Assembly (NCBI GenBank): GCA_028712125.1
Contig: JAQTQS010000002.1
Location: forward strand, 1,417 to 65,416
From: Candidatus Altiarchaeota archaeon
GTDB taxonomy: Archaea > Altiarchaeota > Altiarchaeia > IMC4 > SCGC-AAA252-I15
Reading direction: 5' to 3'
DNA length: 64,000 bases
The notes under the pieces were generated by a model. The model saw only the letters and a list, made by a program, of their open reading frames with translations. It was not told the origin of the DNA and searched no databases. Of the stretch, positions 1-64,000 are shown in pieces. Every line of letters begins with the position of its first letter. The first letter of the stretch is position 1. Made by a program: the position numbers and the translations under genes.

Positions 1-3000
1 GAGGCGATTTGTTTCGTTTTGGGGCGTTCCAGGGGGCTTCGGGCTGCGAATCTTCAGGAATTGATTTACAACGGCGGTATTTCAGACAAGCCGGCTGACA
101 AGGCGGTCGTGGCGATAGAGCTTACCGACGACAGCAACAACCGCTATAGGATAACGCGCATCGTCGACAACGAGGGCAGGAGCACGTACAGCCTTAACGA
201 CCAGCGCGTCACCCGCACGAAGGTTGTGGACATTGTCGGCGACAACGAGTATAACATCCTATTGCAGGACGACATCACAAGGGTCATCGAGATGAAGCCC
301 ACAGAGAGGCGGGAGGTCATCGACAGCCTGTGCGGCATCGCCGAGTACGACGAGAAGAAGGCCAAGGCCGTCCGGGAGCTTGAGAAGGTCGAGAAGATGA
401 TTAACGAGACGCATATAGTCCTCGGTGAGAAGCAGGGCTATATGAAGGAGCTCAAGAAGGAGCGGGACGAGGCCCTTGACTATCAGGCTACGCGTGACGG
501 AGTCAGGAAGCATGAGGCGTCTATTCTCCAGAAGAACATAAAGAGCATCGAGAAGCGCAATGAGAAGCTTAGCGAGGACCTTGACGCGCTGGCGAGAACC
601 AAGGAGGGCGACGGCGCGAAGGTTGCCCAGCTTAGGTCGCGTATTGCCGAGGGCAATTTGGAGCTTAAGCGGATTAATTCTGAAATCATCGGGAAGGAGG
701 GGGAGAAGAGCAGGCAGCGCATCATCGAGCTCGACGGCGATATAGGGCGCAAGGAGGACTATCTCTCATTGCTCAACGAGAAGATTACGGCGGCCTCCGA
801 GAACAGGATAAAGCGCGCGACCCGCAGTAAGATGCTGGCCGAGGAGGAGGCAACGTTGCGCGGCAAGCTTCTGTCAATCTCCGAGGATGCGGCCAAGCTG
901 AAGTCGGAGATAGAAAAGGAGTCTGTGACCAGCAGCGAGCAGAGGCTGGAGCAGGATATTGACGCCCTCCAGAAGCGGATTTACGAGATTCACTCGCAGG
1001 CGAAGACTTTCAGAGAGCTGAACAACAGCGACCAGCGGGTTCTGGAGGATTTGCGAAAGGACGAGGAGCTTTTCGGGAGGAACATCAGCGAGCTTTCGGC
1101 CAGCAGGAGCGAGCTTGGTAGGAAGCTTGTCGAGCCGCGGGCGAAACTTTCCTCCGACACTAAAAAGCTCGCAGAGGCGAGGCAGGAGCTTGACAGCATA
1201 CAGGCCGAGCGCTCTGAAAACCAGGAAGCGCTTGAAAAGGCGCGCGTTTCGATTGCCGAGCAGACGGCGAACCTCCGGGCGTTGGAGCAGGCCAGCCACG
1301 GGTTGAAGAGCGCGATAGCAGCCGTTCTAAAGATAAAGGACGTCGTCCCCGGAATCCACGGGCCCGTCTTCCAGCTTGGCAGGGTTGAGCAGAGCGAGTA
1401 CGAGCTTGCATTGCAGATTGCGGCCGGCGAGCGCATGCAGAACATCGTCGTCGACAGCGTTGACGTGGCCGGGAAGTGCATCGACTATCTCAGGAAGAAG
1501 GAGGTCGGGCGGGCCACTTTCCTGCCGCTTGACAGGATTCACGCGCCAGTTGACGGCAAGCTGCCTAAGGATGCGGTCGGTTTCGCCCGCGACTTCATAA
1601 AGGCAGACCAGAAGTACCGGAAGGTTTTCGACTATGTCTTCGGCAGCACCATCATTGTAAAAAACCGTGAGGCGGCCCAGTCCATCGGCGTCGGCAGCTG
1701 GCGCATGGTCACGGTCGAGGGCGACCTCTTCGAGGCGAGCGGCGCGATAACAGGCGGCCATACCAAACGCGTGGAAATCGGCTTCTCGAACCTTGACGGG
1801 CAGGAGCGCGAGATAAAGGCGTTGGAATCCAAGGCGGCGGGCCTTGAGTCCGCTTTGCAGCAGCTTATCGAGCGGGGCGTCAAGGCGAAGAACAACGCAG
1901 CCAAGTGTGAGATGGACGTCGCCGAGGGAAGGGCTGCCGAGGGCAAGCTTGCTTTCGAGGAGCAGGCTTTCGCAGGGAAAGAGGCGGAACTGTCGGCTTC
2001 GTTCGGTAAGGTCCGCTCGAGGATTGCCGAGATTTTAAGCGAATGCGCCAAGCGCGAGCAGGCGATGGCCGAGTTCCGGAAGGAGGTCGAGGAAAAGGAG
2101 AAGCAGCACTCAAAGCTTTCAAAGGAGCGCAGCCAGCGTGACACCAGCGTGCTAGACCGCCTCAAGGACAAGGCCAGGGACCTGAGCATTGAAGAAGGGA
2201 CGCTCAGGGAGAGACAGGCTCTTGTAGAAACCCAGACAACTGAGATCGGGCAGGAGATAAAAAAACTGGAATCCGAAGAGAAGGTTTCTCTGGGCGAGAA
2301 GGCGTCAGTCGAAACAGCATTGCAGTCGTTGAAGGCGCAGAAGGCCGAGGTTGAGAAGGAGAGCGCCCGGGTCATCAAGGAGATTGAGTCGCTCATCGAG
2401 CAGCGCGGGCGTCTTGAAGCGGGAATCGTCGCCGACAGCGAGGAAATCGGCGCCATAGAGCGAAGCTTCGAGCGCGTCAACGAGCAGATGAACCAGCTGA
2501 CTATAGAGAAGGCTAAGAACGACACATTGCTTGAAGGCCTGGCGAAGGAGTACGAGAAGTATGCGGGCGTCGAGGTTCTGGACAAGTCCCTGAAGGACCT
2601 GAAAGACGACCTTGAGAAGCTGGAGGAGAAGATGCGCTTGTTCGGCTCGATAAACATGCGGGCCATCGAGACGTTCGAGCAGGTTCGCAAGGAGTACGAG
2701 GAAATCTATCAGAAGCTCTCGACGCTGAAGACCGAGCGCCAGTCAATCTTCGGCTTCATGGACAAGGTCGAGCAGAAGAAGTACGAGACTTTCATCAAGA
2801 CGTTCGACGTCGTAAAGGCTAATTTCGAGAGCATCTTCCAGAAGCTGTCGGAGGGCACGGGAACGCTCCTCCTTGACAACCCGACTAACATCTCAGAGAG
2901 CGGCCTGCTCATCAAGGCGTCGCCCGGCGGCAAGAAGGTGATGAGCCTTGATTCGATGTCCGGCGGGGAGAAGACGCTCACTTCGGCCGCATTCTTGCTG

Positions 3001-3228
3001 GCCGTCCAGCAGTACAAGCCGTCGCACTTCTATGTGATTGACGAGCTTGACGCGGCACTGGACAAGGTGAATTCCATAAAGCTGACGGAGATGCTCAGGG
3101 AGTCCGAGACGCAGTTCATCATGGTCACGCACAACGACTCGGTGCTGAAGCAGGTGAGTTCGGTCATCGGCGTTTCGATGACAAGCGGCATATCGCAGGT
3201 CGTCGGCGTGAAGCTCGCAGGAGCCTGA
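1..3228 (+). CDS. smc: SMC chromosome segregation ATPase (5' end cut by window edge)
   Basis: Frame 1 is open from base 1 (EAICFVLGRSRG...), so the Walker A region lies upstream of the window. Long Glu/Lys/Leu-rich coiled coils; hinge (GIHGPVFQLG...AAGERMQNIVVD); C-terminal ABC signature SGGEKTLTSAAF and Walker B FYVIDELDAALD; TGA at 3226-3228. Confidence 0.95.
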   Translation, partial: EAICFVLGRSRGLRAANLQELIYNGGISDKPADKAVVAIELTDDSNNRYRITRIVDNEGRSTYSLNDQRVTRTKVVDIVGDNEYNILLQDDITRVIEMKPTERREVIDSLCGIAEYDEKKAKAVRELEKVEKMINETHIVLGEKQGYMKELKKERDEALDYQATRDGVRKHEASILQKNIKSIEKRNEKLSEDLDALARTKEGDGAKVAQLRSRIAEGNLELKRINSEIIGKEGEKSRQRIIELDGDIGRKEDYLSLLNEKITAASENRIKRATRSKMLAEEEATLRGKLLSISEDAAKLKSEIEKESVTSSEQRLEQDIDALQKRIYEIHSQAKTFRELNNSDQRVLEDLRKDEELFGRNISELSASRSELGRKLVEPRAKLSSDTKKLAEARQELDSIQAERSENQEALEKARVSIAEQTANLRALEQASHGLKSAIAAVLKIKDVVPGIHGPVFQLGRVEQSEYELALQIAAGERMQNIVVDSVDVAGKCIDYLRKKEVGRATFLPLDRIHAPVDGKLPKDAVGFARDFIKADQKYRKVFDYVFGSTIIVKNREAAQSIGVGSWRMVTVEGDLFEASGAITGGHTKRVEIGFSNLDGQEREIKALESKAAGLESALQQLIERGVKAKNNAAKCEMDVAEGRAAEGKLAFEEQAFAGKEAELSASFGKVRSRIAEILSECAKREQAMAEFRKEVEEKEKQHSKLSKERSQRDTSVLDRLKDKARDLSIEEGTLRERQALVETQTTEIGQEIKKLESEEKVSLGEKASVETALQSLKAQKAEVEKESARVIKEIESLIEQRGRLEAGIVADSEEIGAIERSFERVNEQMNQLTIEKAKNDTLLEGLAKEYEKYAGVEVLDKSLKDLKDDLEKLEEKMRLFGSINMRAIETFEQVRKEYEEIYQKLSTLKTERQSIFGFMDKVEQKKYETFIKTFDVVKANFESIFQKLSEGTGTLLLDNPTNISESGLLIKASPGGKKVMSLDSMSGGEKTLTSAAFLLAVQQYKPSHFYVIDELDAALDKVNSIKLTEMLRESETQFIMVTHNDSVLKQVSSVIGVSMTSGISQVVGVKLAGA

Positions 3229-3252
3229 ATGAGCCGCCTTGTGTAATGGCCA

Positions 3253-3272
3253 TTTTTATCGGCGGTTTTTTT
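3253..3272 (+). terminator. Oligo-T tracts downstream of smc (candidate archaeal terminator)
   Basis: T5 (3253-3257) and T7 (3266-3272) lie 25-45 nt after the smc stop. CCGCC (3234-3238) and GGCGG (3261-3265) could pair just before the T7 run. Confidence 0.35.
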
Positions 3273-3319
3273 ACGCAGAAAGACGGATTTTTCAGCCAAA
3301 GCAGAAGGAAAATATTCTA

Positions 3320-4309
3320 CTAATTCAGGTGATAGAGGAATCGCCGGCCTATCTCCACCCGGCCGACCTTGTCGTTCTCCATCAGGTACTTAAGGTCCGA
3401 GGATATCGTGGACTCGCTGGCCGAGAGCATCTTGGAAATCTTGCGTACCGTCAGGTTGTTCTCGTTCTCCAGCAGGGCGATTATCTCCCTTTGCCTGTCG
3501 TTGAGCTGGATTTCCCCTTCCGCCGTCTCATTAACCTGCACGCTGTCCTGTATGAAGGATGCGGCCTCTTCATCCGGCAGCATTGATGAGCGTGAGCTGC
3601 CCTGCATGAAGTCCTTGCATTCCGAGCAGACGTGGTTGCCGTCCACGACCCATTCGAGCCACCGGTCCTTGCCGCAGCATACGCACATGGCCTGCACGGG
3701 AACGCCGGCCGCCTCGGCCGCCGTTTTTTCAGGATTTTCTGTCACGACGCAGAAGTTAGGGTTGTATGCCGGCGCGACGGTGTCAAAAGCCCTGGTGTCG
3801 TTGTCGTCCTTAAGGACGACGCGCATGACGCTGACCATCCTCTGGCCTGAGGGGTTGGACAATCCGCACAGCGACTCGACTCTTACGTTGTCGTAGGCCC
3901 TGAGTACCACGTCCTCTGACAGCGGGTAGACGATTTTCCTGACGCTCATGCCTTCGACGACGACTGGCTTCTGGCATTCGCCGATTAGGTTGTAGCCTTT
4001 GATGACGCTTTCGACCTGGTAGCACTTGCCCTCCATCATGCCCTCGCCGGTGCTTGACTTCTTCTCCTTCCACTCGTCCGGGTTCAGGAAGTGCACGAGC
4101 CTTAGCGACGGGTTCAGGTAGATGGGCCGTTCGCCCTCGTTTGCCACGTACAGCTCAAGCTGCCTTGCGGCGCGGTCGTATACGACGTCAAGGAACTCGA
4201 CCTGCGGTTTGCGCAGGTGCCGGATGTAGAAATATGCCGCAACAGACGTAGTAACAACGGAAATCGATGCTATCGCAAGTCCGGCCGCAAAACGCGTGTC
4301 TATGTCCAT
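3320..4309 (-). CDS. Membrane-anchored zinc-ribbon / winged-HTH protein (putative regulator)
   Basis: 329-aa ORF. N-terminal hydrophobic helix (FAAGLAIASISVVTTSVAAYFYI), CxxC...CxxC ribbon (CVCCGKDRW...HVCSECKDF), C-terminal DeoR/ArsR-like wHTH (REIIALLENENNLTVRKISKMLSASESTISSDLKYL). Confidence 0.6.
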   Translation of the reverse strand: MDIDTRFAAGLAIASISVVTTSVAAYFYIRHLRKPQVEFLDVVYDRAARQLELYVANEGERPIYLNPSLRLVHFLNPDEWKEKKSSTGEGMMEGKCYQVESVIKGYNLIGECQKPVVVEGMSVRKIVYPLSEDVVLRAYDNVRVESLCGLSNPSGQRMVSVMRVVLKDDNDTRAFDTVAPAYNPNFCVVTENPEKTAAEAAGVPVQAMCVCCGKDRWLEWVVDGNHVCSECKDFMQGSSRSSMLPDEEAASFIQDSVQVNETAEGEIQLNDRQREIIALLENENNLTVRKISKMLSASESTISSDLKYLMENDKVGRVEIGRRFLYHLN

Positions 4310-4497
4310 TTTGAATGTTGTGTAAAAACGTGAAATATCAAATCATAGTAGTCTACGTATAAAAATGTTACGAACTGCGGTTTAATGGACTGTCAATCCG
4401 CCACATCTACTCCTCTGGGTTGTTCTATTTGTATCCATCATGGAGAATACGGGCCAATCTCACTCAGGCCGGCGAATCCCTCGATGTGAGAAGAGAA

Positions 4498-4644
4498 TCA
4501 CACTTCCTTCAGGCCAAGGTCGTCGCAGTCGGAGTGCTTCTTACGGCTGCTGCTGCCGCCCGCCCTGCAGCCGCCGCCCGGCTCGTAGGCGATGCACGAG
4601 TTGTTGCACGAACGCTTGCCGTCAAGTATGCATGCTTTGTTCAT
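4498..4644 (-). CDS. Small Cys-rich protein, 48 aa (below the ORF-track length cutoff)
   Basis: Hand translation of the minus strand gives MNKACILDGKRSCNNSCIAYEPGGGCRAGGSSSRKKHSDCDDLGLKEV, with ATG (complement of 4642-4644) and TGA (complement of 4498-4500). Six Cys. It fills an otherwise empty gap, and AT-rich TATA-like sequence lies upstream at 4645-4700. Confidence 0.45.
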   Translation of the reverse strand: MNKACILDGKRSCNNSCIAYEPGGGCRAGGSSSRKKHSDCDDLGLKEV

Positions 4645-4705
4645 TTTTAAAAATAACGGATTTAGAATATCGCAGTTTGGGTATAAAAAGGTTGCGTTAC
4701 TCCCC

Positions 4706-5746
4706 TTAGAATGACGACCTGAATATGAATTCCGCCATCATCGTGCTAACGTATATCAGCAGCAGTATTATTCCGTGCTTCCGTCTCACGTGGCCCGTCA
4801 GCATCGCTCCCATCAGGACGAACGTTATCGCCAGAAGGGCGGGCGCCGTGATGGTTGCGGTGGCCGTGTCTATCGCCATGGGGCTTAGGACGGCTATCAC
4901 GCCAAGCGTTATGAGCAGCGTGAATATGTTGGAACCTATTGTTTCCGAGACCACCAGCTCTTCCACTCCCTTGCGGGCGGCTCCAAGCGATGCTGCAAGG
5001 TTCGGTATGCTAGGCCCGATTGCGCCGAGAGTCACTCCTACAAGAAGCTCTGGAAGCTGCAAGTAGGCGGATAGTTCCATAAGCGTCCGGACGAATATGT
5101 CCGAGCCGGCTATCAGTACAAGCCCTCCAAGCAGGAAGTATTGGATTCCCAGACGTGGTCTAGGAATTCCGGAGTAGTCGCCGTACATCTCAAGCGCCTC
5201 TGTCATCTTCTCAGTCTTCACCTTCTTCTCCACATGTGTGAGGTTGCGCTCCTGTTCGTACACGTTTATCACGTACGGTATGAAGAGTAGTATAAGAACA
5301 AGGCCGTCGGTTCTCGAAAGCTTGTTGTCCTCCAGTGCGAGCGCGACCACCACGATGGAAACAACGACCATGAAAATCATGTCCCTTGTGACCATTATCC
5401 GCGGGACCCTCATCGGCCTGACCAGCGCGGATATGCCGACGATGAGCCCGATGTTGACGATTACCGAGCCGATGCTCGCGCCGAAGCCCAGCGCCGGGTG
5501 GCCGTTTGCTATGGATGTTATCGCTATTATAAGTTCCGGCAGGCTTAGAAGGAGCGATATGACTATAAGCCCCATTGCCAGGTTGCTTGTCCCCAGCCGG
5601 TGGGCCATATGGATTGAGGAGTCCGTTATCCAGTCCGAGCCTTTCATGATGAGGTAGACTGAGAAAAGGAACAGCCCGAGCGTTAGGTAAATTAACATGT
5701 AAGAGAATTTGAAGGTATGGTTATAAATGGCGCAAGCTGAAGTCAA
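4706..5746 (-). CDS. CaCA-family cation/Ca2+ exchanger (YrbG/NCX-like)
   Basis: Polytopic membrane ORF with both CaCA alpha-repeats (GTSNLAMGLIVISLLLSLPELIIAITS and ETIGSNIFTLLITLGV). An alternative start exists at Met17 (5698). Confidence 0.88.
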   Translation of the reverse strand: MTSACAIYNHTFKFSYMLIYLTLGLFLFSVYLIMKGSDWITDSSIHMAHRLGTSNLAMGLIVISLLLSLPELIIAITSIANGHPALGFGASIGSVIVNIGLIVGISALVRPMRVPRIMVTRDMIFMVVVSIVVVALALEDNKLSRTDGLVLILLFIPYVINVYEQERNLTHVEKKVKTEKMTEALEMYGDYSGIPRPRLGIQYFLLGGLVLIAGSDIFVRTLMELSAYLQLPELLVGVTLGAIGPSIPNLAASLGAARKGVEELVVSETIGSNIFTLLITLGVIAVLSPMAIDTATATITAPALLAITFVLMGAMLTGHVRRKHGIILLLIYVSTMMAEFIFRSSF

Positions 5747-5762
5747 ATTATTTAGCGCGCCG

Positions 5763-6782
5763 TTACTGCGGCCTTAGGCTTCTCCTGTTTTTCCTCAGGA
5801 CTGATTCGTAGAGCCGCTGGTCGTTTTTCTGGACGTGGGCTGAAAGCTGGTTGGCCGCCCATTTCGCGTGGCTTTCGTTTATCTTCGCGTCCATGTGGGC
5901 GAGGTAGAGGGGTATTGGATAGCCGTAGTAGCGCGAGCCTTCGGAGAGGTGCGTGATGAGCGCGAGCGCTTCTTCCATCGGCCGGTTCCAGTCGGCGATG
6001 TCCACGCGCAGCGGGCTTGCGCTCTCGTTGACCTGGAGGTAGGCGGTCGGGAAGGATGCTGTCATCTTTTCGTTCTGGCTTTCGGTTTCGAATTTCGACT
6101 GGGGAATGAATGTGGCCGTCCTGAATTTTCTATTCCCCGCAATCAGCCTGAGTATCCCTATGTCTGTCATGAATCTGGGCAGGCTTATATTGTATTTCGC
6201 ATTCAGGTGGCCTGCCAGTATCTTGCTCCTTGAGTCTTCGGAGACGCCGACGAGGTTGACGTTCCGGTCGCGGCATGTCTTGAGCAGCCTTGCGAATTTC
6301 TTGCGGTATATTGTGTCTTCTATGCATTTTATCGGCTTTTTTCGGGCTTTGACGTAGAGCGAGCCGTCGAGGAAGAGGTAGTTTGGCTTGTGCTTTTCCA
6401 CGCATTGTTGCGCGACGTCGAATTCCATGCAGTCCCGCAGGAGCTCTATCCTCTCTTTCGTGTAGTCGTCGTAGTCCATGATGTTCATGTCCAGGTCGCG
6501 TATGATGGCCTCATTGTCCTTGCCGCCGTCGCCATCCAGCATGAGCGCTGATGCGCGGATTATGTAGAGGCTCGCGCCAAGCAGTTCCGTGATGCCTTCA
6601 CCGCCGTCGACAAAGCACATGCCGCCATCTGCTTTTAGGCCGGCCGGGGCCGGGAGTACGATATTTTCGGCCGGTATCTTTTTCAGCGCGTCCTCGATGT
6701 CCCGGCTGTGGGAGCGCAGGCCTTCCAGTATGCCGGTTCTTATCCTGTCGTACTTGGACAGCCAGATGGAGTAGTGCTTCAC
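5763..6782 (-). CDS. NurA-domain 5'-3' nuclease-like protein
   Basis: 339-aa ORF with Asp motifs in the NurA pattern (CFVDGGEG, YLFLDGSLYV, VGVSEDSRSKIL) and a C-terminal YPIPLYLAHMDAKI. Called from motifs only. Confidence 0.55.
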   Translation of the reverse strand: MKHYSIWLSKYDRIRTGILEGLRSHSRDIEDALKKIPAENIVLPAPAGLKADGGMCFVDGGEGITELLGASLYIIRASALMLDGDGGKDNEAIIRDLDMNIMDYDDYTKERIELLRDCMEFDVAQQCVEKHKPNYLFLDGSLYVKARKKPIKCIEDTIYRKKFARLLKTCRDRNVNLVGVSEDSRSKILAGHLNAKYNISLPRFMTDIGILRLIAGNRKFRTATFIPQSKFETESQNEKMTASFPTAYLQVNESASPLRVDIADWNRPMEEALALITHLSEGSRYYGYPIPLYLAHMDAKINESHAKWAANQLSAHVQKNDQRLYESVLRKNRRSLRPQ

Positions 6783-6870
6783 TTTCTTTTGGATGATTGT
6801 GTGCTAATTACTAGGGTGCTTCTGCATAGAAAAATCGTTTTTACCGTTTTTCGAAGGCCGGCGTTTCAGG

Positions 6871-8886
6871 CTATTTCTTGTTCGTCTTTTTTGTCGGGCA
6901 TTCGGGGTTGATGCAGAAGCGCCAGCCCTTGTCCCCGTACGCGAATGTAGCATAGTCGCATTGGCTGCAGTTGCCCGTCCTCCTGACTTTCGCCTTGGGC
7001 AGCGATATTATATAAGTGCATTTCGGGTAGTTGCTGCAGCCGACGAAGAACCCGCCGTAGCGCGATTCCCGCATGACTAAATCCCCGTCGCATTGAAGGC
7101 ATTTGCCGAGGCTTTCCCGCTTTTTGATGGCCCTGACGGCTGAGGTGCCGAGCGATTCCCCTATCTTCATCTCATGCTGCTTGAACTCTTCGAGTATCTT
7201 GCCGAGCGTGTTTTTGCCTCTTTCCACGACATCGTCCATCGCAGCCTTTCCTTCCTGTATGCCTTCCATGTCCTCTTCGAACTGGCGCGTCAGCTTTTCG
7301 CTCACGACTTCCGGGCAGTACGTGTCCAGCGTCTTTACGACGTTCAGGCCGAGGGACGTGACTTCCAGCGTCTTTCCGGTGGTGTAGTTCCTCCGGTATA
7401 GTATGTCCACTATCTGGCTTCTTGTCGATTTGGTGCCGATGTTGCGCTTTTCCATCTCCTTGATTATGGATGCAGGCGTGTATCGCTTGGGCGGCTGGGT
7501 TTCCTTCTCGTGCATGAGCACGTCGTTGACCGTTATTACCTCTCCTTTAGCCATCGGAGGGAGCTCGACTTCGTCGAATTTCGCATAGGGGCCGTAGTAC
7601 ACGTGCCATCCTTTTTCAACGGTTGCTGTGCCTGAGGCTATGAATTTCTCCTTGTTGTTGTCGAGGACGACGGTTATTGTCTGGCGTACTGCGTGTTCTG
7701 CGAATGTCGCCATGAATCTTCGAGCTATGAGGTCGTACAGCTTTTTGTGATATCCTTCGAGGTTTTGAGCCCTTTCGCCGGTTGGGTGTATCGCCGGGTG
7801 GGCTGGGTCTGTCTTCTTGCCGTTGTTGGGCTTTAATTTGGTCTGCAGCAGTTGTTTGCACAAGTCCTGGTATTCATGATTTAATGACAGCTTTTCCATG
7901 ATTGCCCGCAGGTTCAGGTCTTCCGGCAGCTGCTGGCTTGAGGTTCTGGGGTAGGATATGAGGGCGTTTATGTATAAGTCCTGGGCGATTTCCATCGTCC
8001 GCCTTGGGTCTATGTTCAAGTGCTTATACGCCTCGGTCTGGAGCGTCGTTAAGTCGAATGGCGTCGGCGGGTCCTGCTTAAACTTTTTCGATTCCGCCTT
8101 TATGACTATCGCGGTTGGACCGCAGGCGTTTTTGACTTTCTCGGCCTCTTCCTTGGTCTTGAACTTGTCTTTCTCATGGAGCGCCGTGAATTGTTTGGCG
8201 TCCTTTACGAGCAACAGCTCGATTTGCCAGTATTTCTCTGCCTTGAAGGCCTTTATGGAAAGCTCCCTTGCCGCGAGTATCTTCAATGTGGGCCCTTGTA
8301 CGCGGCCGATGCTTAGTGTTACGTATTTTCCCGCCTTTCGGGTTGCGATGCTCAGGGCCCGGGACAGGTTGATGCCCCAGTACCAGTCTAGCGTGTGGCG
8401 TGTGAGGCCGGCGCTGGCCATTCCCTGGTTTATGGGCTCCAGGTTCTGGTAGGCCTTCATGATGGATTCTTCGGTTAATGTTGAGTATTTCATCCGTTTT
8501 ACGTTTTCATTCTTTGTGTCGGCCTTGCAGCCGAAGCGGATGACGTTGTAGCCTATGACCTCTCCCTCGACATCGTAGTCGCAGCTGTTTATGAACCGGT
8601 CGCACTTGCCGGCGATTTCCTCTATGTTGTTCAGGTAGGCTTTCGTGTAGGCCGCTTCCTTGTCTATGACGTAGTTTGGCACCCATTCTATGTCAAAGAC
8701 CGGGTATTTCCACTGGCCGACGTTCTTTTCCTTCAGGCCGTAGAGGTGGCCTACCGCGGGGACGACGTACACGTCGCCGACTTTGTAGTAGGAGACGCCT
8801 TCCTTGCTGTAGCGGTTGGGCGTGCCTAGGGTGTTCGCTATGCGTTCCGCCACCTTCGGCTTTTCGGTGATTATGAGCGTCGCCAT
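6871..8886 (-). CDS. topA: DNA topoisomerase, type IA
   Basis: Toprim N-terminus (LIITEKPKVAERIA...PAVGHL), active-site Tyr region (ALISYPRTSSQQLP), two C-terminal Cys4 zinc ribbons (CLQCDGDL...CSNYPKC; CSQCDY...CINPEC). Confidence 0.93.
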   Translation of the reverse strand: MATLIITEKPKVAERIANTLGTPNRYSKEGVSYYKVGDVYVVPAVGHLYGLKEKNVGQWKYPVFDIEWVPNYVIDKEAAYTKAYLNNIEEIAGKCDRFINSCDYDVEGEVIGYNVIRFGCKADTKNENVKRMKYSTLTEESIMKAYQNLEPINQGMASAGLTRHTLDWYWGINLSRALSIATRKAGKYVTLSIGRVQGPTLKILAARELSIKAFKAEKYWQIELLLVKDAKQFTALHEKDKFKTKEEAEKVKNACGPTAIVIKAESKKFKQDPPTPFDLTTLQTEAYKHLNIDPRRTMEIAQDLYINALISYPRTSSQQLPEDLNLRAIMEKLSLNHEYQDLCKQLLQTKLKPNNGKKTDPAHPAIHPTGERAQNLEGYHKKLYDLIARRFMATFAEHAVRQTITVVLDNNKEKFIASGTATVEKGWHVYYGPYAKFDEVELPPMAKGEVITVNDVLMHEKETQPPKRYTPASIIKEMEKRNIGTKSTRSQIVDILYRRNYTTGKTLEVTSLGLNVVKTLDTYCPEVVSEKLTRQFEEDMEGIQEGKAAMDDVVERGKNTLGKILEEFKQHEMKIGESLGTSAVRAIKKRESLGKCLQCDGDLVMRESRYGGFFVGCSNYPKCTYIISLPKAKVRRTGNCSQCDYATFAYGDKGWRFCINPECPTKKTNKK

Positions 8887-8937
8887 ATTCCCTTCTTTTA
8901 GGTTTAAATCATATAAATAAGCGGTAGGTGCGTAAAA

Positions 8938-9429
8938 ATGATTGTGAGCATGCAGCTTGAGCTGAGGGACGTTCCGGGCAGCCTTATCGGCGCCCTTGAG
9001 CCGGTTTCCTCACACGGCGGTAACATTCTTTCCGTCGTGCACTCCCGCAGGGAAGGGCGGCGCGTCGTAGTCCAGATTGTCTTCAAGATTGGCGACATGC
9101 GGATGCTCGAGCTATTGAAAAAATCGCTCCGCCAGAGGAACATAAGGGCCACACGGGTCAGCATAGAAGGAAGACGGTACTACGCGAGGGCCGTTGTGGA
9201 TTACATGCTCGTCGGCCACGTGATTGACACCGACCTTAGGGACACAATCGACCGCATCAACCGAATCGGCCTGGTTTCCGACATCGACGTGGTAATGCCC
9301 AGCCCCGAGGACAAGTCTTCGGTCCTGCTTCACGTCGAAATCGACGAGAAGAAGGCGGGCCGGCTGCTTGATTGCATGCGTTCGGTTTGCAAGGAGAAGA
9401 ATTTCACTCTTGTGAGGTCGCTTGGCTAG
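8938..9429 (+). CDS. ACT-domain (amino-acid-binding regulatory) protein
   Basis: 163 aa. The N-terminal LELRDVPGSLIGALEPVSSHGGNILSV is typical of an ACT fold. Sits directly upstream of hom, with TAG at 9427-9429. Confidence 0.7.
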   Translation: MIVSMQLELRDVPGSLIGALEPVSSHGGNILSVVHSRREGRRVVVQIVFKIGDMRMLELLKKSLRQRNIRATRVSIEGRRYYARAVVDYMLVGHVIDTDLRDTIDRINRIGLVSDIDVVMPSPEDKSSVLLHVEIDEKKAGRLLDCMRSVCKEKNFTLVRSLG

Positions 9430-9430
9430 G

Positions 9431-10426
9431 ATGAAAGACGTTAGGATTGCGATGGTGGGATTCGGCACCATAGGCAGGGGTTTTGCCGGGGTTCTCCTGG
9501 AGAAGCGGGCGTTTCTCGCGAGGAGGCACGGCCTGCGGCTTAAGGTTGTCGCAATCGCCGAGTATGACGGTTCCGTCATCGACGAGCGTGGGATTGACTT
9601 GAACAGGGTTTTGAAGGCTCCATTGGATCATTGCCGGGGCTGGTCGGAATTAAGGTCTCAGGACGTCCTTCGCTCCGTCGGCGCCGATATCGCGCTTGAG
9701 CTCACACCTGGAAATATCAAGACCGGGGAGCCGGGGCTCTCCCACATCCTCTCGGCCCTGGATGCCGGGATGCACGTCGTCACGTCCAACAAGTCGCCTC
9801 TTGCCGTCGCCTACCAGCGCATCATGCGCCGGGCCGCCTTGCGCGGGAGGGAGGTCAGGTTCGAGGCCACTGTCGGCGGGGCGATACCGCTCATCAATCT
9901 TTATCAGAAGACGCTTCAGATAAACGAGATACGCAACATCTACGGCATATTGAACGGGACGACCAACTTCATACTGTCGAAGATGGAGGAGGAGAGCGTG
10001 GACTTTTCCATTGCGCTCCGGGAGGCGCAGGAATTAGGCTACGCCGAGACCGACTGCAGCTACGACGTCGACGGGATTGACACTGCGGTGAAGGTCGTGA
10101 TACTCTCGAACGCCATCATGGGCAGGAACGTCTCCCTCAGGGACGTCAACGTCACAGGAATACGCGAGATTAATTCCGAGACTATCGAGCTTGCGAAAAA
10201 GCACGGCAGCGCGATAAGGCTAGTCGGCGACGTCGGAAGGCTTGAGGTTTCGCCGAGGCTGATACCGATGCAGCACCCCCTTAACATAGCAGGCGCGCTA
10301 AACGCGGTAATGCTCGAAACCGACGTTGCGGGAAGCATCACAATCACCGGCGCAGGGGCCGGCCCAAGGGAGACTGCAAGCTCGATATTGTCTGACGTGA
10401 TTGACCTTAGTGTCGGGTCTTTGTGA
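9431..10426 (+). CDS. hom: Homoserine dehydrogenase
   Basis: Rossmann motif IAMVGFGTIGRG, then VVTSNK, GGAIPLI, ILNGTTNFIL. ATG at 9431 is 2 nt after the ACT gene stop; the track start at 9422 is a TTG. Confidence 0.9.
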   Translation: MKDVRIAMVGFGTIGRGFAGVLLEKRAFLARRHGLRLKVVAIAEYDGSVIDERGIDLNRVLKAPLDHCRGWSELRSQDVLRSVGADIALELTPGNIKTGEPGLSHILSALDAGMHVVTSNKSPLAVAYQRIMRRAALRGREVRFEATVGGAIPLINLYQKTLQINEIRNIYGILNGTTNFILSKMEEESVDFSIALREAQELGYAETDCSYDVDGIDTAVKVVILSNAIMGRNVSLRDVNVTGIREINSETIELAKKHGSAIRLVGDVGRLEVSPRLIPMQHPLNIAGALNAVMLETDVAGSITITGAGAGPRETASSILSDVIDLSVGSL

Positions 10427-10485
10427 GCTTGGTTTCTCTTTTGTTTTTATCCTGTCTTTTACCCGCCGGCTCTTAAGTAAATAGG

Positions 10486-11109
10486 ATGCTTTCGCTGGTA
10501 GTCGGGTATTCGCGTGCCTTGGATGCGGTCAAGACGCCGGGAAGAAGGCTTGCGGACGCTCTGCTCTCGCCGCTGGTGAGATTGCTCTACCACCTTAAGG
10601 TTTCGCCGAATGCAATCAGCCTGCTTGCTGTTATGTCAGTGTTCTTGTCATCAATGCTCTTGTTCACAGGCAGCATCCTATACCTGCCGATGCTGCTGGC
10701 CGCAATTTTTTTCGACCTGTTGGACGGCAGCCTAGCCCGGTTCCTGAAAGCCAAGGGAATAAGCGGCAATAAATTGGACTTCGACTACCTGTGCGACCAT
10801 TTCTCAGACACGCTCCTTATGCTCGCGCTCTACGCGGCCAATCTCCTGCCGTTCTACGCAGCAATCATCCTCCTCTTCTCCCACATAATCTCAAGCATTC
10901 TTGTCCTGGCCGCCCGGGAGCGCAGCGCAAGCGTCTGCGCGCTCTCATTCAGGCTTACGCTCCTATGCCTCATAATCATCGCGGCCGTCTGGCCGGGCGC
11001 CCTGTACTACGGAATCCTCCTGCTTTCGCTACATTACCTGCTGACGTCGCTTGCGATACTCCCGACCGTGCTTTTGACGCATAATGATACCCCTCGCCAG
11101 AATATCTAA
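10486..11109 (+). CDS. CDP-alcohol phosphatidyltransferase family protein (polar head-group transferase)
   Basis: Polytopic 207-aa ORF with DLLDGSLARFLKAKGISGNKLDFDYLCD, i.e. DGxxAR-x8-G-x3-D. The final Asp of the canonical motif is shifted. Confidence 0.7.
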   Translation: MLSLVVGYSRALDAVKTPGRRLADALLSPLVRLLYHLKVSPNAISLLAVMSVFLSSMLLFTGSILYLPMLLAAIFFDLLDGSLARFLKAKGISGNKLDFDYLCDHFSDTLLMLALYAANLLPFYAAIILLFSHIISSILVLAARERSASVCALSFRLTLLCLIIIAAVWPGALYYGILLLSLHYLLTSLAILPTVLLTHNDTPRQNI

Positions 11110-12061
11110 GGCCTGCCGGTCCTATCTTGCGGGACGCCCTCTCCTCTGCTCATGGCAGGTCACCATGCGCTGCAACTTCAAATGCGGTTTCTGCAGCTAC
11201 TGGAAGAAATCTCCTGATGCGCCGGAGCTTTCAATTGCCGATTTCAAGGCCGGGGCCGGCAAGCTCGACGAGATGGGCGTCTCATTCATCTCGATTGCCG
11301 GTGGGGAGCCTTTCATGCGGGCCGACCTGCCGGAAATAATCAAGGCACTATCGCAAAGGCATCTTACGGTATTGATAACCAACGGCTGGCTGGTCTCGCG
11401 CAAAAAAGCAAGGGAAGTATTCAAGAGCGGCCTCACCGGCGTCAGCGTCTCCATCGACTTTCCGGACGCGAAGTCGCACGACAGCCAGCGCGGCGTCGAG
11501 GGGGCTTTCGAGCGGGCCGTGCGGGCGCTGGAATTCTTTACCGAGGAGCGGACCGAACCCTACCAGCGGGTTAACCTGTTTTGCGTGCTCAACAGGCGGA
11601 ATATAGAACATATCGAGGAGCTTATTTTGCTTGCGGACGGCCTGGGCGTCTCATTCATGCTCCAGCCCTACTGTCCGATGAAGAACAATGACGCTTCGTT
11701 TAAGCTAGACAGTAAGACAAGCGCCCGGCTGTGGGCCCTCCAGCGTAAATACCCTAATTTCAGGTCGAACCCCGAATACCTTCGCAGGATTGACGAATAC
11801 ATAGCCGGTGGAGTGCCGTCATGCCGGGCAGGAAAATCATTCCTCAACATCGACTCATATGGGAACATCTCAAAGTGCGTTGAAGCTGAACGCAACATAG
11901 GAAACATCCAAAGTCTTACGGCTGGCGATATTGCAAAAAGACTGCGAACCGAGCATGCCAAAAACAAATGCCAAGCCTGCTGGTACAACTGCCGGGGAGA
12001 AATAGAAAGCATGCACACGATAAGAGGACTGGCAGGCGCACTAAGCTGGCTGAAACCATGA
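11084..12061 (+). CDS. Radical SAM protein with Cys-rich (SPASM/twitch-like) C-terminus
   Basis: CNFKCGFCSYW (CxxxCxxC) near the N-terminus, GGEPF motif, C-terminal Cys cluster (CRAGKSF...CVEAE...CQACWYNCRGE). Overlaps the preceding gene by 26 nt. Confidence 0.85.
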   Translation: MIPLARISKACRSYLAGRPLLCSWQVTMRCNFKCGFCSYWKKSPDAPELSIADFKAGAGKLDEMGVSFISIAGGEPFMRADLPEIIKALSQRHLTVLITNGWLVSRKKAREVFKSGLTGVSVSIDFPDAKSHDSQRGVEGAFERAVRALEFFTEERTEPYQRVNLFCVLNRRNIEHIEELILLADGLGVSFMLQPYCPMKNNDASFKLDSKTSARLWALQRKYPNFRSNPEYLRRIDEYIAGGVPSCRAGKSFLNIDSYGNISKCVEAERNIGNIQSLTAGDIAKRLRTEHAKNKCQACWYNCRGEIESMHTIRGLAGALSWLKP

Positions 12062-12106
12062 TTTATTATAATTTCTAAGAGTGAAAGGATACGCTGAAGT
12101 ATGGGA

Positions 12107-12787
12107 TTACTCTACGTAATCGATATTCATTTTCACTGCTGAATGCGGGTCCGAATGCCCGCTGCTAAGTAACTCAAACATAAAATAGATGTATGGTGTC
12201 TTAGGTCTGCAGGTGATATACACCTCATCATACTCCTTGAACAATTCCTCATTAAACGGTGTCGGACCGAAATGGAATGTTTTTTCCTCATTAATAGACA
12301 TCTCCGGGGTTTCAACAAAATCAATTTTATATCTCTCAAGGTATGAGGTATATGAACCAACGCGTTCTTCATCCTCCCTTAGACTTGCACTACAGTTGTA
12401 TAACAGATAATCGGTATTAGCTGCCTTCAAATAGCCATATATGTTCTGACTTGTCGTATTATAAAAAACATGTGAATCGCTAATAGCCATCCAGTCTCGT
12501 TTATTTCTGTAATCATCAAATGTGCTGGAAAAATAATAGCCTAAGATGATTAATGTAACAAAAAATATTGTTGCAGCTACCAGAAACCTATTTTCCTCTT
12601 TGAAGATTGAATAAAACAGCGTTACTGTGCCTGTAAAAAATAGCGTGCCAATAAGGATGATAACAAATGCCGTCCCAAAACAGCAACAACTCTCACGAAT
12701 GTAAGGTGAAGCAATTAGGATGACGGTTGATATCAAAAGAGCAGATAAAATCATATAAACTCCTTTTCTTAATTCATCCCAGTTCAT
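12107..12787 (-). CDS. Hypothetical membrane protein in an AT-rich patch
   Basis: 226-aa ORF with three predicted TM helices, then a Tyr/Glu/Asn-rich soluble domain. No motif recognised. Composition is visibly more AT-rich than the flanks. Confidence 0.55.
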   Translation of the reverse strand: MNWDELRKGVYMILSALLISTVILIASPYIRESCCCFGTAFVIILIGTLFFTGTVTLFYSIFKEENRFLVAATIFFVTLIILGYYFSSTFDDYRNKRDWMAISDSHVFYNTTSQNIYGYLKAANTDYLLYNCSASLREDEERVGSYTSYLERYKIDFVETPEMSINEEKTFHFGPTPFNEELFKEYDEVYITCRPKTPYIYFMFELLSSGHSDPHSAVKMNIDYVE

Positions 12788-12874
12788 TTAACCTGCATCA
12801 CTAACCTACTGTGTTAGAACCAATAAAAAACGCATCGTGTATCAGTTTGTGGATTTACTCTCTTTCAGTCTCTT

Positions 12875-13576
12875 CTATTTCTTTTTTTCTTCCGGTCTTT
12901 CATAGTATGTTTTTTTGGTTATTAGCGCGATTGGTGTGTCTATGTAGTATCTTATCGTTTTCAGCCAGCCTGTCGTCCTGCGCCTTCGCATTGAGGTCAT
13001 TGCTATGATTTTCCAGTCGAATACGGTTTTCCCTAGTTTTGCGACGCGCTGGGAGAGGTCGGAGTCTTCCCGGGCCATTATTTCCGGGTTGTAGCCGCCT
13101 GCGTCCATGAGCGCTTTCTTGCGGTACGCAGTGTTGCTGCCCCGGAACCATACTATGCCGAATTTGTGGAATACCCAGAGTATCAGGTTTCCCGTGAAGT
13201 AGAAGGCGCGGTCCATGAAGACGGCTTCCTCTGGCATTGGTATTGTGGGGCCTGAGACTGCGACTGTTTTTTCGTCTTTGAAGTAGGGTGTTATTCGTTC
13301 GAGCCAGTCTGGTGGGTAGAATGTGTCTGCGTCTGCGGTTACTATTATGTCGCCGGAGGCTTTTACAGCCCCGAGCTGGCGGTTTTTAGAGATGGTGCCC
13401 GGCGTTCCCTCGAGGACCTTGTCCGCGTATTTGCGGGCTATTTCGACTGTCTTGTCAGTGCTCTTCGAGTCGACTACGATAATCTCGGCCTTTACCTGCT
13501 GGCTTCTTATGGACTTAAGGCAGCCTTCGATGTATCGCTCCTCGTTCAGTGTCGGTATTACAACGCTTATCTCCAT
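12875..13576 (-). CDS. Family 2 glycosyltransferase
   Basis: ISVVIPTLNEERYI N-terminus and DxD region IIVTADADTFYP. Confidence 0.85.
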   Translation of the reverse strand: MEISVVIPTLNEERYIEGCLKSIRSQQVKAEIIVVDSKSTDKTVEIARKYADKVLEGTPGTISKNRQLGAVKASGDIIVTADADTFYPPDWLERITPYFKDEKTVAVSGPTIPMPEEAVFMDRAFYFTGNLILWVFHKFGIVWFRGSNTAYRKKALMDAGGYNPEIMAREDSDLSQRVAKLGKTVFDWKIIAMTSMRRRRTTGWLKTIRYYIDTPIALITKKTYYERPEEKKK

Positions 13577-13609
13577 TGCCGTGCGGTTTTTCAGAACCGG
13601 CGGGGCCGC

Positions 13610-14098
13610 TTAGGCCTTGGCCTTGCCGAGGCCTTTTTTGACCCACTTTTCCTCGTATTTCAGGAGCGGGTCTTTCTCGGCTTCCGGGAATATCTCGTCT
13701 TCGGGATCCGTCTCTTCCTCGAGTTCGTCGTCCCCTTCCGCGCGCTTTTTCGCGGGTTTTTTCTTGGCGGGCTTTGGCGCGGGGGGTTTTTCCTCGATTG
13801 CGTCTCCCGTCCCGCTCAGGACTTCGATTTTCCCGTACTTTCCGGAACTGACCTGGAGGTCGCCGCGGTATTCCTTGCACCAGCCGTTGATTATCCTTAT
13901 CTTCTGGCCGTTGGCGTAGCGGTCCGCCTCGTCGTTCCATAGGGTGAGGGTGCACTGGCCGGTGGCGTCCTTTACCTTGGCGTTGGCAACCTTTATTTTG
14001 CCGCGGAAGTTGGTGAATTCCTTGGCTTCCCCTTTGTCTGTTATTTCAAGCACTATCGAGTCTACTGCCTGGTTTGGTTTCAATTCGTTTATGAACAT
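13610..14098 (-). CDS. OB-fold single-stranded DNA-binding (RPA/SSB-like) protein
   Basis: Start chosen at Met39 of the track ORF (MFINELKP, complement of 14096-14098) so it does not overlap the upstream gene. OB-fold pattern (VDSIVLEITDKGEAKEF...ANAKVKDATGQCTLTLWNDEADR...IRIINGW) followed by a Lys/Pro-rich then acidic tail. Confidence 0.72.
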   Translation of the reverse strand: MFINELKPNQAVDSIVLEITDKGEAKEFTNFRGKIKVANAKVKDATGQCTLTLWNDEADRYANGQKIRIINGWCKEYRGDLQVSSGKYGKIEVLSGTGDAIEEKPPAPKPAKKKPAKKRAEGDDELEEETDPEDEIFPEAEKDPLLKYEEKWVKKGLGKAKA

Positions 14099-14111
14099 TT
14101 TTCTCACTCTT

Positions 14112-14588
14112 TCACGTGTTGAAAAAATCATCCATTCCTTCGTCGTCGTACGGGTCTCTTTCCTCGAAGTCGTCCTCGAATGTGCTGGCTTTTTCCTCGT
14201 CGCCGGCCGCATCGAGGTCGTCGTCCTCGTCCTCTACTTTTTTACGGGTGAGTATTTCCTCAGCGCCTCCTTTTTTTCCTTTTTTCTTTTTGCTGATGTG
14301 GGCGCATTTCTTGGTCTTGGTGTTGAAGAAGTCGCACATGTCGCAGCATCCCTTCTTCTCCTCGCAGAATTCGAATTCCGGGCATTCCTTGCAGCATTTT
14401 GCCTTAATCTTCGCCTTTTCGGTTTCGTCTTCTGTAAGCTCCTTGATTGTCGTTGCCTTTGGGGCGGCCTTTTCTGCCTCCTCCAGAAGGATTTCCTTCC
14501 GGGTTTTTGCCTTGGCTTTTGGCCTGTGCGAAGCGTTTGCCTTGGGCCTTTCCTTCCTGGTTTTTTTCTTCACCTTCGACTTTACCAT
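14112..14588 (-). CDS. Hypothetical Lys-rich / Cys8His-cluster / acidic-tail protein
   Basis: 158 aa. Basic N-terminus (KSKVKKKTRKERPK...), CCKECPEFEFCEEKKGCCDMCDFFNTKTKKCAH, poly-Lys, then an acidic C-terminus ending DDEGMDDFFNT. Stop is 13 nt before the OB-fold gene start. Confidence 0.6.
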   Translation of the reverse strand: MVKSKVKKKTRKERPKANASHRPKAKAKTRKEILLEEAEKAAPKATTIKELTEDETEKAKIKAKCCKECPEFEFCEEKKGCCDMCDFFNTKTKKCAHISKKKKGKKGGAEEILTRKKVEDEDDDLDAAGDEEKASTFEDDFEERDPYDDEGMDDFFNT

Positions 14589-14687
14589 TGTGTGCCGCCA
14601 CCGGTTGCGGGCGTTTGTTTTCGCAGACGCCTGTTTTTCCTATTGAAAATTTTAGATATATATGTATACTTGGTGTTTAAAAATCTC

Positions 14688-15290
14688 CTATGATAGCGCG
14701 AAGTCTATTACGTACCTTTTGTTCGCGTTCGCCGAGACGTTCTGGTTTAGCCGTATGTCTCCTATGGTGACGTATATCCCGTAGTCATTGCCGGTTGTGG
14801 CTTCGAACGAGTATTCGCCCCTCCAGTTGGTCCATGTGGTTGCCTTTGTGGCGTTGGCCGTCTCGTCCCTCAGTTCCACGGTTAGGTTCTGGTAGGCCCC
14901 GCAGGTTTTGGTGTTGAAGACCTGTCCTTCTATGGCCGGCTGTGTGAGTGTCTGGTTTTCCGCAACTTTCTGGTAGCATGAGCTTTTGAGCGTTATGTCG
15001 GCTATCTGGTCGCATATTTTTTCATTGTGCCGGTTCAGGGCGTTTCCGAAGTGGCATCGGTCGCGCTTGCATGCGGTCTTCATCATGAGGCATTCCGGCA
15101 GGGCGTTGGGGTCCTGCCATAGCGTTGTCACCGGCGTTCTGGTGTCCTCCTCCATCGTAGTAGTGCCCTCTTCCATTGTTGTCGAAGTTGTCGCCGTTTT
15201 CAATAGGCGCTCGTTTCCCTGTAGGAAGTACCAGCCTGCGAGCGCGATGGCTGCCCCTGCCAGAATGAGCTTCAGGTGCGCATCTTTCAT
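14688..15290 (-). CDS. Secreted or anchored protein with Cys motif and carboxypeptidase-regulatory-like beta-sandwich
   Basis: N-terminal hydrophobic segment (LKLILAGAAIALAGWYFL), Thr-rich linker, Cys motif CDQIADITLKSSCYQKVA, C-terminal IEGQVFNT...WRGEYSFEATTGNDYGIYV (CarboxypepD_reg-like pattern). Confidence 0.6.
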   Translation of the reverse strand: MKDAHLKLILAGAAIALAGWYFLQGNERLLKTATTSTTMEEGTTTMEEDTRTPVTTLWQDPNALPECLMMKTACKRDRCHFGNALNRHNEKICDQIADITLKSSCYQKVAENQTLTQPAIEGQVFNTKTCGAYQNLTVELRDETANATKATTWTNWRGEYSFEATTGNDYGIYVTIGDIRLNQNVSANANKRYVIDFALS

Positions 15291-15328
15291 AGTTCTTACT
15301 AATCGGTATTGGGCTTTAAAAATGGTGG

Positions 15329-16333
15329 CTAGAATCCCATCATGCCGCCCAAAAAGTATTTTAGCAGGTAGTGTGCGACGTAAAAGAGCACGATGGCTAT
15401 CGTCCCCAGTACCGGCATGTACTTGAATCCCGCGGCTTCCTCGCCCTTCAGGATGAGCCCCATCACCAATGACCCGAGGATGGAGGATATGAGGATGGAA
15501 ATGGCCGAGTACATTACGGCGAATTCCGGCGTTATCGTTATGTTTCCGGGCGAAATAGGCATTGCGGCGCCCGAAATTCCCTTCATGTTCGCAGGCATCT
15601 GGGCTGATATCATCTGCATGTTCTTGACCAGCAGTTCGAGCAGGAAGCTTGAGAGGGAGAACAGCATGGGCGCTCCGATCGCTATCGCTATCGCTATGAA
15701 CATGGCGTACATTAGGACGCTTGCGCTTATCTCCTTTTGTATTATCTGCTGGTCCCTCATGTCGTCGGCCGTCTGGTCGAGCAGGTCGGCCAGCTCTCCG
15801 CCGGACTTCAGGCTCTGGACTATGAGCGCTATGGTGCGGTCCATGTCCTTGGACCTGATTCTTGCGGTCGACCGCCTCAGGGCGTCGGTGAAGCTTCTGC
15901 CGGCCATAGTCTCCCTGCCGATTTTGCTTATTTCCTCGCGCAGGGGCCCGAATTCCGGCCGTGCCGCCATGAGGAGGGCCTTGTCTGTGGTGAGGCCTGC
16001 CCGTATGTTGGAGGCCATGAGCTGGAGTGCGTCGGGGAGGATGCTTTCAACGAATTTTGCCTTTGATTCGGCGGACAGCTGGAGCATTATGAATATTGCG
16101 GCGGCGTATAAGGCTAGGGCGCCTGTGAATACCATGGGTATGTTGTATTTGAGGTAGGAGGCTGCCGCCGCTGACACGATTGTCGAGAACATGAGGCCTG
16201 TTAGTGTTATCAGGTTCAGGAATTGGTCCGGGTCGATTTCTATGCTGGAGTATATGACGAGCTGGCGGTAGGAGTCGAGGAGTTTTCTGGGTATTATCCG
16301 TTCGACTGTCGGCTTCTGGGCCTGTGTTTTCAT
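15329..16333 (-). CDS. Type II secretion system F-domain membrane protein (TadC / FlaJ C-half-like)
   Basis: 334 aa. Cytoplasmic helical domain flanked by TM helices, as in T2SS-F/PilC-family proteins. Immediately downstream of its paralog and the ATPase. Confidence 0.78.
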   Translation of the reverse strand: MKTQAQKPTVERIIPRKLLDSYRQLVIYSSIEIDPDQFLNLITLTGLMFSTIVSAAAASYLKYNIPMVFTGALALYAAAIFIMLQLSAESKAKFVESILPDALQLMASNIRAGLTTDKALLMAARPEFGPLREEISKIGRETMAGRSFTDALRRSTARIRSKDMDRTIALIVQSLKSGGELADLLDQTADDMRDQQIIQKEISASVLMYAMFIAIAIAIGAPMLFSLSSFLLELLVKNMQMISAQMPANMKGISGAAMPISPGNITITPEFAVMYSAISILISSILGSLVMGLILKGEEAAGFKYMPVLGTIAIVLFYVAHYLLKYFLGGMMGF

Positions 16334-16334
16334 T

Positions 16335-17237
16335 TCATCCTCCGATGAGGTTTGGTCGCTTGGAGCGTATTATCATCATGAATATGCCCTGTAGTATGGT
16401 GAATATCACGAGGAGCATCCAGAATGTCTGTTCGTTGGCGAGCGAGGATGCGGCGCCGGGGATTGAGGACAGGATTATCAGCAGTGTGATGCTGAGTGAG
16501 GGCATTATGACCGCGACCATCATGTACATCATTGCGAGGGGGTTTAGTATCGACTTGTAGCGGCGCACTTCCACGAGCTGTTCCTTTGACAGCGTCGTTA
16601 TTATGTCCGATAAGTTGTCGCCTACGTTGCTTCCGGCCTTGATGCCGTTGACGAGCTGCCATAGCGCCCGCCTGAAGTACATGGAGGGGTTTCGTATCGC
16701 CAGCTCTTCCAGTGTTTCGACCATCGGCTGGCCTGCGTTGACTTTTTCAACGAAGATTTTGAGTTCGGTTGAGATTGGCCCGTAATCGCCGTTGGCTATG
16801 GATACGAAGGAGTTGAATATCGGCACGCCGGAGCGTATCTGGACGAGGATGCTGCGCAGCGCGAAGAGTAGGTTTCGCTCTATGTACTTTACGCGCTTGT
16901 TGACGATTGAGGTTGGGTATGCCATCATGTAGACTACCATCATGACGCCTACGAATATCCCTATGAGGCCTGCTAGCATGTTGTCCGGCTTTCCGCTGGC
17001 TGAAAGCGGCAGGCTTACCGCCCCTCCTGAGAGGAGCCCTCCTATGACCGCAACTGTTACGGTTATCGCAAAGTAGCTTCTTGTGTTGAGGGCGTATGTT
17101 TCGGAAACGCCTGATTGCTTGAGTGTCAGCTCCATGTGGGGGAATATCTTCGCCATTATGCTCCCCGGCATTATGAAGAGCCGTGAAAGGTTTCGTATCA
17201 ATGGCGACCTGAGTATGGGCAGCCCCCTGTCTTTCAT
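16335..17237 (-). CDS. Type II secretion system F-domain membrane protein (TadB / FlaJ N-half-like)
   Basis: 300 aa with the same architecture. Its stop codon is separated from the next gene's ATG by a single nucleotide. Confidence 0.78.
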   Translation of the reverse strand: MKDRGLPILRSPLIRNLSRLFIMPGSIMAKIFPHMELTLKQSGVSETYALNTRSYFAITVTVAVIGGLLSGGAVSLPLSASGKPDNMLAGLIGIFVGVMMVVYMMAYPTSIVNKRVKYIERNLLFALRSILVQIRSGVPIFNSFVSIANGDYGPISTELKIFVEKVNAGQPMVETLEELAIRNPSMYFRRALWQLVNGIKAGSNVGDNLSDIITTLSKEQLVEVRRYKSILNPLAMMYMMVAVIMPSLSITLLIILSSIPGAASSLANEQTFWMLLVIFTILQGIFMMIIRSKRPNLIGG

Positions 17238-17317
17238 GATGATTTAACATTACATTCCGGGGATATATAAGACAGAATCCGGCTTTCAGCTGGCTTACCG
17301 GGGCTGGTTTAGGGGGG

Positions 17318-18841
17318 TTATACTTCCAGCAGCGTATTGGGCGGTTTGTTCTGGATTGCGGCGTCTATGACTGTCTCCTTGTCCATATAATAGTAGTTCA
17401 TTATTTTCCCGACTTCCTCGACCTGTCGCAGTTTGTTTTCCACCAGCCAGTCGAGTATCGTCTTCTTTATCTCGACTTCCTTTTGGAGCTCGTCCCGGTT
17501 CATGCCGGTATGGCGTTCAAGCTCGTCATATAGGCGTATCGGCTGGTTTATCATCGGGTAGCTGTCGTCCCGCGCGCGCCATGAGTAGATTATGTTCGGC
17601 CGGTATTTGATTTGGCCGCTTCGGGCGCTTTCCTCGTCCATTATGAATTCGCCGAGTTCGAATATCCTTCTTATGCCGCGCCGGCGGTCTCGGAACATGA
17701 CCACGTTCAGGTGCACGGAGTCCAGCATGCTGTGCGGGATGTTGACCGGCGGGTTTGTCAGGCGCGTTATGGTTTGGTGGCAGGTGTCCGCGTGGAGCGT
17801 GCAGTATACCGAGTGGCCGGTGTGCATTGCTTCGAATAGCACTTCGGCTTCCCTTTGTTTCCTGACTTCGCCCATTATTATCCTGTCCGGGCGCATTCTC
17901 AGCGAGTTGACGAGTAGGTCGAGCATCGAGACTTCGCCTTTGCCTTCGGGGTTCGGCTCCCTTGTGACTAGGGGGCACCAGTATAGGAAGCTCGGCAGCT
18001 GGAGCTCGCGGGTGTCTTCTATGGAGAGTATGCGGTGGTTTGGCTGGATGAACGGCATGAGGATGTTCAGCAGGCTCGTCTTTCCTGAGGCGGTTCCCCC
18101 GGAGACTATCATGTTCATCTCGTACTGGATGGCAAGCCACATGAGCGCGAGTATCTCGGAGCTGATGGTCTTGTTCATGATGAAGTCGGGGGCGGTCCAA
18201 GGGTCGCGGGCGAACTTCCTTATCGTTATCGTGTTGCCTTTTGATGCTATCGGGCTTAGGATGGCGTTCGCACGGTCCTTGCTTATGAGGTGGGCGTCAA
18301 GAAGCGGGTTGAGGGTCGTGATTTCCCGCCCTATGCGCCTTGCTATGGTGCTTGCGTAGTTCAGTATCTTGGCTTCGGTTTTTATCGTTATGTTTGTCAG
18401 CAGCCAGCCGTATTTCTTGTGGTAGACCCGGACTGGTTCGCTTGCCGAGTTGATGACGATTTCCTCGAGGTATGGGTCCTGGAGGAAGAACTCGATTTCA
18501 TCCAGCCCCAGGAGTTCGTTGAGCAGGCTCAGGACGAAGTGGTCTTTTACCGCCTTGTCCAGGCTGGGCAGCTCTTCCATTAGTATCCTGTTGGCGTTTT
18601 CCTTGAATGTCCTTTTCAGGTTGTCGATGGCGTCCTCGCTCTGGAGCTCCTCGCCGTCCATTTCCACGCCGGATATGAGTTTGTCCTTTATGTCGTCAAG
18701 CAGCGCGGATGTTGCGATGTCCACTTGGGGGACGACGATTTTGTAAAGCTTCAGGTTGTGTTCGAAAACCACTGCTATTGGGGTTTTTGTATCCCCGGTC
18801 AAGACGTCGTAGACCTCCAGGACCTTTTCATTGCTTGTCAT
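17318..18841 (-). CDS. Type IV pilus / archaellum-family secretion ATPase (PilB/FlaI/TadA-like)
   Basis: Walker A SGGTASGKTSLLN, Asp box/Walker B (RILSIEDTRELQL; PDRIIMGEVR), His box (MHTGHSVYCTLHA). Confidence 0.92.
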   Translation of the reverse strand: MTSNEKVLEVYDVLTGDTKTPIAVVFEHNLKLYKIVVPQVDIATSALLDDIKDKLISGVEMDGEELQSEDAIDNLKRTFKENANRILMEELPSLDKAVKDHFVLSLLNELLGLDEIEFFLQDPYLEEIVINSASEPVRVYHKKYGWLLTNITIKTEAKILNYASTIARRIGREITTLNPLLDAHLISKDRANAILSPIASKGNTITIRKFARDPWTAPDFIMNKTISSEILALMWLAIQYEMNMIVSGGTASGKTSLLNILMPFIQPNHRILSIEDTRELQLPSFLYWCPLVTREPNPEGKGEVSMLDLLVNSLRMRPDRIIMGEVRKQREAEVLFEAMHTGHSVYCTLHADTCHQTITRLTNPPVNIPHSMLDSVHLNVVMFRDRRRGIRRIFELGEFIMDEESARSGQIKYRPNIIYSWRARDDSYPMINQPIRLYDELERHTGMNRDELQKEVEIKKTILDWLVENKLRQVEEVGKIMNYYYMDKETVIDAAIQNKPPNTLLEV

Positions 18842-19794
18842 TTTTTCTGTTTTTTCGTTATCTCCGGCTCTCCTATAGTGTGGTAGTTTATCGTCACAAG
18901 GTTGTGCTCCTCAAGGATGACGGCCCATTCCTCCAGTTTTTCCTTGCTTATTCCAATCTCGTGCGCCAGCGCATCATTTATCTTTACCTTATCTCTTTTG
19001 TCTACTAGGTTAAATAGTTTGTCAATTGTGGTCTCGACCATCACTCCCTCCGTCTTGGAGGCTTCCTGGACTTTTTGTTCGGCGCGTTTCTGAAGCAGTT
19101 TTTCGGTCAGCATACCGAACCTCCGCTCCTTTATCCTCGCTATAAGGTCTTGTTTCGGATTTGACTGCGGCGGTTGCGCGGCGGGCTCCAGTCTGAAGCG
19201 TCCTCTGAACTCGGGTCTAGGCTTCGGGCCGCTGGTGCCTAGCATGCTCCTCATGGCGTCAAAGAATCCTCCTTTTTGCTTCAGGGGCACTTCTTTTATG
19301 CCGAGGCTTTTTTTCATCGTGTCGAATGCCTTGTTCTCCTCGAAGGGTTGTTCCGGCAGCTGGCCGCCGGGTCTGTCCTGGGAGCCGGCTTTCCCCTCGT
19401 CTTCAGTCTGCTGGCTTTCTGCAGGGGCTGTTTTTATCCTTATCTTGAATGTTTCAAGCGGTATCCTGTTTTCAAGGACGGCCTTGGAGTTCGAGCTTAA
19501 TGTCATGTGCATGTCCTCCTGGTGGAAACGTAGTATCTTCAGGTCGCCTTCGGAGCCGGCGAGGTTCTTGATCTGTTCGAATGCAGCTTCCTTGTAGACG
19601 GGTTCAGCGCCTTCGATAGAAAGTTCTAATGCCACGACTTCTCCTTCAGCGATGAGAAGTTCGGTCGTGTACGCCTTCCCCTCGATGCTGCCGTGCATCC
19701 TCATGAGGCCGTTGAAAGTCTGCCTGCCTTTTCTTGACATGGCGAAGACCTGGGCCTCTTCGAGGGTGAGGGGTTCTCCGTAAGGGAGTTCCAT
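18838..19794 (-). CDS. Hypothetical protein translationally coupled to the pilus ATPase, with C-terminal wHTH-like module
   Basis: 318 aa. Its stop overlaps the ATPase start (ATGA at 18838-18841). Disordered Pro/Gln/Glu-rich centre; C-terminal KINDALAHEIGISKEKLEEWAVILEEHNLVTINY. Confidence 0.6.
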   Translation of the reverse strand: MELPYGEPLTLEEAQVFAMSRKGRQTFNGLMRMHGSIEGKAYTTELLIAEGEVVALELSIEGAEPVYKEAAFEQIKNLAGSEGDLKILRFHQEDMHMTLSSNSKAVLENRIPLETFKIRIKTAPAESQQTEDEGKAGSQDRPGGQLPEQPFEENKAFDTMKKSLGIKEVPLKQKGGFFDAMRSMLGTSGPKPRPEFRGRFRLEPAAQPPQSNPKQDLIARIKERRFGMLTEKLLQKRAEQKVQEASKTEGVMVETTIDKLFNLVDKRDKVKINDALAHEIGISKEKLEEWAVILEEHNLVTINYHTIGEPEITKKQKK

Positions 19795-19831
19795 AATAAT
19801 CTACTTATTGCTTTTCAGGGGTATTAAGATG

Positions 19832-22420
19832 TTATGTGCAGCTGAGGTTTAAGTCGTCGATTACCCACCCCTTTGCCGTATGCTCATCGTCCGAGACGAA
19901 TCTGAACTGCAGCATGATGTTTTCTCCTGTATAGAAGTCTAAGGGTATGGTTTCCTTGATCCATGAGCTTGTTGAGCCCACGTCGGTTCCGTAGATTTTC
20001 AGCATTGTCCATGTGTCGCCGTTGTCTGTTGATATCTCCACTGTTGCGTTGTCGCAGCTGGGCGACCCGCAGTTTTCAGTGTCAAGCCTGTGCTGGAATG
20101 TGAGCGTGGCGCTTGATGTTGCCGTTATGTCGATGATTGGCGTGTGCACCCATTCGTTTGCGTTGTCTGTGTACTTTGAGGCGGAGTTGGTAGACCGGGT
20201 GTTGCTTCCCGAGTAGGCGCTGCCCCATGACGGCGCCCCGCGAATCCAGCCGGGACTGGTTCCTCCGGATGTCCATCCCTGTTCGGTTTCCATGTCATCG
20301 TACAGGCCGCAGATTGTTGTTGCCACGCGGCTGCTGCTACTGCTTGAACTTTGTTGGCTGCTGCTGCTGCTTGAGGTTGCTATGCTGTTCATTGAGGAGC
20401 TGCTGCTTGAGCTGGTGCTGCTGCTTGAGGTTGCTATGCTGTTCATTGAGGAGCTGCTGCTTGAGCTGGTGCTGCTGCTGCTGGTTTCTATGCTGTTGAC
20501 CGACGAGCTGCTGCTGCTGGTGCTTGACGAACTGCTGCTGGTTGGGAGGTAGATTATGCTGCTGCTGCTGCTACTGCTGCTGCTCTCCATGCTGCTGGAC
20601 GTCATCCTGCTCATGTGGGGGGTCATCCACTCAACGATGCTGCTGCTGCTTGAGCTGCTGCTGGAGCTCAGGGCGCTGCTGCTTGTGCTCGCATACAAAC
20701 TGCTGCTGCTTGAGCTGATGGAAATCTCGCTGCTGCTGGTGCTTTCGTACCAGCTTTCATTGCTGGTGCTGCTACTGCTGCTGCTACTGCTGCTGCTTTC
20801 GGCGCTGGTGCTGGTGCTTGCTTCGCTGCTGCTCGTGCTGGAACTGCTGCTGCTGCTCGAGCTGGCGTAGTTCGGGCACTCATTCACGCTGACGCACTCC
20901 GTATCCAGCTGGAAGTCATAAGCGTGCGCGCAGTCCAATTTCAACTTGTACGCGCCAATCCCGCAGGAGCCGACTACCGGACAGCCTGTCACGTTCATCC
21001 AGTAAAGATAGTCAACCCACGACTCATTTTCCTTGATGGCAATGCCCTTGAGTGCAAAGTCGTAGGGGCTTATCAGCGTTTCAATCCCGATTCTTGTGTT
21101 GTTGAAGTAGTCGCGGCTTTGGTTGCGGTAGAACTCGCTGAGGTTGTAGCGCCCGTCCAGCCGGTCCAGGAAGCTTGGGCCGTCGTAGTTTCCGTCGCAT
21201 GCGTAGGATGTCATGTCGCTGATGCGGTAGCATGACGTGTTTATCCCTGCAGGGTCGAATCCGATTAATACTTCATGGGTTGCCGGCCCGCTGGGGCAGA
21301 TTTGGTTTTTGACGCTGACGCAGGTGATGTTTGGCTGGGTTATGTTCCCCAGGCTGCAGTTGGCGCGGTGAGTTTCCCATGTGTCTGTGTAGTTATCCAC
21401 TGCTCCCGTGTCTAGAATCCACGGGATGCTGACATCACACTTGTTTATTATCGAGTTCGCGTCATTCGGCCCTTCGTCAATCACGCCTGCTATGTGGTTC
21501 ACCCACGACGAGTTAAAGCACTCGTCGTCAATCTGGTTGCACGAGCCGGCGGCGGTATCAATGATGAGGATGATATTGCTCCTGTCTGGCATAGTCTCGT
21601 TGCAGAACCGCGGTTCGCTGTTAGGCAGGCTGTGTTTTATGTCAGAGTAGAACACTGCCACGCCGCTTCCTGTCTCGTTGTTCATAGCCCCCTCCTCGCT
21701 GCAGCCGGCGACAAGCTGTCCGCTCAGCTTGTTGCTGCAGTTTTCTATGAACTTGACCATCTGGCCGTTGGTGTTTATCGGGTATAGGACGTCCTCGAGG
21801 CCTAGGATGGACGTGAAGGCGGTGATTTCGTGTGTTCCCTTGTAGAAGCAGATGTCCTCCTTGTCTTCGACTTCCAGGTTGGTGTTGAGTATTACTGCAA
21901 AGTTCCATGCGTCGTACATTACCACCGTGATGTTGTTGACCTGCATGGTTACGTTGAAGTTGAGGTTGTCGCCTTCGCGGATGATTCTGTCCATCCACTT
22001 GGAGAGTGTGTGGTTTTCCATGTAGCTTATGTTCCTGCCCTGCATGGTGCCGCACATAATCAGTTCGTCTATTGCGGCAGGCGAGCCTGTGATTTCGTGC
22101 GCGAACCGGCTGCAGTCTATGCCGCAGGAGCTGGTACAGTTGAATCGGTAGCCTTCAAGCGTGTCCCCGGATATGACAATGCTGTCGATTCCGTAGATGG
22201 CGGCCCTCCTGCCGAAGATTCCCATGGCCCTCTCTAGGTCTTTGTTTATGTCCTGTACGAAGTAGTGAAGTTCGTCGCACCTTATTTTAGCAATGGTGTC
22301 TTCGCTTTTCGTATTGATGGACGTGGCGTAGTACTCCACGAGCAGCAGAAGGGGTATTATCAGCAGGACTGCGGCTAGCGTGAAGATGAAGCCTTTTCGT
22401 TCCATTTTTGTCACATCCAT
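19832..22420 (-). CDS. Giant class III signal-peptide (pilin-like) surface protein with poly-Ser region and C-terminal jelly-roll (MAM / InhA-C-terminal-like) domain
   Basis: N-terminus MERKG|FIFTLAAVLLIIPLLLLV. Many Cys and N-x-S/T sequons, a roughly 190-aa Ser-rich tract, and a C-terminal domain (EQGWTSGG...WVHTPIIDIT...ATLTFQHRLDTE...ATVEISTDNGDTWTML...IMLQFRFVSDDEHTAKGWVIDDLNLS). Confidence 0.75.
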   Translation of the reverse strand: MDVTKMERKGFIFTLAAVLLIIPLLLLVEYYATSINTKSEDTIAKIRCDELHYFVQDINKDLERAMGIFGRRAAIYGIDSIVISGDTLEGYRFNCTSSCGIDCSRFAHEITGSPAAIDELIMCGTMQGRNISYMENHTLSKWMDRIIREGDNLNFNVTMQVNNITVVMYDAWNFAVILNTNLEVEDKEDICFYKGTHEITAFTSILGLEDVLYPINTNGQMVKFIENCSNKLSGQLVAGCSEEGAMNNETGSGVAVFYSDIKHSLPNSEPRFCNETMPDRSNIILIIDTAAGSCNQIDDECFNSSWVNHIAGVIDEGPNDANSIINKCDVSIPWILDTGAVDNYTDTWETHRANCSLGNITQPNITCVSVKNQICPSGPATHEVLIGFDPAGINTSCYRISDMTSYACDGNYDGPSFLDRLDGRYNLSEFYRNQSRDYFNNTRIGIETLISPYDFALKGIAIKENESWVDYLYWMNVTGCPVVGSCGIGAYKLKLDCAHAYDFQLDTECVSVNECPNYASSSSSSSSSTSSSEASTSTSAESSSSSSSSSSTSNESWYESTSSSEISISSSSSSLYASTSSSALSSSSSSSSSSIVEWMTPHMSRMTSSSMESSSSSSSSSIIYLPTSSSSSSTSSSSSSVNSIETSSSSTSSSSSSSMNSIATSSSSTSSSSSSSMNSIATSSSSSSQQSSSSSSSRVATTICGLYDDMETEQGWTSGGTSPGWIRGAPSWGSAYSGSNTRSTNSASKYTDNANEWVHTPIIDITATSSATLTFQHRLDTENCGSPSCDNATVEISTDNGDTWTMLKIYGTDVGSTSSWIKETIPLDFYTGENIMLQFRFVSDDEHTAKGWVIDDLNLSCT
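20373..20534. repeat. 54-nt tandem repeat inside the poly-Ser coding region
   Basis: Copies at 20373-20426 and 20427-20480 match at 53 of 54 positions by my reading. A third, diverged copy follows. Each unit encodes about 18 aa (SSSSTSSSSSSSMNSIAT). Confidence 0.85.
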
Positions 22421-25380
22421 AGTATAAGCTTGAACTTTGCCGGCCCCCAGAGGGACTTGACCCCTCCTGCCTGTATTACCTCGAACTTCACGGTGTCTGG
22501 GTTGAATAGGACGTCCACCCTGCCGTTGTTGTCAAAGTCGAGGTGTTTCATCAGCCGGTAAATGGAGTTGTCGATGCAGTCGTAGGCGCTTGCGGTCTGG
22601 TTGCTTGAGGTGTAGTAGCATTGCTCTGTGCCGTTGTACGATATCGGTATCTTGGCGGTCAAGGTCGTTCCGTCCTCGAATTCCATGGTCCACTCGCATC
22701 CTTCTGCCGTTTGGAAGACGTCGCCGTAGTCTACCATCATCTTCGCTCTTACGGTGTAGATGGCTCGGCTGTCGCCGGAGCAGCCGGTGCGCGTGTACTG
22801 GCCGTCGCCGGTTTCAATGTGGATGGTGTTGTTCACGCCCGATTCGAGGTCAGCGACTGGGATGTAGGCTATGAACGGGTTGCCGAGTATCGCATACGGC
22901 ATGCCGCCGCCATTGCCGTAGTCGTCCCACAGCCTATACGGCTGGTAATCCCCGACGCTCAAAAAGTCGGTCCAGTGCTCCCCTGAATATGAAGTCACCT
23001 TGGCGTCCGCTATTACAACATCCGAAGGCGCGAATAAATACCCCCTGCATGTGGCTGCGTCGCCGAACGGGTTCGTCGTGTAGACAAACGACAGTTCCCC
23101 GTAATCGCTGACGTCGCTAGGATCAAACCTCGTCTGGATGTAAGAGTCCCCGTACAATATTGTCCCGCTGGAGCCGCTTTCGTTTAGCAGCAGGGTTCGG
23201 TAAGTGCTGTTTATCTGTCCGGCGACGTCCATGTAGGCGCTTTCAAGGTCTTGCGCCCCCGCTGCCGCGTGATAGTACTCAGTGCGGGAGGCTATGCCCT
23301 CAAGGAGGCTTTCGCTGGCGAACGGTCCGAGTCCTATTGTGAATATCTTGGTGCCGTTGTTTTTCGCCTCCAATGCGCGCTGTAGGGCGATTGCCGGCCC
23401 TGCGTCGTTCAGGCCGTCGGTCAGCAGGACTATTATGTGCTGGACGTTGCTGCGGCTTCGAACGCTCTGAAGTTCGCTGTTGGCGTCGATGATGCCCAGG
23501 TGGATTGCGGTTCCGCCGCCTATGAAACTCTGGTTTACTTGGATTTGGATTTGTGTCTTGTTTTCAGTCAGGGCTGCTTTCGGCGTTGATGCGGTTGAGA
23601 ACTCCACGTAGCCCACATGGTCGTCCGGCGCAAGCTGCTGGAGGAAGGCGTTCGCCGCCGACCGGACTGCGTCCGCCATTATGACGGTATCCGTCTTGTT
23701 GATATCGTCGTCTGACGTTGCGTCGGTGTCCGCGTAGATGCTTATGTTCACGTTGATATCGGCGGGCGGTCCTGTTTTGGGCTGCAGGTCCCAGCCGTAG
23801 ACCGCAACCTCCCATGCGCCGGCCAGCGGGTTTTCGATATAGACCGCCTGTGGCTTGGTGCTGACGCCGCTGTAATATTCGTTGGTATTGCCGATTGTGT
23901 CGTTTGGCGGGTCGACTATTCCGGTGACGTTTTCAGGAGTTGAGGAGTAACCTCCTATCACCCAACTATTGTCAGGCCGTTTAAGGCTGATTACGACTTC
24001 CGAGCTTTCGGAGCCGTTAAATCCGTCTTTTGCGCCCCATGTCGCTGATGCCGCAAGGCGTTTGACTGAGGCGTTGATTGTGAACGTCTGGAGGCTTGAC
24101 CAGCCTGCGTCTGGCACGGTGATGTTTTCAAACACTTCGGAGGCGTTTCCGGCGGCGGTGAGCTGCCATCCGGCCTGTTCCATGCTGTCTGAAATGTCGT
24201 TGACCAGCATGATGTCCACGTACGACACGCTGGATACGTTGCCTATGCTGATATAAAAGGGCACGGTTTTGTCTCCTATCTGGGCGTATGACAACTTTGT
24301 CGAAAGGTAGCTGTCAGGAAGTGTACATACATATTCTCCGGTGGTGTAATTGATGCTGCAGTAGCCTGCGGTTTGGTTTGTTTCAAAAATCAGCGCGTCG
24401 CCTATGGTCATGAACGTCGTGTAGTTGCTCTTGAAGTGCAGGTATGCGTCCATGGTGTCTATCACTCCCGGGACGTATAAAGACGACCGCAGGTCAATGA
24501 GGCCGTTGATTTCTGGCAGCCAGTCTTCCTGCACCTTTGACGCCTCCTCGGTGTCAGCCTCGCCGGTTGTGTACTCCACCCTGAGGAAGCCGCCTCTTAT
24601 GTATTTGTCTTCGAGGTCGGCGCCTAGGAATATGATTTTGATTGCGTAATCGCCTCCAGTAAAGTATGGGCCCGGCGAGGCGATACAGGCGTTCGAGCCG
24701 TTGACGTTAGGGCCCATTCCGGTTCCCGATGGCGTGAAAGACGCAGGGTTTGAGACAGGGACTCCGTTAATCTCGACAGTGAACGCGTCGCCGGCGTTCA
24801 GCTCAAAGCACGCGCTAGTGACGTTGGCGTCGCCGGGAAGGTCATGCAGGATGACGGTGATATCGCCCTTGCCGACCGAACCTCCGAAGAAAAGGTATCT
24901 GGTATTAGTCTTCTCCCGTATGCCGGTGAGAAAAGCCCTGCTGACGTGTCCTCGGATGGGCATGCCTTTGCCGTAGCCGACTAGCAGGCGTTCGGCGTTG
25001 GTTTTGGTGGGTGACTCACCTTCCACAGGGCGCTGGCTGTCGTTGCTTTCGGCGATTATGTCGTTTTCAACCTCCAGCCGGTAGCCCATGTTGTAGGGTA
25101 TCAGCATCTCAAGGTAGGTTTGGCTTATATTCTGGGCCGTCTGCCAGAACGACGAGTTTGTTGTTCCGTTCGAATTAGCCCACGCCTCGCCGATGTCGTC
25201 GAGCACCCCGTTCTTGTTCAGGGTGTCAAAGGCGTCTTCAGACGCGTAGTGCAGTTTTTTAAAAGAAACCTCCTCGGAGTGGTACTTGTAGTATCCGCTG
25301 AGCCCGTATAGGACGATAAAGGAGAATGACAGGGCGATTATGGAATCCAATACGATTGCATACCCTTTCTTCATTTCCAC
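22411..25380 (-). CDS. Giant class III signal-peptide (pilin-like) protein with von Willebrand A domain
   Basis: N-terminus MEMKKG|YAIVLDSIIALSFSFIVLYGL. vWA with MIDAS DxSxS (MLVNDISDSME) and HIIVLLTDGLNDAG. 989 aa. Overlaps both neighbouring genes by 10 nt each. Confidence 0.8.
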   Translation of the reverse strand: MEMKKGYAIVLDSIIALSFSFIVLYGLSGYYKYHSEEVSFKKLHYASEDAFDTLNKNGVLDDIGEAWANSNGTTNSSFWQTAQNISQTYLEMLIPYNMGYRLEVENDIIAESNDSQRPVEGESPTKTNAERLLVGYGKGMPIRGHVSRAFLTGIREKTNTRYLFFGGSVGKGDITVILHDLPGDANVTSACFELNAGDAFTVEINGVPVSNPASFTPSGTGMGPNVNGSNACIASPGPYFTGGDYAIKIIFLGADLEDKYIRGGFLRVEYTTGEADTEEASKVQEDWLPEINGLIDLRSSLYVPGVIDTMDAYLHFKSNYTTFMTIGDALIFETNQTAGYCSINYTTGEYVCTLPDSYLSTKLSYAQIGDKTVPFYISIGNVSSVSYVDIMLVNDISDSMEQAGWQLTAAGNASEVFENITVPDAGWSSLQTFTINASVKRLAASATWGAKDGFNGSESSEVVISLKRPDNSWVIGGYSSTPENVTGIVDPPNDTIGNTNEYYSGVSTKPQAVYIENPLAGAWEVAVYGWDLQPKTGPPADINVNISIYADTDATSDDDINKTDTVIMADAVRSAANAFLQQLAPDDHVGYVEFSTASTPKAALTENKTQIQIQVNQSFIGGGTAIHLGIIDANSELQSVRSRSNVQHIIVLLTDGLNDAGPAIALQRALEAKNNGTKIFTIGLGPFASESLLEGIASRTEYYHAAAGAQDLESAYMDVAGQINSTYRTLLLNESGSSGTILYGDSYIQTRFDPSDVSDYGELSFVYTTNPFGDAATCRGYLFAPSDVVIADAKVTSYSGEHWTDFLSVGDYQPYRLWDDYGNGGGMPYAILGNPFIAYIPVADLESGVNNTIHIETGDGQYTRTGCSGDSRAIYTVRAKMMVDYGDVFQTAEGCEWTMEFEDGTTLTAKIPISYNGTEQCYYTSSNQTASAYDCIDNSIYRLMKHLDFDNNGRVDVLFNPDTVKFEVIQAGGVKSLWGPAKFKLILWM

Positions 25381-25910
25381 ACCGTTAGTCTAATCCTGAC
25401 TATTGTCATGTTCAGCTGGCTCGTCCTGACCATGGTCACCTTTTTCGTGTCCTGCGAAGGCCGCATGCCGGTCGTGCACGGTATGCCTCTGAGGGATAAA
25501 GTGCTGTCATTTATGTATTCCATAGCAAAGTAAAAATCATAGTTGCCTATGCCCGTAAGGTGCTTGTTGCACTCGTAGTTTGAAATCCCGCCGCCGCAGG
25601 AATTGTTATACAGGCTTGTGTTCATCATATATATGAAGTCCGAGAGCTTGTCCTCGTTTATGTTCCTGCTTGAATTGCACAGCCCTATGGTCTTGACATC
25701 GGCGCGAGACCAGTTCTCCGGGATACCCGCGGTCCTCACAAGGTTCTCGCTGACGTCGACCGCGGCGCCCTCGATATCGGACAAGTCCTCGGCCGCGAGT
25801 ATGTCAAATACCACGCTACCCCACAGGTATACCACGATGATGAGCACTATGGTGAAGACTATGTACGCCACCATCAATTCCGCGCTGACCATCTGGCCCG
25901 TTTTCCGCAT
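25371..25910 (-). CDS. Archaeal type IV pilin-like protein (class III signal peptide)
   Basis: MRKTG|QMVSAELMVAYIVFTIVLIIVVYLW: G|Q cleavage context with an acidic residue in the following hydrophobic helix. Confidence 0.7.
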   Translation of the reverse strand: MRKTGQMVSAELMVAYIVFTIVLIIVVYLWGSVVFDILAAEDLSDIEGAAVDVSENLVRTAGIPENWSRADVKTIGLCNSSRNINEDKLSDFIYMMNTSLYNNSCGGGISNYECNKHLTGIGNYDFYFAMEYINDSTLSLRGIPCTTGMRPSQDTKKVTMVRTSQLNMTIVRIRLTVWK

Positions 25911-25918
25911 TTTTCCCC

Positions 25919-26626
25919 TTATATTGTTATGGTACGGTTTACCATGTTGTCAGACTCTATGCTCTCCTCCACCCTATTGGTGACGTCCGCAACTATGACG
26001 ACCGGGTACCCCCCCGACGGAAAGCCGATTATCGTATGGTTTATCTCCACCTCCTCGTACGGGTTGAGTCCTGATAACCCCTTTCCCGCTCCGTCCAGCG
26101 AGATGTTGAAGTCGGCCGAGCCGACTTGGGCGTCGTTTTCAAAATGCACGCTGACCGTGACGTTCCCGCCGTCGTTCCAGTAGCGGAAGCTTTCATCCAG
26201 CGGCCGAAGGTTCGGCTTGTAGCAGGTTATGGAGAGGTTGTTGCCCTCGTTTCTCACGCGGTTCGTCGAGTTAAGGCCGTAGTCAAGGCAGTACACCACG
26301 ACATTGGACGCTATCGTTGTCACTGCCCACGCCTTGTCATTCCACGCGAGCTCTACGACGTTTTGGCTTATGGTCAGGTTGTATTCGTAGTTCCCCTGCA
26401 GCCTTTCAGGTATGGAGAAGTACTTGTAGTATCCCCTGCCCTGCTGCTGTATCGAGTCGAGGTTGTCGCCTACGCTTCCGGAGATGCGTTTGGCGTCTAT
26501 GAAGGTCTTGATGTCCGCGCTTTCCTGGGTCCTGTCAATGGAGTAAACTACCATCAATACGAGTATGAGTATCATGATTACCAGCGCGGTTACCAATTCT
26601 ATGCTGGCCTGGGCTTTGGAGTTCAT
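25919..26626 (-). CDS. Archaeal type IV pilin (DUF361-type N-terminus), probable major pilin
   Basis: MNSKA|QASIELVTALVIMILILVLMVVY: the QxSxE motif with Glu at +5 is typical of archaeal pilin N-termini. First gene of the locus. Confidence 0.8.
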   Translation of the reverse strand: MNSKAQASIELVTALVIMILILVLMVVYSIDRTQESADIKTFIDAKRISGSVGDNLDSIQQQGRGYYKYFSIPERLQGNYEYNLTISQNVVELAWNDKAWAVTTIASNVVVYCLDYGLNSTNRVRNEGNNLSITCYKPNLRPLDESFRYWNDGGNVTVSVHFENDAQVGSADFNISLDGAGKGLSGLNPYEEVEINHTIIGFPSGGYPVVIVADVTNRVEESIESDNMVNRTITI

Positions 26627-26713
26627 CCAATATTAATTACCCTTAATATATGATATATACACACCAGTCGAATATTTTAGGCAGCTGGCTTCAGCAGCGC
26701 AATCAGATGTGCC
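26627..26713. promoter_or_regulatory. Divergent promoter region (pilin operon / GT2 gene)
   Basis: AT-rich CTTAATATATGATATATAC (26642-26660) sits about 20-35 nt upstream of the pilin ATG on the minus strand. GAATATTTTA (26670-26679) lies upstream of the plus-strand GT2 ATG at 26714. Confidence 0.4.
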
Positions 26714-27499
26714 ATGATATCAATAGTCATCCCAACGCTCAACGAGGAGGATAACATACGCAGGCTTATACCTGAGATACTCAGGGTGTTCTCCGGAAGC
26801 GATATCGAGATTGTCGTCGTTGACGGCAACAGCACGGACGGGACGCAGGATACGGTCAGCTCATTCTCCAAAAAGCACAATTTCATAAGGCTTGTGGTGC
26901 AAGCCGGCAAAGGCTTCGCAAACGCCGTTGCCGAGGGCATAGAAGCCGCCGAAGGCGACATAATCGTCACAATGGACGCGGAAAACCACATGCCGTCTGA
27001 AATCCCGAAACTCATCGACGCCCTCGTCGGCAACGGATGCGACGCGGTCATAGGCTCGCGGTTCGTCAAGGGGGCCGACGTCGATCTGGAGCAAAAGCGC
27101 CTACTCTCCTCGAAGATAGCGAACAAGCTCGCCAAGGTCGGCCTGAAGCTGAAGGTGAAGGACTGCTCGTCGGGCTTTCGCGCCTACCGCGCAAGGCCCG
27201 TAAAGCAGGCGGCCAAGAACCTCCGGACGAAGTACTTCTCAGTCCAGGTCGAGATTGTCGAGAGGCTGACGAAGGCCGGCTGCTGTCTGTGCGAAATCCC
27301 GGTCCACTACATCCGGCGTGACAGCGGGGACAGCAAGTTCCGGTTCAAGAGCGCGGTCAAGGATGCGACAACCCTCGTTCGGATAGCCGGCGACAATGAA
27401 ATCGAAAGCCTAAGGCGCACGACAAGGAAGCTCAAGAGCGCCGTCAGCGGGAGGCCGAGACGGCTGAGGCAGGCCATCAAGAAAATCAGGGGCCGTTAG
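26714..27499 (+). CDS. Family 2 glycosyltransferase (Dpm1 / dolichyl-phosphate sugar synthase-like)
   Basis: ISIVIPTLNEEDNI, DxD region IIVTMDAENH, GSRF motif, basic C-terminus. Confidence 0.85.
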   Translation: MISIVIPTLNEEDNIRRLIPEILRVFSGSDIEIVVVDGNSTDGTQDTVSSFSKKHNFIRLVVQAGKGFANAVAEGIEAAEGDIIVTMDAENHMPSEIPKLIDALVGNGCDAVIGSRFVKGADVDLEQKRLLSSKIANKLAKVGLKLKVKDCSSGFRAYRARPVKQAAKNLRTKYFSVQVEIVERLTKAGCCLCEIPVHYIRRDSGDSKFRFKSAVKDATTLVRIAGDNEIESLRRTTRKLKSAVSGRPRRLRQAIKKIRGR

Positions 27500-27515
27500 A
27501 GCATTTGTTTTCCGT

Positions 27516-28358
27516 TCATGTCATCCAGGATGCTGCCATCTGAGCAATAAAGCCGGCCGCTATCATGCCGACCAGCTTCATCCTGCTCCTGTGGACTACG
27601 ATATTCCCCTGGCCCATCCTTCCCGCAAGGTAAAGTATTGCGATGGCAGATGCAGCCGCAAGATAAGGCATATGGTTGGAAGCTCCGGCAGCGAGCGCGT
27701 ACAGGCATAAAGCCGTCAGCAGCGTGCGCTGAAGCCTTAATGAATTATTTTTCCCAAGCATCTGCACCGTCGTTTTCAGCTTGGCCTTTCTGTCGATGTC
27801 AAAATCCCTTAGCTCCTGGCTTGTCTGCGTGAACAGCGAGTTGATGACTGCGAAGCCCAGCAGGTACAGCGGGAATGCGGTAAAATTCCTCGTGTAGACG
27901 ACTGCCATGAATGCGGGCCCGGCGTCGATGATTGTCACGTGGTATGCCAGGTCGAGGATTGGCTTTGCCTTCGCGCGGACCGGCGGGCCGGAATATGTGA
28001 AGCCGAGGAAGGTTCGGGCTATCATGGCTGCAAAGAAAACGGCGTCTTTCGTCAGCAGGGCGCACAGCATGCCTGCGATGTATATCCCGACTGAGAGAGT
28101 GAACGACATTTTTTTGCCTATCGTGCCGTTGCTGATGGGATTGGTCTTACGCTTCCACTCTTCAAGCGCGTCGTCGTCAGAGTCGTAGACCCTGTTTATG
28201 GTTATGTCCCCTAAAATTCCAAGCATTATCGATGACAGCGCGAGGATTGCCCCCGCAGGATTCGCCTGCAATACCGCCGGCGCCAGCAGCATGAAGAATG
28301 CGGGTATGAGATACTGCTCGTAAAAGCCCTCGAAAAAGCCCCAGACCCCCCCTTTCAT
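27516..28358 (-). CDS. UbiA-family prenyltransferase (candidate DGGGP synthase)
   Basis: Polytopic. First Asp-rich motif INRVYDSDDDA...TNPISNG, second motif LRDFDIDRK. Overlaps the fni stop region. The family call is firm; substrate assignment rests on context only. Confidence 0.7.
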   Translation of the reverse strand: MKGGVWGFFEGFYEQYLIPAFFMLLAPAVLQANPAGAILALSSIMLGILGDITINRVYDSDDDALEEWKRKTNPISNGTIGKKMSFTLSVGIYIAGMLCALLTKDAVFFAAMIARTFLGFTYSGPPVRAKAKPILDLAYHVTIIDAGPAFMAVVYTRNFTAFPLYLLGFAVINSLFTQTSQELRDFDIDRKAKLKTTVQMLGKNNSLRLQRTLLTALCLYALAAGASNHMPYLAAASAIAILYLAGRMGQGNIVVHRSRMKLVGMIAAGFIAQMAASWMT

Positions 28359-29356
28359 CCGACTATCCTGCCGCGAAGACTTCGCACGTCAGCAGCTCCT
28401 GCAAGGAACATCGCAACCTTAAGCTCGAAAGTGAAACTGTCCAAAAATCCGCGCACGCCGTCCCTGCTGCCGGCAGACCATGCCTTGAGAACGGGAAGCG
28501 AGACGCCGACGACGTCCGCGCCCAGGGCGATGGCCTTTGCCGCGTCTATGCCGGTTCGTATCCCGCCCGAGCCTATCAGCGGCTTTTTCAGCCTAGCGAC
28601 TTCGCGTATCGCGTCGGCAGTCGGCACGCCGAAGCCCGCGAAATCCATTGCCGCACGCCTGCTCGCGCCCTCGCTCCTGTAGCCTTCAACCAGGCTCCAG
28701 CAGGTCCCGCCCACGCCCGAAACGTCAATGGCGTCGACCTTAAGCTTCCTCGCGGTCTCATAAGTGATTCCCTCCCCCACGCACTTGGCGATGACTGGAA
28801 TCTTTTGCTTTCGCATCTTCAAAGCCACTGAGTTGATTTTTCCCGCAAGGCCGGAAAAGTTCCTGTTCCCCTCAGGCTGGAGCGCCTCCTGCAATGGATT
28901 GATGTGGAGGGCCAGCGCGTCGGCGCCTATCATGTCGACCGCCTTCCTGCACTCATTGACTCCGTAGCCGTAGTTCAGCTGGACCGCGCCGAGGTTCGCA
29001 ATGAGCAGCGGAAGATCTGGCGCGGATTCCCTGACCTTGAACGTCTCCTCAAGCCTCGGGTTGTCTACGGCCGCCCGCTGGCTTCCGACGCCGAGGCCGA
29101 GCCCGTACTCCTGCGCGACTTCTGCGATGTCGCGGTTTATCCTGGTCGAATTGCCGGTCCCGCCGGTCATCGCGTTTATTATTATGGGATACTTGAGCTT
29201 CCTGCCGAGGAAGGATAATCTCGTGTCAATCCTGTCGAAGTCGATTTCCGGAAGGGCGCGGTATTCCAGCCGCACGTCAGAAAGGCCGGTGCTTCCGGCT
29301 TCGACCTTCTCCTGCGTGCATATGTCCAAGTGGTCCTGCTTGCGTTCGTCAATCAT
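28355..29356 (-). CDS. fni: Isopentenyl-diphosphate delta-isomerase, type 2 (FMN-dependent)
   Basis: Start taken at MIDERKQDHLDIC (complement of 29354-29356). The 44 upstream codons of the track ORF would overlap idsA. Motifs IINAMTGG, GVGSQR, GGIRTG. Confidence 0.92.
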   Translation of the reverse strand: MIDERKQDHLDICTQEKVEAGSTGLSDVRLEYRALPEIDFDRIDTRLSFLGRKLKYPIIINAMTGGTGNSTRINRDIAEVAQEYGLGLGVGSQRAAVDNPRLEETFKVRESAPDLPLLIANLGAVQLNYGYGVNECRKAVDMIGADALALHINPLQEALQPEGNRNFSGLAGKINSVALKMRKQKIPVIAKCVGEGITYETARKLKVDAIDVSGVGGTCWSLVEGYRSEGASRRAAMDFAGFGVPTADAIREVARLKKPLIGSGGIRTGIDAAKAIALGADVVGVSLPVLKAWSAGSRDGVRGFLDSFTFELKVAMFLAGAADVRSLRGRIVG

Positions 29357-29357
29357 C

Positions 29358-30371
29358 TTAAAACCTCCGCTGGAGCAGGAAGTCTGAAAGCAGCAGAAGC
29401 CTTTGCTTCGCCGGGGACTCCCTGAATATGCCCAGCTCCTTTTTCGCCTGCAGCGTATGCCTTGCAAGCTGCCTCTTAGAGTATTCAATCGACTTGGTCC
29501 TCCTGATTATCTCCATCGACGCGCCGAGGTCGCACGCCTCCCGCCGCTCAAGAATCGCAGAAAGCCTCTCCCTTTCGCTCTCCTTCGCATTCCGAATCGC
29601 GTGCAGTACCGGCAGGCTCTTCTTCCCCTCGCAGATGTCCGAGCCCACGGGCTTTCCCAATTCCTTCTCGTCGGCCGTAAGCCCGAGGATGTCGTCCTTA
29701 ATCTGGAACGCAAGGCCAAGGCACATGCCGAAGCGGCCCAGCGCGTCCACCTCTTTTTTGCTTCCTCCGCCGACGATTGCGCCCATTCTCAAAGAGGACT
29801 CGAGGAGCGCTCCCGTCTTCTTGCCTATCATCTTCAGGTACTCGCCCTCAAGGACGTCGCTCCTCTTGCTGTACAGCATGTCCAGTATCTGGCCTTCATG
29901 AAGCTCGGCGTTCGCCCTGATGAGCTCCTCCATGACGTCAAGAATCCTCCCCTCAGGCACTTTATGCTTCTTCAGGTCCATGAGCGCGCGAAACGCCGCA
30001 GAATAAAGAGTGTCGCCGACGATAATGCCCATCTCGTCGCCCCAGATGGCGTGCACCGTCGGCCTGCCCCTCCGCTCCATGTCATGGTCCATCATGTCGT
30101 CATGGACCAATGTGAACGTGTGCAACAGCTCGACAGAGGCCGCCGCCGGCAGCGCCTTATCCGGAGATCCGCCGACAATCTCGCATGCCAAAAGAAGCAG
30201 CGCGGGCCGAACCCTCTTACCGCCGGCCTTGATTGGATGCTCCATCATCTCCCTGATGGGCTGCTCCTCATCCTTGAAGTATTCAAGCAGGACCGGCTGC
30301 ATCATATCCGCCGTCTTCTTGATGTAATCCCTGGCGTCTTCCATGTTGAAAAATAGCGCACATCGGCGCAT
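29358..30371 (-). CDS. idsA: Geranylgeranyl diphosphate synthase (trans-polyprenyl synthase)
   Basis: First Asp-rich motif LVHDDMMD and second FQIKDDILG. An alternative start exists at Met10 (30344). Confidence 0.9.
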   Translation of the reverse strand: MRRCALFFNMEDARDYIKKTADMMQPVLLEYFKDEEQPIREMMEHPIKAGGKRVRPALLLLACEIVGGSPDKALPAAASVELLHTFTLVHDDMMDHDMERRGRPTVHAIWGDEMGIIVGDTLYSAAFRALMDLKKHKVPEGRILDVMEELIRANAELHEGQILDMLYSKRSDVLEGEYLKMIGKKTGALLESSLRMGAIVGGGSKKEVDALGRFGMCLGLAFQIKDDILGLTADEKELGKPVGSDICEGKKSLPVLHAIRNAKESERERLSAILERREACDLGASMEIIRRTKSIEYSKRQLARHTLQAKKELGIFRESPAKQRLLLLSDFLLQRRF

Positions 30372-30480
30372 AGCGCGCCAAAGGCAGGTAATCTATTGGT
30401 AAGCGTATTAAAATCTGCCGTCCGAAAGAAATGCGAAGGGCCGGGAATTATTTTTAAACAGGCCTTCCAATAAGAGTGGC

Positions 30481-30768
30481 ATGAACGGCCTCTTGGCGGC
30501 ATTGACAGTATTCATCGGCATGCTCGGCGGGAACAACGCCGACGACGGCGCAACAAGCCCGGCCGCAGTCGAGATTAACACGACAACCACCACAATGCCC
30601 GTTTCGCCGCACGTGATTTCCGAGAAGCTTAACACCTGCGACAAGATATCAGACACCGACGAAAGAAATCTCTGCTACGCCAAGGCCACGGGCGACCGGT
30701 TCTTCTGCGACCGGATAAAGGATTCCTCTCTAAAAACAACCTGCCGGCGAATCATCAAAACTAACTAA
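30481..30768 (+). CDS. Small secreted Cys-motif protein
   Basis: 95 aa. Hydrophobic N-terminus, Thr-rich linker, two copies of a C-D-x-I-x-D-x6-C motif (CDKISDTDERNLCY, CDRIKDSSLKTTC). Confidence 0.5.
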   Translation: MNGLLAALTVFIGMLGGNNADDGATSPAAVEINTTTTTMPVSPHVISEKLNTCDKISDTDERNLCYAKATGDRFFCDRIKDSSLKTTCRRIIKTN

Positions 30769-31429
30769 GGCTTCTGACATCATCAACGCTGACTTCCTTC
30801 ATGCTTGCCACAATTCTGTCCGGACGCTCCGCAAGCAGGCTCTCCCTCCCGTCATGGCCAGTTGTGACAGCAATCACGCGCATGCCAGCAGCCTTGCCGG
30901 CCCGGACGCCGTGCACCGAATCCTCAAAGACCACGCACTCCTCCGGCTTAACACCCAGACGTTTTGCAGTCTCAAGATAAATCTCAGGATCAGGCTTGCC
31001 ACGAGCAACCTCAGTCCCCATCGTAATCGCGTCCAAGAGGCCGTCAAACAAAGGCAATGCAAACACCAGCTCGCAAATCCGCTTCGAACATGACGTCGCA
31101 ATGCCGACCTTAAAGCCGGCCTTCTTCAGACTCTTCAATAGCTCCCCCGCGCCCGGCAGAAGCGAAATACCGCCACCGATATTCTCGGCAACAAGGTCCC
31201 TACGCTCCTCAACCGCCTTCTTCACAACAGCCTCATCAGGAGAAAGCCCGTGCCTTGAAAGAAAAAGCATCATAATATCCCGGCCGACCATCCCATAGCC
31301 CGCATCCAAATCAGCGCGGGTGAACTCAAGATTGAAATACTTGCGCGCAACAACCTGAAAAGCAGCAAGATGAATGTCAAACAAATCCACAAGCGTACCG
31401 TCAAAATCGAAAATAGCCGCCTTAATCAT
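30761..31429 (-). CDS. HAD-superfamily hydrolase (beta-phosphoglucomutase-like subfamily)
   Basis: Motif I AAIFDFDGTLVD, motif II IATS, motif III/IV K...VFEDSVHGVRAGKAAGM. Confidence 0.85.
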   Translation of the reverse strand: MIKAAIFDFDGTLVDLFDIHLAAFQVVARKYFNLEFTRADLDAGYGMVGRDIMMLFLSRHGLSPDEAVVKKAVEERRDLVAENIGGGISLLPGAGELLKSLKKAGFKVGIATSCSKRICELVFALPLFDGLLDAITMGTEVARGKPDPEIYLETAKRLGVKPEECVVFEDSVHGVRAGKAAGMRVIAVTTGHDGRESLLAERPDRIVASMKEVSVDDVRSLS

Positions 31430-31607
31430 CAGACGAAATATTGGAGCGATGAGTTATAAACTATGCCAGACGAGAAAGACATGTCGCTAAAAAATCCTCC
31501 TAGCCTAAGGTAAAAACGCAAGCATGCCGCTATTTTAAAAGCATGCTCGCATGAGTAAACAAGGAATCCAAGTGGATGCTAAGTCGTTGATGACTGGGGA
31601 GTATTAA

Positions 31608-31988
31608 ATGAGTGATGAAAACGCATGGAAGATCGTTCCAGCATTGGGTTTACTTGTTCTAACAATGATTTGGTTTTTTATTATGTATGCAATCCCTTCT
31701 TTTATCTCCGCACTGGTTTTCTATTTCTCCGATACTAAGACCTTCATGAAGAAAATTATTTCCTTCCTCCTCTCTGTGATGTCCTTCTTTGTATCGATTT
31801 TCATATTTGAACTAATATTTAATATTAAAAGAGCACCTTTTTCTGATATGTCCTACTCCCCACTATTTGGTACTTCCTTCTCACTAAGCGAGTGTTTAAT
31901 AACATTTTCGATTTTCATGTTTTTTGTATCCCTAATCCTTGTTGCACTAGTAAAAAAAATAAAAGAAAAATTAGGTGAGACTAAATGA
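31608..31988 (+). CDS. Hypothetical small membrane protein (AT-rich patch)
   Basis: 126 aa with about 4 hydrophobic helices rich in Phe/Ile/Ser. Codon usage is unlike the neighbours. Confidence 0.5.
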   Translation: MSDENAWKIVPALGLLVLTMIWFFIMYAIPSFISALVFYFSDTKTFMKKIISFLLSVMSFFVSIFIFELIFNIKRAPFSDMSYSPLFGTSFSLSECLITFSIFMFFVSLILVALVKKIKEKLGETK

Positions 31989-32293
31989 ATATGATTACTG
32001 ATTTTATCTATCCTTCAATCATATCTACCATACCCGTTCTTGTCTCAGTCTATGTTTTCTACATCTCCGTCACTAAAATCATAAGAAATAAGTTAATTTC
32101 ATATATAATATTTTTAACAGTGCTACTATCATCGATTTACTTCCTTGGAATCTTCTACCCGGGCAATAAAACAGATTTCTTTCCCCAGTTCTATTATGAT
32201 TATTTCCTAAAGTCATGCTCCATTTTCTTGGCTCTGGCGCTAATAGTTATGTTGGATCTTATGAATTACAAGTTAAAGTTCAGGAAAAAATGA
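31985..32293 (+). CDS. Hypothetical small membrane protein (AT-rich patch)
   Basis: 102 aa with about 3 hydrophobic helices. ATGA overlaps with both the upstream and the downstream gene. Confidence 0.5.
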   Translation: MNMITDFIYPSIISTIPVLVSVYVFYISVTKIIRNKLISYIIFLTVLLSSIYFLGIFYPGNKTDFFPQFYYDYFLKSCSIFLALALIVMLDLMNYKLKFRKK

Positions 32294-33255
32294 CCGAACA
32301 CCCACCAAAGTCTGAATCGTATAATACGCATTCAACCGCAGTCGCTTTTCCGGGTCTTCCCATTATTTTCGCCGAGGGTTTTGGGGAGAATAGGGTTTCC
32401 TTGCATGGGCATATCAGCCTGGCGCTTTCGACGGCTGACGGCTGTATGCGGTCTGTCACGGCTGTCGGGCAGGCCAGCCGAAATTCTTTTCTTGTTGACG
32501 GCCTGCGGATTGACCGCAAGCGTGGGAAGGGCATGCTGGCTATGCGGGATGCCATGGTCAATCTTGCCGGCAGTAAAATCAAGCTTGCGATATCCTCTGT
32601 GAATTCGGGCATCTTGACTGGCAGCAGCGATTCCGGGGCGGCGGCGTTGGCTGTGGCTTTGAACGGCTTTCTCGCTCTTGGGCTTTCAATTGACAGCCTG
32701 CATGAGTTGGCGCGTTATGGCAGCGAGACTGCCTACCGCAGTCTCTATGGCGGACTGAGCGAGTATTATTTCGAGAAGGGCGTTCCAAGGGCCAGGGTTC
32801 TTCTACCTGCCGGGAAATTGAAGGACATCGCCATCTATGCCGTGCCGTTCGACTATCCAAGGCATTCGGCTGACGAGCTGCATTCAGCGGTCGTCAGGCA
32901 TCCGGGCTATCGGAGGCGGATTGCGGTGGCGGAAAAGCGCATCAAGGATTTCAAGAAGGCCTCATCGAAGCGTGATTTCAATGCCTGCCTGCGTTTGATG
33001 GAAGACGACGCCCGGCAGGTGCACGGCCTGTTCGAGGATATGGGTTGCAGGGTGCGCAAGGAGGGCATGCTCGCATTATGCAAGAAGGTCGAGTCATGGC
33101 GTTCGGCCGGCTTGAGGTGCTATTGGAATGTTGCCGGCGGGAGCGTGGTCTATGTCTTCTCCCTAAGCAAGGATGCCAAAGAAGTAAGGAAGAATCTCAA
33201 GGGCTATAAGATTGTGGAATGCCGGCCTGCCGGGCCTGCCGCCGTTCTATCTTAA
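32290..33255 (+). CDS. Divergent mevalonate (di)phosphate decarboxylase-family (GHMP) protein
   Basis: Start at MTEHPPK (ATG 32290, overlapping the previous stop). GHMP motif-II-like ILTGSSDSGAAALAVALN and MVD-like ARYGSETAYRSLYGG (canonical: AR.GSGSACRS..GG). Confidence 0.68.
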   Translation: MTEHPPKSESYNTHSTAVAFPGLPIIFAEGFGENRVSLHGHISLALSTADGCMRSVTAVGQASRNSFLVDGLRIDRKRGKGMLAMRDAMVNLAGSKIKLAISSVNSGILTGSSDSGAAALAVALNGFLALGLSIDSLHELARYGSETAYRSLYGGLSEYYFEKGVPRARVLLPAGKLKDIAIYAVPFDYPRHSADELHSAVVRHPGYRRRIAVAEKRIKDFKKASSKRDFNACLRLMEDDARQVHGLFEDMGCRVRKEGMLALCKKVESWRSAGLRCYWNVAGGSVVYVFSLSKDAKEVRKNLKGYKIVECRPAGPAAVLS

Positions 33256-33281
33256 ATGCTCGGCGTCTTAAAGTAATCTAT

Positions 33282-35450
33282 ATGAAGCTTGTTAAGGCTG
33301 CTGTCTTTCTTGCCGGGTTTTCGGCGGTTGTCATGCAGCTTGCGGTCTTGCGGGAGTTTTTTGCGGTCTTCTATGGGAACGAGCTGGTGTTCGGGATTAT
33401 CCTTGGCAACTGGCTGCTGCTGACCGGGCTTGGCGGGTTTCTCGGCCGTTTTGCAGGAAGGTTGGGAAACAAGCTCTATTGGTTTATCCTGCTTCAGGCG
33501 GTTCTCGGTTTGATTGCGCCCGCGGTAATACTTTTTGCCGGCCTTTCCCGCAGCATTTTCTCGCTTCCGGGCGAGATGGCCAGCCTGCCGCTGGTGGCTG
33601 TTTCATCTTTTTTTGTTCTATTGCCGTTCTGCATGGTTTCAGGATTCCAGATTGTCCTTGCAGTCTCGCTTCAGTCCAAATCCGATGATAATATCGCGTC
33701 AGGGCTTGGCGGCGTCTATGCCATCGAGGGTTTCGGCAGCCTTGCAGGCGGGGTGTTATACACCTACTTCCTAATACCTGCGCTAAATTCGCTTGAGGCC
33801 GCGATGCTCGTCCTTGTCCTGAACATGGCGCTCTGCATCTTAATGTCGCTTTCATTGCTGCCGGCTTCAGTCAGGAAAATTAGCGCAGGCGCGATTGCCT
33901 TGCTTTTGATTGCAAGCCTTTTAGCCATCAATAACACCGGCCTTGCCGGCCTGTCGGACCGTATGCAGTATCCCGGCCAGGAAATCATTTTGCGCGAGGA
34001 TTCGCCCTACGGCCGGCTTTTTATAACCCGCACTGGAAGCCAGCTTAATTTCTATGAGAACGGCCTGCCGTTGTTCACCACAGACGACATAGGCCAAAGC
34101 GAGGAGGCCGTCCATTATGCAATGGTTCAGCATTCCAGTCCGCGGAAAGTGCTGGTGATTTCTGGCGGAGTGTCCGGCGTCCTTAATGAAATCCTAAAGT
34201 ACCCGTCAGTTGAAGAGATAGACTATGTGGAATTGGACCCGCTGTTGATAGACGCGGGCCGATTGTTCGTCAACGGCAGCGGCATCGAAAGTCCGAAGGT
34301 TCGCGTCCATTACGGGGACGGCCGGCGTTTCGTGCAGGATGCGTCAACTTCTGGAAGCGGTTATGACGTCATTTTGTTGAACCTTCCCGACCCTTCGACT
34401 GCGCAGCTCAGCCGTTTTTACACAGTCGAGTTCTTCAGGCAGGCAAGGAAGCTTTTGGGCGAAAGAGGCGTCATCTCGCTTTCGATAAGCGGTTCTGAGA
34501 ACTATATGAATACGGCCTCGCTCAGCCTGAACGCCTGCGTCTACCGGACGCTATTGGAATCATTCCGCAATGCGATAATCCTCCCCGGCGGCAGGAATTA
34601 TTACCTCGCATCCGACGGCAGCCTGACTTACGACATCGCAGGCCGGCTTTCAGGACTGGGCATCCAGACGTCATACGTAAACGGCTACTACCTTCCGGGC
34701 ATCCTGACTGGCGAGCGCATCAGATACGCTACCGATTCAGTCACCAGCCTCAAGGCTGAAGTCAGCCATGACTTCAAGCCCGCATCCTACTCCTACTACA
34801 TCGCTTACTGGAGCAGCCAGTACGGCATCAACCTGGATTACCTTGGACTGCTCTTACTTATAATGCTATTGTTATTTTTCCTATGGCTCAAGCCGGTTCC
34901 CGGCGCAGTGTTCTCCGCAGGCTTCGCCGGAACATCGCTGCAGCTTTCAATAATCCTCGCATTCCAGGCGCTCTACGGCTATGCCTACCGGCAGATAGGC
35001 GCAATAGTTGCCGCATTCATGCTCGGCCTAATGGCCGGCTCATTGTACTCGACCATGGCAATCCGCAGTAGAAAGCAGGGCGACCTGCGAATTCTCGTCG
35101 CAGGCATCTCAATCTACTCATTCATTATCGCCGCATGTCTCATGCTAGCGTCATACGCCGATTCAGCCGGATTGCCCGCATTCCTCCTGCCTGCCGTCTT
35201 CCTGCTGGCGAGCATGATTTCGGGCATGCTCACAGGCGCCCTATTCCCGATAGCCGGGAAGATAAGCCTTGCAAAAAATCCCGCCGCTGAATCCGCGATG
35301 GGCGCGCTATACGCCGCCGACATGGCCGGCGCCTTCTTCGGCTCGCTCCTAACCGGCGTTTTTCTGGCTCCAGTCTATGGTATAATCACAGCAACGGCCG
35401 CCGCCGGTTTGCTCGCGCTTGCGGGATGGATGAAACTTGCATCGAAATGA
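33282..35450 (+). CDS. Polytopic membrane protein with central spermidine-synthase-like (aminopropyl/methyltransferase fold) domain
   Basis: Start at MKLVKAAVFLAGF (ATG 33282). About 7 N-terminal and about 5 C-terminal TM helices flank VLVISGGVSGVLNEILKY...VELDP...YDVILLNLPDPS. Confidence 0.8.
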   Translation: MKLVKAAVFLAGFSAVVMQLAVLREFFAVFYGNELVFGIILGNWLLLTGLGGFLGRFAGRLGNKLYWFILLQAVLGLIAPAVILFAGLSRSIFSLPGEMASLPLVAVSSFFVLLPFCMVSGFQIVLAVSLQSKSDDNIASGLGGVYAIEGFGSLAGGVLYTYFLIPALNSLEAAMLVLVLNMALCILMSLSLLPASVRKISAGAIALLLIASLLAINNTGLAGLSDRMQYPGQEIILREDSPYGRLFITRTGSQLNFYENGLPLFTTDDIGQSEEAVHYAMVQHSSPRKVLVISGGVSGVLNEILKYPSVEEIDYVELDPLLIDAGRLFVNGSGIESPKVRVHYGDGRRFVQDASTSGSGYDVILLNLPDPSTAQLSRFYTVEFFRQARKLLGERGVISLSISGSENYMNTASLSLNACVYRTLLESFRNAIILPGGRNYYLASDGSLTYDIAGRLSGLGIQTSYVNGYYLPGILTGERIRYATDSVTSLKAEVSHDFKPASYSYYIAYWSSQYGINLDYLGLLLLIMLLLFFLWLKPVPGAVFSAGFAGTSLQLSIILAFQALYGYAYRQIGAIVAAFMLGLMAGSLYSTMAIRSRKQGDLRILVAGISIYSFIIAACLMLASYADSAGLPAFLLPAVFLLASMISGMLTGALFPIAGKISLAKNPAAESAMGALYAADMAGAFFGSLLTGVFLAPVYGIITATAAAGLLALAGWMKLASK

Positions 35451-35698
35451 AAACTGGCAACCTAATGACCAAAATAAACAGGTGGACGGGCTGGCTCTCG
35501 CTGGCCTACATGATAGTTTTCATCGCAACCGGCTTTGCCATGGTCGGCATGTGGGATTTTGACAAAATCATAAGCGTCAGGCGGGCCGGCATGCTGCACT
35601 CGAGCCCGTACATGATATACCCGATGCTCGTCGTCGTGATAGTGCACTCCCTGACTTGCATCCAGAGGTGGCTTTCGGGATGGACAAAAAGAAGGTAA
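35447..35698 (+). CDS. Small 2-TM membrane protein with intramembrane or adjacent His residues
   Basis: 83 aa from MKTGNLMTK. ATGA overlap with the upstream stop (35447-35450). Hydrophobic segments WLSLAYMIVFIATGFAMVGMW and MIYPMLVVVIVHSL. Confidence 0.5.
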   Translation: MKTGNLMTKINRWTGWLSLAYMIVFIATGFAMVGMWDFDKIISVRRAGMLHSSPYMIYPMLVVVIVHSLTCIQRWLSGWTKRR

Positions 35699-36846
35699 GC
35701 CGGCGGGAGTTCCTGGGAAAGCTCGCGCTCGCGGGCGCGGGCGTTGCGGCAGGCGGCTATCTCGCAAGCCGCATACTCTCAGGATATGATATCGCAAGCT
35801 CTACCTTCAACAACTCAGCGCCGAAGGAGCTATGGAAGTGGAGCAAGGAGGCCTACCACTATCTAAAGCTAGGGGAGAACGTGAAATGCCAGGTCTGCCC
35901 CCACCAGTGCCTCCTCAAAGAGGGCGACCGTAGTATCTGCCGCAACAAGGTCAATCTGGGCGGCGTCCTGTACACTCTGGCCTACGGCAACCCCTGCTCG
36001 ATGCACCTCGACCCGATAGAGAAAAAGCCGCTCTATCACTTCCTGCCGAAAAGCCAGGCGTACTCCATAGCAACAACCGGCTGCAACTTCCGCTGCCTGA
36101 ACTGCCAGAACTACCAGATATCCCAGGCCCAGCCCGAAGACACTACTAATGCGGATTTGATGCCGGACAAGGTTGTTGACGCGGCTTTAAGTTCTGGCTC
36201 TTCGTCCATCGCCTACACCTACTCCGAGCCCGTAGCCTTCTACGAGTACATGTACGACACGGCGCAGGAAGCCCGCAGGCGGGGCGTGCGAAACGTAATG
36301 GTGACGAACGGCTACATCAATACAGTCCCCTTGCGTGAGCTTGCCAAGTACTTGGACGGCGTCCAGCTCGACCTCAAGGGCTTCAGGGAAGAGTCGTACA
36401 ACAAGCTGAACGGCGGCACCCTCCAGCCGCCATTGGACTCGCTGAAGACACTGAAAGAAGAGGGCGTATGGTTTGAAGCCAGCAACCTCGTCGTCCCGAC
36501 ATGGTCTGACGACCTTGACGCGATAAGGGAGATGTCACAGTGGCTTGTGAAAAACATAGGCACTGACCACCCGCTCCACTTCCTCCGCTTCCAGCCGCAA
36601 TACAAACTAGCCCACCTGCCGCCGACTCCCGCAGAAACCCTTGAAAAAGCCCGCAAGATAGCAATGGACGCAGGCCTGAAGTACGTGTACATCGGCAACA
36701 TCCCGAACCACGAGGCCGAGAACACTATATGCCCGAAGTGCGGGAAGCTTCTAATAGAGCGCAAGGGTTTTACTGTCGTGCAAAGCAATGTTTCCGAAGG
36801 CGCCTGCAAATACTGCGGGGAGACGATAGCCGGAGTATGGAAGTAA
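35680..36846 (+). CDS. AmmeMemoRadiSam-type radical SAM enzyme (PflA-like) with N-terminal twin-arginine signal
   Basis: MDKKKVSRREFLGKLALAGAGVAAGGYLASR (S-R-R-x-F-L-K consensus plus h-region). N-terminal Cys motif CQVCPHQCLLKEGDRSIC, DPIEKKPLYHFLP, radical SAM CNFRCLNCQNY, C-terminal CPKCG...CKYCG. Confidence 0.85.
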   Translation: MDKKKVSRREFLGKLALAGAGVAAGGYLASRILSGYDIASSTFNNSAPKELWKWSKEAYHYLKLGENVKCQVCPHQCLLKEGDRSICRNKVNLGGVLYTLAYGNPCSMHLDPIEKKPLYHFLPKSQAYSIATTGCNFRCLNCQNYQISQAQPEDTTNADLMPDKVVDAALSSGSSSIAYTYSEPVAFYEYMYDTAQEARRRGVRNVMVTNGYINTVPLRELAKYLDGVQLDLKGFREESYNKLNGGTLQPPLDSLKTLKEEGVWFEASNLVVPTWSDDLDAIREMSQWLVKNIGTDHPLHFLRFQPQYKLAHLPPTPAETLEKARKIAMDAGLKYVYIGNIPNHEAENTICPKCGKLLIERKGFTVVQSNVSEGACKYCGETIAGVWK

Positions 36847-36852
36847 ATTCCC

Positions 36853-37557
36853 TCAGGATGTAATCCTCGCAATCAGGACGCCGGCCTCATATAGCAACAC
36901 CATCGGCAATGCGACAAGAATCTGAGATACAAAAGTCGGGTCCGGCGTGATTAAAGCCGCAAAGATGAAGATAACGACGATAACATGCTTGCGCTTTGAG
37001 GAAAGCGTTTGCCGGTCGACGACGCCCGCTTTTGCGAGCGCGTAAACGACAAGCGGAAGCTGGAACGAAAGCCCGGTGGTCGCGACGATGAAGAGTATGA
37101 AGGAAACAGTCTCATTAAGGCTCAGCATCGGCGTCGCGGCCGGATAAGCCTCGTTTAGCATGAACGAGAGCGTCACCGGCAGCAGGACCTTGTAGGCGAA
37201 GACGGCCCCCAAGAGAAATAGGAATGCGGAAGGCAGGAGGGCGCCCGCAATCATGCTGCTCTCGCGCCTCGTCAAAGCCGGGCGCACGAAGGCCCACAAC
37301 TCATAGGCCAACAGCGGCAGGCTGAAGAGGAATCCCAACAGGATGGAAATCTTAACGTTGACGCTCACGGCCTCCAATGGCGCGATAATCACCAGCTGCT
37401 GGCCGCTCAGCAGGTCCGTCTTAATCCTCGCTAGCAGGCTTGATGCGAGCGGGTAGGAGAACACGGATGCGAGCAGCAAAAATATTATCGAGACGAAGAT
37501 GCGCCCCCTCAATTCCTCAAGGTGGTCATAGATGCTCTTGACAGCGGCGTCAGTCAT
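36853..37557 (-). CDS. tatC: Twin-arginine translocase subunit TatC
   Basis: HLEELRGRIFVSIIFLLLASVFSYPLA start typical of TatC; six TM helices; 234 aa. Confidence 0.9.
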   Translation of the reverse strand: MTDAAVKSIYDHLEELRGRIFVSIIFLLLASVFSYPLASSLLARIKTDLLSGQQLVIIAPLEAVSVNVKISILLGFLFSLPLLAYELWAFVRPALTRRESSMIAGALLPSAFLFLLGAVFAYKVLLPVTLSFMLNEAYPAATPMLSLNETVSFILFIVATTGLSFQLPLVVYALAKAGVVDRQTLSSKRKHVIVVIFIFAALITPDPTFVSQILVALPMVLLYEAGVLIARITS

Positions 37558-37566
37558 GGCCCGTTT

Positions 37567-37725
37567 CTATTTCTTCAATACTTCCTTGTCCTCTTCTTTT
37601 ACTGCCTTCCTGAATTCCTTTACTGACAGACCCATGGCGCGGGCGAGTTCCGGAAGCTTCCTTGCGCCGAAGAGCAAGAGCACCAAGGCCAGTATGATAA
37701 TCAGTTCCTGCGTTCCGACTGCCAT
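37567..37725 (-). CDS. tatA: Twin-arginine translocase subunit TatA/E (52 aa, below the ORF-track cutoff)
   Basis: Hand translation gives MAVGTQELIIILALVLLLFGARKLPELARAMGLSVKEFRKAVKEEDKEVLKK. TM helix, then FG-x-RKLPEL and an amphipathic helix, the TatA hallmark. Lies 10 nt upstream of tatC. Confidence 0.82.
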   Translation of the reverse strand: MAVGTQELIIILALVLLLFGARKLPELARAMGLSVKEFRKAVKEEDKEVLKK

Positions 37726-37852
37726 CTCAAGACCACCTCATTAAAGTTGTTGGAACAGTCGTAAATAAATACGCGCCTGCGCTTCGCACTTATCGATTGA
37801 CGTCAGTGACATAACACCTGTTTTTTTTATTCAGACAGATAAATATCCTAAT

Positions 37853-38614
37853 ATGGGCGGAAATGTTGTCTTTGAAATCCCAATCCACCTGAATCCCAGC
37901 GCATTCACTCACAAGACGAGCACCCTGGTTTTCACAGAGACCGGCTTTTATGTGAAAGAGGCGCCGGAGCTGGCTGCGGATTACATTAATATAATCTCTG
38001 CGGAAAAGAAGAGCTGGTGGGTGTTCAACTCACTGATACGTTTAAAATTCAATACCCCGGTCGGCCCGCGGGATTTCAGGTTTACGGCCGCCCGCGGTAT
38101 TTCTGCCGATGAGTTGGGAAACAAGAAGGTGTACTCTTACATGCTTGGTGCAATCGGGAAGCGGGCGGTGAAAGCCGACGCAGCAGACGCTTCCCTCAAG
38201 AGCTATGCGAGTTCGTCAAAGATGGGCGGGTTGTTCAACTTCCGCAAGATTGAAACAAGGGAAGACGCCCTGACAATGATAAAAGACGTATCTAAAGGCT
38301 TTATTGTTGTTGCAGTGATACTGGCGGCAATAGGCTTTTTTATCGACCTTTACATGCTAATCGATGCATTCCTGTTTGGGTTTTTTGGAGTCGTTTTATT
38401 CTACACCAAAAGCAGGCTATCCGCCATGGCGTTATTCCTGCTCTCCGTGTTCGCGTTTTTCACGACGGTATACAACTTTATGCACCCGGCTCTAGGCGGC
38501 GGGAAAAACATATTCCTCGCAGTCATCCTCCTATGGGGGGGTTTAAGGGCCGTACAAGCCGCAAACAGGCTTCATTCGCTAAATATAACCTCTTCTCCCA
38601 GTCGTCCTATCTAG
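37853..38614 (+). CDS. Hypothetical membrane protein (soluble N-domain plus 3-4 C-terminal TM helices)
   Basis: 253-aa ORF; no catalytic motif recognised. Confidence 0.55.
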   Translation: MGGNVVFEIPIHLNPSAFTHKTSTLVFTETGFYVKEAPELAADYINIISAEKKSWWVFNSLIRLKFNTPVGPRDFRFTAARGISADELGNKKVYSYMLGAIGKRAVKADAADASLKSYASSSKMGGLFNFRKIETREDALTMIKDVSKGFIVVAVILAAIGFFIDLYMLIDAFLFGFFGVVLFYTKSRLSAMALFLLSVFAFFTTVYNFMHPALGGGKNIFLAVILLWGGLRAVQAANRLHSLNITSSPSRPI

Positions 38615-38640
38615 AATCATCCGCCGCGCAAGAGCGGCCA

Positions 38641-39435
38641 TCACCATATCGTAGTGCCTAACTTCTGGTCGCCTAGGAGCGCCGCCTTCAGCTCCCCCGG
38701 TACGAGCCCGCTTACCACCTGCGACTTGATGCCCCTGTCTGCGACATCCAGAAGCTCATTGACCTTGCGCTTCATGCCCCCTGTGACGTCGACGCCCCGC
38801 GAGCCGCTGATTGCAAGCTTGCCCACGTTCTGGGCGGTAATCTCCTTGACAAGCAGCGCCTCCGGATTGTTGGTCGGGTCGCCGTCGTAGATGCCTGAGA
38901 CGTCGGTCGCGATGACTATGCGCGAAGCGTTCAATTTAACGGCAAGATACGCCACAAGATGGTCGCCGGAAAGTATGTTTATCCCCGTCTTGATGTCCAG
39001 CAGGACGTCGCCGTAGGAGACCGGCATGAAATCAAAGGCGAGCAAGTCCCCCACCGCCTCGGCCGAGAAGTAGACAAGCTTCCGGTCTTCCATGATGCCG
39101 CCCGCGCTAGGCTGAAAGGCAATAGCATTCAAACCCGCCCTGCAAAGCGCATCCACAACCCTGGCATTCAAGGACTCCATGCTCGCATGAGTCTCGCACG
39201 CGCCCTTGATGCTCTCCGGCCCCTTCATGCCCGCCGTAAGATTGTACTTCTCGGCATACATGTGGCCGAAGGGCCCCGCGCCGTGCACTACTACCATCCG
39301 GCATTTCAGCTTTGCTTTCGCTTCCGCAATCTCCCGTGAAAGCCGGTCAAGGTTCCCGGATTCGACCTCAAGAAGGCTCTCGCTCTTCTTGGTTATGACG
39401 CTGCCGCCAATCTTAAGAATAATCAGCTTTTCCAT
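38641..39435 (-). CDS. ipk: Isopentenyl phosphate kinase (amino-acid-kinase fold)
   Basis: LIILKIGGSVITKK, VVVHGAGPFGH, ATDVSGIYDGDP, VDVTGGM. Confidence 0.85.
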   Translation of the reverse strand: MEKLIILKIGGSVITKKSESLLEVESGNLDRLSREIAEAKAKLKCRMVVVHGAGPFGHMYAEKYNLTAGMKGPESIKGACETHASMESLNARVVDALCRAGLNAIAFQPSAGGIMEDRKLVYFSAEAVGDLLAFDFMPVSYGDVLLDIKTGINILSGDHLVAYLAVKLNASRIVIATDVSGIYDGDPTNNPEALLVKEITAQNVGKLAISGSRGVDVTGGMKRKVNELLDVADRGIKSQVVSGLVPGELKAALLGDQKLGTTIW

Positions 39436-39725
39436 TTTTACCTGTACGCTACGGAATTATTCTGGTTTTCGTGTTGATGTTTACCAATGGGCGATTCATT
39501 TATAAATAGACCGCTACTCCCTTCTCATTATGTCAAATAAGCTGGCTATTGTCTGCATAAAGTGTCCGTCTATCAGCAAACTAAAAAGCTATTAGCGCCA
39601 AGAATTATCTCATGGGGGATGAACAGGGCGAGCGTACGATAAAAACCGATGGATGTCACATGAAACCGCATGATTGTCAAACTTTTTCCGAATCGTTATA
39701 TCCGCCCCTTCCTAAGCTATAATGC

Positions 39726-41291
39726 ATGCCATCCAACGGGCACGCAATCTATCATATCCGCATGGCTCCCATCATCCGGTCTCTGGACGCTGCGTTTGAT
39801 TCAAAATACGCCATAGCAATCGTGCTTGCGGCATGCGCCCTTCTGATAACATTCACCAGCCAGGTTGTTTTCATGGGCCTCTCCAACAGCGGGGACGAGG
39901 GCGCCTACATCATATCCGCCCGTTTGTTCTCGGCCGGGAGGCTGAGCATCCCATCCCCGCACCTCAGCTATTACTACAACTACTATCATACGATAAACGA
40001 CGGCAAGTTCTACGGCAAATACCCTCCGGGCTGGCCTTTCTTCCTGTCCATCGGCATGCTGGCGGGCATGCCCATGCTTGTAAATCTGTTCTTCGCCCTG
40101 TCGACAATCTACATTGCATACCTAATCGGCAAAGAGCAATTCTCCCGCAGGGTCGGCATAACAACCGCGCTACTGATGGCGACCAGCCCCTATGTGATAT
40201 TCAACTCTGCCAGCTATTTCTCCCATACGAGCATGCTCTTCTTCACAACGCTTTTCATGCTCATCTACCTCCGGAACATGGACGCCGAGAAGACCCGCAA
40301 TTACCTGTGGATGGGATTGGCCCTCGGCATAGCCTTCAACATCAGGCCGCTGGACGCCGTATTAATCGGCGCCTGCTTCATCTCGCACTACCTGATACGG
40401 CTGAAAGGCCGGCTTTCCCGGCGCGAGACCGCGTTAAACGGCGTGTTTTCGCATGCAAAGGCGTTCGCCTTCGGGTTCGGCTTCCTTATACTGCTATTCC
40501 TCCTCTACAATCACCTCCAGACAGGGAATGCGTTCCTTACGCCCTTCCAGAAGTACGACGCCAAAGACAAGCTTTCACTCTACCTCGAAAGGCCGAAGCT
40601 GAATCTCATGGAGGATATCGCAGGCTCGCTCATAAAGAGGACCTACGTCTGGGTTCCATTCTCCTTGTTTTCATTCATCGCATTCGCGCGAAGCGCCGCC
40701 AGCCAGAGGGGCCGGCTGGTCCTGCTGTCATCAACCATACTGATACTGCTCATCGTATACTCGATGTACTGGGCCGACGGCTTCTACCAGTACGGCGCCC
40801 GCTACTTGTACGCATCCGCATCCGCCCTTTTCATACTTATTGCGGCCGGCATGGACCGGGTGCGCGAAATCAACGGACTGTTCTACAGCTCTCTTGCGCT
40901 TGCGCTCGTCTTCAACATGGCGTTCATCGCTTGCGCGTCGCCTCATTACAACGAGCTCTTTGGCGAGAAAAGGGAGGTTTATGACGAAGTTGTCGAAAGG
41001 AATATCTCGAACGCGCTTGTTTTCATATACGGTTGGAATTACAACTTCATGCCGATGCCAGTAAGCGAAATCTCCAGTAACAACCTTTTCTTCAACGACT
41101 CCGTGATATACATAAAGATGCCGGACAACTCCAGCATGAGGCTGACATCCGACTACCCCTCGCGGCATTACTTCATCTGGAAATGCAAATACTCGCATAA
41201 GTCGATAGGCCTCCTGGACCTGACCATCACGTCCGGCGATAACTGCACTCTCACATCTTTTAAAAACGAGGCAACAAGCGCTAAATTATGA
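39726..41291 (+). CDS. GT-C fold membrane glycosyltransferase (ArnT/PMT, GT39/83-like)
   Basis: Polytopic 521-aa ORF with an extracytoplasmic-loop acidic motif (NSGDEGAYIISARLF) and YGKYPPGWPF. Start codon uncertain. Confidence 0.65.
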   Translation: MPSNGHAIYHIRMAPIIRSLDAAFDSKYAIAIVLAACALLITFTSQVVFMGLSNSGDEGAYIISARLFSAGRLSIPSPHLSYYYNYYHTINDGKFYGKYPPGWPFFLSIGMLAGMPMLVNLFFALSTIYIAYLIGKEQFSRRVGITTALLMATSPYVIFNSASYFSHTSMLFFTTLFMLIYLRNMDAEKTRNYLWMGLALGIAFNIRPLDAVLIGACFISHYLIRLKGRLSRRETALNGVFSHAKAFAFGFGFLILLFLLYNHLQTGNAFLTPFQKYDAKDKLSLYLERPKLNLMEDIAGSLIKRTYVWVPFSLFSFIAFARSAASQRGRLVLLSSTILILLIVYSMYWADGFYQYGARYLYASASALFILIAAGMDRVREINGLFYSSLALALVFNMAFIACASPHYNELFGEKREVYDEVVERNISNALVFIYGWNYNFMPMPVSEISSNNLFFNDSVIYIKMPDNSSMRLTSDYPSRHYFIWKCKYSHKSIGLLDLTITSGDNCTLTSFKNEATSAKL

Positions 41292-42034
41292 AAGGAACAG
41301 ACGTATCCGTGGTAATCCCCACTCTAAATGAAGAGGCGTCCATAGGAAGAGTCATAGCTGAAATCCGGGAGGCGCTTGACAAAAGAAAGACCGGATACGA
41401 AATAATCGTCGTCGACAACAACTCAACCGACCGCACGTCCGAAATCGCGCAAAAATCTGGCGCTAGGCTAATTTTCGAGGGCAACATGGGCTACGGCCTC
41501 GCATACAAGGCCGGGCTTGCCGCCGCCCAAGGAGACGTCATCGTAACGGGCGACGCCGACTGCACCTACCCCTTCGACGAGATATCCCGGTTCGTAGATG
41601 CCGCATCGGCAGACAGAAACGCATTCATCATCGCCAACCGGTTCGTCCGGCTTATGCCCGACGGTATACGGCCGTTAAACATCCTTGGAAACCACATGCT
41701 CACATTCGGAATGAGGCTCATCTACGGCATCAAAATCAGCGATTCACAGTCAGGCATGTGGGCATTCAACAGGGAATTCCTCGACAAGATAAACCTCAGC
41801 CAGATGAGCGACAAAATGCCATTCAGCCAGGAGATGAAGCTTTGCGCGGCATTTAGCGGCCTGAGGATTGTCGAACTACCTATACGCTACCGGAAAAGGT
41901 CCGGGGTCGCTAAGCTTTCCCCGCTAAGGGACGGCTGGGACAATCTTAAAAGCCTTATAACGTTCAGGAGCACTCTTTCCAGAGTGTTGAAAAAGCATGA
42001 AAACAAGAATATTACAAATATCGAACCCAGATAA
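41288..42034 (+). CDS. Family 2 glycosyltransferase (Dpm1-like)
   Basis: VSVVIPTLNEEASI, VIVTGDADCTYP. ATGA overlap with the GT-C gene. Confidence 0.85.
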   Translation: MKGTDVSVVIPTLNEEASIGRVIAEIREALDKRKTGYEIIVVDNNSTDRTSEIAQKSGARLIFEGNMGYGLAYKAGLAAAQGDVIVTGDADCTYPFDEISRFVDAASADRNAFIIANRFVRLMPDGIRPLNILGNHMLTFGMRLIYGIKISDSQSGMWAFNREFLDKINLSQMSDKMPFSQEMKLCAAFSGLRIVELPIRYRKRSGVAKLSPLRDGWDNLKSLITFRSTLSRVLKKHENKNITNIEPR

Positions 42035-42097
42035 CGGTCAAAGAGTTTTTTTTAACAGTCGCCTAATCTATTAAACCCCGATAAAAACTGGCCAAAA

Positions 42098-43120
42098 ATG
42101 AATAAGAACATTATCGCAGGTTTAATCCTGCTTTCGCTGGGATTCGCCGGCGTCCTATTCTTCCTCCATCCGCTGGAAAATGACATGCAGACGGCGGCTA
42201 CTTCAACAGTGGCTGATGCGACAGTCCCGACAGAGCGAACCGATGCCACGTCAGTGGAATCCGCGGCTGCCGAAACGCAGACAACGCCAGTCACGACAAT
42301 GCCTGCAGCCTCCCGGACGGAGGGCAATTTCACCATAATAGTCCTCCCTGACACGCAGAAATACATGCACGGTTTCATCCACCTGTTCGCCAACCAGACT
42401 GAATGGATTGTCAGCCAGATAGCCGCGCGTAACATCGTGTTCGTCATCCAGGAGGGCGACCTGGTCGATGACGCAAGCTCCGAATTCCAATGGAAGGTTG
42501 CGAACAGCAGCATGAGCATACTGGACGGCAAAATACCCTACAGCGTCCTGCCCGGCAACCACGACAAATCCAACACCTATAACGTCTACTTCAACCCTTC
42601 CCGCTTTGCAGGCTATCCCTGGTATGGAGGAAACTACAGCGGAAACAACAACAACTACCAGCTATTCACAGCCGGAGGGGAGGATTACATAGCAATAAGC
42701 CTCGAGGCATGCCCGCCAATGGACGCAATCGACTGGGCTAATAGAATCCTCCAGGAAAACAACGACAGGAAAGCCATAGTGACCACGCACGGCTATACCA
42801 ACTTAAACGCCGAGAGGAACGTACACGCCTGCGGAGACACAACCTACATATGGGACAGTCTTATAGCCCCCAACCAGAACGTATTCCTCGTCCTCAACGG
42901 ACACACACACGGAGAATCGCGCAGAAGCGACACCATCAACGGCCGCACGGTCCACCAGCTATTGGCCGATTACCAGGAAATGGCGGAAGGCGGCTCAGGA
43001 TTCCTGCGGATACTCACATTCGCACCTGCCGAAGGGAAGATATACGTCGAAACCTACTCCCCGCGCTACGGCAAGTTCAAGAACGACAATGCCAGCAACT
43101 TCACGCTTGATTTGCAATAA
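42098..43120 (+). CDS. Secreted calcineurin-like metallophosphoesterase
   Basis: Signal/anchor (IIAGLILLSLGFAGVLFFL), Thr/Ala-rich linker, motifs VIQEGDLVDD, LPGNHD, LNGHTHGE. Confidence 0.8.
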   Translation: MNKNIIAGLILLSLGFAGVLFFLHPLENDMQTAATSTVADATVPTERTDATSVESAAAETQTTPVTTMPAASRTEGNFTIIVLPDTQKYMHGFIHLFANQTEWIVSQIAARNIVFVIQEGDLVDDASSEFQWKVANSSMSILDGKIPYSVLPGNHDKSNTYNVYFNPSRFAGYPWYGGNYSGNNNNYQLFTAGGEDYIAISLEACPPMDAIDWANRILQENNDRKAIVTTHGYTNLNAERNVHACGDTTYIWDSLIAPNQNVFLVLNGHTHGESRRSDTINGRTVHQLLADYQEMAEGGSGFLRILTFAPAEGKIYVETYSPRYGKFKNDNASNFTLDLQ

Positions 43121-43476
43121 CACATATGGCTGGCTGGCAGGTCCTCCCCGGGTCGCTGAAACAAAAGCGGAACGAATCTATTACGGGCGGTTCTACTGCC
43201 TGCTGCATAAACAACACACTCAGGCAGCATCACACATGTTAACAGGCCGGTCAGCAGAATTGTTTTTGTTTTCATATTGATGTTTAAATTAAGCTTTTTT
43301 ATTATAAATAGCTTACACCTCCCCTTCTGTATTTTGTTTTATAAACTATCCCCTAAGTATACAATTTGATAATGACAAACGGTCGGACATTAAAAAAATA
43401 GCATATGGGCCCGGTTTTCTTGCCCAATAGCGGGTTACACCAGCAAGCTTTTTTAACCTGATTCGAATATTCTTCC

Positions 43477-44400
43477 ATGGTCGTCTGCGGGTACGGGAAG
43501 GTGATACTCTTCGGCGAGCATTTCGTGGTCTACGGACTGCCCGCGATAGCCTCAGCGCTGGAGCTTCGGGTGACTGCTGAAGTCATACCGGCCGAGCACG
43601 GAATCGCCGCCGACGACCTGTTGTCCGGGAAAAAAGTCTTTCTAGGCCGCGACAGCGCGCCCATTATAGACCTGATGCCGTTCTTCCTCAAGAAGTTCAA
43701 TGTCCCAAAGGACCGCCACTTCTACCTGAAGCTCGCCTCGGACGTCCCGCGGCACGGGGGCTTGGGCAGCAGCGCGGCCCTTGTAGTGGCCGTCACTAGG
43801 GCGATGAACGAGTACTTCAAGAGCGGTTTTTCGGACGAGCAGGTGAACAAGGTTGCGTTCGAGGCTGAGAAGTACTTTCACATGACCCCGTCGGGGGTGG
43901 ACAACACGGCTGCGACGTATGGCGGCATGGTCTGGTTCCAGAAGCAGCCTGACAACAGGGTGACGATGGAGCGTATAAAGCTTTCGCAGCCGGTCGAGAT
44001 TGTCATCGGCGACACGGGCGTTTCCAGGGACACTGGCAATGTCGTCCAGGGCTTGCGGGAGAGAAAGGAAAATAATCCTGAGAAATACCATCAAATATTC
44101 GCTGAGGCCGAATCCTTGGTGCATGAGGCCAAGCAGGCTTTGCTGGGCTGCGACCTCCCGCTGGTCGGGGAGCTGATGAACCGTAATCACAAGCTGTTGC
44201 AGGATATGGAGGTCAGCTCCTATGAGCTTGACAGCCTATGCAAGGTGGCCTTGAGGAGCTGGGCGCTTGGGGCGAAACTGACCGGCGCCGGGAAGGGAGG
44301 CTGCATGCTCGCGCTCACGCCAGGCAGGAACCTTCAGGAGCGCGTCGCGAACGCATTCACGGACGAGGGGTATACCGCCATAAAGACGTCGATAGGCTGA
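43477..44400 (+). CDS. mvk: Mevalonate kinase
   Basis: GKVILFGEHFVVYG, GHMP motif GGLGSSAALVVA, C-terminal KLTGAGKGGCMLAL. Confidence 0.92.
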   Translation: MVVCGYGKVILFGEHFVVYGLPAIASALELRVTAEVIPAEHGIAADDLLSGKKVFLGRDSAPIIDLMPFFLKKFNVPKDRHFYLKLASDVPRHGGLGSSAALVVAVTRAMNEYFKSGFSDEQVNKVAFEAEKYFHMTPSGVDNTAATYGGMVWFQKQPDNRVTMERIKLSQPVEIVIGDTGVSRDTGNVVQGLRERKENNPEKYHQIFAEAESLVHEAKQALLGCDLPLVGELMNRNHKLLQDMEVSSYELDSLCKVALRSWALGAKLTGAGKGGCMLALTPGRNLQERVANAFTDEGYTAIKTSIG

Positions 44401-44402
44401 CT

Positions 44403-44786
44403 TCAGCCGACCGTTACCTTTTCCGCGTCGACACCGACTTTATCCCCCGTCTTTATCCTTCCTACTTCAATCTTGTCCACGCATGGGATTCCCGCTATTA
44501 TCGCGCCTACCGCGACAATGGTCTCGCACTCCCTGTTGATTATCGCCTTCGGCGCCATGCCGTTCTTCTTAAGCTGGTAGAGCACGTACGGCCCGACGGT
44601 GCTTCCGGAGCCGAACGGGAAGACGAGGATGGCATCCTTTATGCATTGGCCGTAGAGCTTGTTTTCCCTGTCCGTTATATTTCCCGTTTCCGGGTCTATG
44701 CCGCCGTAGAAGCTTATGGGGCTTTCGCTGACCAGCGCGATTCCTTCCGCAGCCCCCTTGTTGATTATCCTCCCAATCAGCTCCAT
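44403..44786 (-). CDS. Aconitase X swivel-domain subunit (phosphomevalonate dehydratase small subunit)
   Basis: Start at MELIGRIINKGAAEG (complement of 44784-44786). ALVSESPISFYGGIDPETG and VFPFGSGSTVG are typical of the DUF126/AcnX small subunit. Overlaps the large-subunit stop by 10 nt. Confidence 0.8.
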   Translation of the reverse strand: MELIGRIINKGAAEGIALVSESPISFYGGIDPETGNITDRENKLYGQCIKDAILVFPFGSGSTVGPYVLYQLKKNGMAPKAIINRECETIVAVGAIIAGIPCVDKIEVGRIKTGDKVGVDAEKVTVG

Positions 44787-45976
44787 TTTCCCGTCACTGC
44801 GGCGTCGATGCACTTTTCCATCGGGCCTATCTTGGTCTTCATGGCGTTGCGTCCCCTGCTGTAATAGCATGCCTTGGCGCTGGTGGTCGCGATGCTCTTG
44901 AACCTGCCTTTTATCGGCGCGACGACCATGCACGTGTCGCAGGCGAACTTCCCGCCGGCATCTTCTATGACTTTTGTATACCCCCTTTCGTCGCTCAGAA
45001 CCTTTATAGGACGGGAGGTGGCGACCCAGAGCTCCACTTTCGGATTTACCTTCTTTCCTTCAAGGTGGTCTGCGATTTCCGCAATCTCCTTTATGGAGCA
45101 GTGCGGGCATCCCAATGAGACGAAGTCCACAACGTCGCCCTCGTCGTTCAGCGCCTTGTATGCGTCATCGAGCTCCTTCTGGCGTATGACGATAGTCTGC
45201 AACGGCTGCTTGAAGGCTCTCGCCTCAGGCGTGACATTCTCGATATGGAACAACGGCTTTGCCCCGAATGTCACGACCGACGCGCTGAAGGACTTAAGCG
45301 AATCGACATCAATCACGCCAAGCCCGGTTATGTACGGTATCCTGCCCTCCGCGCTCTTCCCGATGACATAGCCCAGCGCCCCGTAGTCCGAAAGGCCGGT
45401 AATCTTCGCATCGACCCTCACATGAACGTCCGGCTTCCGGTTCTCAGACAGGTGCAATCCGTATTCCGGCGTCTTACCGATGATTGCCGCTGCGAGAGCG
45501 GACGGGCCCCCCTCGCGGTTGGTGCGCGCGCCTATGACGCTGTTGACGAATGTGACTGCGGATGATTCGCCCCATGCGACATGCTCGCCGAATGCCGGGA
45601 GATTGCCTGCGAGATAGGGCGTGCAGGTGCAGCTTGTCACGATGCCCATCCTTGAGAACGCGTCAATCACCTTCTTCTGCTTTACCGCGAATTCGTCAGG
45701 TATCCCGAGCTTGCGCCAGTCCTTCAAGTCCATGCCGGCGGGATTGAGCGTGGTCAGAACCTTAACCCTCCCGTCAACAGCCAGTTCGGCCAGGTATTCA
45801 AGGCCTGCATCGCCAAGGTTCTCGTAGCTTACGCCGGCAACCTGGACCGACGTCACGGGAATCAGGCGCTTCGCGCCGTAAATCTCGCCCAAGGCCGCAA
45901 GAATCTTCATCGACTTGGCCGCGGCGTTGCCTGCTTTCCCGTCCAGGATATCCTCCTCATCCCTTGAAAGCTGCAT
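44777..45976 (-). CDS. Aconitase X catalytic subunit (DUF521; phosphomevalonate dehydratase large subunit)
   Basis: MQLSRDEEDILDGKAGNAAAKSMKILAALGE...PVTSVQVAGVSY; Cys ligand candidates (SCTCTPY, LGCPHCS, ACDTCMV). Confidence 0.85.
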   Translation of the reverse strand: MQLSRDEEDILDGKAGNAAAKSMKILAALGEIYGAKRLIPVTSVQVAGVSYENLGDAGLEYLAELAVDGRVKVLTTLNPAGMDLKDWRKLGIPDEFAVKQKKVIDAFSRMGIVTSCTCTPYLAGNLPAFGEHVAWGESSAVTFVNSVIGARTNREGGPSALAAAIIGKTPEYGLHLSENRKPDVHVRVDAKITGLSDYGALGYVIGKSAEGRIPYITGLGVIDVDSLKSFSASVVTFGAKPLFHIENVTPEARAFKQPLQTIVIRQKELDDAYKALNDEGDVVDFVSLGCPHCSIKEIAEIADHLEGKKVNPKVELWVATSRPIKVLSDERGYTKVIEDAGGKFACDTCMVVAPIKGRFKSIATTSAKACYYSRGRNAMKTKIGPMEKCIDAAVTGKWS

Positions 45977-45985
45977 ATTACTATA

Positions 45986-46666
45986 CTACTCTACCTTTTC
46001 TCTTAAATCACCGGTGTCCAGTTCCTCAAGCGTCTTTACGACAAAGTCAGCACCGGCCCCTAAGAGCTCTCTTTCGCTCCTCATGCCCGTCTGCACGCCG
46101 ACAACTCTCATCCCTGCCTTCCTGCCGGCTTCGATGCCCGGAAGAGAATCCTCAATAACCCAGCAATCAGCAGGCGGCACGCCCAGTTTCTCCGCGGCCT
46201 TGAGATATACCTCAGGCTCGGGCTTGGCCTTCTTCGTGTCCTCCATTCCCGTGAACGCCTGGAAGTATCCCTTGAGGCCGGTTTTTTCCATGAGCGGTAT
46301 GATGGACTTCAATGTCGTGCTGGAGGCGAGTGCTATCCTGAAGTTCTCCTTCCTGAGTTTTTCAAGCAACTCCCTTACGCCCGGCAGGACTATAACGCCC
46401 TCCTCAGTCATCCTCCGAAACTCCCTCTGCTTTTCGGCGTAAAACAGATTGAAATCCGGCATTTCGGAAACGCCGTGCGCTTTCAAGAGGCCGGCTGTTA
46501 TGTCCCGCGGGTCCATCCCGAAATAACCGAGGAACTCCTCCCTGCCCACGCCGAAGCCGTAGCGCCTTCTCATCACGACGTCAAAACCCTTACGGTGGGC
46601 TTCGAACGTGTCTATCAGCACGCCGTCCATGTCGAATATCACGGCTTTCATCCAGTCCAATTTCAC
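45986..46666 (-). CDS. HAD-superfamily hydrolase embedded in the AcnX/UbiD/UbiX operon
   Basis: Motif I AVIFDMDGVLIDT, motif II LASS, motif III/IV K...VIEDSLPGIEAGRKAGM. Its start overlaps the stop of the UbiD-like gene. Confidence 0.85.
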   Translation of the reverse strand: MKLDWMKAVIFDMDGVLIDTFEAHRKGFDVVMRRRYGFGVGREEFLGYFGMDPRDITAGLLKAHGVSEMPDFNLFYAEKQREFRRMTEEGVIVLPGVRELLEKLRKENFRIALASSTTLKSIIPLMEKTGLKGYFQAFTGMEDTKKAKPEPEVYLKAAEKLGVPPADCWVIEDSLPGIEAGRKAGMRVVGVQTGMRSERELLGAGADFVVKTLEELDTGDLREKVE

Positions 46667-47994
46667 CGTTTAACGCCGTATTTCTTCAGGTCTATTCTCA
46701 TCGGCGCCTGTACGAGCGTGAAGTCGTCCCTTTTCTTTCCCGAAGGTATCGTGCAGTCGAATCCTATCTTCGTCGTCTTCCTCCGGTCGCATCCTTCCAT
46801 GTACTCCGACGACGGGTCTATGCTCGAGCCCATGGCATCCTTGTGGACTACCATGTTCCTGCCGCCCTGAAATCTCGTCGCCATCGACCACTCGACCTGC
46901 TGGAAGTCGAACGGGTCAACGTCCTCGTCGACAATCCACACGTGCTTGACGCTGGAATGGCCCTTGAACGCGGCTTCAATCGCCTTCATCCCGTCTTCGG
47001 GATTCTTCTTGCTGATTTGGACGACCGCGTGCAGCCAGCTGCAGCCGCCGGGCGTTATAGAAACGTTTTTGCAGTCGCAGACCTTCTTTACTTCGTTGTA
47101 AATCGTCGGCTCCCTCGGCAGGCCCATCAACAGCTTGTGCTCGTTCGACCCGCCGACCAGTGCCTGGTAGATGGCGTCCTTCCTGCGCGTGACTTTTTTC
47201 ACCTCGATGACCGGCTGCTGGCGCTCGATTGCGTCATACTTTCCCGTCAATTCGACAAACGGCCCTTCGGCGTCGGTCTCGTTCGTGATTCGGCCTTCAA
47301 TAATAATCTCGGCATCTGCCGGCACATTAATGTCGACAGTCTTCGCCTTTACGAGCTTTACCGGATTCAGCGTGTTCGCTATTTCGTACTCGTCCACGTC
47401 AATCGGGACTCTCACGGCCTCTGCGACGAGTATCGACATGTCGTTCCCCAGCGCTATTGCCACGTCCAGCTCGCCGCCCGCCCTCTTAAGGTACTGCCAC
47501 AAGTCCCGCTCGCAAATCCTGATGACCAGCCTTTTTTTGCCTGTCACCATGATGCGGTGGATGCTCAGGTTGTGGCCGTATTCCGGGTCGTTTGCGATTA
47601 CGACCGAAGAGGTTAGATAAGGCGTTTTGTCCTTCGCGTAGTGCGTGAGTGCAGGCAGGCTGCTTATGTCATCTTCAATCACTTCCTGGCACGGCGCGGT
47701 CTTCGCCATAGACGGCTTGGTCTTGCGCTCGATGGCGTCGGCCACCTTGAACATCAGTCTTTCCGGCGTAGTGCCTAACCCCGACGCGATAAGCTCCCGC
47801 GAACTGCACAGGCCGCCGACGACAGGCATGTCATAGCCCTTGACGCCGCTGAAGTAAACGGCATTGCCGTCCAGCGCCTTGAGTATGGACGAAATCTCAA
47901 ACTTAGGGTCAACCTTCCGGTCCACCCTAAACAGCTTCCCCTCCTTGTCCAGTTTTTTTATGAAATCACGCATGGTCATCCTGAATTCCCCCAT
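46663..47994 (-). CDS. UbiD-family prFMN-dependent decarboxylase (candidate anhydromevalonate phosphate decarboxylase)
   Basis: UbiD-like N-terminus (RDFIKKLDKEGKLFRVDRKVDPKFEISS) and full-length family pattern. Start ambiguous among Met1, Met6 and Met8. Function inferred from the AcnX/UbiX/MVK/IPK context. Confidence 0.85.
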   Translation of the reverse strand: MGEFRMTMRDFIKKLDKEGKLFRVDRKVDPKFEISSILKALDGNAVYFSGVKGYDMPVVGGLCSSRELIASGLGTTPERLMFKVADAIERKTKPSMAKTAPCQEVIEDDISSLPALTHYAKDKTPYLTSSVVIANDPEYGHNLSIHRIMVTGKKRLVIRICERDLWQYLKRAGGELDVAIALGNDMSILVAEAVRVPIDVDEYEIANTLNPVKLVKAKTVDINVPADAEIIIEGRITNETDAEGPFVELTGKYDAIERQQPVIEVKKVTRRKDAIYQALVGGSNEHKLLMGLPREPTIYNEVKKVCDCKNVSITPGGCSWLHAVVQISKKNPEDGMKAIEAAFKGHSSVKHVWIVDEDVDPFDFQQVEWSMATRFQGGRNMVVHKDAMGSSIDPSSEYMEGCDRRKTTKIGFDCTIPSGKKRDDFTLVQAPMRIDLKKYGVKR

Positions 47995-48536
47995 TTTTTG
48001 TACAGGTTGTGTCCCATCTCAAGCGCATCGAGAATCTTTCCTACGAAAAAGTCCGTAACGTCGTCCACAGTCTTCGGCTTATGGTAGTACGCCATATTCG
48101 GCGGCACAATAAGAGCCCCCGCAGTCTTCAGCTTCACCATGTTCTCAAGCGCCGGCAGCGACAATGGCGTGTCTCTAGGGCATACGACCAGCTTCCAGTT
48201 CATCTTCAGGCAGTTTTCGGCCGCCCGTGTTATGAGGCTGTCTGCGTAGCCGTTGGCAATGCCAGACAGCGTCTTGAGCGAGCACGGCGCGACGACCATC
48301 GCGTCAATTGCGAACGACGAGGAGGCGAGCGGCGCGGCCATGTCTTTTTCGTCATAAAGTCGAGAGGCGGCCTTCTCGGCCTTCTTCAAGTCCGTATTGT
48401 CCTCGTATCTCGCGACCTCTCTTGCGCCCTTCGAGATGATGAGATGGACTTCATGCTTTCTCTTTACAAGCTCTTCCACGAGCCGCCGGCCGATGATTAT
48501 GCCGGATGCGCCGGTGATTGCGACAGCTATCTTCAT
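47976..48536 (-). CDS. ubiX: Flavin prenyltransferase UbiX
   Basis: Start at MKIAVAITGASGIIIG (complement of 48534-48536). Flavoprotein fold with MVVAPCSLKTLSGIANG. Confidence 0.9.
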   Translation of the reverse strand: MKIAVAITGASGIIIGRRLVEELVKRKHEVHLIISKGAREVARYEDNTDLKKAEKAASRLYDEKDMAAPLASSSFAIDAMVVAPCSLKTLSGIANGYADSLITRAAENCLKMNWKLVVCPRDTPLSLPALENMVKLKTAGALIVPPNMAYYHKPKTVDDVTDFFVGKILDALEMGHNLYKKWGNSG

Positions 48537-48569
48537 TCTGCTAATATAGATGTCTACCAAGACTTATAT
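48537..48569. promoter_or_regulatory. 33-bp divergent promoter with two TATA-like boxes (ubiX operon / trm1)
   Basis: CTAATATAG (48541-48549) is centred about 25 nt before the trm1 ATG. CTTATATA (48563-48570; TATATAAG on the minus strand) is centred about 30 nt before the ubiX ATG. There is no room for 5' UTRs. Confidence 0.45.
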
Positions 48570-49673
48570 ATGCTCTGCAGGAGCGTGTTTGAGGGTTCGA
48601 CCGAGCTTCGGGTGCCGGTGGTTGAGAAGCTGACCAGCCGCAATCCCGTGTTCTACAATCCGGTCATGGAGTTGTCGCGGGACCTTAGCGTTGCGGCCTG
48701 CCGGCTGTTGAAACCGGAGAGCTATTGCGATGCGCTGGCCGGGAGCGGCGCCCGTGGGATAAGGATTGCAAAAGAGGCCGGCGTGAAAGAAGTCTGCCTG
48801 AACGACCTTAACCGGCAGGCGTGCGAGCTTATGGAGGAGAACGCGAAAATAAACGGCGTTAACGTGTCAATTTCTAACGACAACTGCAATCACTATCTCA
48901 GCGACAGGAAGTTCGATTTCGTCGATGTGGACCCGTTCGGCCCGCCCGTTCGTTATCTCGATGCCGCAATTCGTGCTTTCGGCAAGAGGGGCTTTCTTGG
49001 GGTTGCGGCGACCGATACGAGCGCGCTCTGCGGCACTTATCCGCGGGCGTGCAGGCGCAAGTACGACGCGACGTCGCTTCGCACCGACTATTACGACGAG
49101 ATGGGCCTTCGCATCCTCCTTGGTTTTATCGCAAGGACTGCGGTGCGCTATGAGCATGGGATGCGCGTCTTGTTCTCGCATTCGACGCGTCATTACTTCC
49201 GAGCTTTTGTCGAGCTTGACCGGGGTCGCGTGTTCGTCCAGCCGACGCAGGATGCAATCGTCTATGTCCAGCACTGCTTCAAGTGCCTTGAGCGAACCTA
49301 TGTAAAACTCGGCGCTCTAAAGGAGAAATGCTCCTGCGGCGGCGAGCTTTCAACCGCCGGCCCGCTTTGGGGCGGCACGTTCGCGGACGCTGAGTTTTGC
49401 GGCCGGCTTGCCGGCGAGCTTGAGGCTGGCGTCTTTAAGACCAAAAAGGATGCTGTCTCGCTTGTCAATATGGTTGGAAACGAACAGGCTGTCTTGAAGC
49501 CTTATTTCAATCTGCATAAGATTTGTGAATTGAAAGGCGTTCCATCCCCGACGATGGAAGCCGTCTTCAAGGGGCTTTCTGAGGCCGGTTTTAATGCGGC
49601 TCGGACTCATTTCGAGCCTGTTGGCTTGAGGACTGATGCGGATGTGAGCGTTCTGGCGAAGTTAGTTGTTTAG
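48570..49673 (+). CDS. trm1: tRNA (guanine26-N2)-dimethyltransferase Trm1
   Basis: Start at MLCRSVFEG (ATG 48570). The 187 upstream codons of the track ORF are antisense to ubiX. Motifs FYNPVMELSRD, DALAGSGARGIR, VDVDPFGPP, C-terminal CFKC...CSCGG zinc motif. Confidence 0.88.
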   Translation: MLCRSVFEGSTELRVPVVEKLTSRNPVFYNPVMELSRDLSVAACRLLKPESYCDALAGSGARGIRIAKEAGVKEVCLNDLNRQACELMEENAKINGVNVSISNDNCNHYLSDRKFDFVDVDPFGPPVRYLDAAIRAFGKRGFLGVAATDTSALCGTYPRACRRKYDATSLRTDYYDEMGLRILLGFIARTAVRYEHGMRVLFSHSTRHYFRAFVELDRGRVFVQPTQDAIVYVQHCFKCLERTYVKLGALKEKCSCGGELSTAGPLWGGTFADAEFCGRLAGELEAGVFKTKKDAVSLVNMVGNEQAVLKPYFNLHKICELKGVPSPTMEAVFKGLSEAGFNAARTHFEPVGLRTDADVSVLAKLVV

Positions 49674-49851
49674 CTTTTTATTATTGTATGTAATACGCAA
49701 TAATAATATTAGAAAAACACATATATACAAAAAATACCTATAAATTATAAAATATATACATCTTTTTATTCTATATAACACGCAATAATAAAACAAATTA
49801 TTTATAAATATCAAAGTATATATACTAACATTACATATAACGCACAATAAA
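49674..49851. repeat. Extremely AT-rich spacer with two interleaved triplicated motifs (iteron/operator-like)
   Basis: TATGTAATACGCAATAATAA (49687-49706) and TATATAACACGCAATAATAA (49772-49791) match at 18 of 20 positions. A variant CATATAACGCACAATAAAA (49833-49851) abuts the ATG at 49852. ATATATAC occurs at 49721, 49752 and 49818. TTATTG (49681-49686) and CAATAA (49698-49703) form an inverted pair. Confidence 0.7.
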
Positions 49852-50208
49852 ATGCCAGTCAAACTCGAAATATCCGGCCAACCACCCCAAAACATGGAGG
49901 AAATCCTCGCGCGACTATTCTGGAAAGAGCCGGAGACCGCCAAAGCCGCCGGGGATTTCCTCCAAACAATCAAGCAATGGAGCCGCACAGAAACGCCCTA
50001 CACCGTCGACCAGTGGAAATCCTACATCATCCGGCATGAAATCACCCAAAGCACCTACCACAACATGCTAAAACGCCTCAGGCGCGCAGGCATGCTCGAA
50101 AAAAAATACAACAAAGGCCGGCGCACACACGAATTGATACTCGCGAAAAACTTTTCAGACGTCATGTCAGCCGCCGCGTCATTATGGGAAGAATACCTGA
50201 GAAGCTGA
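49852..50208 (+). CDS. Small winged-helix DNA-binding protein
   Basis: 118 aa. ITQSTYHNMLKRLRRAGMLEKKYNKGRRTHELIL looks like a recognition helix plus basic wing. Confidence 0.55.
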   Translation: MPVKLEISGQPPQNMEEILARLFWKEPETAKAAGDFLQTIKQWSRTETPYTVDQWKSYIIRHEITQSTYHNMLKRLRRAGMLEKKYNKGRRTHELILAKNFSDVMSAAASLWEEYLRS

Positions 50209-50248
50209 ACAACCATTAATATATGCCTAAACTAAAAAATTTCACATT

Positions 50249-51445
50249 ATGGGCCGCAACATCAAACTCGTCATCTGCGCAATATCGCTGCTCGTCCTAT
50301 CGGCAGGATGCATCACGACAAAAAGCGGCAATACCACTAAAAAGACTTCGCCAACGACGAACGAGCCCTTCTGCCCCCAGCCGTACATCGAGTACAAGCG
50401 CGGTGAATGCTGCCTTGACTCGAACAGCAACCGCATCTGCGACAAGGACGAGACGACCACGAGCCCGCAGACAACAAATCCGCAGACGACGCAGCCTACG
50501 ACGACTAAACAGGCAACGACCATCCTCCAGACGACCCAAGCAACCTCGACAACAATCCCGCAGCAATGCCCGCAAGGCTCCTACGACAACGACCCGGCAT
50601 GCAAAAACGCATGCCTAGCCGGCCAGCGCTGTCGCCCTTCAGGCGTCACGATAACTTTCAACGGCCAGCCGATAACATGCTACCAGTGCGCTGCCGCCTG
50701 TCCGGCGGACGACCCGGACCGGACTTATTACTATAACGACTCGTCATGCGCCGTGAATTGCAGCAATGCCGGGAACTGGGCTTGCGTGCCGAGCGTTACC
50801 TATGCCGGCTGCTTTTCCTGCGACAGATTGTGCCCTGCGAACTATTTCTACAAGAGCAGCACCTGCCGCGGCGAGTGCGACGAGGGCGAGGAGTGCACGA
50901 AAAGCACCCAGCTAAACGACTGCTACTGGTGCAAGAGCCCATGCCCCGAAGGCTATTTTTACAAGGACCCGGCGTGCGACGATACGTGCGGCATCAACGA
51001 GCGCTGCGAGAAGACCACCAGCAGCTGCTATTTGTGCGTGCAGAAGTGCGACGAAGGCTACTACTACCAGAACAGCACCTGCAACGACGACTGCGGCTCA
51101 AACCAGGCGTGCATCGCGCTCTCCAGCCAGTCCAACTGCTATTACTGCGCAGACCTGCCTGACTGCGAAGCCTATTGCGGCGACCGCGGGAGCCTCTATG
51201 AATGGATAAACGACGGAGCGCAGGGAAGCCCTGACATCAGCACGTCAGCGGAATGCTCTGCATGGGCCACTCAGAAGCTGAATGACATACAAGCGCAGTG
51301 CCACACCTCCTGCGCGTCCAGTTCCTTCAAGAAAACAAACACCATATCCTGCTGCTGCGTGGCCTGGAATTCGATAGACTGCGATGACTGCCCGGGCGAG
51401 AACCCGGTCTGCCCGCCAGTGGACGAGTGCATGGACACGCTCTAA
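50249..51445 (+). CDS. Lipobox-containing surface protein with Thr-rich stalk and five tandem six-Cys modules
   Basis: Signal with LSAG|C lipobox, TTTSPQTTNPQTTQPTTTKQATT linker, then modules of the form C-[PD]-x2-Y-[FY]-Y-x3,4-C-x3-C-x4,6-C-x5,14-C-[YF]-x-C (e.g. CPEGYFYKDPACDDTCGINERCEKTTSSCYLC). Confidence 0.75.
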   Translation: MGRNIKLVICAISLLVLSAGCITTKSGNTTKKTSPTTNEPFCPQPYIEYKRGECCLDSNSNRICDKDETTTSPQTTNPQTTQPTTTKQATTILQTTQATSTTIPQQCPQGSYDNDPACKNACLAGQRCRPSGVTITFNGQPITCYQCAAACPADDPDRTYYYNDSSCAVNCSNAGNWACVPSVTYAGCFSCDRLCPANYFYKSSTCRGECDEGEECTKSTQLNDCYWCKSPCPEGYFYKDPACDDTCGINERCEKTTSSCYLCVQKCDEGYYYQNSTCNDDCGSNQACIALSSQSNCYYCADLPDCEAYCGDRGSLYEWINDGAQGSPDISTSAECSAWATQKLNDIQAQCHTSCASSSFKKTNTISCCCVAWNSIDCDDCPGENPVCPPVDECMDTL

Positions 51446-51479
51446 ATCCTGATTTAAAAGTATTCAACAAATAACTATC

Positions 51480-52061
51480 ATGCCGGACTTTTCATCCCTG
51501 TCAGTCGTTCTGGAGGCATTATGGTTCATACTGCCTGCGTACATGGCGAATTCCATTGCGAGCGACATAGCCCACATACGCTTTTTCGAGAAGTATTCCT
51601 ATCCATTGGATTTCGGATTTTCGTGGCGCAACGTCAGGATTTTCGGTCCGAACAAGACATGGCGCGGCCTGTTTTTCGGCGTGGCTGCGGCTTTGGTGAC
51701 GGGCTTTTTCCAGCATAGTTTTCATTCGGAGTCTTCATCGCTCCTGTCCGGCTACCTGCACCTTGGCTCGTCGTTGCATCTTCCCGCCATGTCGCTTTCG
51801 CTCGCATTCCTCCTCGGATTCGGCGCTATAGCCGGGGATGCGGTAAAGAGTTTTTTCAAGCGGCGGATGGGCATAGAGAGCGGGATGCCGGCGCCCTTGC
51901 TCGACCAGCTTGACTACATCTTCGGCGCTTTCTTTTGCGCAGGGCTGATAAGCCCGGTAAACCTTGAGTATTTCGCGATAGTCGTGATAATAACCGTTCC
52001 ACTGCACCTTGTGGCGAATTTCGTCGCCTGGCTGCTGAAGCTAAAGAAGGTCCCCTGGTAA
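51480..52061 (+). CDS. carS: CDP-archaeol synthase (CarS, DUF46)
   Basis: WFILPAYMANSIAS N-terminal motif and FKRRMGIESGMPAPLLDQLDY, both typical of CarS; five TM helices. Confidence 0.85.
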   Translation: MPDFSSLSVVLEALWFILPAYMANSIASDIAHIRFFEKYSYPLDFGFSWRNVRIFGPNKTWRGLFFGVAAALVTGFFQHSFHSESSSLLSGYLHLGSSLHLPAMSLSLAFLLGFGAIAGDAVKSFFKRRMGIESGMPAPLLDQLDYIFGAFFCAGLISPVNLEYFAIVVIITVPLHLVANFVAWLLKLKKVPW

Positions 52062-52065
52062 GACT

Positions 52066-52314
52066 TTATCTCTTTATTGTGAAGCCGGTCTTCTCAGTCC
52101 ACTCCTTGTTGAACTTGTAGAGCGTCTGGCTTAACGCAGAGACGACGTCGTGTATCGGAGCGTCCTTGGCCTCGGTCTTTATCTGCGGCTCTCCCTTCTC
52201 GTCCCATTTCACTTCCATCCTGAAAAACCTTTCGTCCCTCTTGGTCGCCTTGGCGGATTCGTCCATATCCCTCACCTTAGTAGATATTTGTATCCAATCT
52301 AATATGCTCAACAA
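52066..52314 (-). CDS. Small hypothetical protein
   Basis: 82-aa charged ORF filling the carS / oxidoreductase gap. A start at Met17 is possible. No motif recognised. Confidence 0.4.
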   Translation of the reverse strand: MLSILDWIQISTKVRDMDESAKATKRDERFFRMEVKWDEKGEPQIKTEAKDAPIHDVVSALSQTLYKFNKEWTEKTGFTIKR

Positions 52315-52320
52315 GTGCTT

Positions 52321-53637
52321 ATGGACTACGACGTGGCCGTGGTCGGCGGCGGGGTTTCCGGCCTGCTGTCGGCGCTGGCGCTTTCAAAGGAGGGCAAGAA
52401 GGTCGTATTGCTGGAGCGCGAGCCAATGGTCGGCGGCGTGCTGAGGAGCTACAACATAGAAGGCTACCGCGTCGATACAGGGCCGCACATCATAACGAGG
52501 CTTGAGCACGGGCCGCTGAAGCTGCTGATGGACAAGTACTTTGAGGTTACTCCGATTTTCGTTCCTCATGGCCGGTATTTCGTCCGGCTTGGCGGGATGG
52601 TGCGGCCGTTCCCTTGGAATCTGCGGGACTGGCTTTCGTTTGACTTGATTCCGCCGGTCGACCGTCTTTATCTTGTGAAGACGTTGTTCAGCGCGTCTTA
52701 TCTTCTGGGCGAGGAGAGGGATTTGAACAACCTGAGCGTTGCCGAGCTTATCGGCAGCGGCATCAGTCCGGAGACCGGGAGGTTTTTGGACTGCATGTGC
52801 GCGTTCATGACCGGGGGCGGTTCGATGGCCGCAACTCCCGTTGCGCGTTTTATTGATGCCGAGCGTTACAAGAGCATTTCCGAAGGTTACTTGGACAAGC
52901 TTTATAACGTCCTGATGAAGGAGGGCGGCACGGACCAGACTTATCCCAAGACCGGCGTGCAGTCCATCGTTGACTCCATCGTGACGTCCATCGGCGGCAG
53001 GGCGGATTTAAATGTTAACGAGGAGGTGACTGGCATTGACATCGGCGAGAAGTCCGTCGAGCTTTCGACGACGAAGGACAGCTATACGGCCGATTACCTC
53101 GTCTATTCCGGCTTTTCATCCGAGCTGCCGAAGCTTGCCCGCGGCCTGCCCAAGGATTATGCGGCTTTGCTTGGGAGAATCAAGCGAATTAGCTCGATGA
53201 CGGTGTGGCTGGGTTTGAAGAAAAAGGTTTTCATGGAGCAGGGGAGCGAGATTTGGGCCGACTCGCAGCCGTATTCCTGGGTCGTCCCGACGTCGAACTA
53301 CGATCCCGGCCTTGCGCCGAAGGACCATCAACTGGTCGGGTTTGCCTTTAACATGCCCCAGGGTTTTGATTTGGAGCGTGAGAAGCGGCGCGCCTTGGAC
53401 ATGATTTACCAGACGGTGCCCGGCGTGGAGCAGGGCGTGGATTTCACTCACGTGCAGGCTCTTGTTCCCGAGAAGGCGGTGTGGGCTGTCGGCGCGCAGT
53501 TTGCCGACGTCAAGTCCCCGGTCGACCGGCTTTACCTCGTCGGGACCGATACCGAGAAGCGGAGCATGGGTGTCACTCGCGCGTCCTATTCGGTCGTGAA
53601 ACTTCTTTCAAAACTGGAGGATGACAAGAAGATTTAG
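52321..53637 (+). CDS. FAD-dependent oxidoreductase, phytoene desaturase / amine oxidase family
   Basis: YDVAVVGGGVSGLLSALALSKEGKKVVLLEREPMVGG dinucleotide-binding fold. ATG at 52321; the track start at 52315 is a GTG. Confidence 0.8.
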   Translation: MDYDVAVVGGGVSGLLSALALSKEGKKVVLLEREPMVGGVLRSYNIEGYRVDTGPHIITRLEHGPLKLLMDKYFEVTPIFVPHGRYFVRLGGMVRPFPWNLRDWLSFDLIPPVDRLYLVKTLFSASYLLGEERDLNNLSVAELIGSGISPETGRFLDCMCAFMTGGGSMAATPVARFIDAERYKSISEGYLDKLYNVLMKEGGTDQTYPKTGVQSIVDSIVTSIGGRADLNVNEEVTGIDIGEKSVELSTTKDSYTADYLVYSGFSSELPKLARGLPKDYAALLGRIKRISSMTVWLGLKKKVFMEQGSEIWADSQPYSWVVPTSNYDPGLAPKDHQLVGFAFNMPQGFDLEREKRRALDMIYQTVPGVEQGVDFTHVQALVPEKAVWAVGAQFADVKSPVDRLYLVGTDTEKRSMGVTRASYSVVKLLSKLEDDKKI

Positions 53638-55711
53638 CGTCCGGCTTCTAGCCGCGGTGGGTGTGTTGATGCTGCTTTCGGCGGCCGCTTCGGCTTACGA
53701 ACCCGACTATATGACATTCGTGTGGAAGGCCAATATGAGCGAGGTCGTGAGCGGTTTTGACGCGGCCGACATCAACGGGGACGGCGCGCTTGAGCTGCTG
53801 GTGAGCTCGTCTGCCGAGGGGATGGTCTACGCATTTGGGACGTCGGGCGAGATATTGTGGAAGTACGGCGTTCCAGGCTATGTCAATTTCGTGCGGGGCG
53901 CGGATTTGGACGGCGACGGGAGGAGCGAGGTATTGACCGGCAGCAGCAGCCACCTCTACGTCCTTAATTCATCGGGCGGCCTTTTGTGGAAGTATTACAC
54001 CGAGAGCGAGGCGGTCGAGAACGCAGTGGCGGTCGACGTCAACGGCGACGGCCTTAAGGAGGTGTTGTTCAGCACGAATGCCGACTCGTGCGGCGGGAAT
54101 AATCTGTACGCCATACACCCGGAAACCGCCGATAAGGTGTGGACTTACCACGCCGGCTATTACTACCCCAACGTCTTCAAGGTCATCAACTCGAGCCGCG
54201 GCCCTCTCATAGTATTGGGGACGGTAATGGCTCCGGTCAGCGGGGCCGGCTGCATCCCTGTTGAGCAGAAGAATGCTGAGGTTATCGCGCTCAATCTGGA
54301 CGGCAGCGTCGCATGGATTTTCAACACGACCGCCGGCGTCCTTGACATGCAGGCCGGCGACCTTGACGGCGGCGGGGGTGACGAGCTGGCGCTCGCCATG
54401 ATACCTCTTGTCGTGATAATTGACAATAATGGGAGATTGCGATGGCTTGAGGACATGGGCGACGATGTCGACTCCGTGGCCTTCGCGCGCATGAAGGACG
54501 GCACCAGCAGCGTACTCGCCGGAACCTACAAGGCGTTCCTGTTCGACTCAACCGGCAATGAGAAGAACATGCTTGGCACCACGGACCGGGCGTACTCGGT
54601 CGCGGCCGCGGCCTTGAACGCCGACGGCGATTCCGAGCTCATCATCGGCTCGGAAAGGGTGTACGTATACGACTCGTCCCGCAGCCTCCTTTGGAACTCC
54701 ACAAGGTTCGGCTATGTCGGACGCATAATAACCGGGAATTTCGACAGTACGCCCGACATAGAGGTCGCAGTCAGCGCAGGCAAGCAGGTGATGCTGTTAA
54801 AGCCGGGCATCCGGGCGAAACTCCAGGAGGCCGACGCCTATTACAGCCGCGCCAGGCAGTATTACAGCAGCGGCCAGTACACCCTCGCATTGGACTACGC
54901 CGGCCGGGCGAAGGAGATATACTACCGCTTCGAAAAGGATGACGACGCGCGGAGGGTTCTTTCGCTCATAGCCATAATCGACGCGAAGGTCAACTCGACC
55001 TACGTGCTGTCAAGGGAGGCCGACGTCTTCTACAGCCAGGCCCTTGACGCCTACACCACCGGCGACTTCATCAACGCATCGCTGGCCGCGCAGACCGCAA
55101 GGGCGAAGTACGAGTTCATACGCAACGACGCAGGACAAAACGCGAGCGATTTCATACTCATCAAGTCCCGCCTGCTCATGGACATGAACGCCTCGATAAG
55201 CAGCGAACTCGCCTTCAAAGCCTATGCCGACGGGGACTATGACGCCGCAATCGAATACGCAAACACAGCAAAGACATTCTACATCGTCCTGCACAACAGC
55301 ACCCAGGCGAATACCATGGACGAGCTCGCGAAGGCCGCCGAATACGCCAAACCACAGCCAATCACCGACAAGATATACGGCATCCTCGACAACCCTACAA
55401 TCAGAAAACTCCTAAGCCCGTCCGAAAACAAGGCCGTGAACACCGGAATCAGGCTCGTCTACGTCCTACTGCTCGGATTCCTACTGACGCTCCTCATATC
55501 CATCGCGGGCCGGCTCATCTCCTACATACGAATCGCCCTAAAGAAGGAGAAGCTTGACCTCAACGCAATCAAACCCGCCGACGGCGGCATGCCTGACGCT
55601 GCGGAGGCCATCCATGCAGCCCACGCGAAACAGGCCTCGTTCACATTAGTATTCATGCTCGTCATGCTCCTGCTCGTATTCCTGACAATAGCCTACATTG
55701 CATTGCGCTAA
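53621..55711 (+). CDS. Secreted FG-GAP/VCBS-repeat beta-propeller protein with helical-repeat region and C-terminal TM anchors
   Basis: Signal peptide (LLAAVGVLMLLSAAASA). Ca-binding-like repeats DINGDGALELLV, DLDGDGRSEVL, DVNGDGLKEVLF, DLDGGGGDELAL, LNADGDSELIIG. Three TPR-like Y/A-rich repeats. Two C-terminal hydrophobic helices. Confidence 0.8.
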   Translation: MTRRFSVRLLAAVGVLMLLSAAASAYEPDYMTFVWKANMSEVVSGFDAADINGDGALELLVSSSAEGMVYAFGTSGEILWKYGVPGYVNFVRGADLDGDGRSEVLTGSSSHLYVLNSSGGLLWKYYTESEAVENAVAVDVNGDGLKEVLFSTNADSCGGNNLYAIHPETADKVWTYHAGYYYPNVFKVINSSRGPLIVLGTVMAPVSGAGCIPVEQKNAEVIALNLDGSVAWIFNTTAGVLDMQAGDLDGGGGDELALAMIPLVVIIDNNGRLRWLEDMGDDVDSVAFARMKDGTSSVLAGTYKAFLFDSTGNEKNMLGTTDRAYSVAAAALNADGDSELIIGSERVYVYDSSRSLLWNSTRFGYVGRIITGNFDSTPDIEVAVSAGKQVMLLKPGIRAKLQEADAYYSRARQYYSSGQYTLALDYAGRAKEIYYRFEKDDDARRVLSLIAIIDAKVNSTYVLSREADVFYSQALDAYTTGDFINASLAAQTARAKYEFIRNDAGQNASDFILIKSRLLMDMNASISSELAFKAYADGDYDAAIEYANTAKTFYIVLHNSTQANTMDELAKAAEYAKPQPITDKIYGILDNPTIRKLLSPSENKAVNTGIRLVYVLLLGFLLTLLISIAGRLISYIRIALKKEKLDLNAIKPADGGMPDAAEAIHAAHAKQASFTLVFMLVMLLLVFLTIAYIALR

Positions 55712-55719
55712 AAAGACAA

Positions 55720-55923
55720 ATGAAAGAAAAAAAGCCATTCTTCATACGCGCCGGAAGAACCCTGAGGAAAAGCCCGCCCCTTGCGGCAATAACCGGAATA
55801 ATACTGCTGACAGCATCAATCCTCCTGCTCCAAGAAAAAGGAACACTATTCATAATTGGATTTTGCGCAGGACTACTAGGACTCACAAGCCTGTACATAA
55901 CGATGCTGGGGTTGAGAAGGTAA
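55720..55923 (+). CDS. Small 2-TM membrane protein
   Basis: 67 aa with basic N- and C-termini and two hydrophobic helices; 8 nt after the preceding stop. Confidence 0.4.
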   Translation: MKEKKPFFIRAGRTLRKSPPLAAITGIILLTASILLLQEKGTLFIIGFCAGLLGLTSLYITMLGLRR

Positions 55924-55928
55924 GCTCT

Positions 55929-58565
55929 CTACTCCCTCAGTCTTCTTATTTCCTGTATCCTTTTTATCACCGCGTCCGTGATGTAGATTAATAGCGCGGC
56001 CGCGGCGAGGTATATGTATAGTGGTTTTGTCTCTTCTGTGGTTTTGGTTGATAGTCTTTTCATTTGTTGTGCGATGTCTTGTTCGAGGGCGTTTAGTTCT
56101 TCCTGGTGGATGAGTCGGCCGTTGGCTGCTCGTGCGATGGTTGAGAGTTCGTCGTAGTTGGGTGTTAGTTTTGAGTATTCTGTCGGGTAGTTTGCTGCGA
56201 TTCCGCTTTGGTCCGAGCCTTGGGGTGTTGTGGCGGTTATGGTGTATGTTCCGGTTTTGTTGGGTTTGAAGGATGCGGCGTATGTGTTTATACCGGTCGC
56301 CTTAGCTTCGAGCTGGATTGTGCTGCCGTCTTTTCCTATGGTTATGGCGGGCCGGACGGGCGCGTCTATTCTTATGGTCGCGGTTTCTCCGAGTGTTGTG
56401 TCTTGTGTTGTTATGCGGACTTTTTTGTTTTTCTCTAGGTCTCCGAGCACCCAGTTTACGGTGGCTGACATGATTTTGCTGTTTCCTTTCTGGTAGAAGC
56501 CGGCCGCCCATTCGTTTCCGTCGTCTGCGGTGTAGGCTGCGGTGCGGCCGAGCCCGAAGTTCCATACCGTGAGTACCGGGTTTCCGGATTTGGTTGCGAG
56601 GAGGAGTTGTGCGGCTGTTTTTTCCTGCACGCGGTTGTAGCCCGTTATCTGGGCTGTGACGTTTATGTTGCGGGTGATGAAGTGGTAGGGGTCGCGGGTG
56701 TCTATAGCGTAGGAGCCGGGCGTTTCCTCTTCGAGGCCGCGGCCGAATTCTATGTTGATGCGCTGGTAGCCTTCGGGTTTGAAGTATACTCCTTTTCCGG
56801 CTTTTGCGAGCTCTTCCATGAAGGTTTCGTCGGTGTCAAATCCCACTCCTACGGTGTATACCTTGATTCCTTCGGCTCCGAGCTGTCTCGCTTTTTCTAT
56901 GGTTTCGGGTATCCTTGCGGTGCGTATCACCCCGTCTGAGAGTATTATGACGTATTTGTTGACTGCGTAGTATTTGAGCTGGTTTTCGGCGGTTTCAAGC
57001 GATGTCATCATGTCGGTGCCTCCGCCGAATTTGAGCTTGACTATGGTGTCTTCTATGGAGAGCCTGCGCTCGCCGAGCCGGCCGAGGGATGCTATCGGGT
57101 AGGGTGCGGTGTTGAAGGCTATGATGCCGACCGAGTCGTTGGTTTCGAGGCTGCGCAGTATCTTGATTGCAAGCGCCTTTTCGAAGTCTATTTTCGGGGT
57201 AAGACGGTAGTCCTGTGAAAGGCCGTATTCGGTGCTGCCTGATATGTCTATGAGGACCATTACGGCTATCTTCTTCCTTCTTTCGACCGGTTTTTCCATT
57301 GAGAGGACCGGCAGTAGTGATTCAAACCGGCTGTTGTTGTAGTTCCCAAAGTCGTATGAGTTCCTTCCGCCGATTGCGATGAGTCCGTTTCCGTTGAGCG
57401 TGTATTCCCTGAGTTTTTCGACTGTTTGATGGCTTATGGTGTTGGCGTTCACGTCGTCGAGGATTACCACGTCGTAGTCTTCGGGGTCTGTGACGCGGTC
57501 GGCCGGCGTCACGTCGTAGAGTTCGTCGAGCATGCTTCTGAAGGGCGATTCGGTCTTGTTTGTGACCAGCAGTATCGTCGGCTTGTCGACGACTTCGACG
57601 GTCTTGTACAGCGCGTCGTTTGCCTTGATGCCGCCTGCCTGCGTTATCTCTGCCGTGATTGTGTGAATGCCTTCGCCGTTGAATGCGAATTTCGCGGGGA
57701 TTGTCTTTAGGGTTGTGTTCTGCGAGAGCTGCATTTCAGTTATCTTAACGCCGTCTGCGTACAGCGTCAGCTTGTATCCTGTGGGGTGGGGTGCGCTCGA
57801 GGCTATGTCTATCTCCGCCTGGTAGTCATGCGGGGTCGTGACCTTCGGGTCTCCCCGTATCGCGGAGACGTATACGTCTTTGTATTCCGGCTGGAGGGCG
57901 ATGGCGTAGATGGTGGCGTTCGCCCGTCCTAGCTGGCGTGCGACGTCCGCCGGGTTCCTTCCGTAGTTGTTGTTGCCGTCGGAAAGGAGGATTATGAAGC
58001 TGTTGTCGTTGATTGTTGTGATGAGCCGGTATAGTTCGTCTCCGAGCTGTGTTTTTTCGCCCGCTTCGGTTGCTTCGATGGTTATCTTCTCCGATGCCTG
58101 TGTGGCGTTGTGCACCATGCCTGAAAGCCCGGTTTTGAAACTGATTGCAAGCTGCTCGGTCTGGTTGCCGTAGACTACCATGCTGGGCGACTGGTCTATG
58201 ACTATCCTCACCGACGGCATTTCCTGCACGTCGGTCTTGCTTTCATGCAGCACCGGGTATGCCATGGCGAGGACTAGCAATGTTATGATCGTTGCTCGTG
58301 TCAGCAGGAAGGCGGCGTTTTTTCTTATATTCCCGCCCCTGCGAACGTACCACAGCAGGATGAGCAGCAGTACGGGGAGGGCTGCGAGGGCGGTTGGGTT
58401 GCCGAACCTTATGCTGAGGAGCATGTTTATGGCCTCCGTGAGGCCGCTTTTCGCCGCAGCCGACAGGGTTGTCGTCGTCTGGGCCAGTGTCGTCGTCGCC
58501 TCGGCTATAGTGGTCGTCGCCTGCAGGCCGATGTCGGCGGTTTCGTTGATTATGGGGTTTGTCAT
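55929..58565 (-). CDS. BatA/BatB-like membrane protein with two vWA domains
   Basis: Start at MTNPIINE (complement of 58563-58565, ATGA overlap with the upstream gene). The 140 upstream codons of the track ORF overlap that gene. Bat-type N-terminal double-TM (IRFGNPTALAALPVLLLILLWYVRR), MIDAS motifs VIDQSPSM and LIDISGSTE, C-terminal TM. Confidence 0.85.
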   Translation of the reverse strand: MTNPIINETADIGLQATTTIAEATTTLAQTTTTLSAAAKSGLTEAINMLLSIRFGNPTALAALPVLLLILLWYVRRGGNIRKNAAFLLTRATIITLLVLAMAYPVLHESKTDVQEMPSVRIVIDQSPSMVVYGNQTEQLAISFKTGLSGMVHNATQASEKITIEATEAGEKTQLGDELYRLITTINDNSFIILLSDGNNNYGRNPADVARQLGRANATIYAIALQPEYKDVYVSAIRGDPKVTTPHDYQAEIDIASSAPHPTGYKLTLYADGVKITEMQLSQNTTLKTIPAKFAFNGEGIHTITAEITQAGGIKANDALYKTVEVVDKPTILLVTNKTESPFRSMLDELYDVTPADRVTDPEDYDVVILDDVNANTISHQTVEKLREYTLNGNGLIAIGGRNSYDFGNYNNSRFESLLPVLSMEKPVERRKKIAVMVLIDISGSTEYGLSQDYRLTPKIDFEKALAIKILRSLETNDSVGIIAFNTAPYPIASLGRLGERRLSIEDTIVKLKFGGGTDMMTSLETAENQLKYYAVNKYVIILSDGVIRTARIPETIEKARQLGAEGIKVYTVGVGFDTDETFMEELAKAGKGVYFKPEGYQRINIEFGRGLEEETPGSYAIDTRDPYHFITRNINVTAQITGYNRVQEKTAAQLLLATKSGNPVLTVWNFGLGRTAAYTADDGNEWAAGFYQKGNSKIMSATVNWVLGDLEKNKKVRITTQDTTLGETATIRIDAPVRPAITIGKDGSTIQLEAKATGINTYAASFKPNKTGTYTITATTPQGSDQSGIAANYPTEYSKLTPNYDELSTIARAANGRLIHQEELNALEQDIAQQMKRLSTKTTEETKPLYIYLAAAALLIYITDAVIKRIQEIRRLRE

Positions 58566-60493
58566 AGCCTGCCCCTCCTGCGGTATACGTACATCTCGGC
58601 GAATAGCAGTGCGAGCGCGAGCGCGATGATATACGCCATCAACTCCTCCCTCGTCTTCTTTTCCTGCTCTGCCGGCGGGATGAATGCTTCCTTGTCCTGG
58701 TAAGCCGTCCTGATGTCGGACTCGTCTTCGTCTTCGAGGTTTACCGCTACGCGGTCGTTTGTCTCCGGCGTGTTTATGCTGTAGAAGCCCGTCCGGTCGA
58801 GGAATATGCTTTTGGAGCGCGTTGTCTTGCCCTCCGGGTTTGTGACGTCCGCTTCGGATTGTAGTATTATGTACCCTCCGGTCTTGTGGTTGAGGTTCTT
58901 GATTGCGCCTTCCCGCCTGTTTATGTACTCTATCAACTGGGCCCAGAATATCGGGAAGGATGAGCTGTATTGGAAAGAGCTCCATTCGTTCGCGGGGTTG
59001 ATTCCCATGTAGACGACCTTTCCCTTGCCAACGTTCCAGTATGCTATGAGGGGGTTGCCTTCGGTTTCGGCGATGACTGTCGCATTATCCTTGGCTTCTG
59101 CGGTATAGTAGCGTTTTACCGCCGTGTTGGCGAGCGAGACGTCGTTGAGGATTTCATGGCTGCTGGTGCTTACCGCCCTTTCAAGGCTTACGAGCTCCTT
59201 CAGCCTTACCGGCAGTAAGCCTTTCAGGTTCTCGTCTTCCATGGCCGAGAGTTCCGGCGAGGCTATGACGATGAGAGTTTTCCCGGATTCCACGTAGTTC
59301 TTGATGTCCCGGAACGTGCCCGGCAGTATGCTGTCCGCCTTGACCTGGCCGATTATCACGCTGTCGTACTCGGGGAGCGAGGGCAGTACCGGCGGCTCGG
59401 CAGTCCGTATCCTGTTGTTGGTCTGCGCTTCGAGCGCGTATACCGTGTATCTGTCGGCATCCTTGCCCGTCAGTATCATTGTGTTGTAGCTTCTCAGCTC
59501 CGGCACGACGGCGTACGCCTTGTCGTCCGCTGGCAGGGCGCCCGCTCCCGAAAGCTCGACGGTTATAAGCTGCGGGTCCTGGCTTATCGTGTAGTTCACG
59601 TAGAACAGTTCCTCAGCCATCGGTTTCAGTACGCTGCTCTGCGTCGAGGCGAGTATGTTGTTGACGTATATGCGCCGGGTTATCTCCCTGCTTTCCGCGT
59701 CAAGGCTCCGGAGCTTGTATGTCATGTAGAGTATGTTCCGGTTCATTGACGCGCGCCTTGCGTCTATCTCGGTTATCCCGGCGTTGGACGCTCCGTCGTT
59801 CAGGGCGATATACCGCACGTCTATTCCGTTGAGCAGGAGCACTTTACGCGCGGCAAGCGGGTCGCTCTCGCTCTTCGCGAAGTCCGAGAAGAGGTAGGCC
59901 GTCTTTTTCAGTGGGCTTGAGGAAAGCAGGTCTCGGGCGAGCAGCATCGCGTCGCCGGTATTCGACGGCGTGTCTCCGCAGTTGATGCGGCCGAGGAGTT
60001 CCAGAGCCCGCGTCTTGCTGCCGCCGGATAGTACTGTTATCGGTATGTTCTCGGCGAGTATTATGCTTATCGCGCTTCCGTCGCCTGCGTAGGACACTAC
60101 TTCCCTCGCGCCAGCGACCGCCGCTTCGAACCTGCTTGGCGCAACGTCCGTCGCCTTCATGCTGGCTGAGGCGTCTATGACGAGGGCTATGGCCGTATTC
60201 TCAGTCGTCGTGCGCTCCTTGTCGAAGTACGGGTTTGCCATTGCTATGGCAAGTAGTGCGATGAGCAGGATTTGCATGAGGAGCAGCGGGTCCCTGATGA
60301 ACCGGTTGAGGATGGAGCTGAAGCGCCTTGAGTTTTCAGCGTTTTTGATGAAGCGGACGGTCGGGAACTTTATCCTCTTCGGTTTCGGCTTGAGGAGGTA
60401 GAGTATTATGAGCGGTATTACCAGCGCGATAGCTGCGAGCGCTGCCTCGTTGATGAAGCCGTTAGGCGTCGGAATGCTTGCCGGCAGGGCCAT
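58562..60493 (-). CDS. BatA-like membrane protein with vWA domain
   Basis: N-terminal double-TM (FINEAALAAIALVIPLIILYLLKPKPK), MIDAS ALVIDASASMKA, C-terminal TM (LMAYIIALALALLFAEMYVY). Confidence 0.85.
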   Translation of the reverse strand: MALPASIPTPNGFINEAALAAIALVIPLIILYLLKPKPKRIKFPTVRFIKNAENSRRFSSILNRFIRDPLLLMQILLIALLAIAMANPYFDKERTTTENTAIALVIDASASMKATDVAPSRFEAAVAGAREVVSYAGDGSAISIILAENIPITVLSGGSKTRALELLGRINCGDTPSNTGDAMLLARDLLSSSPLKKTAYLFSDFAKSESDPLAARKVLLLNGIDVRYIALNDGASNAGITEIDARRASMNRNILYMTYKLRSLDAESREITRRIYVNNILASTQSSVLKPMAEELFYVNYTISQDPQLITVELSGAGALPADDKAYAVVPELRSYNTMILTGKDADRYTVYALEAQTNNRIRTAEPPVLPSLPEYDSVIIGQVKADSILPGTFRDIKNYVESGKTLIVIASPELSAMEDENLKGLLPVRLKELVSLERAVSTSSHEILNDVSLANTAVKRYYTAEAKDNATVIAETEGNPLIAYWNVGKGKVVYMGINPANEWSSFQYSSSFPIFWAQLIEYINRREGAIKNLNHKTGGYIILQSEADVTNPEGKTTRSKSIFLDRTGFYSINTPETNDRVAVNLEDEDESDIRTAYQDKEAFIPPAEQEKKTREELMAYIIALALALLFAEMYVYRRRGRL

Positions 60494-61372
60494 TTATTTT
60501 CCTCTCTCTATCCCCCCCACTAGGCTGACGAACGAGTCGAGTATCGGTTTTTCGGTCGTCACGAGGTTGTATGATACGCCGATTTCGTTGCATACTTGCT
60601 GGAGGCGCATGACGTGGTCTTGGACCTGGCGCCCGTATTCAACCTTGAAGTTCGGGGACAGGTACGTCCTGCGCTTCTCCTCCGTCTCCAAGTCTTCGAA
60701 CAGTATGTCGTCTGTCCACGGCAGCTTGAGTTCGGCGGGGTCCAGGACCTGTATGGCTATCAACTCCTTCGAAGCCTTTGCCATGCGGTATATGCCGTTC
60801 CTTAGCTGGTCGACAGGCTCTAGGAAGTCGGATATGATGACTGCGAGCGACTTGGATTTTATCATCTTGACGTACTGGTTGGCCGAATTTGAAAGGCTCG
60901 TCCCGCGCTCGAGCTGGAGCCTGTTCATCAGGTCTATCGTCTCAAAAAGCCTTTTCTTGCTCTTGTCCGGCTCGACGACCTCCATAAGGCCGCCTGAGAA
61001 TAGCGCTGTCGCGAACTTTTCGTTGGAGTGCACCGAAAGGTAGCCGAAGGCGGCTGCTATGCTCCCGGCATAGTCGAACTTCCGGATGCCGGTCGTCGAA
61101 AAGTCCATGCTGGAGCTTGCGTCCACGAGAAGGTGGAGTATCATGCTCTTCTCCTCCTCGAACCTTCTGATGTGCAGCCGCTCGGTCCTGCCGTAGAGCT
61201 TCCAGTCTATCAGCCGAAAGTCGTCGCCGTGCATGTACTCCCGGTGGTCGACGGGCTCGATGCCCCGGCCGTACTGGACTGACGACCGGCCGCCGGCGTA
61301 GGCGCTCGATACCCTGCGCTTGAGCACTATGTTCAGCTCCCTGAGCTGGTCTAAAAACGAAGGGTCTATCAT
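60494..61372 (-). CDS. DUF58 protein (MoxR-associated, vWA-like)
   Basis: HREYMHGDDFRLIDWKLYGRTERLHIRRFEEEK is the DUF58 hallmark. Directly abuts the vWA gene. Confidence 0.88.
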   Translation of the reverse strand: MIDPSFLDQLRELNIVLKRRVSSAYAGGRSSVQYGRGIEPVDHREYMHGDDFRLIDWKLYGRTERLHIRRFEEEKSMILHLLVDASSSMDFSTTGIRKFDYAGSIAAAFGYLSVHSNEKFATALFSGGLMEVVEPDKSKKRLFETIDLMNRLQLERGTSLSNSANQYVKMIKSKSLAVIISDFLEPVDQLRNGIYRMAKASKELIAIQVLDPAELKLPWTDDILFEDLETEEKRRTYLSPNFKVEYGRQVQDHVMRLQQVCNEIGVSYNLVTTEKPILDSFVSLVGGIERGK

Positions 61373-61391
61373 CCTATAGCATGGCGTGTAA

Positions 61392-62396
61392 TTACGCCTC
61401 CTTCAGTATCCTCGATATGACATCGTCGGTCTTAACGCCCTTGCGCTCGGACTCGAAGTTGAGTATCAGGCGGTGGCGCAGCACCGGCCGTGCGACGCGC
61501 TCGACGTCCTCCTTGCCGACGTAGTTCCTGCCGTTAATCAGCGCGCGGGCCTTTGCGGCGAGTATCAGGCCGAGCGACGCCCGGGGGCTCGCCCCGTAGT
61601 CCAAAAACTCTTTGGCCATCTTGCTTTCCTCAGGCCTTGTCGCGCCGACTATTCGCAGCACGTATTCCTTTACGTCGTTTGAAATCGGCATCATGCGCGT
61701 AAGCCGCTGGATGTTGACGACCTGGCTTTTCGCGATTACCTTAGAGCACTTTGGCGTGTTTTCGCCTGCGTAGTAGTCTATTATCCTTCCTTCTTCCTCG
61801 CGCGTCGGGTAGGATACGAGTATCTTCATTAGGAACCGGTCAATCTGTGCTTCAGGTAGAGGATAAGTCCCCTCCATCTCTATCGGGTTCTGGGTGGCGA
61901 GCACGAAGAACGGCCTGTCGAGCGGGAACGTCTGGTTGCCTGCGGTGACCTGCCGCTCCTGCATGGCCTCGAGGAGCGCGGACTGCGCTTTGGGGGTCGC
62001 CCTGTTTATCTCGTCGGCCAAAAGGATGTTCGTGAACACCGGACCTTCCTCGAAGCGGAAGCATTTTTTCCCGTCTGTCGTTTCCTCTATCACGTGCGTC
62101 CCGGTAACGTCAGACGGCATGAGGTCGGGCGTGCACTGTAGGCGGCGGAACTTCATGTCCATGATGTCCGCTATCGTCCTGACCATAAGGGTCTTCCCAA
62201 GGCCCGGGAAGCCTTCAAGCAGGGCGTGGCTGTCGGTGTATATGGCTATCAGGATTTGCTCGAGCACATCATCCTGCCCCGCCACGACCTTCCTTGTCTC
62301 CCCGAGAATCTTCTTGTAAGAGTCTCCCAATGACGCGTACACTTCCTTGAGGTTTTTCAGCTCCTCTCTTGTTATTCCCTTATCCGTGTCCATCAT
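61392..62396 (-). CDS. moxR: MoxR-family AAA+ ATPase
   Basis: Walker [12 protein letters not shown], Walker B [35 protein letters not shown]-type sensor region. Confidence 0.93.
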   Translation of the reverse strand: [334 protein letters not shown]

Positions 62397-63316
62397 GCTT
62401 CACCAAGTATCTTCTCAAAGTACCTTTTCACCAGCTCCTCGTTGCCCGGCCCGACCGCGCACTCGTCGCAGGATTCCGAGGTCTGAGCCCTTTCGGCGCC
62501 CGCTTCGACCGCCATCTGCTCCCTGCTGCCGTCGTCGTCCTTTATCTCAATCTCGCCGCCGTAGTCCGGATGCAGGTCAAGGTCCACGTTCTCGCCCTCT
62601 ATCGCCGCATTCGACGGCTTTCCGAATATGTCCGTTGACTCGTCCGAGCCCACGCCGCCGGCGGTTCCGGGTATCGGGCCGGCTAGTGCGCCGGGCCGGT
62701 CGCCTCCGGGGTCTGCGCCCATCTTCTCATCCTCCTTTTCCGTTGTCAGGTTGCTGTTCTCCCAGCGGTCTTCGCCGCCGGTCAGGCGTTCGTATTCGAT
62801 GCCCCGCTCGCGGAGCGCATCGCCGACGCCTCTCATCAGGCTGTTGAGGTCCAGGGCGCCGCCGGCCATCCCGCGAAAGTCAATGACCGTTATTATGAGG
62901 ATGAGGAATATGAGCGCCATTGAAGTCATCACCCTTGACGACACTTTCCTTGATTCGAAGAATTCCGAGGATTCCATCACGTCGAGCTCGCCTGTCACGT
63001 CCTTTATGAGGCTTTCGACTATTATGTTGCCGGGATTGTCCTGGTTGTCGTGGGCGGTTGACAGCCGCTCGTCGAGTTTCTTGTGCTTTTTTTCGATAGT
63101 GCCGAGGATGTTGCTTTTCATCAATGCGGCTGCCGACTCGAAAACCAGGTAGGCGGCTGCAGGTATTAGCGCGTATGCGATGTTTATGCCGAGTATCGTC
63201 ATCAATACCCCGACCGCGAGGAATAGGACGAGTGCGTCGAGGAGTATGCCGAAAAATTGTATCGCGAGCATTGTTCTCCCCGCCTCTGCGATTTTTTTCA
63301 CGAATTCGGTTTTCAT
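62393..63316 (-). CDS. Hypothetical membrane protein, second gene of the MoxR operon
   Basis: 307 aa with three hydrophobic helices, a Gly/Asp/Glu-rich C-terminal half and a terminal ELVKRYFEKILGEA. Overlaps both neighbours by 4 nt. Confidence 0.55.
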   Translation of the reverse strand: MKTEFVKKIAEAGRTMLAIQFFGILLDALVLFLAVGVLMTILGINIAYALIPAAAYLVFESAAALMKSNILGTIEKKHKKLDERLSTAHDNQDNPGNIIVESLIKDVTGELDVMESSEFFESRKVSSRVMTSMALIFLILIITVIDFRGMAGGALDLNSLMRGVGDALRERGIEYERLTGGEDRWENSNLTTEKEDEKMGADPGGDRPGALAGPIPGTAGGVGSDESTDIFGKPSNAAIEGENVDLDLHPDYGGEIEIKDDDGSREQMAVEAGAERAQTSESCDECAVGPGNEELVKRYFEKILGEA

Positions 63317-63999
63317 GTCTGGCTCATCTCGGTAATCTTTGACTCCAGCTGGGCGATGCTGTACAGCAGGCTGTCCAAGAGGTCGTCTATAGCGTTCGCA
63401 TTTTTCTCGATATCCTCTGCATAGTTGATTATAACCGTGTCGTTGGACCGGGACTTTATATCGCCCGCAATGTCATCTATCTCCCCTGCTTTCGTGCTTA
63501 CGTCATCCTCCCTATCCCTGACGGCGTTAGTCAGGCTGAGCATAGGCCCTTTCATATTCCTCACCGCGTCTATGCGGTCCTGGAGTTTGGTTGCCTCGCG
63601 CTCCTTCAGCTGGTAGTCCCACCGGCAGACTTCGTACTCCCTTTTCGTGGCGTTCCAGAGGATAATATACCGTTCGCGGTCGGTCATGGTCTTGTTAAGC
63701 TTGTCCTCAAGGTAGCCCTTCTCGTTCCTCAGGTCCACGAAGTGCGCGCCAAGCGACGTCTCGCGCTCCTTCGACAAATTGAGCTCGCTTATATAATCGT
63801 TCAAAATCCCCTCCTTCCTGTTCAATTGCTCTTCCTTGGCCCGGACCTCCTCGATGGTCTTGTTCAGCTGTTCGGCGGCGGCCGTTATGTCTTGCCGCGA
63901 GTCGTCGTAGCGCTCCTTCAGCTCTTCATAAGTCTGCTTGTAATACATGGTCATTCCGAGCATTGCGACCAGGCTTACTGCCAGAAGTCCGCCGAGCAT
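63313..63999 (-). CDS. N-terminally anchored coiled-coil protein, first visible gene of the MoxR operon (start at the window edge, possibly longer)
   Basis: TM (LLAVSLVAMLGMTMYY) followed by about 200 aa of heptad-like Glu/Lys/Leu-rich sequence. Confidence 0.55.
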   Translation of the reverse strand: MLGGLLAVSLVAMLGMTMYYKQTYEELKERYDDSRQDITAAAEQLNKTIEEVRAKEEQLNRKEGILNDYISELNLSKERETSLGAHFVDLRNEKGYLEDKLNKTMTDRERYIILWNATKREYEVCRWDYQLKEREATKLQDRIDAVRNMKGPMLSLTNAVRDREDDVSTKAGEIDDIAGDIKSRSNDTVIINYAEDIEKNANAIDDLLDSLLYSIAQLESKITEMSQT

Positions 64000-64000
64000 G

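Follow-up and report, generated by a model that had tools for sequence, protein, structure and literature searches.

Organization of the Gene Cluster

A type IV pilus-like locus was found on the minus strand of the analysed window, a stretch of 64,000 nucleotides from an Altiarchaeota archaeon. Nine ORFs had been assigned to this locus in a sequence-only reading, and every one is present at exactly the coordinates proposed: 25919-26626, 25371-25910, 22411-25380, 19832-22420 and 18838-19794 (ORFs 1-5), followed by 17318-18841, 16335-17237, 15329-16333 and 14688-15290 (ORFs 6-9). The type IV pilus-like character, proposed in the same reading, is borne out by the ATPase, platform and class III N-terminus evidence given below. 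The successive junctions are +8, -4 to -10, +5 to -10, +37, -4, +80, +1 and +38 nt. With +80 nt as the longest of them, it is correct that most junctions overlap or are under 40 nt. An A/T-rich TATA-like element, TATATATCATATATTA (26643-26658, minus strand), was read directly from the sequence 17-32 nt 5′ of the first ATG. This element is a putative promoter of the operon and lies within the intergenic region common to a divergent GT2 gene.

The pilus operon comprises eight genes, from 26626 down to 15329. The ninth gene (14688-15290, minus strand) is a doubtful member, encoding a 200-aa membrane-anchored protein with a Thr-rich linker and a Cys-rich region. The secreted beta-sandwich protein previously seen here is reflected in a CarboxypepD_reg match that stays sub-threshold (about 7e-4; 20.3 bits, cutoff 32.3). 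Its inclusion in the pilus block is not favoured: no homologue was found at any of 124 related loci, and platform gene 2 is the last gene of the operon in L081, a syntenic Altiarchaeota locus. A T5 run is located immediately 3′ of the platform gene 2 stop. The ninth gene is probably lineage-specific and a unit of its own outside the pilus system.

Small Pilin-Like Proteins

Class III-like (prepilin-type) N-termini, as had been suggested, are carried by all four exported proteins encoded at the operon head, and their key residues are kept in the homologues at related loci. Other class III motif matches in the window are few and of low quality, e.g., that in a 226-aa membrane protein (12107-12787). 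None of the four proteins matched the pilin models of Pfam and NCBIfam. N-glycosylation sequons are denser in the exported proteins (2.0-3.4 per 100 aa) than in those of the cytoplasm and membrane (0-0.7).

Pilin-like protein 1 (235 aa; 25919-26626, minus strand) begins with MNSKA/QASIELV (here and below, the slash precedes position +1), with Gln at +1 and Glu at +5. In its family (neighbourhood family 4), compared across 81 loci, Q+1, E+5 and Y+6 were found in 39 of 40 members. The protein has seven sequons and a weak C-terminal CARDB-like beta-sandwich match (E=0.003, below cutoff), and is a candidate major or minor pilin. Its former designation as a DUF361-type pilin could not be maintained, the Pfam Class_IIIsignal (DUF361) match being only E=2.3; relatives reach E=1.8e-4, still below cutoff. 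Pilin-like protein 2 (179 aa; 25371-25910, minus strand), with the N-terminus MRKTG/QMVSAEL, gave no match in Pfam or NCBIfam. It is the small pilin of widest conservation among related loci, with homologues of 155-197 aa in ~35 Altiarchaeota/DPANN loci. In the supercluster uniting pilin-like protein 2 and the vWA protein, D+6 occurs in 84 of 163 members across the same 81 loci. Gln+1 is known as a requirement of the Epd peptidase EppA (PMC4390842).

Large Modular Proteins

The third gene encodes a pilin-like modular vWA protein. Based on database gene calls and family alignments, it starts at the ATG of MKKG and has 987 aa (22411-25374, minus strand), and not the 989 aa given earlier for the ORF beginning at GTG (25380). 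The class III-like N-terminus MKKG/YAIVLD and a helix are followed by a beta-sandwich region, the vWA domain (aa ~385-725, nt 23200-24222; Pfam VWA 7.1e-18) and conserved C-terminal beta domains. The vWA domain is broken by an insert of ~165 aa (aa 400-565), and D393, S395, S397, T622 and D653 form a complete MIDAS motif. Thus, a prepilin-like vWA protein with a MIDAS site, as described in the sequence-only reading, was found. In the family alignment (A1), G(-1) is kept in 15 of 16 members, D+6 in 16 of 16, and D393, S395, S397 and D653 in 15-16 of 16; the conservation of T622, located in a GGGT motif, was taken from the alignment consensus only. The AlphaFold2 model (pLDDT 73.6) has an N-terminal helix at residues 4-54. 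Foldseek neighbours include the pilus-tip adhesin SpaC, ANTXR (anthrax toxin receptor), integrin I-domains and S. sanguinis PilB, which was also matched by the PDB profile search (7b7p, 9e-9). The nearest structures to the vWA domain are vWA domains of pilus tips and cell adhesion.

The next gene encodes a pilin-like modular MAM-core protein. Gene calls and family alignments place its start at the conserved ATG of MERKG, giving 857 aa (19832-22405, minus strand) instead of the earlier 862 aa for the ORF extending to 22420. Its Ser-rich, jelly-roll and prepilin-like features were all recovered: the class III-like N-terminus MERKG/FIFTLAAV opens a Cys-rich conserved core (aa 1-515, nt 20861-22405), followed by a linker with 53.5% Ser (aa 516-745, nt 20171-20860) and a MAM/jelly-roll domain (aa 746-857, nt 19835-20170). 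Profile matches were InhA-like MAM (3.7e-10, aa 751-860 of the 862-aa ORF) and Reelin subrepeat B (4.7e-7). In 69 homologues, similarity is restricted to the N-terminal ~500 aa, and the C-termini are absent, Big_7-type or MAM. The family includes 944 representative clusters from Altiarchaeota, Aenigmarchaeota and Woesearchaeota, always annotated as hypothetical. The AlphaFold2 model (pLDDT 86.5, pTM 0.80) has a helix at residues 3-79; in the models of both large proteins, N-terminal helices of 50-77 residues precede beta-rich domains. The fold search with the MAM-core protein yielded no PDB match below E=0.02.

Judging from these sequences and models, the two ~900-aa proteins look like pilin-type proteins bearing adhesion modules. 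However, Tyr and Phe occupy their +1 positions, where both small pilins have Gln; cleavage may thus require another peptidase or not take place at all. In the latter case, they could be ordinary membrane-anchored adhesins or envelope proteins with an uncleaved signal anchor, merely co-transcribed with the pilus genes and not filament subunits. The window without a peptidase gene, the conserved 515-aa core without a pilin among its fold matches and the lack of pilin HMM matches would agree with this. Nevertheless, in the 16-member vWA family, the invariant Asp in the hydrophobic segment and the near-invariant Gly after basic residues form a pilin pattern, not a signal-anchor pattern. In addition, F+3/T+4 is kept in 17 of 19 MAM-core relatives, and the N-terminal ~100-165 aa of large DPANN vWA proteins align with small pilin-like proteins of 140-165 aa that bear the same KG/FxFTLD motif. 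Since the gene order with pilus genes is also kept across phyla, we consider simple anchoring clearly improbable.

Assembly Machinery

The fifth gene, whose stop shares 4 nt with the start of the ATPase gene, encodes a cytoplasmic partner protein (318 aa; 18838-19794, minus strand). This protein consists of a DUF2226-family domain (aa 1-121), a low-complexity K/E/P/Q linker and a winged-helix-like domain (aa 247-318), and contains no sequons, no Cys and no TM segment. The copy in the window gave no Pfam match, and homologues match DUF2226 (1.1e-14 for L081; 6 of 9 Altiarchaeota-type N-domains, best 1.8e-15). As for the wHTH-like C-terminus noted earlier, a highly conserved domain of ~70 aa is indeed present, and in 71 of 81 loci it immediately precedes the ATPase, but its winged-helix PDB matches are weak (E 0.5-0.8).

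The PilB/FlaI-type ATPase and the two T2SS-F membrane proteins of the sequence-only reading were identified. The assembly ATPase (507 aa; 17318-18841, minus strand) belongs to the PilB/FlaI/TadA (secretion ATPase) family (T2SSE 1.2e-31), and its homologues in Altiarchaeota and DPANN share 52-80% identity. Platform protein 1 (300 aa; 16335-17237, minus strand) has a single T2SSF domain (1.4e-16) and is a TadB/TadC-like half-size platform; platform protein 2 (334 aa; 15329-16333, minus strand), separated from it by a 1-nt gap, likewise has a single T2SSF domain (1.2e-21). Among NCBIfam models, the archaellum motor FlaI scores best with the ATPase (4.7e-80; TadA family, 2.7e-48), and flagellar proteins are included in the Alti-2 core genome (Bird et al., PMC4975002), an annotation that would imply an archaellum (motility) locus. 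This assignment is highly implausible, given that the FlaI match reaches 269.8 of the 550 bits set as the equivalog cutoff, and that the PDB matches are led by A. fulgidus GspE (2oap, 5e-65), ahead of FlaI (2e-53) and CpaF (1e-48). Moreover, two single-domain platform genes stand in place of FlaJ, the subunit set is adhesin-like, and archaellin, FlaF/G, FlaH and FlaCDE/X are absent from the window.

Conservation of the Locus

Comparison across related genomes, suggested in the sequence-only reading, revealed a conserved Altiarchaeota/DPANN system that is not peculiar to one genome. The locus core recurs in Altiarchaeota and in Woese-, Pace-, Nano-, Iain- and Aenigmarchaeota, and consists of the winged-helix-like-ended protein followed by the ATPase and the two platform genes; the set of pilin, vWA protein and ~480-aa core protein also recurs. 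The ATPase and two adjacent platform genes occur together in 72 of 81 loci, and of the 13 loci with both large-protein genes, 12 have the MAM-core gene next after the vWA gene. The pair of large proteins is linked to pilus machinery genes in distant phyla. In another Altiarchaeota genome, the gene order is identical, as are the lipid-biosynthesis genes upstream. Owing to this recurrence across DPANN archaea, the locus represents a variation on a known machine rather than a new kind. The conservation of type IV pilus-like loci in DPANN has already been pointed out (PMC11291902). Earlier predictions also include large class III proteins of adhesin type in loci of this kind.

Proposed Filament and Its Assembly

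Based on the above results, we consider it probable that this Altiarchaeota archaeon uses the operon to build a type IV pilus-like filament for adhesion, of the Epd-like/Tad-like kind. With its split platform and Gln+1 pilins, the locus comes closest to the Epd-like/Tad-like branch of type IV filaments, a class catalogued before (PMC4858521; PMC6668835; bioRxiv 10.64898/2026.04.22.720090). We suggest the following pathway. The four pilin-like proteins would first enter the membrane, and an A24 prepilin peptidase whose gene lies elsewhere would trim them after Gly/Ala(-1). Extrusion would then be driven by the ATPase hexamer, docked on the two platform proteins, with the DUF2226/winged-helix-like protein acting as a possible cytoplasmic adaptor or regulator of the ATPase. 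By analogy with bacterial four-minor-pilin tip complexes, the two small and two large proteins may form an initiation/tip complex, and thus the vWA/MIDAS and lectin-like MAM modules would be exposed at the distal end. Pilin 1, with its Gln+1, Glu+5 and beta-sandwich body, may make up the shaft; alternatively, the shaft may consist of a major pilin whose gene lies elsewhere. The Ser-rich stalk would be flexible and is probably glycosylated, and the targets of the vWA/MIDAS and MAM modules may be surfaces, polymers or other cells. We infer filament formation, processing, tip position and ligand alike. Host attachment by a streamlined archaeon, as proposed earlier, is not favoured, since the window belongs to Altiarchaeota and also encodes lipid and isoprenoid biosynthesis; Alti-2, the better-sampled clade, is regarded as free-living (PMC4975002).

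As previously stated, the window contains no gene for an A24 prepilin peptidase, a KaiC/FlaH-like protein or an archaellin; a DUF2341 protein and a short major pilin are also absent in cis. When a DPANN A24 peptidase was used in two genome scans by a pattern-limited method, no match appeared in Altiarchaeota genomes. A locus without a major pilin gene, in which all four class III proteins are big for shaft pilins (179-987 aa), might instead serve pseudopilus- or bindosome-like display, with a short membrane-proximal stub holding the large vWA and MAM proteins at the cell surface and no long pilus. Such a role has been proposed for the bindosome of Sulfolobus and, more generally, for class III signal binding proteins, with which, as a 2026 census proposes, type IV filament machineries are widely functionalised (bioRxiv 10.64898/2026.04.22.720090). 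The NCBIfam bindosome ATPase BasE does match (1.4e-43), but far below FlaI and its own cutoff (149 bits against 1000), and the cargo consists of adhesion-type domains (vWA/MIDAS, MAM), not solute-binding proteins. Furthermore, a ~145-aa pilin whose N-terminus is invariant is encoded once or several times in homologous DPANN loci, which would be expected of a shaft subunit; these RG/QAAMEFLMTYGW pilins are absent from the window. A display stub therefore seems rather unlikely to us.

Comparison with Known Systems

The adhesive filament proposed here was compared with characterised systems. Two single-domain platform genes are a hallmark of Epd-like and Tad systems (PMC6668835). The locus shares with the Epd pilus of Methanococcus maripaludis (Makarova clade 1, or "System 1") the ATPase and two adjacent single-T2SSF-domain platform genes, and archaeal type IV pili of System 1 have been reported in DPANN (PMC4858521; PMC6668835; bioRxiv 10.64898/2026.04.22.720090). 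Both have several class III signal proteins per operon, Gln+1 on small pilins and two large accessory proteins with adhesin-like domains, predicted on the filament, with an adhesion role. However, the accessory set differs from that of Epd, DUF2341 being replaced by vWA/MIDAS and by a novel ~480-aa core with MAM. The locus also lacks EppA, FleN/MinD or a FlaH-like ATPase in cis and a ~70-aa EpdE-like major pilin, and has the DUF2226/winged-helix-like protein coupled to the ATPase. Thus, the locus resembles a characterised pilus type in architecture, but not in the accessory proteins.

The bacterial Tad (Flp) pilus, a presumed descendant of an archaeal Epd-like system (PMC6668835), resembles the locus in its TadB/TadC-like split platform, TadA/CpaF-like ATPase and vWA pseudopilin TadG (PMC4858521). 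In contrast to Tad, the locus belongs to an archaeal cell envelope, has no secretin, TadZ, TadV or Flp-size pilin, and encodes large proteins twice the typical TadG size; no Pfam match to the TadE/TadG N-terminal domain was found in it. In S. sanguinis PilB, found by both profile and fold searches, a pilin module is likewise followed by a MIDAS-bearing vWA module, which mediates adhesion (PMC8179133). PilB has 426 aa and belongs to a Gram-positive T4aP-like system, whereas the 987-aa vWA protein, a predicted filament subunit, adds beta-sandwich domains, the insert in vWA and the conserved C-terminal region. Bacterial minor-pilin/PilY1 complexes, proposed to prime assembly and present an adhesin at the tip, also combine four pilin-like proteins encoded together with a large vWA-type adhesin (PMC10191384; bioRxiv 10.64898/2026.02.14.705861). 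PilY1 is not a pilin, while in the locus each adhesion module shares a chain with a pilin-like N-terminus; the four proteins showed no sequence homology to bacterial minor pilins.

The hami of Candidatus Altiarchaeum hamiconexum are surface appendages of the same phylum with an exported protein of the ~100-kDa class, and a pilus-like assembly route was once suggested for them (PMC4460559; PMC4975002). S_layer_N, NosD and FKBP_C domains and a Sec signal characterise the hamus protein, which is unlinked to pilus genes. None of these domains was found in the locus by Pfam, and kinship with the hami was rejected.

Cluster 2 DPANN type IV pilus-like loci encode CpaF/TadC and coiled-coil proteins (Hamm et al. 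2024, PMC11291902); that study did not include Altiarchaeota or describe vWA and MAM-core pilin-like proteins. Presumably, the locus corresponds to locus 1 or locus 2 of Hamm et al. The nearest ATPase and platform homologues outside Altiarchaeota come from Woese-, Pace-, Nano- and Aenigmarchaeota, the phyla of the cluster 2 loci. In those DPANN loci, the gene upstream of the ATPase often encodes a long protein rich in K/E (up to ~1,000 aa) with the same conserved ~70-aa C-terminal domain.

Organization of the type IV pilus-like locus

The locus comprises consecutive minus-strand ORFs, nine according to the sequence-only reading, and the ORF listing and translations confirmed all nine with exactly the boundaries it had given: pilin 1 (25919-26626), pilin 2 (25371-25910), a vWA protein (22411-25380), a Ser-rich protein with a conserved core and a MAM domain, hereafter the MAM-core protein (19832-22420), a 318-aa protein (18838-19794), an ATPase (17318-18841), platform proteins 1 (16335-17237) and 2 (15329-16333), and a ninth gene (14688-15290). 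The junctions are as tight as had been claimed, ranging from a 10-nt overlap to an 80-nt gap, with six of the eight at 38 nt or less. The plus-strand AT skew across the region is strongly negative, which fits a single long minus-strand transcription unit. Based on database gene calls and family alignments, the ATG starts of both large proteins are internal to their ORFs (MKKG..., 987 aa, 22411-25374, and MERKG..., 857 aa, 19832-22405), so that their basic leaders are just 4-5 residues long.

The membership of the ninth gene was not borne out. Its CarboxypepD_reg match in Pfam is sub-threshold, a homologue is absent from all 124 related loci, the operon of L081 (a syntenic Altiarchaeota locus) stops after the second platform gene, and in the window a T5 run lies immediately 3′ of the stop codon of platform gene 2. 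For these reasons we regard it as lineage-specific and separate from the operon. ORF 14112-14588 (-), which lies a short distance downstream of the locus, encodes a highly charged, Lys/Glu-rich protein of 158 aa with a Cys cluster (CCKECPEFEFCEEKKGCCDMCDFF...C) and without a Pfam match. Cys-rich cytoplasmic proteins occur near clade 1 pilus loci (Makarova 2016). This ORF and the ninth gene were both rejected as components of the system, since neither has a homologue at the related loci. Rfam and tRNA scans of the window detected no RNA genes.

Secretion ATPase and platform proteins

The core machinery is of the type IV filament superfamily. The 507-aa product belongs to the PilB/FlaI/TadA secretion ATPases, matching T2SSE in Pfam (1.2e-31) and the FlaI, TadA and VirB11 families in NCBIfam. 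The platform is encoded by two genes separated by 1 nt; their products of 300 and 334 aa each contain a single T2SSF stretch (1.4e-16 and 1.2e-21) and several predicted TM segments, as in a polytopic platform. A PilB/FlaI-type ATPase and two T2SS-F membrane proteins, proposed earlier from the sequence, were therefore recovered by Pfam and NCBIfam.

The FlaI matches and the 'flagellar' annotations in Alti-2 genomes raise the possibility of an archaellum. Nevertheless, the best PDB profile match of the ATPase was GspE of A. fulgidus (5e-65), ahead of FlaI (2e-53) and CpaF (1e-48), and its NCBIfam FlaI score of 269.8 bits is less than half the equivalog cutoff of 550. Furthermore, the platform is split, and the window contains neither archaellin nor Fla accessory genes. 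We conclude that the locus does not encode an archaellum; the archaellum reading is hardly credible on this evidence.

The best genomic matches of the ATPase came from Candidatus Altiarchaeales/Altiarchaeota MAGs (80%, then 61-69% identity), followed by Woese-, Pace-, Nano- and Iainarchaeota (52-60%). The best 80 genome matches were all Altiarchaeota/DPANN-type MAGs, some of them under other or generic labels.

Pilin-like N-termini of the exported proteins

A FlaFind-style scan covered every window ORF of at least 35 aa. Exactly four consecutive locus products stood out, in addition to a few low-quality matches elsewhere in the window. Their N-termini (an arrow marks the predicted cleavage point) are SKA↓QASIELV... 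in pilin 1, KTG↓QMVSAEL... in pilin 2, KKG↓YAIVLDS... in the vWA protein and RKG↓FIFTLAAV... in the MAM-core protein. Each has a short basic leader, Gly or Ala at -1 and a hydrophobic helix of about 20 residues, and all four are thus predicted to be cleaved as class III signals. One of the other matches arises from an internal start in the 253-aa ORF 37853-38614: the 112-aa product (38276-38614 (+)) begins with the class III-like MIKDVSKG↓FIVVAVILAAIGFF, which may be a chance match.

The signal positions are conserved within each family. Among the relatives from 81 loci, pilin 1 homologues keep Q+1, E+5 and Y+6 in 39 of 40, and the short pilins of related loci keep Q+1 and E+5 in 45/45. D+6 is found in 84 of the 163 members of the supercluster that unites pilin 2, small pilins and the large vWA family; the 16 vWA family members alone have Gly(-1) in 15 and Asp(+6) in all. 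MAM-core relatives share F+3 and T+4 (17/19). Bacterial pilins have an acidic residue, Glu5, within the hydrophobic helix, and the conserved acidic residue of the present proteins recalls it. Judged from sequence, this conservation is far above that expected of a generic signal anchor. It bears on a rival explanation in which the large proteins are plain membrane-anchored adhesins merely co-transcribed with pilus genes. Agreeing with such anchors are the +1 residues of the large proteins, Tyr and Phe; the Epd-specific peptidase EppA requires Gln+1 (PMC4390842), which both small pilins possess. Given the conserved signal positions, we consider plain anchors improbable and retain the reading of all four proteins as pilin-like.

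The label "DUF361-type" previously given to pilin 1 did not hold, as the Pfam model Class_IIIsignal matched its N-terminus with E=2.3 only; the best E-value among family relatives, 1.8e-4, likewise fell short of the gathering score. Small pilin-like proteins of 140-165 aa from DPANN relatives can be aligned with the first 100-165 residues of the large vWA proteins there, which supports, at the level of alignment, a putative "pilin module plus cargo" design. In the window, pilin 2 was compared with the N-terminal part of the vWA protein in the same way, and no similarity was detectable; the link between large and small proteins was seen only in the DPANN relatives. The five exported proteins have more N-glycosylation sequons (2.0-3.4 per 100 aa) than the cytoplasmic and membrane proteins (0-0.7).

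The vWA and MAM-core proteins

The product of the 989-aa ORF contains a VWA domain (Pfam, 7.1e-18) with a complete MIDAS motif (D393-x-S395-x-S397, T622, D653). D393, S395, S397 and D653 are kept in 15-16 of 16 homologues, and T622 belongs to a GGGT motif of the A1 family consensus. The domain is split by a beta-rich insert of about 165 residues, because of which Pfam detects it only from residue 571 onward. The AlphaFold2 model (mean pLDDT 73.6) starts with a helix at 4-54, continues with beta-sandwich domains and the vWA fold, and ends in further beta domains. Foldseek matched it to the pilus-tip adhesin SpaC, anthrax toxin receptors, integrin I-domains, TRAP and the modular pilin PilB of S. 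sanguinis; PilB (7b7p) was also found by a profile search of PDB sequences (9e-9), together with the fimbrial Mfa5. No match to the Pfam N-terminal domains of TadE/TadG was obtained. The protein therefore has the make-up of a modular vWA pilin, a pilin-type N-terminus (MKKG↓YAIVLD) joined to a vWA domain with a complete MIDAS. This substantiates the earlier proposal of a prepilin-like vWA protein, whose metal-dependent binding is predicted from the motif.

The MAM-core protein likewise agreed with its first description as a Ser-rich/jelly-roll protein: a 230-residue stretch of 53.5% serine precedes a C-terminal jelly-roll (InhA-like MAM 3.7e-10 / Reelin-B 4.7e-7 in Pfam). Its 69 word-index homologues share just the first ~500 residues, a Cys-rich region with 26 Cys in the window copy, and their C-termini are absent, of the Big_7 type or MAM-like. 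The core was modelled by AlphaFold2 with a pLDDT of 86.5 and a pTM of 0.80 as a 77-residue N-terminal helix followed by alpha/beta domains, and no PDB fold matched it better than E=0.02. At E<=1e-3, an exhaustive profile search collected 944 representative clusters, of which 210 remained at 1e-30. The named members sampled came from Altiarchaeales IMC4, Altiarchaeota (a LamG variant), Aenigmarchaeota and Woesearchaeota, and all were annotated as hypothetical.

Two GT2 glycosyltransferase genes flank the locus, at 26714-27499 (+), divergent from the promoter region, and at 12875-13576 (-); a PMT_2-type glycosyltransferase is encoded farther along the window (39726-41291 (+)). Since the exported pilus proteins are rich in sequons and one carries the 230-aa Ser tract, these enzymes are possible glycosylation partners.

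The putative cytoplasmic partner of the ATPase

The stop codon of the 318-aa protein gene overlaps the ATPase start by 4 nt. The protein has no TM segments, Cys residues or sequons. By homology, its N-terminal ~120 residues belong to the DUF2226 family: the L081 copy matches at 1.1e-14 and six of nine Altiarchaeota-type copies match (best 1.8e-15), the window copy itself being without a match. A homologue search with an alignment of this domain returned no match, and a literature search found no mention of DUF2226. The idea that the domain is PATAN/DUF4388-like was dropped because no member matches that Pfam family.

The last ~70 residues contain 12 positions invariant across Altiarchaeota and DPANN and, on the alignments, form the most conserved non-enzymatic element of the system. 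The sequence-only reading had described this C-terminus as wHTH-like. The description is plausible but unproven: a PDB profile search gave just three matches, all to winged-helix proteins and all weak (E 0.5-0.8). In DPANN the domain ends longer proteins, the largest of ~1,000 aa; the aligned examples are rich in K/E, and many of them begin with TM segments. They may correspond to the "coiled-coil proteins" reported to adjoin CpaF/TadC in conserved DPANN loci (Hamm et al., PMC11291902), a link drawn by us. We take the 318-aa protein to be an adaptor or regulator docking on the ATPase, with a DNA-binding regulator as the alternative.

In four Altiarchaeota loci (L005 and L009-L011), an extra coiled-coil-like cytoplasmic protein of about 350 aa with a weak KELK match precedes the DUF2226 protein (e.g., L009 873-1922 (+)). 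At these loci tblastn found no platform genes downstream of the ATPase; in L005 and in L007, another of the related loci, an M50 peptidase-CBS gene occupies that place.

Peptidase, major pilin and accessory ATPase

A TM scan, Pfam searches of every multi-TM ORF and tblastn with family representatives from related loci confirmed that the window contains no prepilin peptidase, KaiC/FlaH-like ATPase or archaellins, as had been noted at first sight. A 226-aa membrane protein (12107-12787) with a weak SpoIIGA-like match and a KG↓V N-terminus was rejected as a peptidase on account of its three TM segments and the lack of a GxGD motif. The other multi-TM ORFs encode TatC, a Na/Ca exchanger, CDP-alcohol transferase, UbiA, CarS and PMT_2, and one further membrane protein contains a spermine/spermidine synthase domain. 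This protein (33219-35450 (+), 743 aa) has an unusual architecture, the synthase domain (4.6e-24) being embedded among many predicted TM segments. In a Nanoarchaeota MAG, an A24 peptidase (Peptidase_A24, 8.6e-14) is encoded on the same contig as a homologous locus. Genome-contig scans with this peptidase, as a single sequence and then as an 18-sequence alignment, gave DPANN matches only and none from Altiarchaeota; the second scan was run as one peptide pattern.

The class III scan of window ORFs of at least 35 aa revealed no credible short major pilin of the Flp/EpdE type (~60-70 aa mature). The only short matches were a 40-62-aa ORF (50242-50430 (-)) and a 40-aa ORF (55589-55711 (+)). The short pilins of related DPANN loci, about 145 aa when mature, are absent from the window as well. 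A short major pilin could be encoded elsewhere in the genome. The unseen peptidase and major pilin are the main weaknesses of a pilus model, and the second bears on another rival, in which the locus encodes a short pseudopilus or a bindosome-like display device. This reading is unlikely in our view, though less so than plain membrane anchors; the related DPANN loci do carry short pilins of about 145 aa. Most probably the locus encodes a pilus of the Epd/Tad-like kind that serves adhesion. In this model its four pilin-like proteins would, after processing, form an initiation/tip complex presenting the vWA/MIDAS and MAM modules to a putative ligand, and the shaft would polymerize from pilin 1 or from a pilin encoded elsewhere.

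Conservation across Altiarchaeota and DPANN

ORFs were called and clustered in 81 related loci. The ATPase was present in 80, the pair of single-domain T2SSF genes in 72 and, directly upstream of the ATPase, a protein ending in the ~70-aa domain of the 318-aa protein in 71. The supercluster of pilin 2, small 'KG↓FxFTLD' pilins and large vWA proteins was represented in 55 loci, pilin 1 relatives in 43, a ~145-aa pilin with the invariant N-terminus RG↓QAAMEFLMTYGW in 40, KaiC-like ATPases (Pfam KaiC, 1.6e-61) in 32 and MAM-core relatives in 21. In 12 of the 13 loci showing both, the vWA gene is followed by the MAM-core gene on the same strand; in DPANN this block is usually divergent from the ATPase block.

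DPANN loci (L012-L080) encode one to several ~145-aa pilins (e.g., L017 3745-4197 (-) and 4492-4932 (-)), which Pfam Class_IIIsignal does not detect. Their mature N-terminus, QAA(M/L)E(F/Y)LMTYGWAIL, is nearly invariant, with Q+1, A+3, E+5, M+8, T+9 and Y+10 in 45/45. KaiC-like ATPases adjoin the platform genes in many related loci (the Altiarchaeota MAG locus L008 and 31 from DPANN), often with a DUF7504/KaiC-like protein of ~185 aa; in L008 the gene (1388-2110 (-)) separates that of the ATPase from the first platform gene. They resemble the secondary, FlaH-like ATPase known from Epd-like systems; in the genome of the window this ATPase seems lost or located elsewhere. Using representatives from the related loci, tblastn found neither the invariant short pilin nor the KaiC-like gene in the window.

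The L081 contig of 358 kb, from Altiarchaeota, carries the same locus in the same gene order and shares the upstream genes for a polyprenyl synthase and an FMN-dependent dehydrogenase (IPP isomerase-like). Lipid and isoprenoid genes of the window (27516-33255, 10486-11109 and 51480-52061) encode GGPP synthase, a UbiA prenyltransferase, CarS (CDP-archaeol synthase), a CDP-alcohol phosphatidyltransferase and mevalonate-pathway enzymes, as well as a HAD hydrolase and a mevalonate-3-kinase/MVD-like protein. This content indicates that the window is archaeal and biosynthetically capable; the "streamlined archaeon" of the first reading is not shown. The Alti-2 clade is widespread and considered free-living (PMC4975002).

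Relation to known systems and significance

The Epd-like/Tad clade is marked by a platform divided between two adjoining genes with one T2SSF domain each (Denise et al., PMC6668835). However, split platforms also occur in clade 2 and in subsystems 4A/4B (PMC4858521; bioRxiv 10.64898/2026.04.22.720090), so this feature is not exclusive to that clade. Clade 1 loci contain a pair of TadC genes together with several minor pilins, and their two large DUF2341 proteins were interpreted as PilY-like tip adhesins (Makarova et al., PMC4858521), and 'System 1' was reported in methanogens and DPANN (2026 census, bioRxiv 10.64898/2026.04.22.720090). The present locus shares with Epd-like/Tad-like (clade 1) systems the split platform, Gln+1 small pilins, several class III proteins in cis and two large adhesin-like proteins. 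In contrast, the DUF2341 domain, the in-cis KaiC/FlaH-like ATPase, EppA and the short major pilin of those systems were not found in the window. In Pfam, neither large protein matched DUF2341 at E<=0.1; vWA and MAM-like domains are present instead. A secondary FlaH-like or TadZ ATPase adjoins the core genes of Epd-like/Tad systems (PMC6668835), and no FlaH/KaiC-like or TadZ/MinD-like ATPase lies beside those of the window.

The hamus protein has a Sec signal and S_layer_N, NosD and FKBP_C domains (PMC4460559, PMC4975002). A link to hami was rejected on domain content, as these three domains occur in none of the nine proteins.

The general design, an Epd/Tad-like core with large adhesin-like class III proteins, is already known from predictions in genomic censuses, and type IV pilus-like loci have been noted in DPANN before, so that categorically the finding is not new. 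Four elements seem to be undescribed: an archaeal vWA modular pilin-like protein, the ~480-aa core family with swappable C-terminal modules and no solved fold relative, the near-universal winged-helix-ended ATPase partner and the extension of the system to Altiarchaeota. More speculatively, and with odds somewhat against it, these loci might represent a distinct Epd/Tad-like filament subtype common to Altiarchaeota and most DPANN phyla. In such a subtype the ATPase would always be paired with a partner ending in a winged-helix-like domain, the filament would be capped by the pair of vWA-pilin and ~480-aa-core pilin, and the core fold would serve as a chassis for swappable C-termini (none, Big_7, LamG, MAM). 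It would be a general attachment organelle of Altiarchaeota/DPANN, including a host-attachment device of DPANN symbionts.

Altiarchaeota and DPANN are abundant lineages of which almost none has been brought into culture, and they are known chiefly for attachment to each other, to surfaces or to host cells. To our knowledge, little is understood of its molecular basis apart from the hami of a single genus. As a specific candidate with wide conservation, the locus offers a putative compact pilus machine with recognizable adhesion modules, namely a vWA site predicted to be metal-dependent and, at the end of a long Ser-rich stalk, a lectin-like jelly-roll. It also provides an exported family of ~940 representative clusters, whose confidently predicted fold matches nothing solved, and a near-universal cytoplasmic ATPase partner. 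The 'modular pilin' principle, of which a streptococcus is the only case shown to date, would thereby gain a counterpart in archaea. The system is also relevant to the descent of the bacterial Tad pilus from an archaeal Epd-like ancestor. The gain lies in specifics and testability and not in a new principle.

Other vWA and beta-propeller genes

A second vWA-rich operon, of the MoxR/Bat type, is located about 30 kb from the pilus locus (55929-63316 (-)). It encodes a DUF7502 protein (62393-63316 (-)), a MoxR AAA_3 ATPase (61392-62396 (-), 1.4e-62), a DUF58 protein (60494-61372 (-)) and two large proteins, one of 643 aa with BatA-N, VWA_2 and DUF7408 domains and one of 1018 aa with VWA and DUF7408 domains and a C-terminal TM segment. 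MoxR-vWA pairs have been linked to some archaeal pilus loci (Makarova 2016). A 696-aa FG-GAP/beta-propeller membrane protein is encoded at 53621-55711 (+), and in L081 a 970-aa FG-GAP beta-propeller protein (5477-8389 (-)) is found immediately upstream of the pilus operon. FG-GAP propellers beside vWA/MIDAS proteins are reminiscent of integrin alpha/beta pairs.

Follow-up and report, generated by a model that had tools for sequence, protein, structure and literature searches.

Radical SAM enzymes of the AmmeMemoRadiSam type are represented by AmrS (TIGR04337), whose partners are AMMECR1 (AmrA) and Memo (AmrB). The characterised sequences nearest to the enzyme analysed here are PFL activating enzyme (PFL-AE) and other glycyl-radical activases; the glycyl-radical activases known so far work in the cytoplasm and lack a signal peptide, and PFL-AE and its fellow activases consume SAM as a co-substrate. 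Fe-S proteins that depend on the Tat pathway are also described, among them Rieske proteins, NapG and HybA-type ferredoxins. Such proteins receive their cofactor before export, and some, Rieske proteins for example, keep an uncleaved signal helix as a membrane anchor. To our knowledge, no radical SAM enzyme has been found experimentally to be exported, and full-text literature searches returned none. A description of the gene module reported below was likewise not found in the searchable literature, in which coverage of the relevant papers is incomplete.

We analysed a 64-kb stretch of DNA, referred to throughout as the window, in which a sequence-only reading had placed a radical SAM enzyme with a Tat export signal next to tatC and tatA. 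That reading left two options, namely that the signal acts as an anchor holding the enzyme inside the cell, or that the enzyme works outside the cytoplasm with some extracytoplasmic supply of SAM and reductant. We find that the observation itself is confirmed and that its interpretation is partly supported. The features discussed are collected in Table 1.

Table 1. Positions of the module genes and of the sequence features within the radical SAM enzyme, counted from the first nucleotide of the window.
Feature	Position	Strand	Basis
14-TM protein with central spermidine-synthase-like domain ("fused MFS/spermidine synthase")	33282..35450	+	PF01564, NF037959, AlphaFold, Foldseek
Small 2-TM protein, 83 aa, candidate heme-b electron conduit or anchor	35447..35698	+	Invariant His, synteny, PF01127 matches of relatives
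AmmeMemoRadiSam-type radical SAM enzyme (TIGR04337), 388 aa	35680..36846	+	TIGR04337 and PF04055 matches
Tat-type signal or signal-anchor, residues 1-33	35680..35778	+	TIGR01409, motif conservation, AlphaFold helix 8-33
N-terminal Cys motif C70-x2-C73-x3-C77-x9-C87	35887..35940	+	4/4 Cys invariant in the 32-sequence alignment; within TIGR04337 match
Radical SAM cluster motif C135-x3-C139-x2-C142 (CNFRCLNC)	36082..36105	+	Invariant in the 32-sequence alignment; within PF04055
C-terminal Cys-rich segment C351 ... C376-x2-C379	36730..36816	+	C351, C376 and C379 invariant in the 32-sequence alignment
tatC	36853-37557	-	TIGR00945 188.5 bits, PF00902 198.3 bits
tatA, 52 aa	37567-37725	-	TIGR01411 66.3 bits, PF02416 65.0 bits

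The locus encodes a complete radical SAM enzyme

The open reading frame runs from an ATG, preceded by a Shine-Dalgarno-like AGGTGG ~9-14 nt upstream, to the stop previously assigned to it, and its coordinates agree with the earlier ones. Its product is a full-length radical SAM enzyme of the AmmeMemoRadiSam family, the type named by the sequence-only reading, and contains three conserved Cys motifs. Residues 64-387 match positions 8-333 of the 349 in the TIGR04337 model (AmmeMemoSam_rS) with 349.6 bits (cutoff 220), and PF04055 matches with 56.8 bits. The full-length match above the cutoff and the Cys motifs are shared with AmrS; the difference lies in ~55 additional N-terminal residues, a Tat signal and tether that fall outside the family model. 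In an alignment of 32 sequences of this enzyme the fourth Cys position of the C-terminal Cys-rich segment, C354, varies in some homologs. The three motifs imply Fe-S clusters, with C70, C73, C77 and C87 forming a presumed auxiliary site.

The AlphaFold model consists of a helix spanning residues 8-33, a low-confidence or disordered linker (31-44) and a PFL-AE-like core. PFL-AE is also the nearest solved structure (PDB 3c8f/3cb8, profile E = 1.8e-14; Foldseek TM-score 0.68-0.72). We considered and rejected assignment as a glycyl-radical activase, since the TIGR02493/TIGR02494 scores were 59.5 bits against 231.75 and 31.1 against 174.35, and no GRE gene was found among the neighbours.

A conserved Tat-type signal precedes the catalytic core

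Residues 6-29 match the TIGR01409 model (TAT_signal_seq) with 21.0 bits (cutoff 16.7), in keeping with the Tat-type signal proposed earlier. A basic n-region is followed by S7-R8-R9-E-F11-L12-G-K14, a Gly/Ala-rich helix and a basic c-region that includes R31, beyond which a variable tether reaches to about residue 50. The motif had been called an exact S-R-R-x-F-L-K, which is inaccurate, as it reads S-R-R-E-F-L-G-K with the consensus Lys shifted by one residue. A survey of the family of the kind suggested with that reading found [ST]-R-R-x-F-[IL]-K plus a Gly/Ala-rich hydrophobic stretch in 112 of the 120 nearest homologs; among the other eight, four carry RK or RM instead and four are annotated with shorter N-termini that lack the signal region. 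The 32-sequence alignment shows no variation at R8 and F11. Across 80 genome loci the N-termini fell into the classes RR (38), KR (17), RK (2) and none (16), and signal-bearing sequences grouped together in a neighbour-joining tree.

These data bear on whether the RR motif could have arisen by chance or from a mis-called start, with the true protein beginning downstream. The sequence-only reading had held that no alternative start could drop the signal yet keep the core. This is not strictly so, since an in-frame GTG at codon 68 (35881), two residues ahead of the first Cys, retains all of the Cys motifs; such a start would, however, delete a conserved segment (W-K-W-S-x-E-A-Y-H-Y, with W52, W54, S55, E57, Y59 and Y61). 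Because the peptide upstream of codon 68 is conserved, that region is evidently translated. Given also the retention of the N-terminal peptide in nearly all homologs, the invariant R8 and F11, the Shine-Dalgarno-like sequence ahead of the ATG and the match to a curated Tat model, an artefactual origin is effectively refuted, and the RR signal is far more than a chance motif.

The hydrophobicity of the signal is also Tat-like. The best 12-residue stretch of the h-region here has a KD of 1.6 (LALAGAGVAAGG), with R31 following it, and the family averages 1.77 with 60% G/A/S/T, compared with 2.82 and 19% for the signals of the Memo-AMMECR1 partner proteins described below (p = 6e-20). Thus, the Fe-S protein bears a signal of the type used by folded proteins, while the partner, lacking Fe-S motifs, bears one of Sec or lipoprotein type. 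Six K/R residues lie in the n-region and one lies after the helix, which predicts an N-in and therefore C-out orientation for a single helix. For the same reason the "N-in/C-in anchor" suggested earlier is wrong as worded, because a single N-in helix places the C-terminal domain outside. No conserved AxA cleavage site was found in the archaeal clade of relatives.

Tat translocase genes share archaeal loci with the enzyme gene

The tatC gene is convergent with the radical SAM gene, their stops lying 6 nt apart, and tatA is located just beyond tatC. This arrangement had been noted before, and HMM matches now bear out both genes, so that Tat translocase genes exist in the source organism. When only distinct archaeal loci with enough flank were counted, tatC was inside the fetched locus in 8/8 (the window, L001, L030, L081, L082, L084, L086 and L087). 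Gene orders and orientations differ among these eight loci, and tatA adjoins tatC in the window and in six of the seven archaeal relatives.

Memo-AMMECR1 is absent from the window and carries its own export signal in relatives

Neither tblastn nor a Memo-AMMECR1 HMM run against the six-frame translation detected a Memo or AMMECR1 gene in the 64-kb window (best E = 2), and the AmmeMemoRadiSam three-gene set of radical SAM enzyme, AMMECR1 and Memo is thus incomplete within it. The earlier statement that no such gene is nearby therefore holds for the window, but as an exception: the gene is missing here and in one relative, whereas most relatives' clusters include it as a Memo-AMMECR1 fusion. Co-occurrence with Memo and AMMECR1 is a likeness to the AmrS system; the difference is that the fusion carries its own export signal, of Sec or lipoprotein type. 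At four loci (L050, L058, L070 and L080) a signal-bearing Memo-AMMECR1 is paired with a signal-less radical SAM enzyme, indicating that the two proteins need not share a compartment.

A 14-TM spermidine-synthase-like protein accompanies the signal-bearing enzymes

The gene for the 14-TM protein, which has an alternative start at 33219, is absent from the sequence-only reading. The protein matches PF01564 with 85.4 bits and the NF037959 model (MFS_SpdSyn) of fused MFS/spermidine synthases with 41.2 bits (cutoff 40), the name that NCBI also gives its homologs. In the AlphaFold model (pLDDT 89.6) a complete SpeE fold (~residues 230-500) sits between two 7-TM halves, an arrangement that sets it apart from SpeE and from membrane-fused MFS/spermidine synthases (NF037959, PRK03612), and Foldseek matched this domain to aminopropyltransferases with TM-scores of 0.70-0.77.

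Among 32 homologs, summed K+R came to 18.2 on the side of the N- and C-termini and 3.0 on the domain side, which by the positive-inside rule predicts that the spermidine-synthase-like domain is outside. Consistent with a cytoplasmic C-terminus, C-terminal Fer4_5 fusions occur in relatives (P0223 and P0236, with P0240 from a precomputed Pfam entry). The domain retains the Glu that binds ribose and the Asp that binds adenine. Across the whole family SGGVSG replaces GGGDG, with loss of its dcSAM-specific Asp, and the window's copy has Asn at the catalytic position, which is Asp in the family and in true spermidine synthases. Despite its SpeE fold, we rejected the protein as a true spermidine synthase, since it lacks both Asp residues and misses the equivalog cutoff (187.7 bits versus 472).

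A gene of this kind accompanies the radical SAM gene in 45/80 loci, and in 38 of 55 with an RR or KR enzyme compared with 2 of 16 with a signal-less one (Fisher p = 9e-5). It is the most consistent partner of the signal-bearing members of the family.

The predicted outside location of this domain bears on an arrangement in which the RR helix merely tethers the enzyme. The catalytic domain would then stay in the cytoplasm with SAM and reduced ferredoxin or flavodoxin, substrate would be handed over by the 14-TM partner, and the nearby tatAC would serve other substrates or anchor insertion alone. The problem of SAM and reductant would disappear, and the loci at which only Memo-AMMECR1 has a signal are in line with such tethering. 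So is one clade of relatives (L038, L056, L076 and L077) with very hydrophobic N-termini that lack RR and resemble plain anchors; these are tough to square with export of an Fe-S enzyme and count against the export reading. However, the charge distribution around the helix points to a C-out orientation, the invariant RR and F point to the Tat consensus and not to a generic anchor, and the weakly hydrophobic, Gly/Ala-rich h-region would make a poor Sec or YidC anchor. Since the tatC linkage is also repeated in eight distinct archaeal loci, and both Memo-AMMECR1 and the spermidine-synthase-like domain are predicted to be outside, we consider a cytoplasmic, merely tethered enzyme rather unlikely.

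A small two-His membrane protein is a candidate electron carrier

The 83-aa ORF whose 3' end overlaps the start of the radical SAM gene, proposed earlier and taken speculatively as an electron or anchoring partner, does exist. The overlap is 19 nt, the ATG overlaps the stop of the 14-TM gene (ATGA), and an alternative start at 35465 would give 77 aa. HMM searches placed the protein immediately 5' of the radical SAM gene in 11 other distinct loci spanning Archaea, Verrucomicrobiota and Planctomycetota, with two more loci added by look-up. G29, G34, H51 and H67 are invariant in the family alignment, the two His lying 16 residues apart.

Three relatives (P0266, P0270 and P0277) match PF01127 (Sdh_cyt) with 27.5-28.9 bits (cutoff 25.8), and sub-threshold matches to cytochrome b561 (PF01292) recur, whereas HMM searches with the window's own copy gave no match above threshold to any heme-protein model. 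The two TM helices with two invariant His are a likeness to SDH/FRD heme-b anchors and cytochrome b561. Having no more than two TM segments, however, the protein would have to act as a dimer, although tandem 4-TM forms are found. At other loci NapH- or NosR-like proteins stand in the cluster in its place. For example, a NapH-like gene adjoins tatA at L086, a locus without the small protein. In L075-L077, DsbD_2+FMN_bind+Fer4_5 proteins are encoded 5' of the radical SAM gene, and L038, L041 and L056 encode DsbD_2 proteins. The small protein is a genuine conserved partner in the module and appears related to SDH/FRD cytochrome b anchors.

The several putative redox parts of the module would also suit an enzyme that is exported but does not cleave SAM outside. 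Its radical chemistry, directed at itself or at a bound partner, could be completed in the cytoplasm before export, or its only role outside could be a structural one or Fe-S electron transfer. In a variant, the enzyme would be exported carrying SAM as a cofactor that it regenerates, in the manner of lysine 2,3-aminomutase, making an external supply of SAM needless. Tat does carry folded proteins with bound cofactors, and we know of no SAM exporter. Yet the core is ~50% identical to signal-less paralogs and keeps CX3CX2C, which argues for the same catalytic chemistry, and SAM is consumed by PFL-AE and the other activases that are the enzyme's nearest characterised relatives. That the spermidine-synthase-like partner is specific to the exported class further suggests outside handling of an adenosyl-sulfonium ligand. 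Export without SAM cleavage on the outer face is, in our estimate, quite improbable.

Discussion

The links among the genes for the radical SAM enzyme, tatC/tatA, the 14-TM protein and the two-His small protein are found repeatedly in Archaea and in several bacterial phyla. The radical SAM enzyme is probably a real Tat substrate and, as catalytic subunit, part of a conserved membrane-bound module acting on the extracytoplasmic face. Of the two options left by the sequence-only reading, we favour true extracytoplasmic operation because tatC is present in all eight archaeal loci, Memo-AMMECR1 has signals of its own and the spermidine-synthase-like domain is predicted to be outside. Compared with the AmrS system, the 14-TM protein, the small cytochrome-b-like protein and tatAC are extra partners that look obligate, and the module here would run without the Memo-AMMECR1 component that is common in relatives.

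In keeping with established Tat biology, Fe-S clusters would be inserted in the cytoplasm and the folded holo-enzyme then exported by the adjoining TatAC. The signal would remain in the membrane as an N-in anchor, with a ~20-residue tether keeping the catalytic domain at the outer surface; we infer this from the 26-residue N-terminal helix, the variable linker and the lack of a conserved AxA in the archaeal clade. The arrangement of the operon and the positive-inside result suggest that the exported enzyme cooperates with the outward-facing spermidine-synthase-like domain and that the MFS-like part of the 14-TM protein may supply substrate, an adenosyl-sulfonium cofactor (such as SAM), or both. 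The small protein may dimerise, bind heme b with its two invariant His as ligands and move electrons across the membrane to the enzyme, a role suggested by its homology to heme-b anchors and by its substitution with NapH-, NosR- or DsbD-like modules in relatives. The substrate is probably a cell-envelope or lipid-linked molecule.

An RR signal on an Fe-S passenger is what the enzyme has in common with Rieske, NapG and HybA-type proteins; unlike theirs, this passenger depends on a cofactor that is consumed and on an electron of very low potential. A counterpoint to our reading is that an enzyme outside would require both, and the potentials of heme b and of quinol-level carriers normally lie far above what reduction of a radical SAM cluster demands. 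The pairing of a signal-bearing Memo-AMMECR1 with a signal-less enzyme at some loci, the Asp residues missing from the spermidine-synthase-like domain and the lack of a heme-model match for the window's small protein also weigh against it. If the enzyme does operate as we propose, chemistry believed to be limited to the cell interior may also occur on the outer face of the membrane.

Family, start site and predicted structure of the radical SAM enzyme

The gene for the radical SAM enzyme (rSAM) opens with an ATG preceded by AGGTGG and encodes 388 residues, of which 64-387 match nearly the entire TIGR04337 model (NCBIfam, AmmeMemoRadiSam system radical SAM enzyme) at 349.6 bits against a cutoff of 220, showing that it belongs to this family. 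A role as a glycyl-radical activase was ruled out by score and by gene context. In a 32-sequence alignment, cysteines C70/C73/C77/C87, C135/C139/C142 and C351/C376/C379 are invariant, and a W-K-W-S-x-E-A-Y-H-Y segment between the signal and the core is conserved. Besides the ATG, only a GTG at codon 68 could serve as an in-frame start upstream of the catalytic core. The sequence-only reading had held that no alternative start could remove the signal and spare the core; this GTG exists, but starting there would delete the conserved segment. That the signal is a start-site or chance artefact, to which we give the least weight of three rival explanations, is thus very improbable.

By sequence the enzyme belongs to the TIGR04337 system, but by context within the window it does not, because no Memo or AMMECR1 gene was found in the 64 kb by tblastn and HMM, as had been noted earlier; both searches also led us to reject a hidden copy. 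It further differs from the described system in adding an export signal and extra partners. The AlphaFold model (pLDDT 79) has residues 8-33 helical, a low-confidence linker (pLDDT <50 at residues 31-44) and a globular core beginning at ~residue 55, with cluster-binding loops that are uncertain, as expected of a model without cofactors. The nearest solved structures were PFL-activating enzyme (PFL-AE) and next NifB and lipoyl synthase; no solved structure of this family was found among the matches, which were PFL-AE and generic radical SAM folds.

Coordinates of features in the window and in related loci (L numbers, loci fetched from other genomes)
Locus	Feature	Position (nt)	Strand
Window	GT2	26714-27499	
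Window	UbiA prenyltransferase	27516-28358	minus
Window	FMN_dh/IDI2-like	28355-29488	minus
Window	Polyprenyl synthetase	29358-30371	minus
Window	HAD	30761-31429	minus
Window	Mevalonate-3-kinase/MVD-like	32215-33255	
Window	SpdSynTM	33282-35450	plus
Window	SpdSynTM Asn367 codon (counted from 33282)	34380-34382	plus
Window	Small protein	35447-35698	plus
Window	rSAM	35680-36846	plus
Window	tatC	36853-37557	
Window	tatA	37567-37725	
Window	253-aa ORF	37853-38614	
Window	Isopentenyl phosphate kinase	38641-39435	minus
Window	PMT_2 glycosyltransferase	39726-41291	
Window	ORF overlapping PMT_2	39833-40984	
Window	GT2	41288-42034	
Window	Metallophos	42098-43120	
Window	GHMP kinase	43477-44400	
L027	Adjoining cytoplasmic-type and exported-type sets	1928-9116	
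L072	DUF362 protein	6818-7888	
L073	Putative DUF362 protein	6895-7899	
L078	Putative DUF362 protein	6860-7837	
L081	Metallophos-like gene	2864-3817	
L084	Metallo-beta-lactamase-like gene	6279-6974	

A predicted twin-arginine signal is conserved in the enzyme clade

The N-terminus of rSAM (MDKKKVSRREFLGKLALAGAGVAAGGYLASRILS) combines a basic n-region, the motif S-R-R-E-F-L-G-K and a Gly/Ala-rich helix with a basic residue behind it, and the curated twin-arginine model TIGR01409 recognises residues 6-29 (21.0 bits against a cutoff of 16.7). The Gly/Ala-rich h-region and following basic residue described by the sequence-only reading are present, while the motif that it had called an exact S-R-R-x-F-L-K is near-consensus, since the consensus Lys is displaced by one position. 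On every sequence-level criterion, the enzyme resembles a Tat substrate. An RR-signal scan of the window at a relaxed hydrophobicity threshold returned rSAM as the only convincing RR signal; a stricter threshold, which was too strict, reported zero signals.

At least ~8,000 relatives were found among 5.8 billion proteins searched, and the closest 120 of them share 57-76% identity with the window enzyme, nearly all aligning essentially over their full length. The family survey for RR signals that had been proposed found [ST]-R-R-x-F-[IL]-K ahead of a hydrophobic stretch in 112 of these 120; four have RK or RM at the RR position, and four have a shorter called N-terminus that lacks the signal region. 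R8 and F11 are invariant in the 32-sequence alignment. The source names of these closest homologs are DPANN groups, Altiarchaeota, Methanofastidiosia and Theionarchaea. A tRNA scan of the window found none; the Altiarchaeota or DPANN annotation of the closest homologs points to an archaeal source. A second sample, from a scan of one genome per species, comprised 80 rSAM loci, mostly from Bacteroidales, Desulfobacterales, Ignavibacteriota, Verrucomicrobiota, Omnitrophota and Planctomycetota. Their N-termini were classed as RR (38), KR (17, the Bacteroidales form 'SKREFIK'), RK (2), hydrophobic without RR (6) or absent (16), a few of these assignments having been adjusted on inspection. In a neighbour-joining tree, signal-less genes formed a separate Bacteroidales clade and archaeal genes, the window's among them, formed one RR clade. 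Taken together, these comparisons show that the predicted RR signal is conserved in the rSAM clade.

In a clade from Omnitrophota, Chlamydiae and UBP3 (L038, L041, L056, L076 and L077), the rSAM N-termini are very hydrophobic and mostly without RR, some have a lipobox-like LTAC, and the enzymes are paired with DsbD_2 or DsbD_2+FMN_bind+Fer4_5 proteins. Such strongly hydrophobic non-RR N-termini fit an exported Fe-S enzyme poorly, a weak point of the export reading.

No conserved AxA cleavage site was found in the archaeal rSAM signals; AxA-like sites are present in several bacterial versions. Because the archaeal signals lack a conserved AxA and their helix is of membrane-spanning length, we infer that they stay uncleaved as signal-anchors.

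Memo-AMMECR1 partners carry predicted export signals

Clustering the neighbouring ORFs of all loci identified two strong partners of rSAM, a Memo-AMMECR1 fusion of ~505 aa (46 loci) and a 700-810-aa membrane protein that contains a spermidine-synthase domain (SpdSynTM, 45 loci), the usual bacterial order being Memo-AMMECR1, SpdSynTM, rSAM. In the window, SpdSynTM is the gene directly upstream of the small protein and rSAM; the sequence-only reading had recognised tatAC and the small protein in this setting but missed SpdSynTM and the usual Memo-AMMECR1.

Beside signal-bearing rSAMs, Memo-AMMECR1 has an N-terminal hydrophobic signal or lipobox, as do 6 of 6 archaeal fusions examined, while beside signal-less rSAMs it starts, at most loci, directly at the conserved D-R-x-P-A-V-A-G-x-F-Y-P. 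The Memo-AMMECR1 signals have a mean KD of 2.82 and 19% Gly/Ala/Ser/Thr, compared with 1.77 and 60% for the h-regions of rSAM (Mann-Whitney p = 6e-20 for hydropathy), and the two sets of predicted signals differ as textbook Sec and Tat signals do. At four loci a signal-bearing Memo-AMMECR1 is paired with a signal-less rSAM, a further weak point of the export reading. A rival reading is that the signal only anchors rSAM, leaving its catalytic domain in the cytoplasm; beside that stand the predicted export signals of the partners. We consider anchoring alone unlikely, though it is the heaviest of the three rivals.

The SpdSyn domain of the membrane partner is predicted to face outward

SpdSynTM accompanies 38 of 55 signal-bearing rSAMs and 2 of 16 that lack a signal (Fisher p = 9e-5). 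The Bacteroidales locus L027 supplies one of these two exceptions; there, a cytoplasmic-type pair (a 335-aa signal-less rSAM and a 296-aa signal-less Memo) directly adjoins an exported-type set (a signal-bearing Memo-AMMECR1, SpdSynTM and a 372-aa KR-signal rSAM).

The AlphaFold model of SpdSynTM (pLDDT 89.6, pTM 0.89), used in place of a simple hydropathy prediction that missed two helices, has 7 TM helices, a complete spermidine-synthase fold and 7 more TM helices. In Foldseek, its soluble part resembled aminopropyltransferases (TM-score 0.70-0.77), and among the matches listed, all were SpeE. Across 32 homologs, the loops on the N-/C-terminal side total 18.2 Lys+Arg and those on the SpdSyn-domain side 3.0, so that by the positive-inside rule the SpdSyn domain is predicted to lie outside. 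The C-terminal Fer4_5 (NapH-type) Fe-S domain of three ~1,000-aa homologs (P0223 and P0236 by scan, P0240 by precomputed Pfam entry) fits a cytoplasmic C-terminus.

Compared with spermidine synthase, the domain keeps the ribose-binding Glu and adenine-binding Asp, whereas the dcSAM-selecting Asp of GGGDG is replaced across the SpdSynTM family (SGGVSG). The catalytic Asp of D-x-x-D-P, present in true spermidine synthases and in the SpdSynTM family (D-L-P-D-P), is Asn in the window protein. The only other alignment sequence with Asn at this position is P0123, the partner at L086, and the window and L086 are the two clusters without Memo-AMMECR1. We know of no SAM exporter, which is also a weak point of the export reading. 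The enzyme could instead be exported without turning over SAM outside, including by carrying SAM as a regenerated cofactor; second in weight among the rivals, this has a slim chance.

The small protein and other electron-transfer neighbours

At its 5' end, the gene for the 83-aa, 2-TM small protein shares an ATGA with the end of SpdSynTM, and at its 3' end it runs 19 nt into rSAM, an arrangement repeated at L081. An exhaustive single-sequence search found 16 relatives, 3 of them tandem-duplicated 4-TM forms, and a profile search 45 family members; G29, G34, H51 and H67 are invariant. By HMM, the small protein lies directly upstream of rSAM in 11 other distinct loci (4 archaeal, 7 from Verrucomicrobiota or Planctomycetota). 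Two family members lie directly upstream of radical SAM genes that are putative members of the rSAM family; at L088 the order is Memo-AMMECR1, SpdSynTM, small protein, radical SAM gene, the last encoding 396 aa, the length of the exported class to which it putatively belongs. The small ORF, earlier a speculative partner, is a genuine part of the module.

The family resembles a heme-b anchor: JGI labels several members as SDH/FRD cytochrome b subunits, P0266, P0270 and P0277 exceed the gathering threshold of Pfam Sdh_cyt, and matches to cytochrome b561 recur below threshold. Two of these members are the ones described above as lying upstream of radical SAM genes. This likeness comes from the relatives, the window copy being below the threshold of every model scanned. 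Loci that lack the small protein show transmembrane electron-transfer proteins of other kinds, namely a NapH-like protein at L086, DsbD_2+FMN_bind+Fer4_5 (NosR-like) proteins at L075-L077 and DsbD_2 proteins at L038, L041 and L056. No NapH-, NosR- or DsbD-like genes were found in the window.

DUF362 genes, identified by scan at L072 and putative at L073 and L078, lie immediately upstream of bacterial rSAM genes; the L073 copy begins with an RR motif (MRRRAFFKSL...).

Linkage to tatC and tatA

As the sequence-only reading had stated, tatC is convergent with rSAM, its stop 6 nt past that of rSAM, and tatA lies beyond; both score above curated cutoffs. All eight distinct archaeal loci with enough flank, the window, L001 and L030 included, contain tatC (L085, which ends too early, was left out), in differing gene orders and orientations. 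Among loci fetched for close archaeal homologs, the L081 cluster comprises SpdSynTM, small protein, rSAM, a Metallophos-like gene, Memo-AMMECR1, tatC and tatA, and that of L082 small protein, rSAM, Memo-AMMECR1, SpdSynTM, tatA and tatC. L084 and L087 have similar clusters with tatC and tatA. L086 has SpdSynTM, rSAM, tatC, tatA and a NapH-like gene; like the window it lacks Memo-AMMECR1, and it also lacks the small protein. These loci show that rSAM is linked to tatAC, SpdSynTM and the small His protein. Several DPANN archaea with small genomes have tatAC within the same cluster, suggesting that translocase and enzyme are closely tied in function.

At L084 a metallo-beta-lactamase-like gene lies between SpdSynTM and rSAM. 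In the window, the 253-aa ORF just past tatA has a hydrophobic C-terminal half, no Pfam or NCBIfam match and no counterpart found in related loci, and a Metallophos gene lies ~5 kb downstream of the module.

Isoprenoid and glycosylation genes around the module

In the window, mevalonate-pathway, prenyltransferase and glycosyltransferase genes form an island (26714-44400) around the module. None of these recurs beside the module in 88 other loci; we therefore set an isoprenoid link aside and regard the island as a weak, window-specific hint. The GHMP-fold protein just upstream of SpdSynTM matches mevalonate-3-kinase/MVD far below equivalog cutoffs (137 against 440 bits), and the 3' end of its gene overlaps the SpdSynTM ORF if that ORF is taken at its longest. 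The PMT_2 gene overlaps a long same-strand ORF in a different frame that may be spurious.

Discussion

The boldest reading, held tentatively and at a little short of an even chance, is that a widespread four-part machine, three parts of which are in the window, carries out radical SAM catalysis on the outer face of the membrane. Its parts would be a Tat-exported rSAM; an outward SpdSyn-like domain on an MFS-like 14-TM protein that moves SAM or a related sulfonium and/or substrate across; a mini cytochrome b or NapH/NosR-like module that moves electrons across; and, usually, an exported Memo-AMMECR1. The enzyme most probably works as follows: Fe-S clusters would be inserted in the cytoplasm and the folded enzyme exported by TatAC and tethered at the outer face, where it would cooperate with the outward-facing SpdSyn-like domain. 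Electrons might arrive via the small cytochrome-b-like protein, or via NapH/NosR/DsbD-like modules in other loci, and the MFS-like membrane domain might deliver substrate and/or SAM. The case for these delivery roles is indirect: the parts occur with the exported class only, as would be expected if they met needs that exist only outside the cytoplasm. A radical SAM cluster needs a far lower potential than that of heme b, a weak point of the export reading.

The radical SAM superfamily is among the largest of all enzyme superfamilies, and its characterised members are, to our knowledge, all cytoplasmic, since both SAM and a strong reductant are required. The human homologs of Memo and AMMECR1 are disease-linked. 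Full-text literature searches turned up no account of radical SAM enzymes exported by Tat or of the present gene cluster; an earlier computational mention is possible, and Memo-AMMECR1-rSAM gene contexts are reportedly treated by Burroughs et al. 2019.

The exported-type clade spans DPANN archaea, Altiarchaeota, Methanofastidiosia, Bacteroidales, Desulfobacterales, Verrucomicrobiota, Planctomycetota and Omnitrophota, and combines predicted Tat signals, partners with export signals of their own and, in archaea, translocase gene linkage. Annotations in these loci as 'pyruvate formate lyase activating enzyme' or as 'spermidine synthase' are almost certainly wrong. If export is real, a conserved and phylogenetically broad clade would overturn the cytoplasm-only assumption for radical SAM enzymes, a much larger departure than a variant of a known system. 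It would point to two processes so far unknown, a supply of SAM or a substitute outside the cell and a route for low-potential electrons across the membrane. The long-enigmatic Memo/AMMECR1/radical SAM triad gains new partner proteins and a testable cellular address, the cell envelope.
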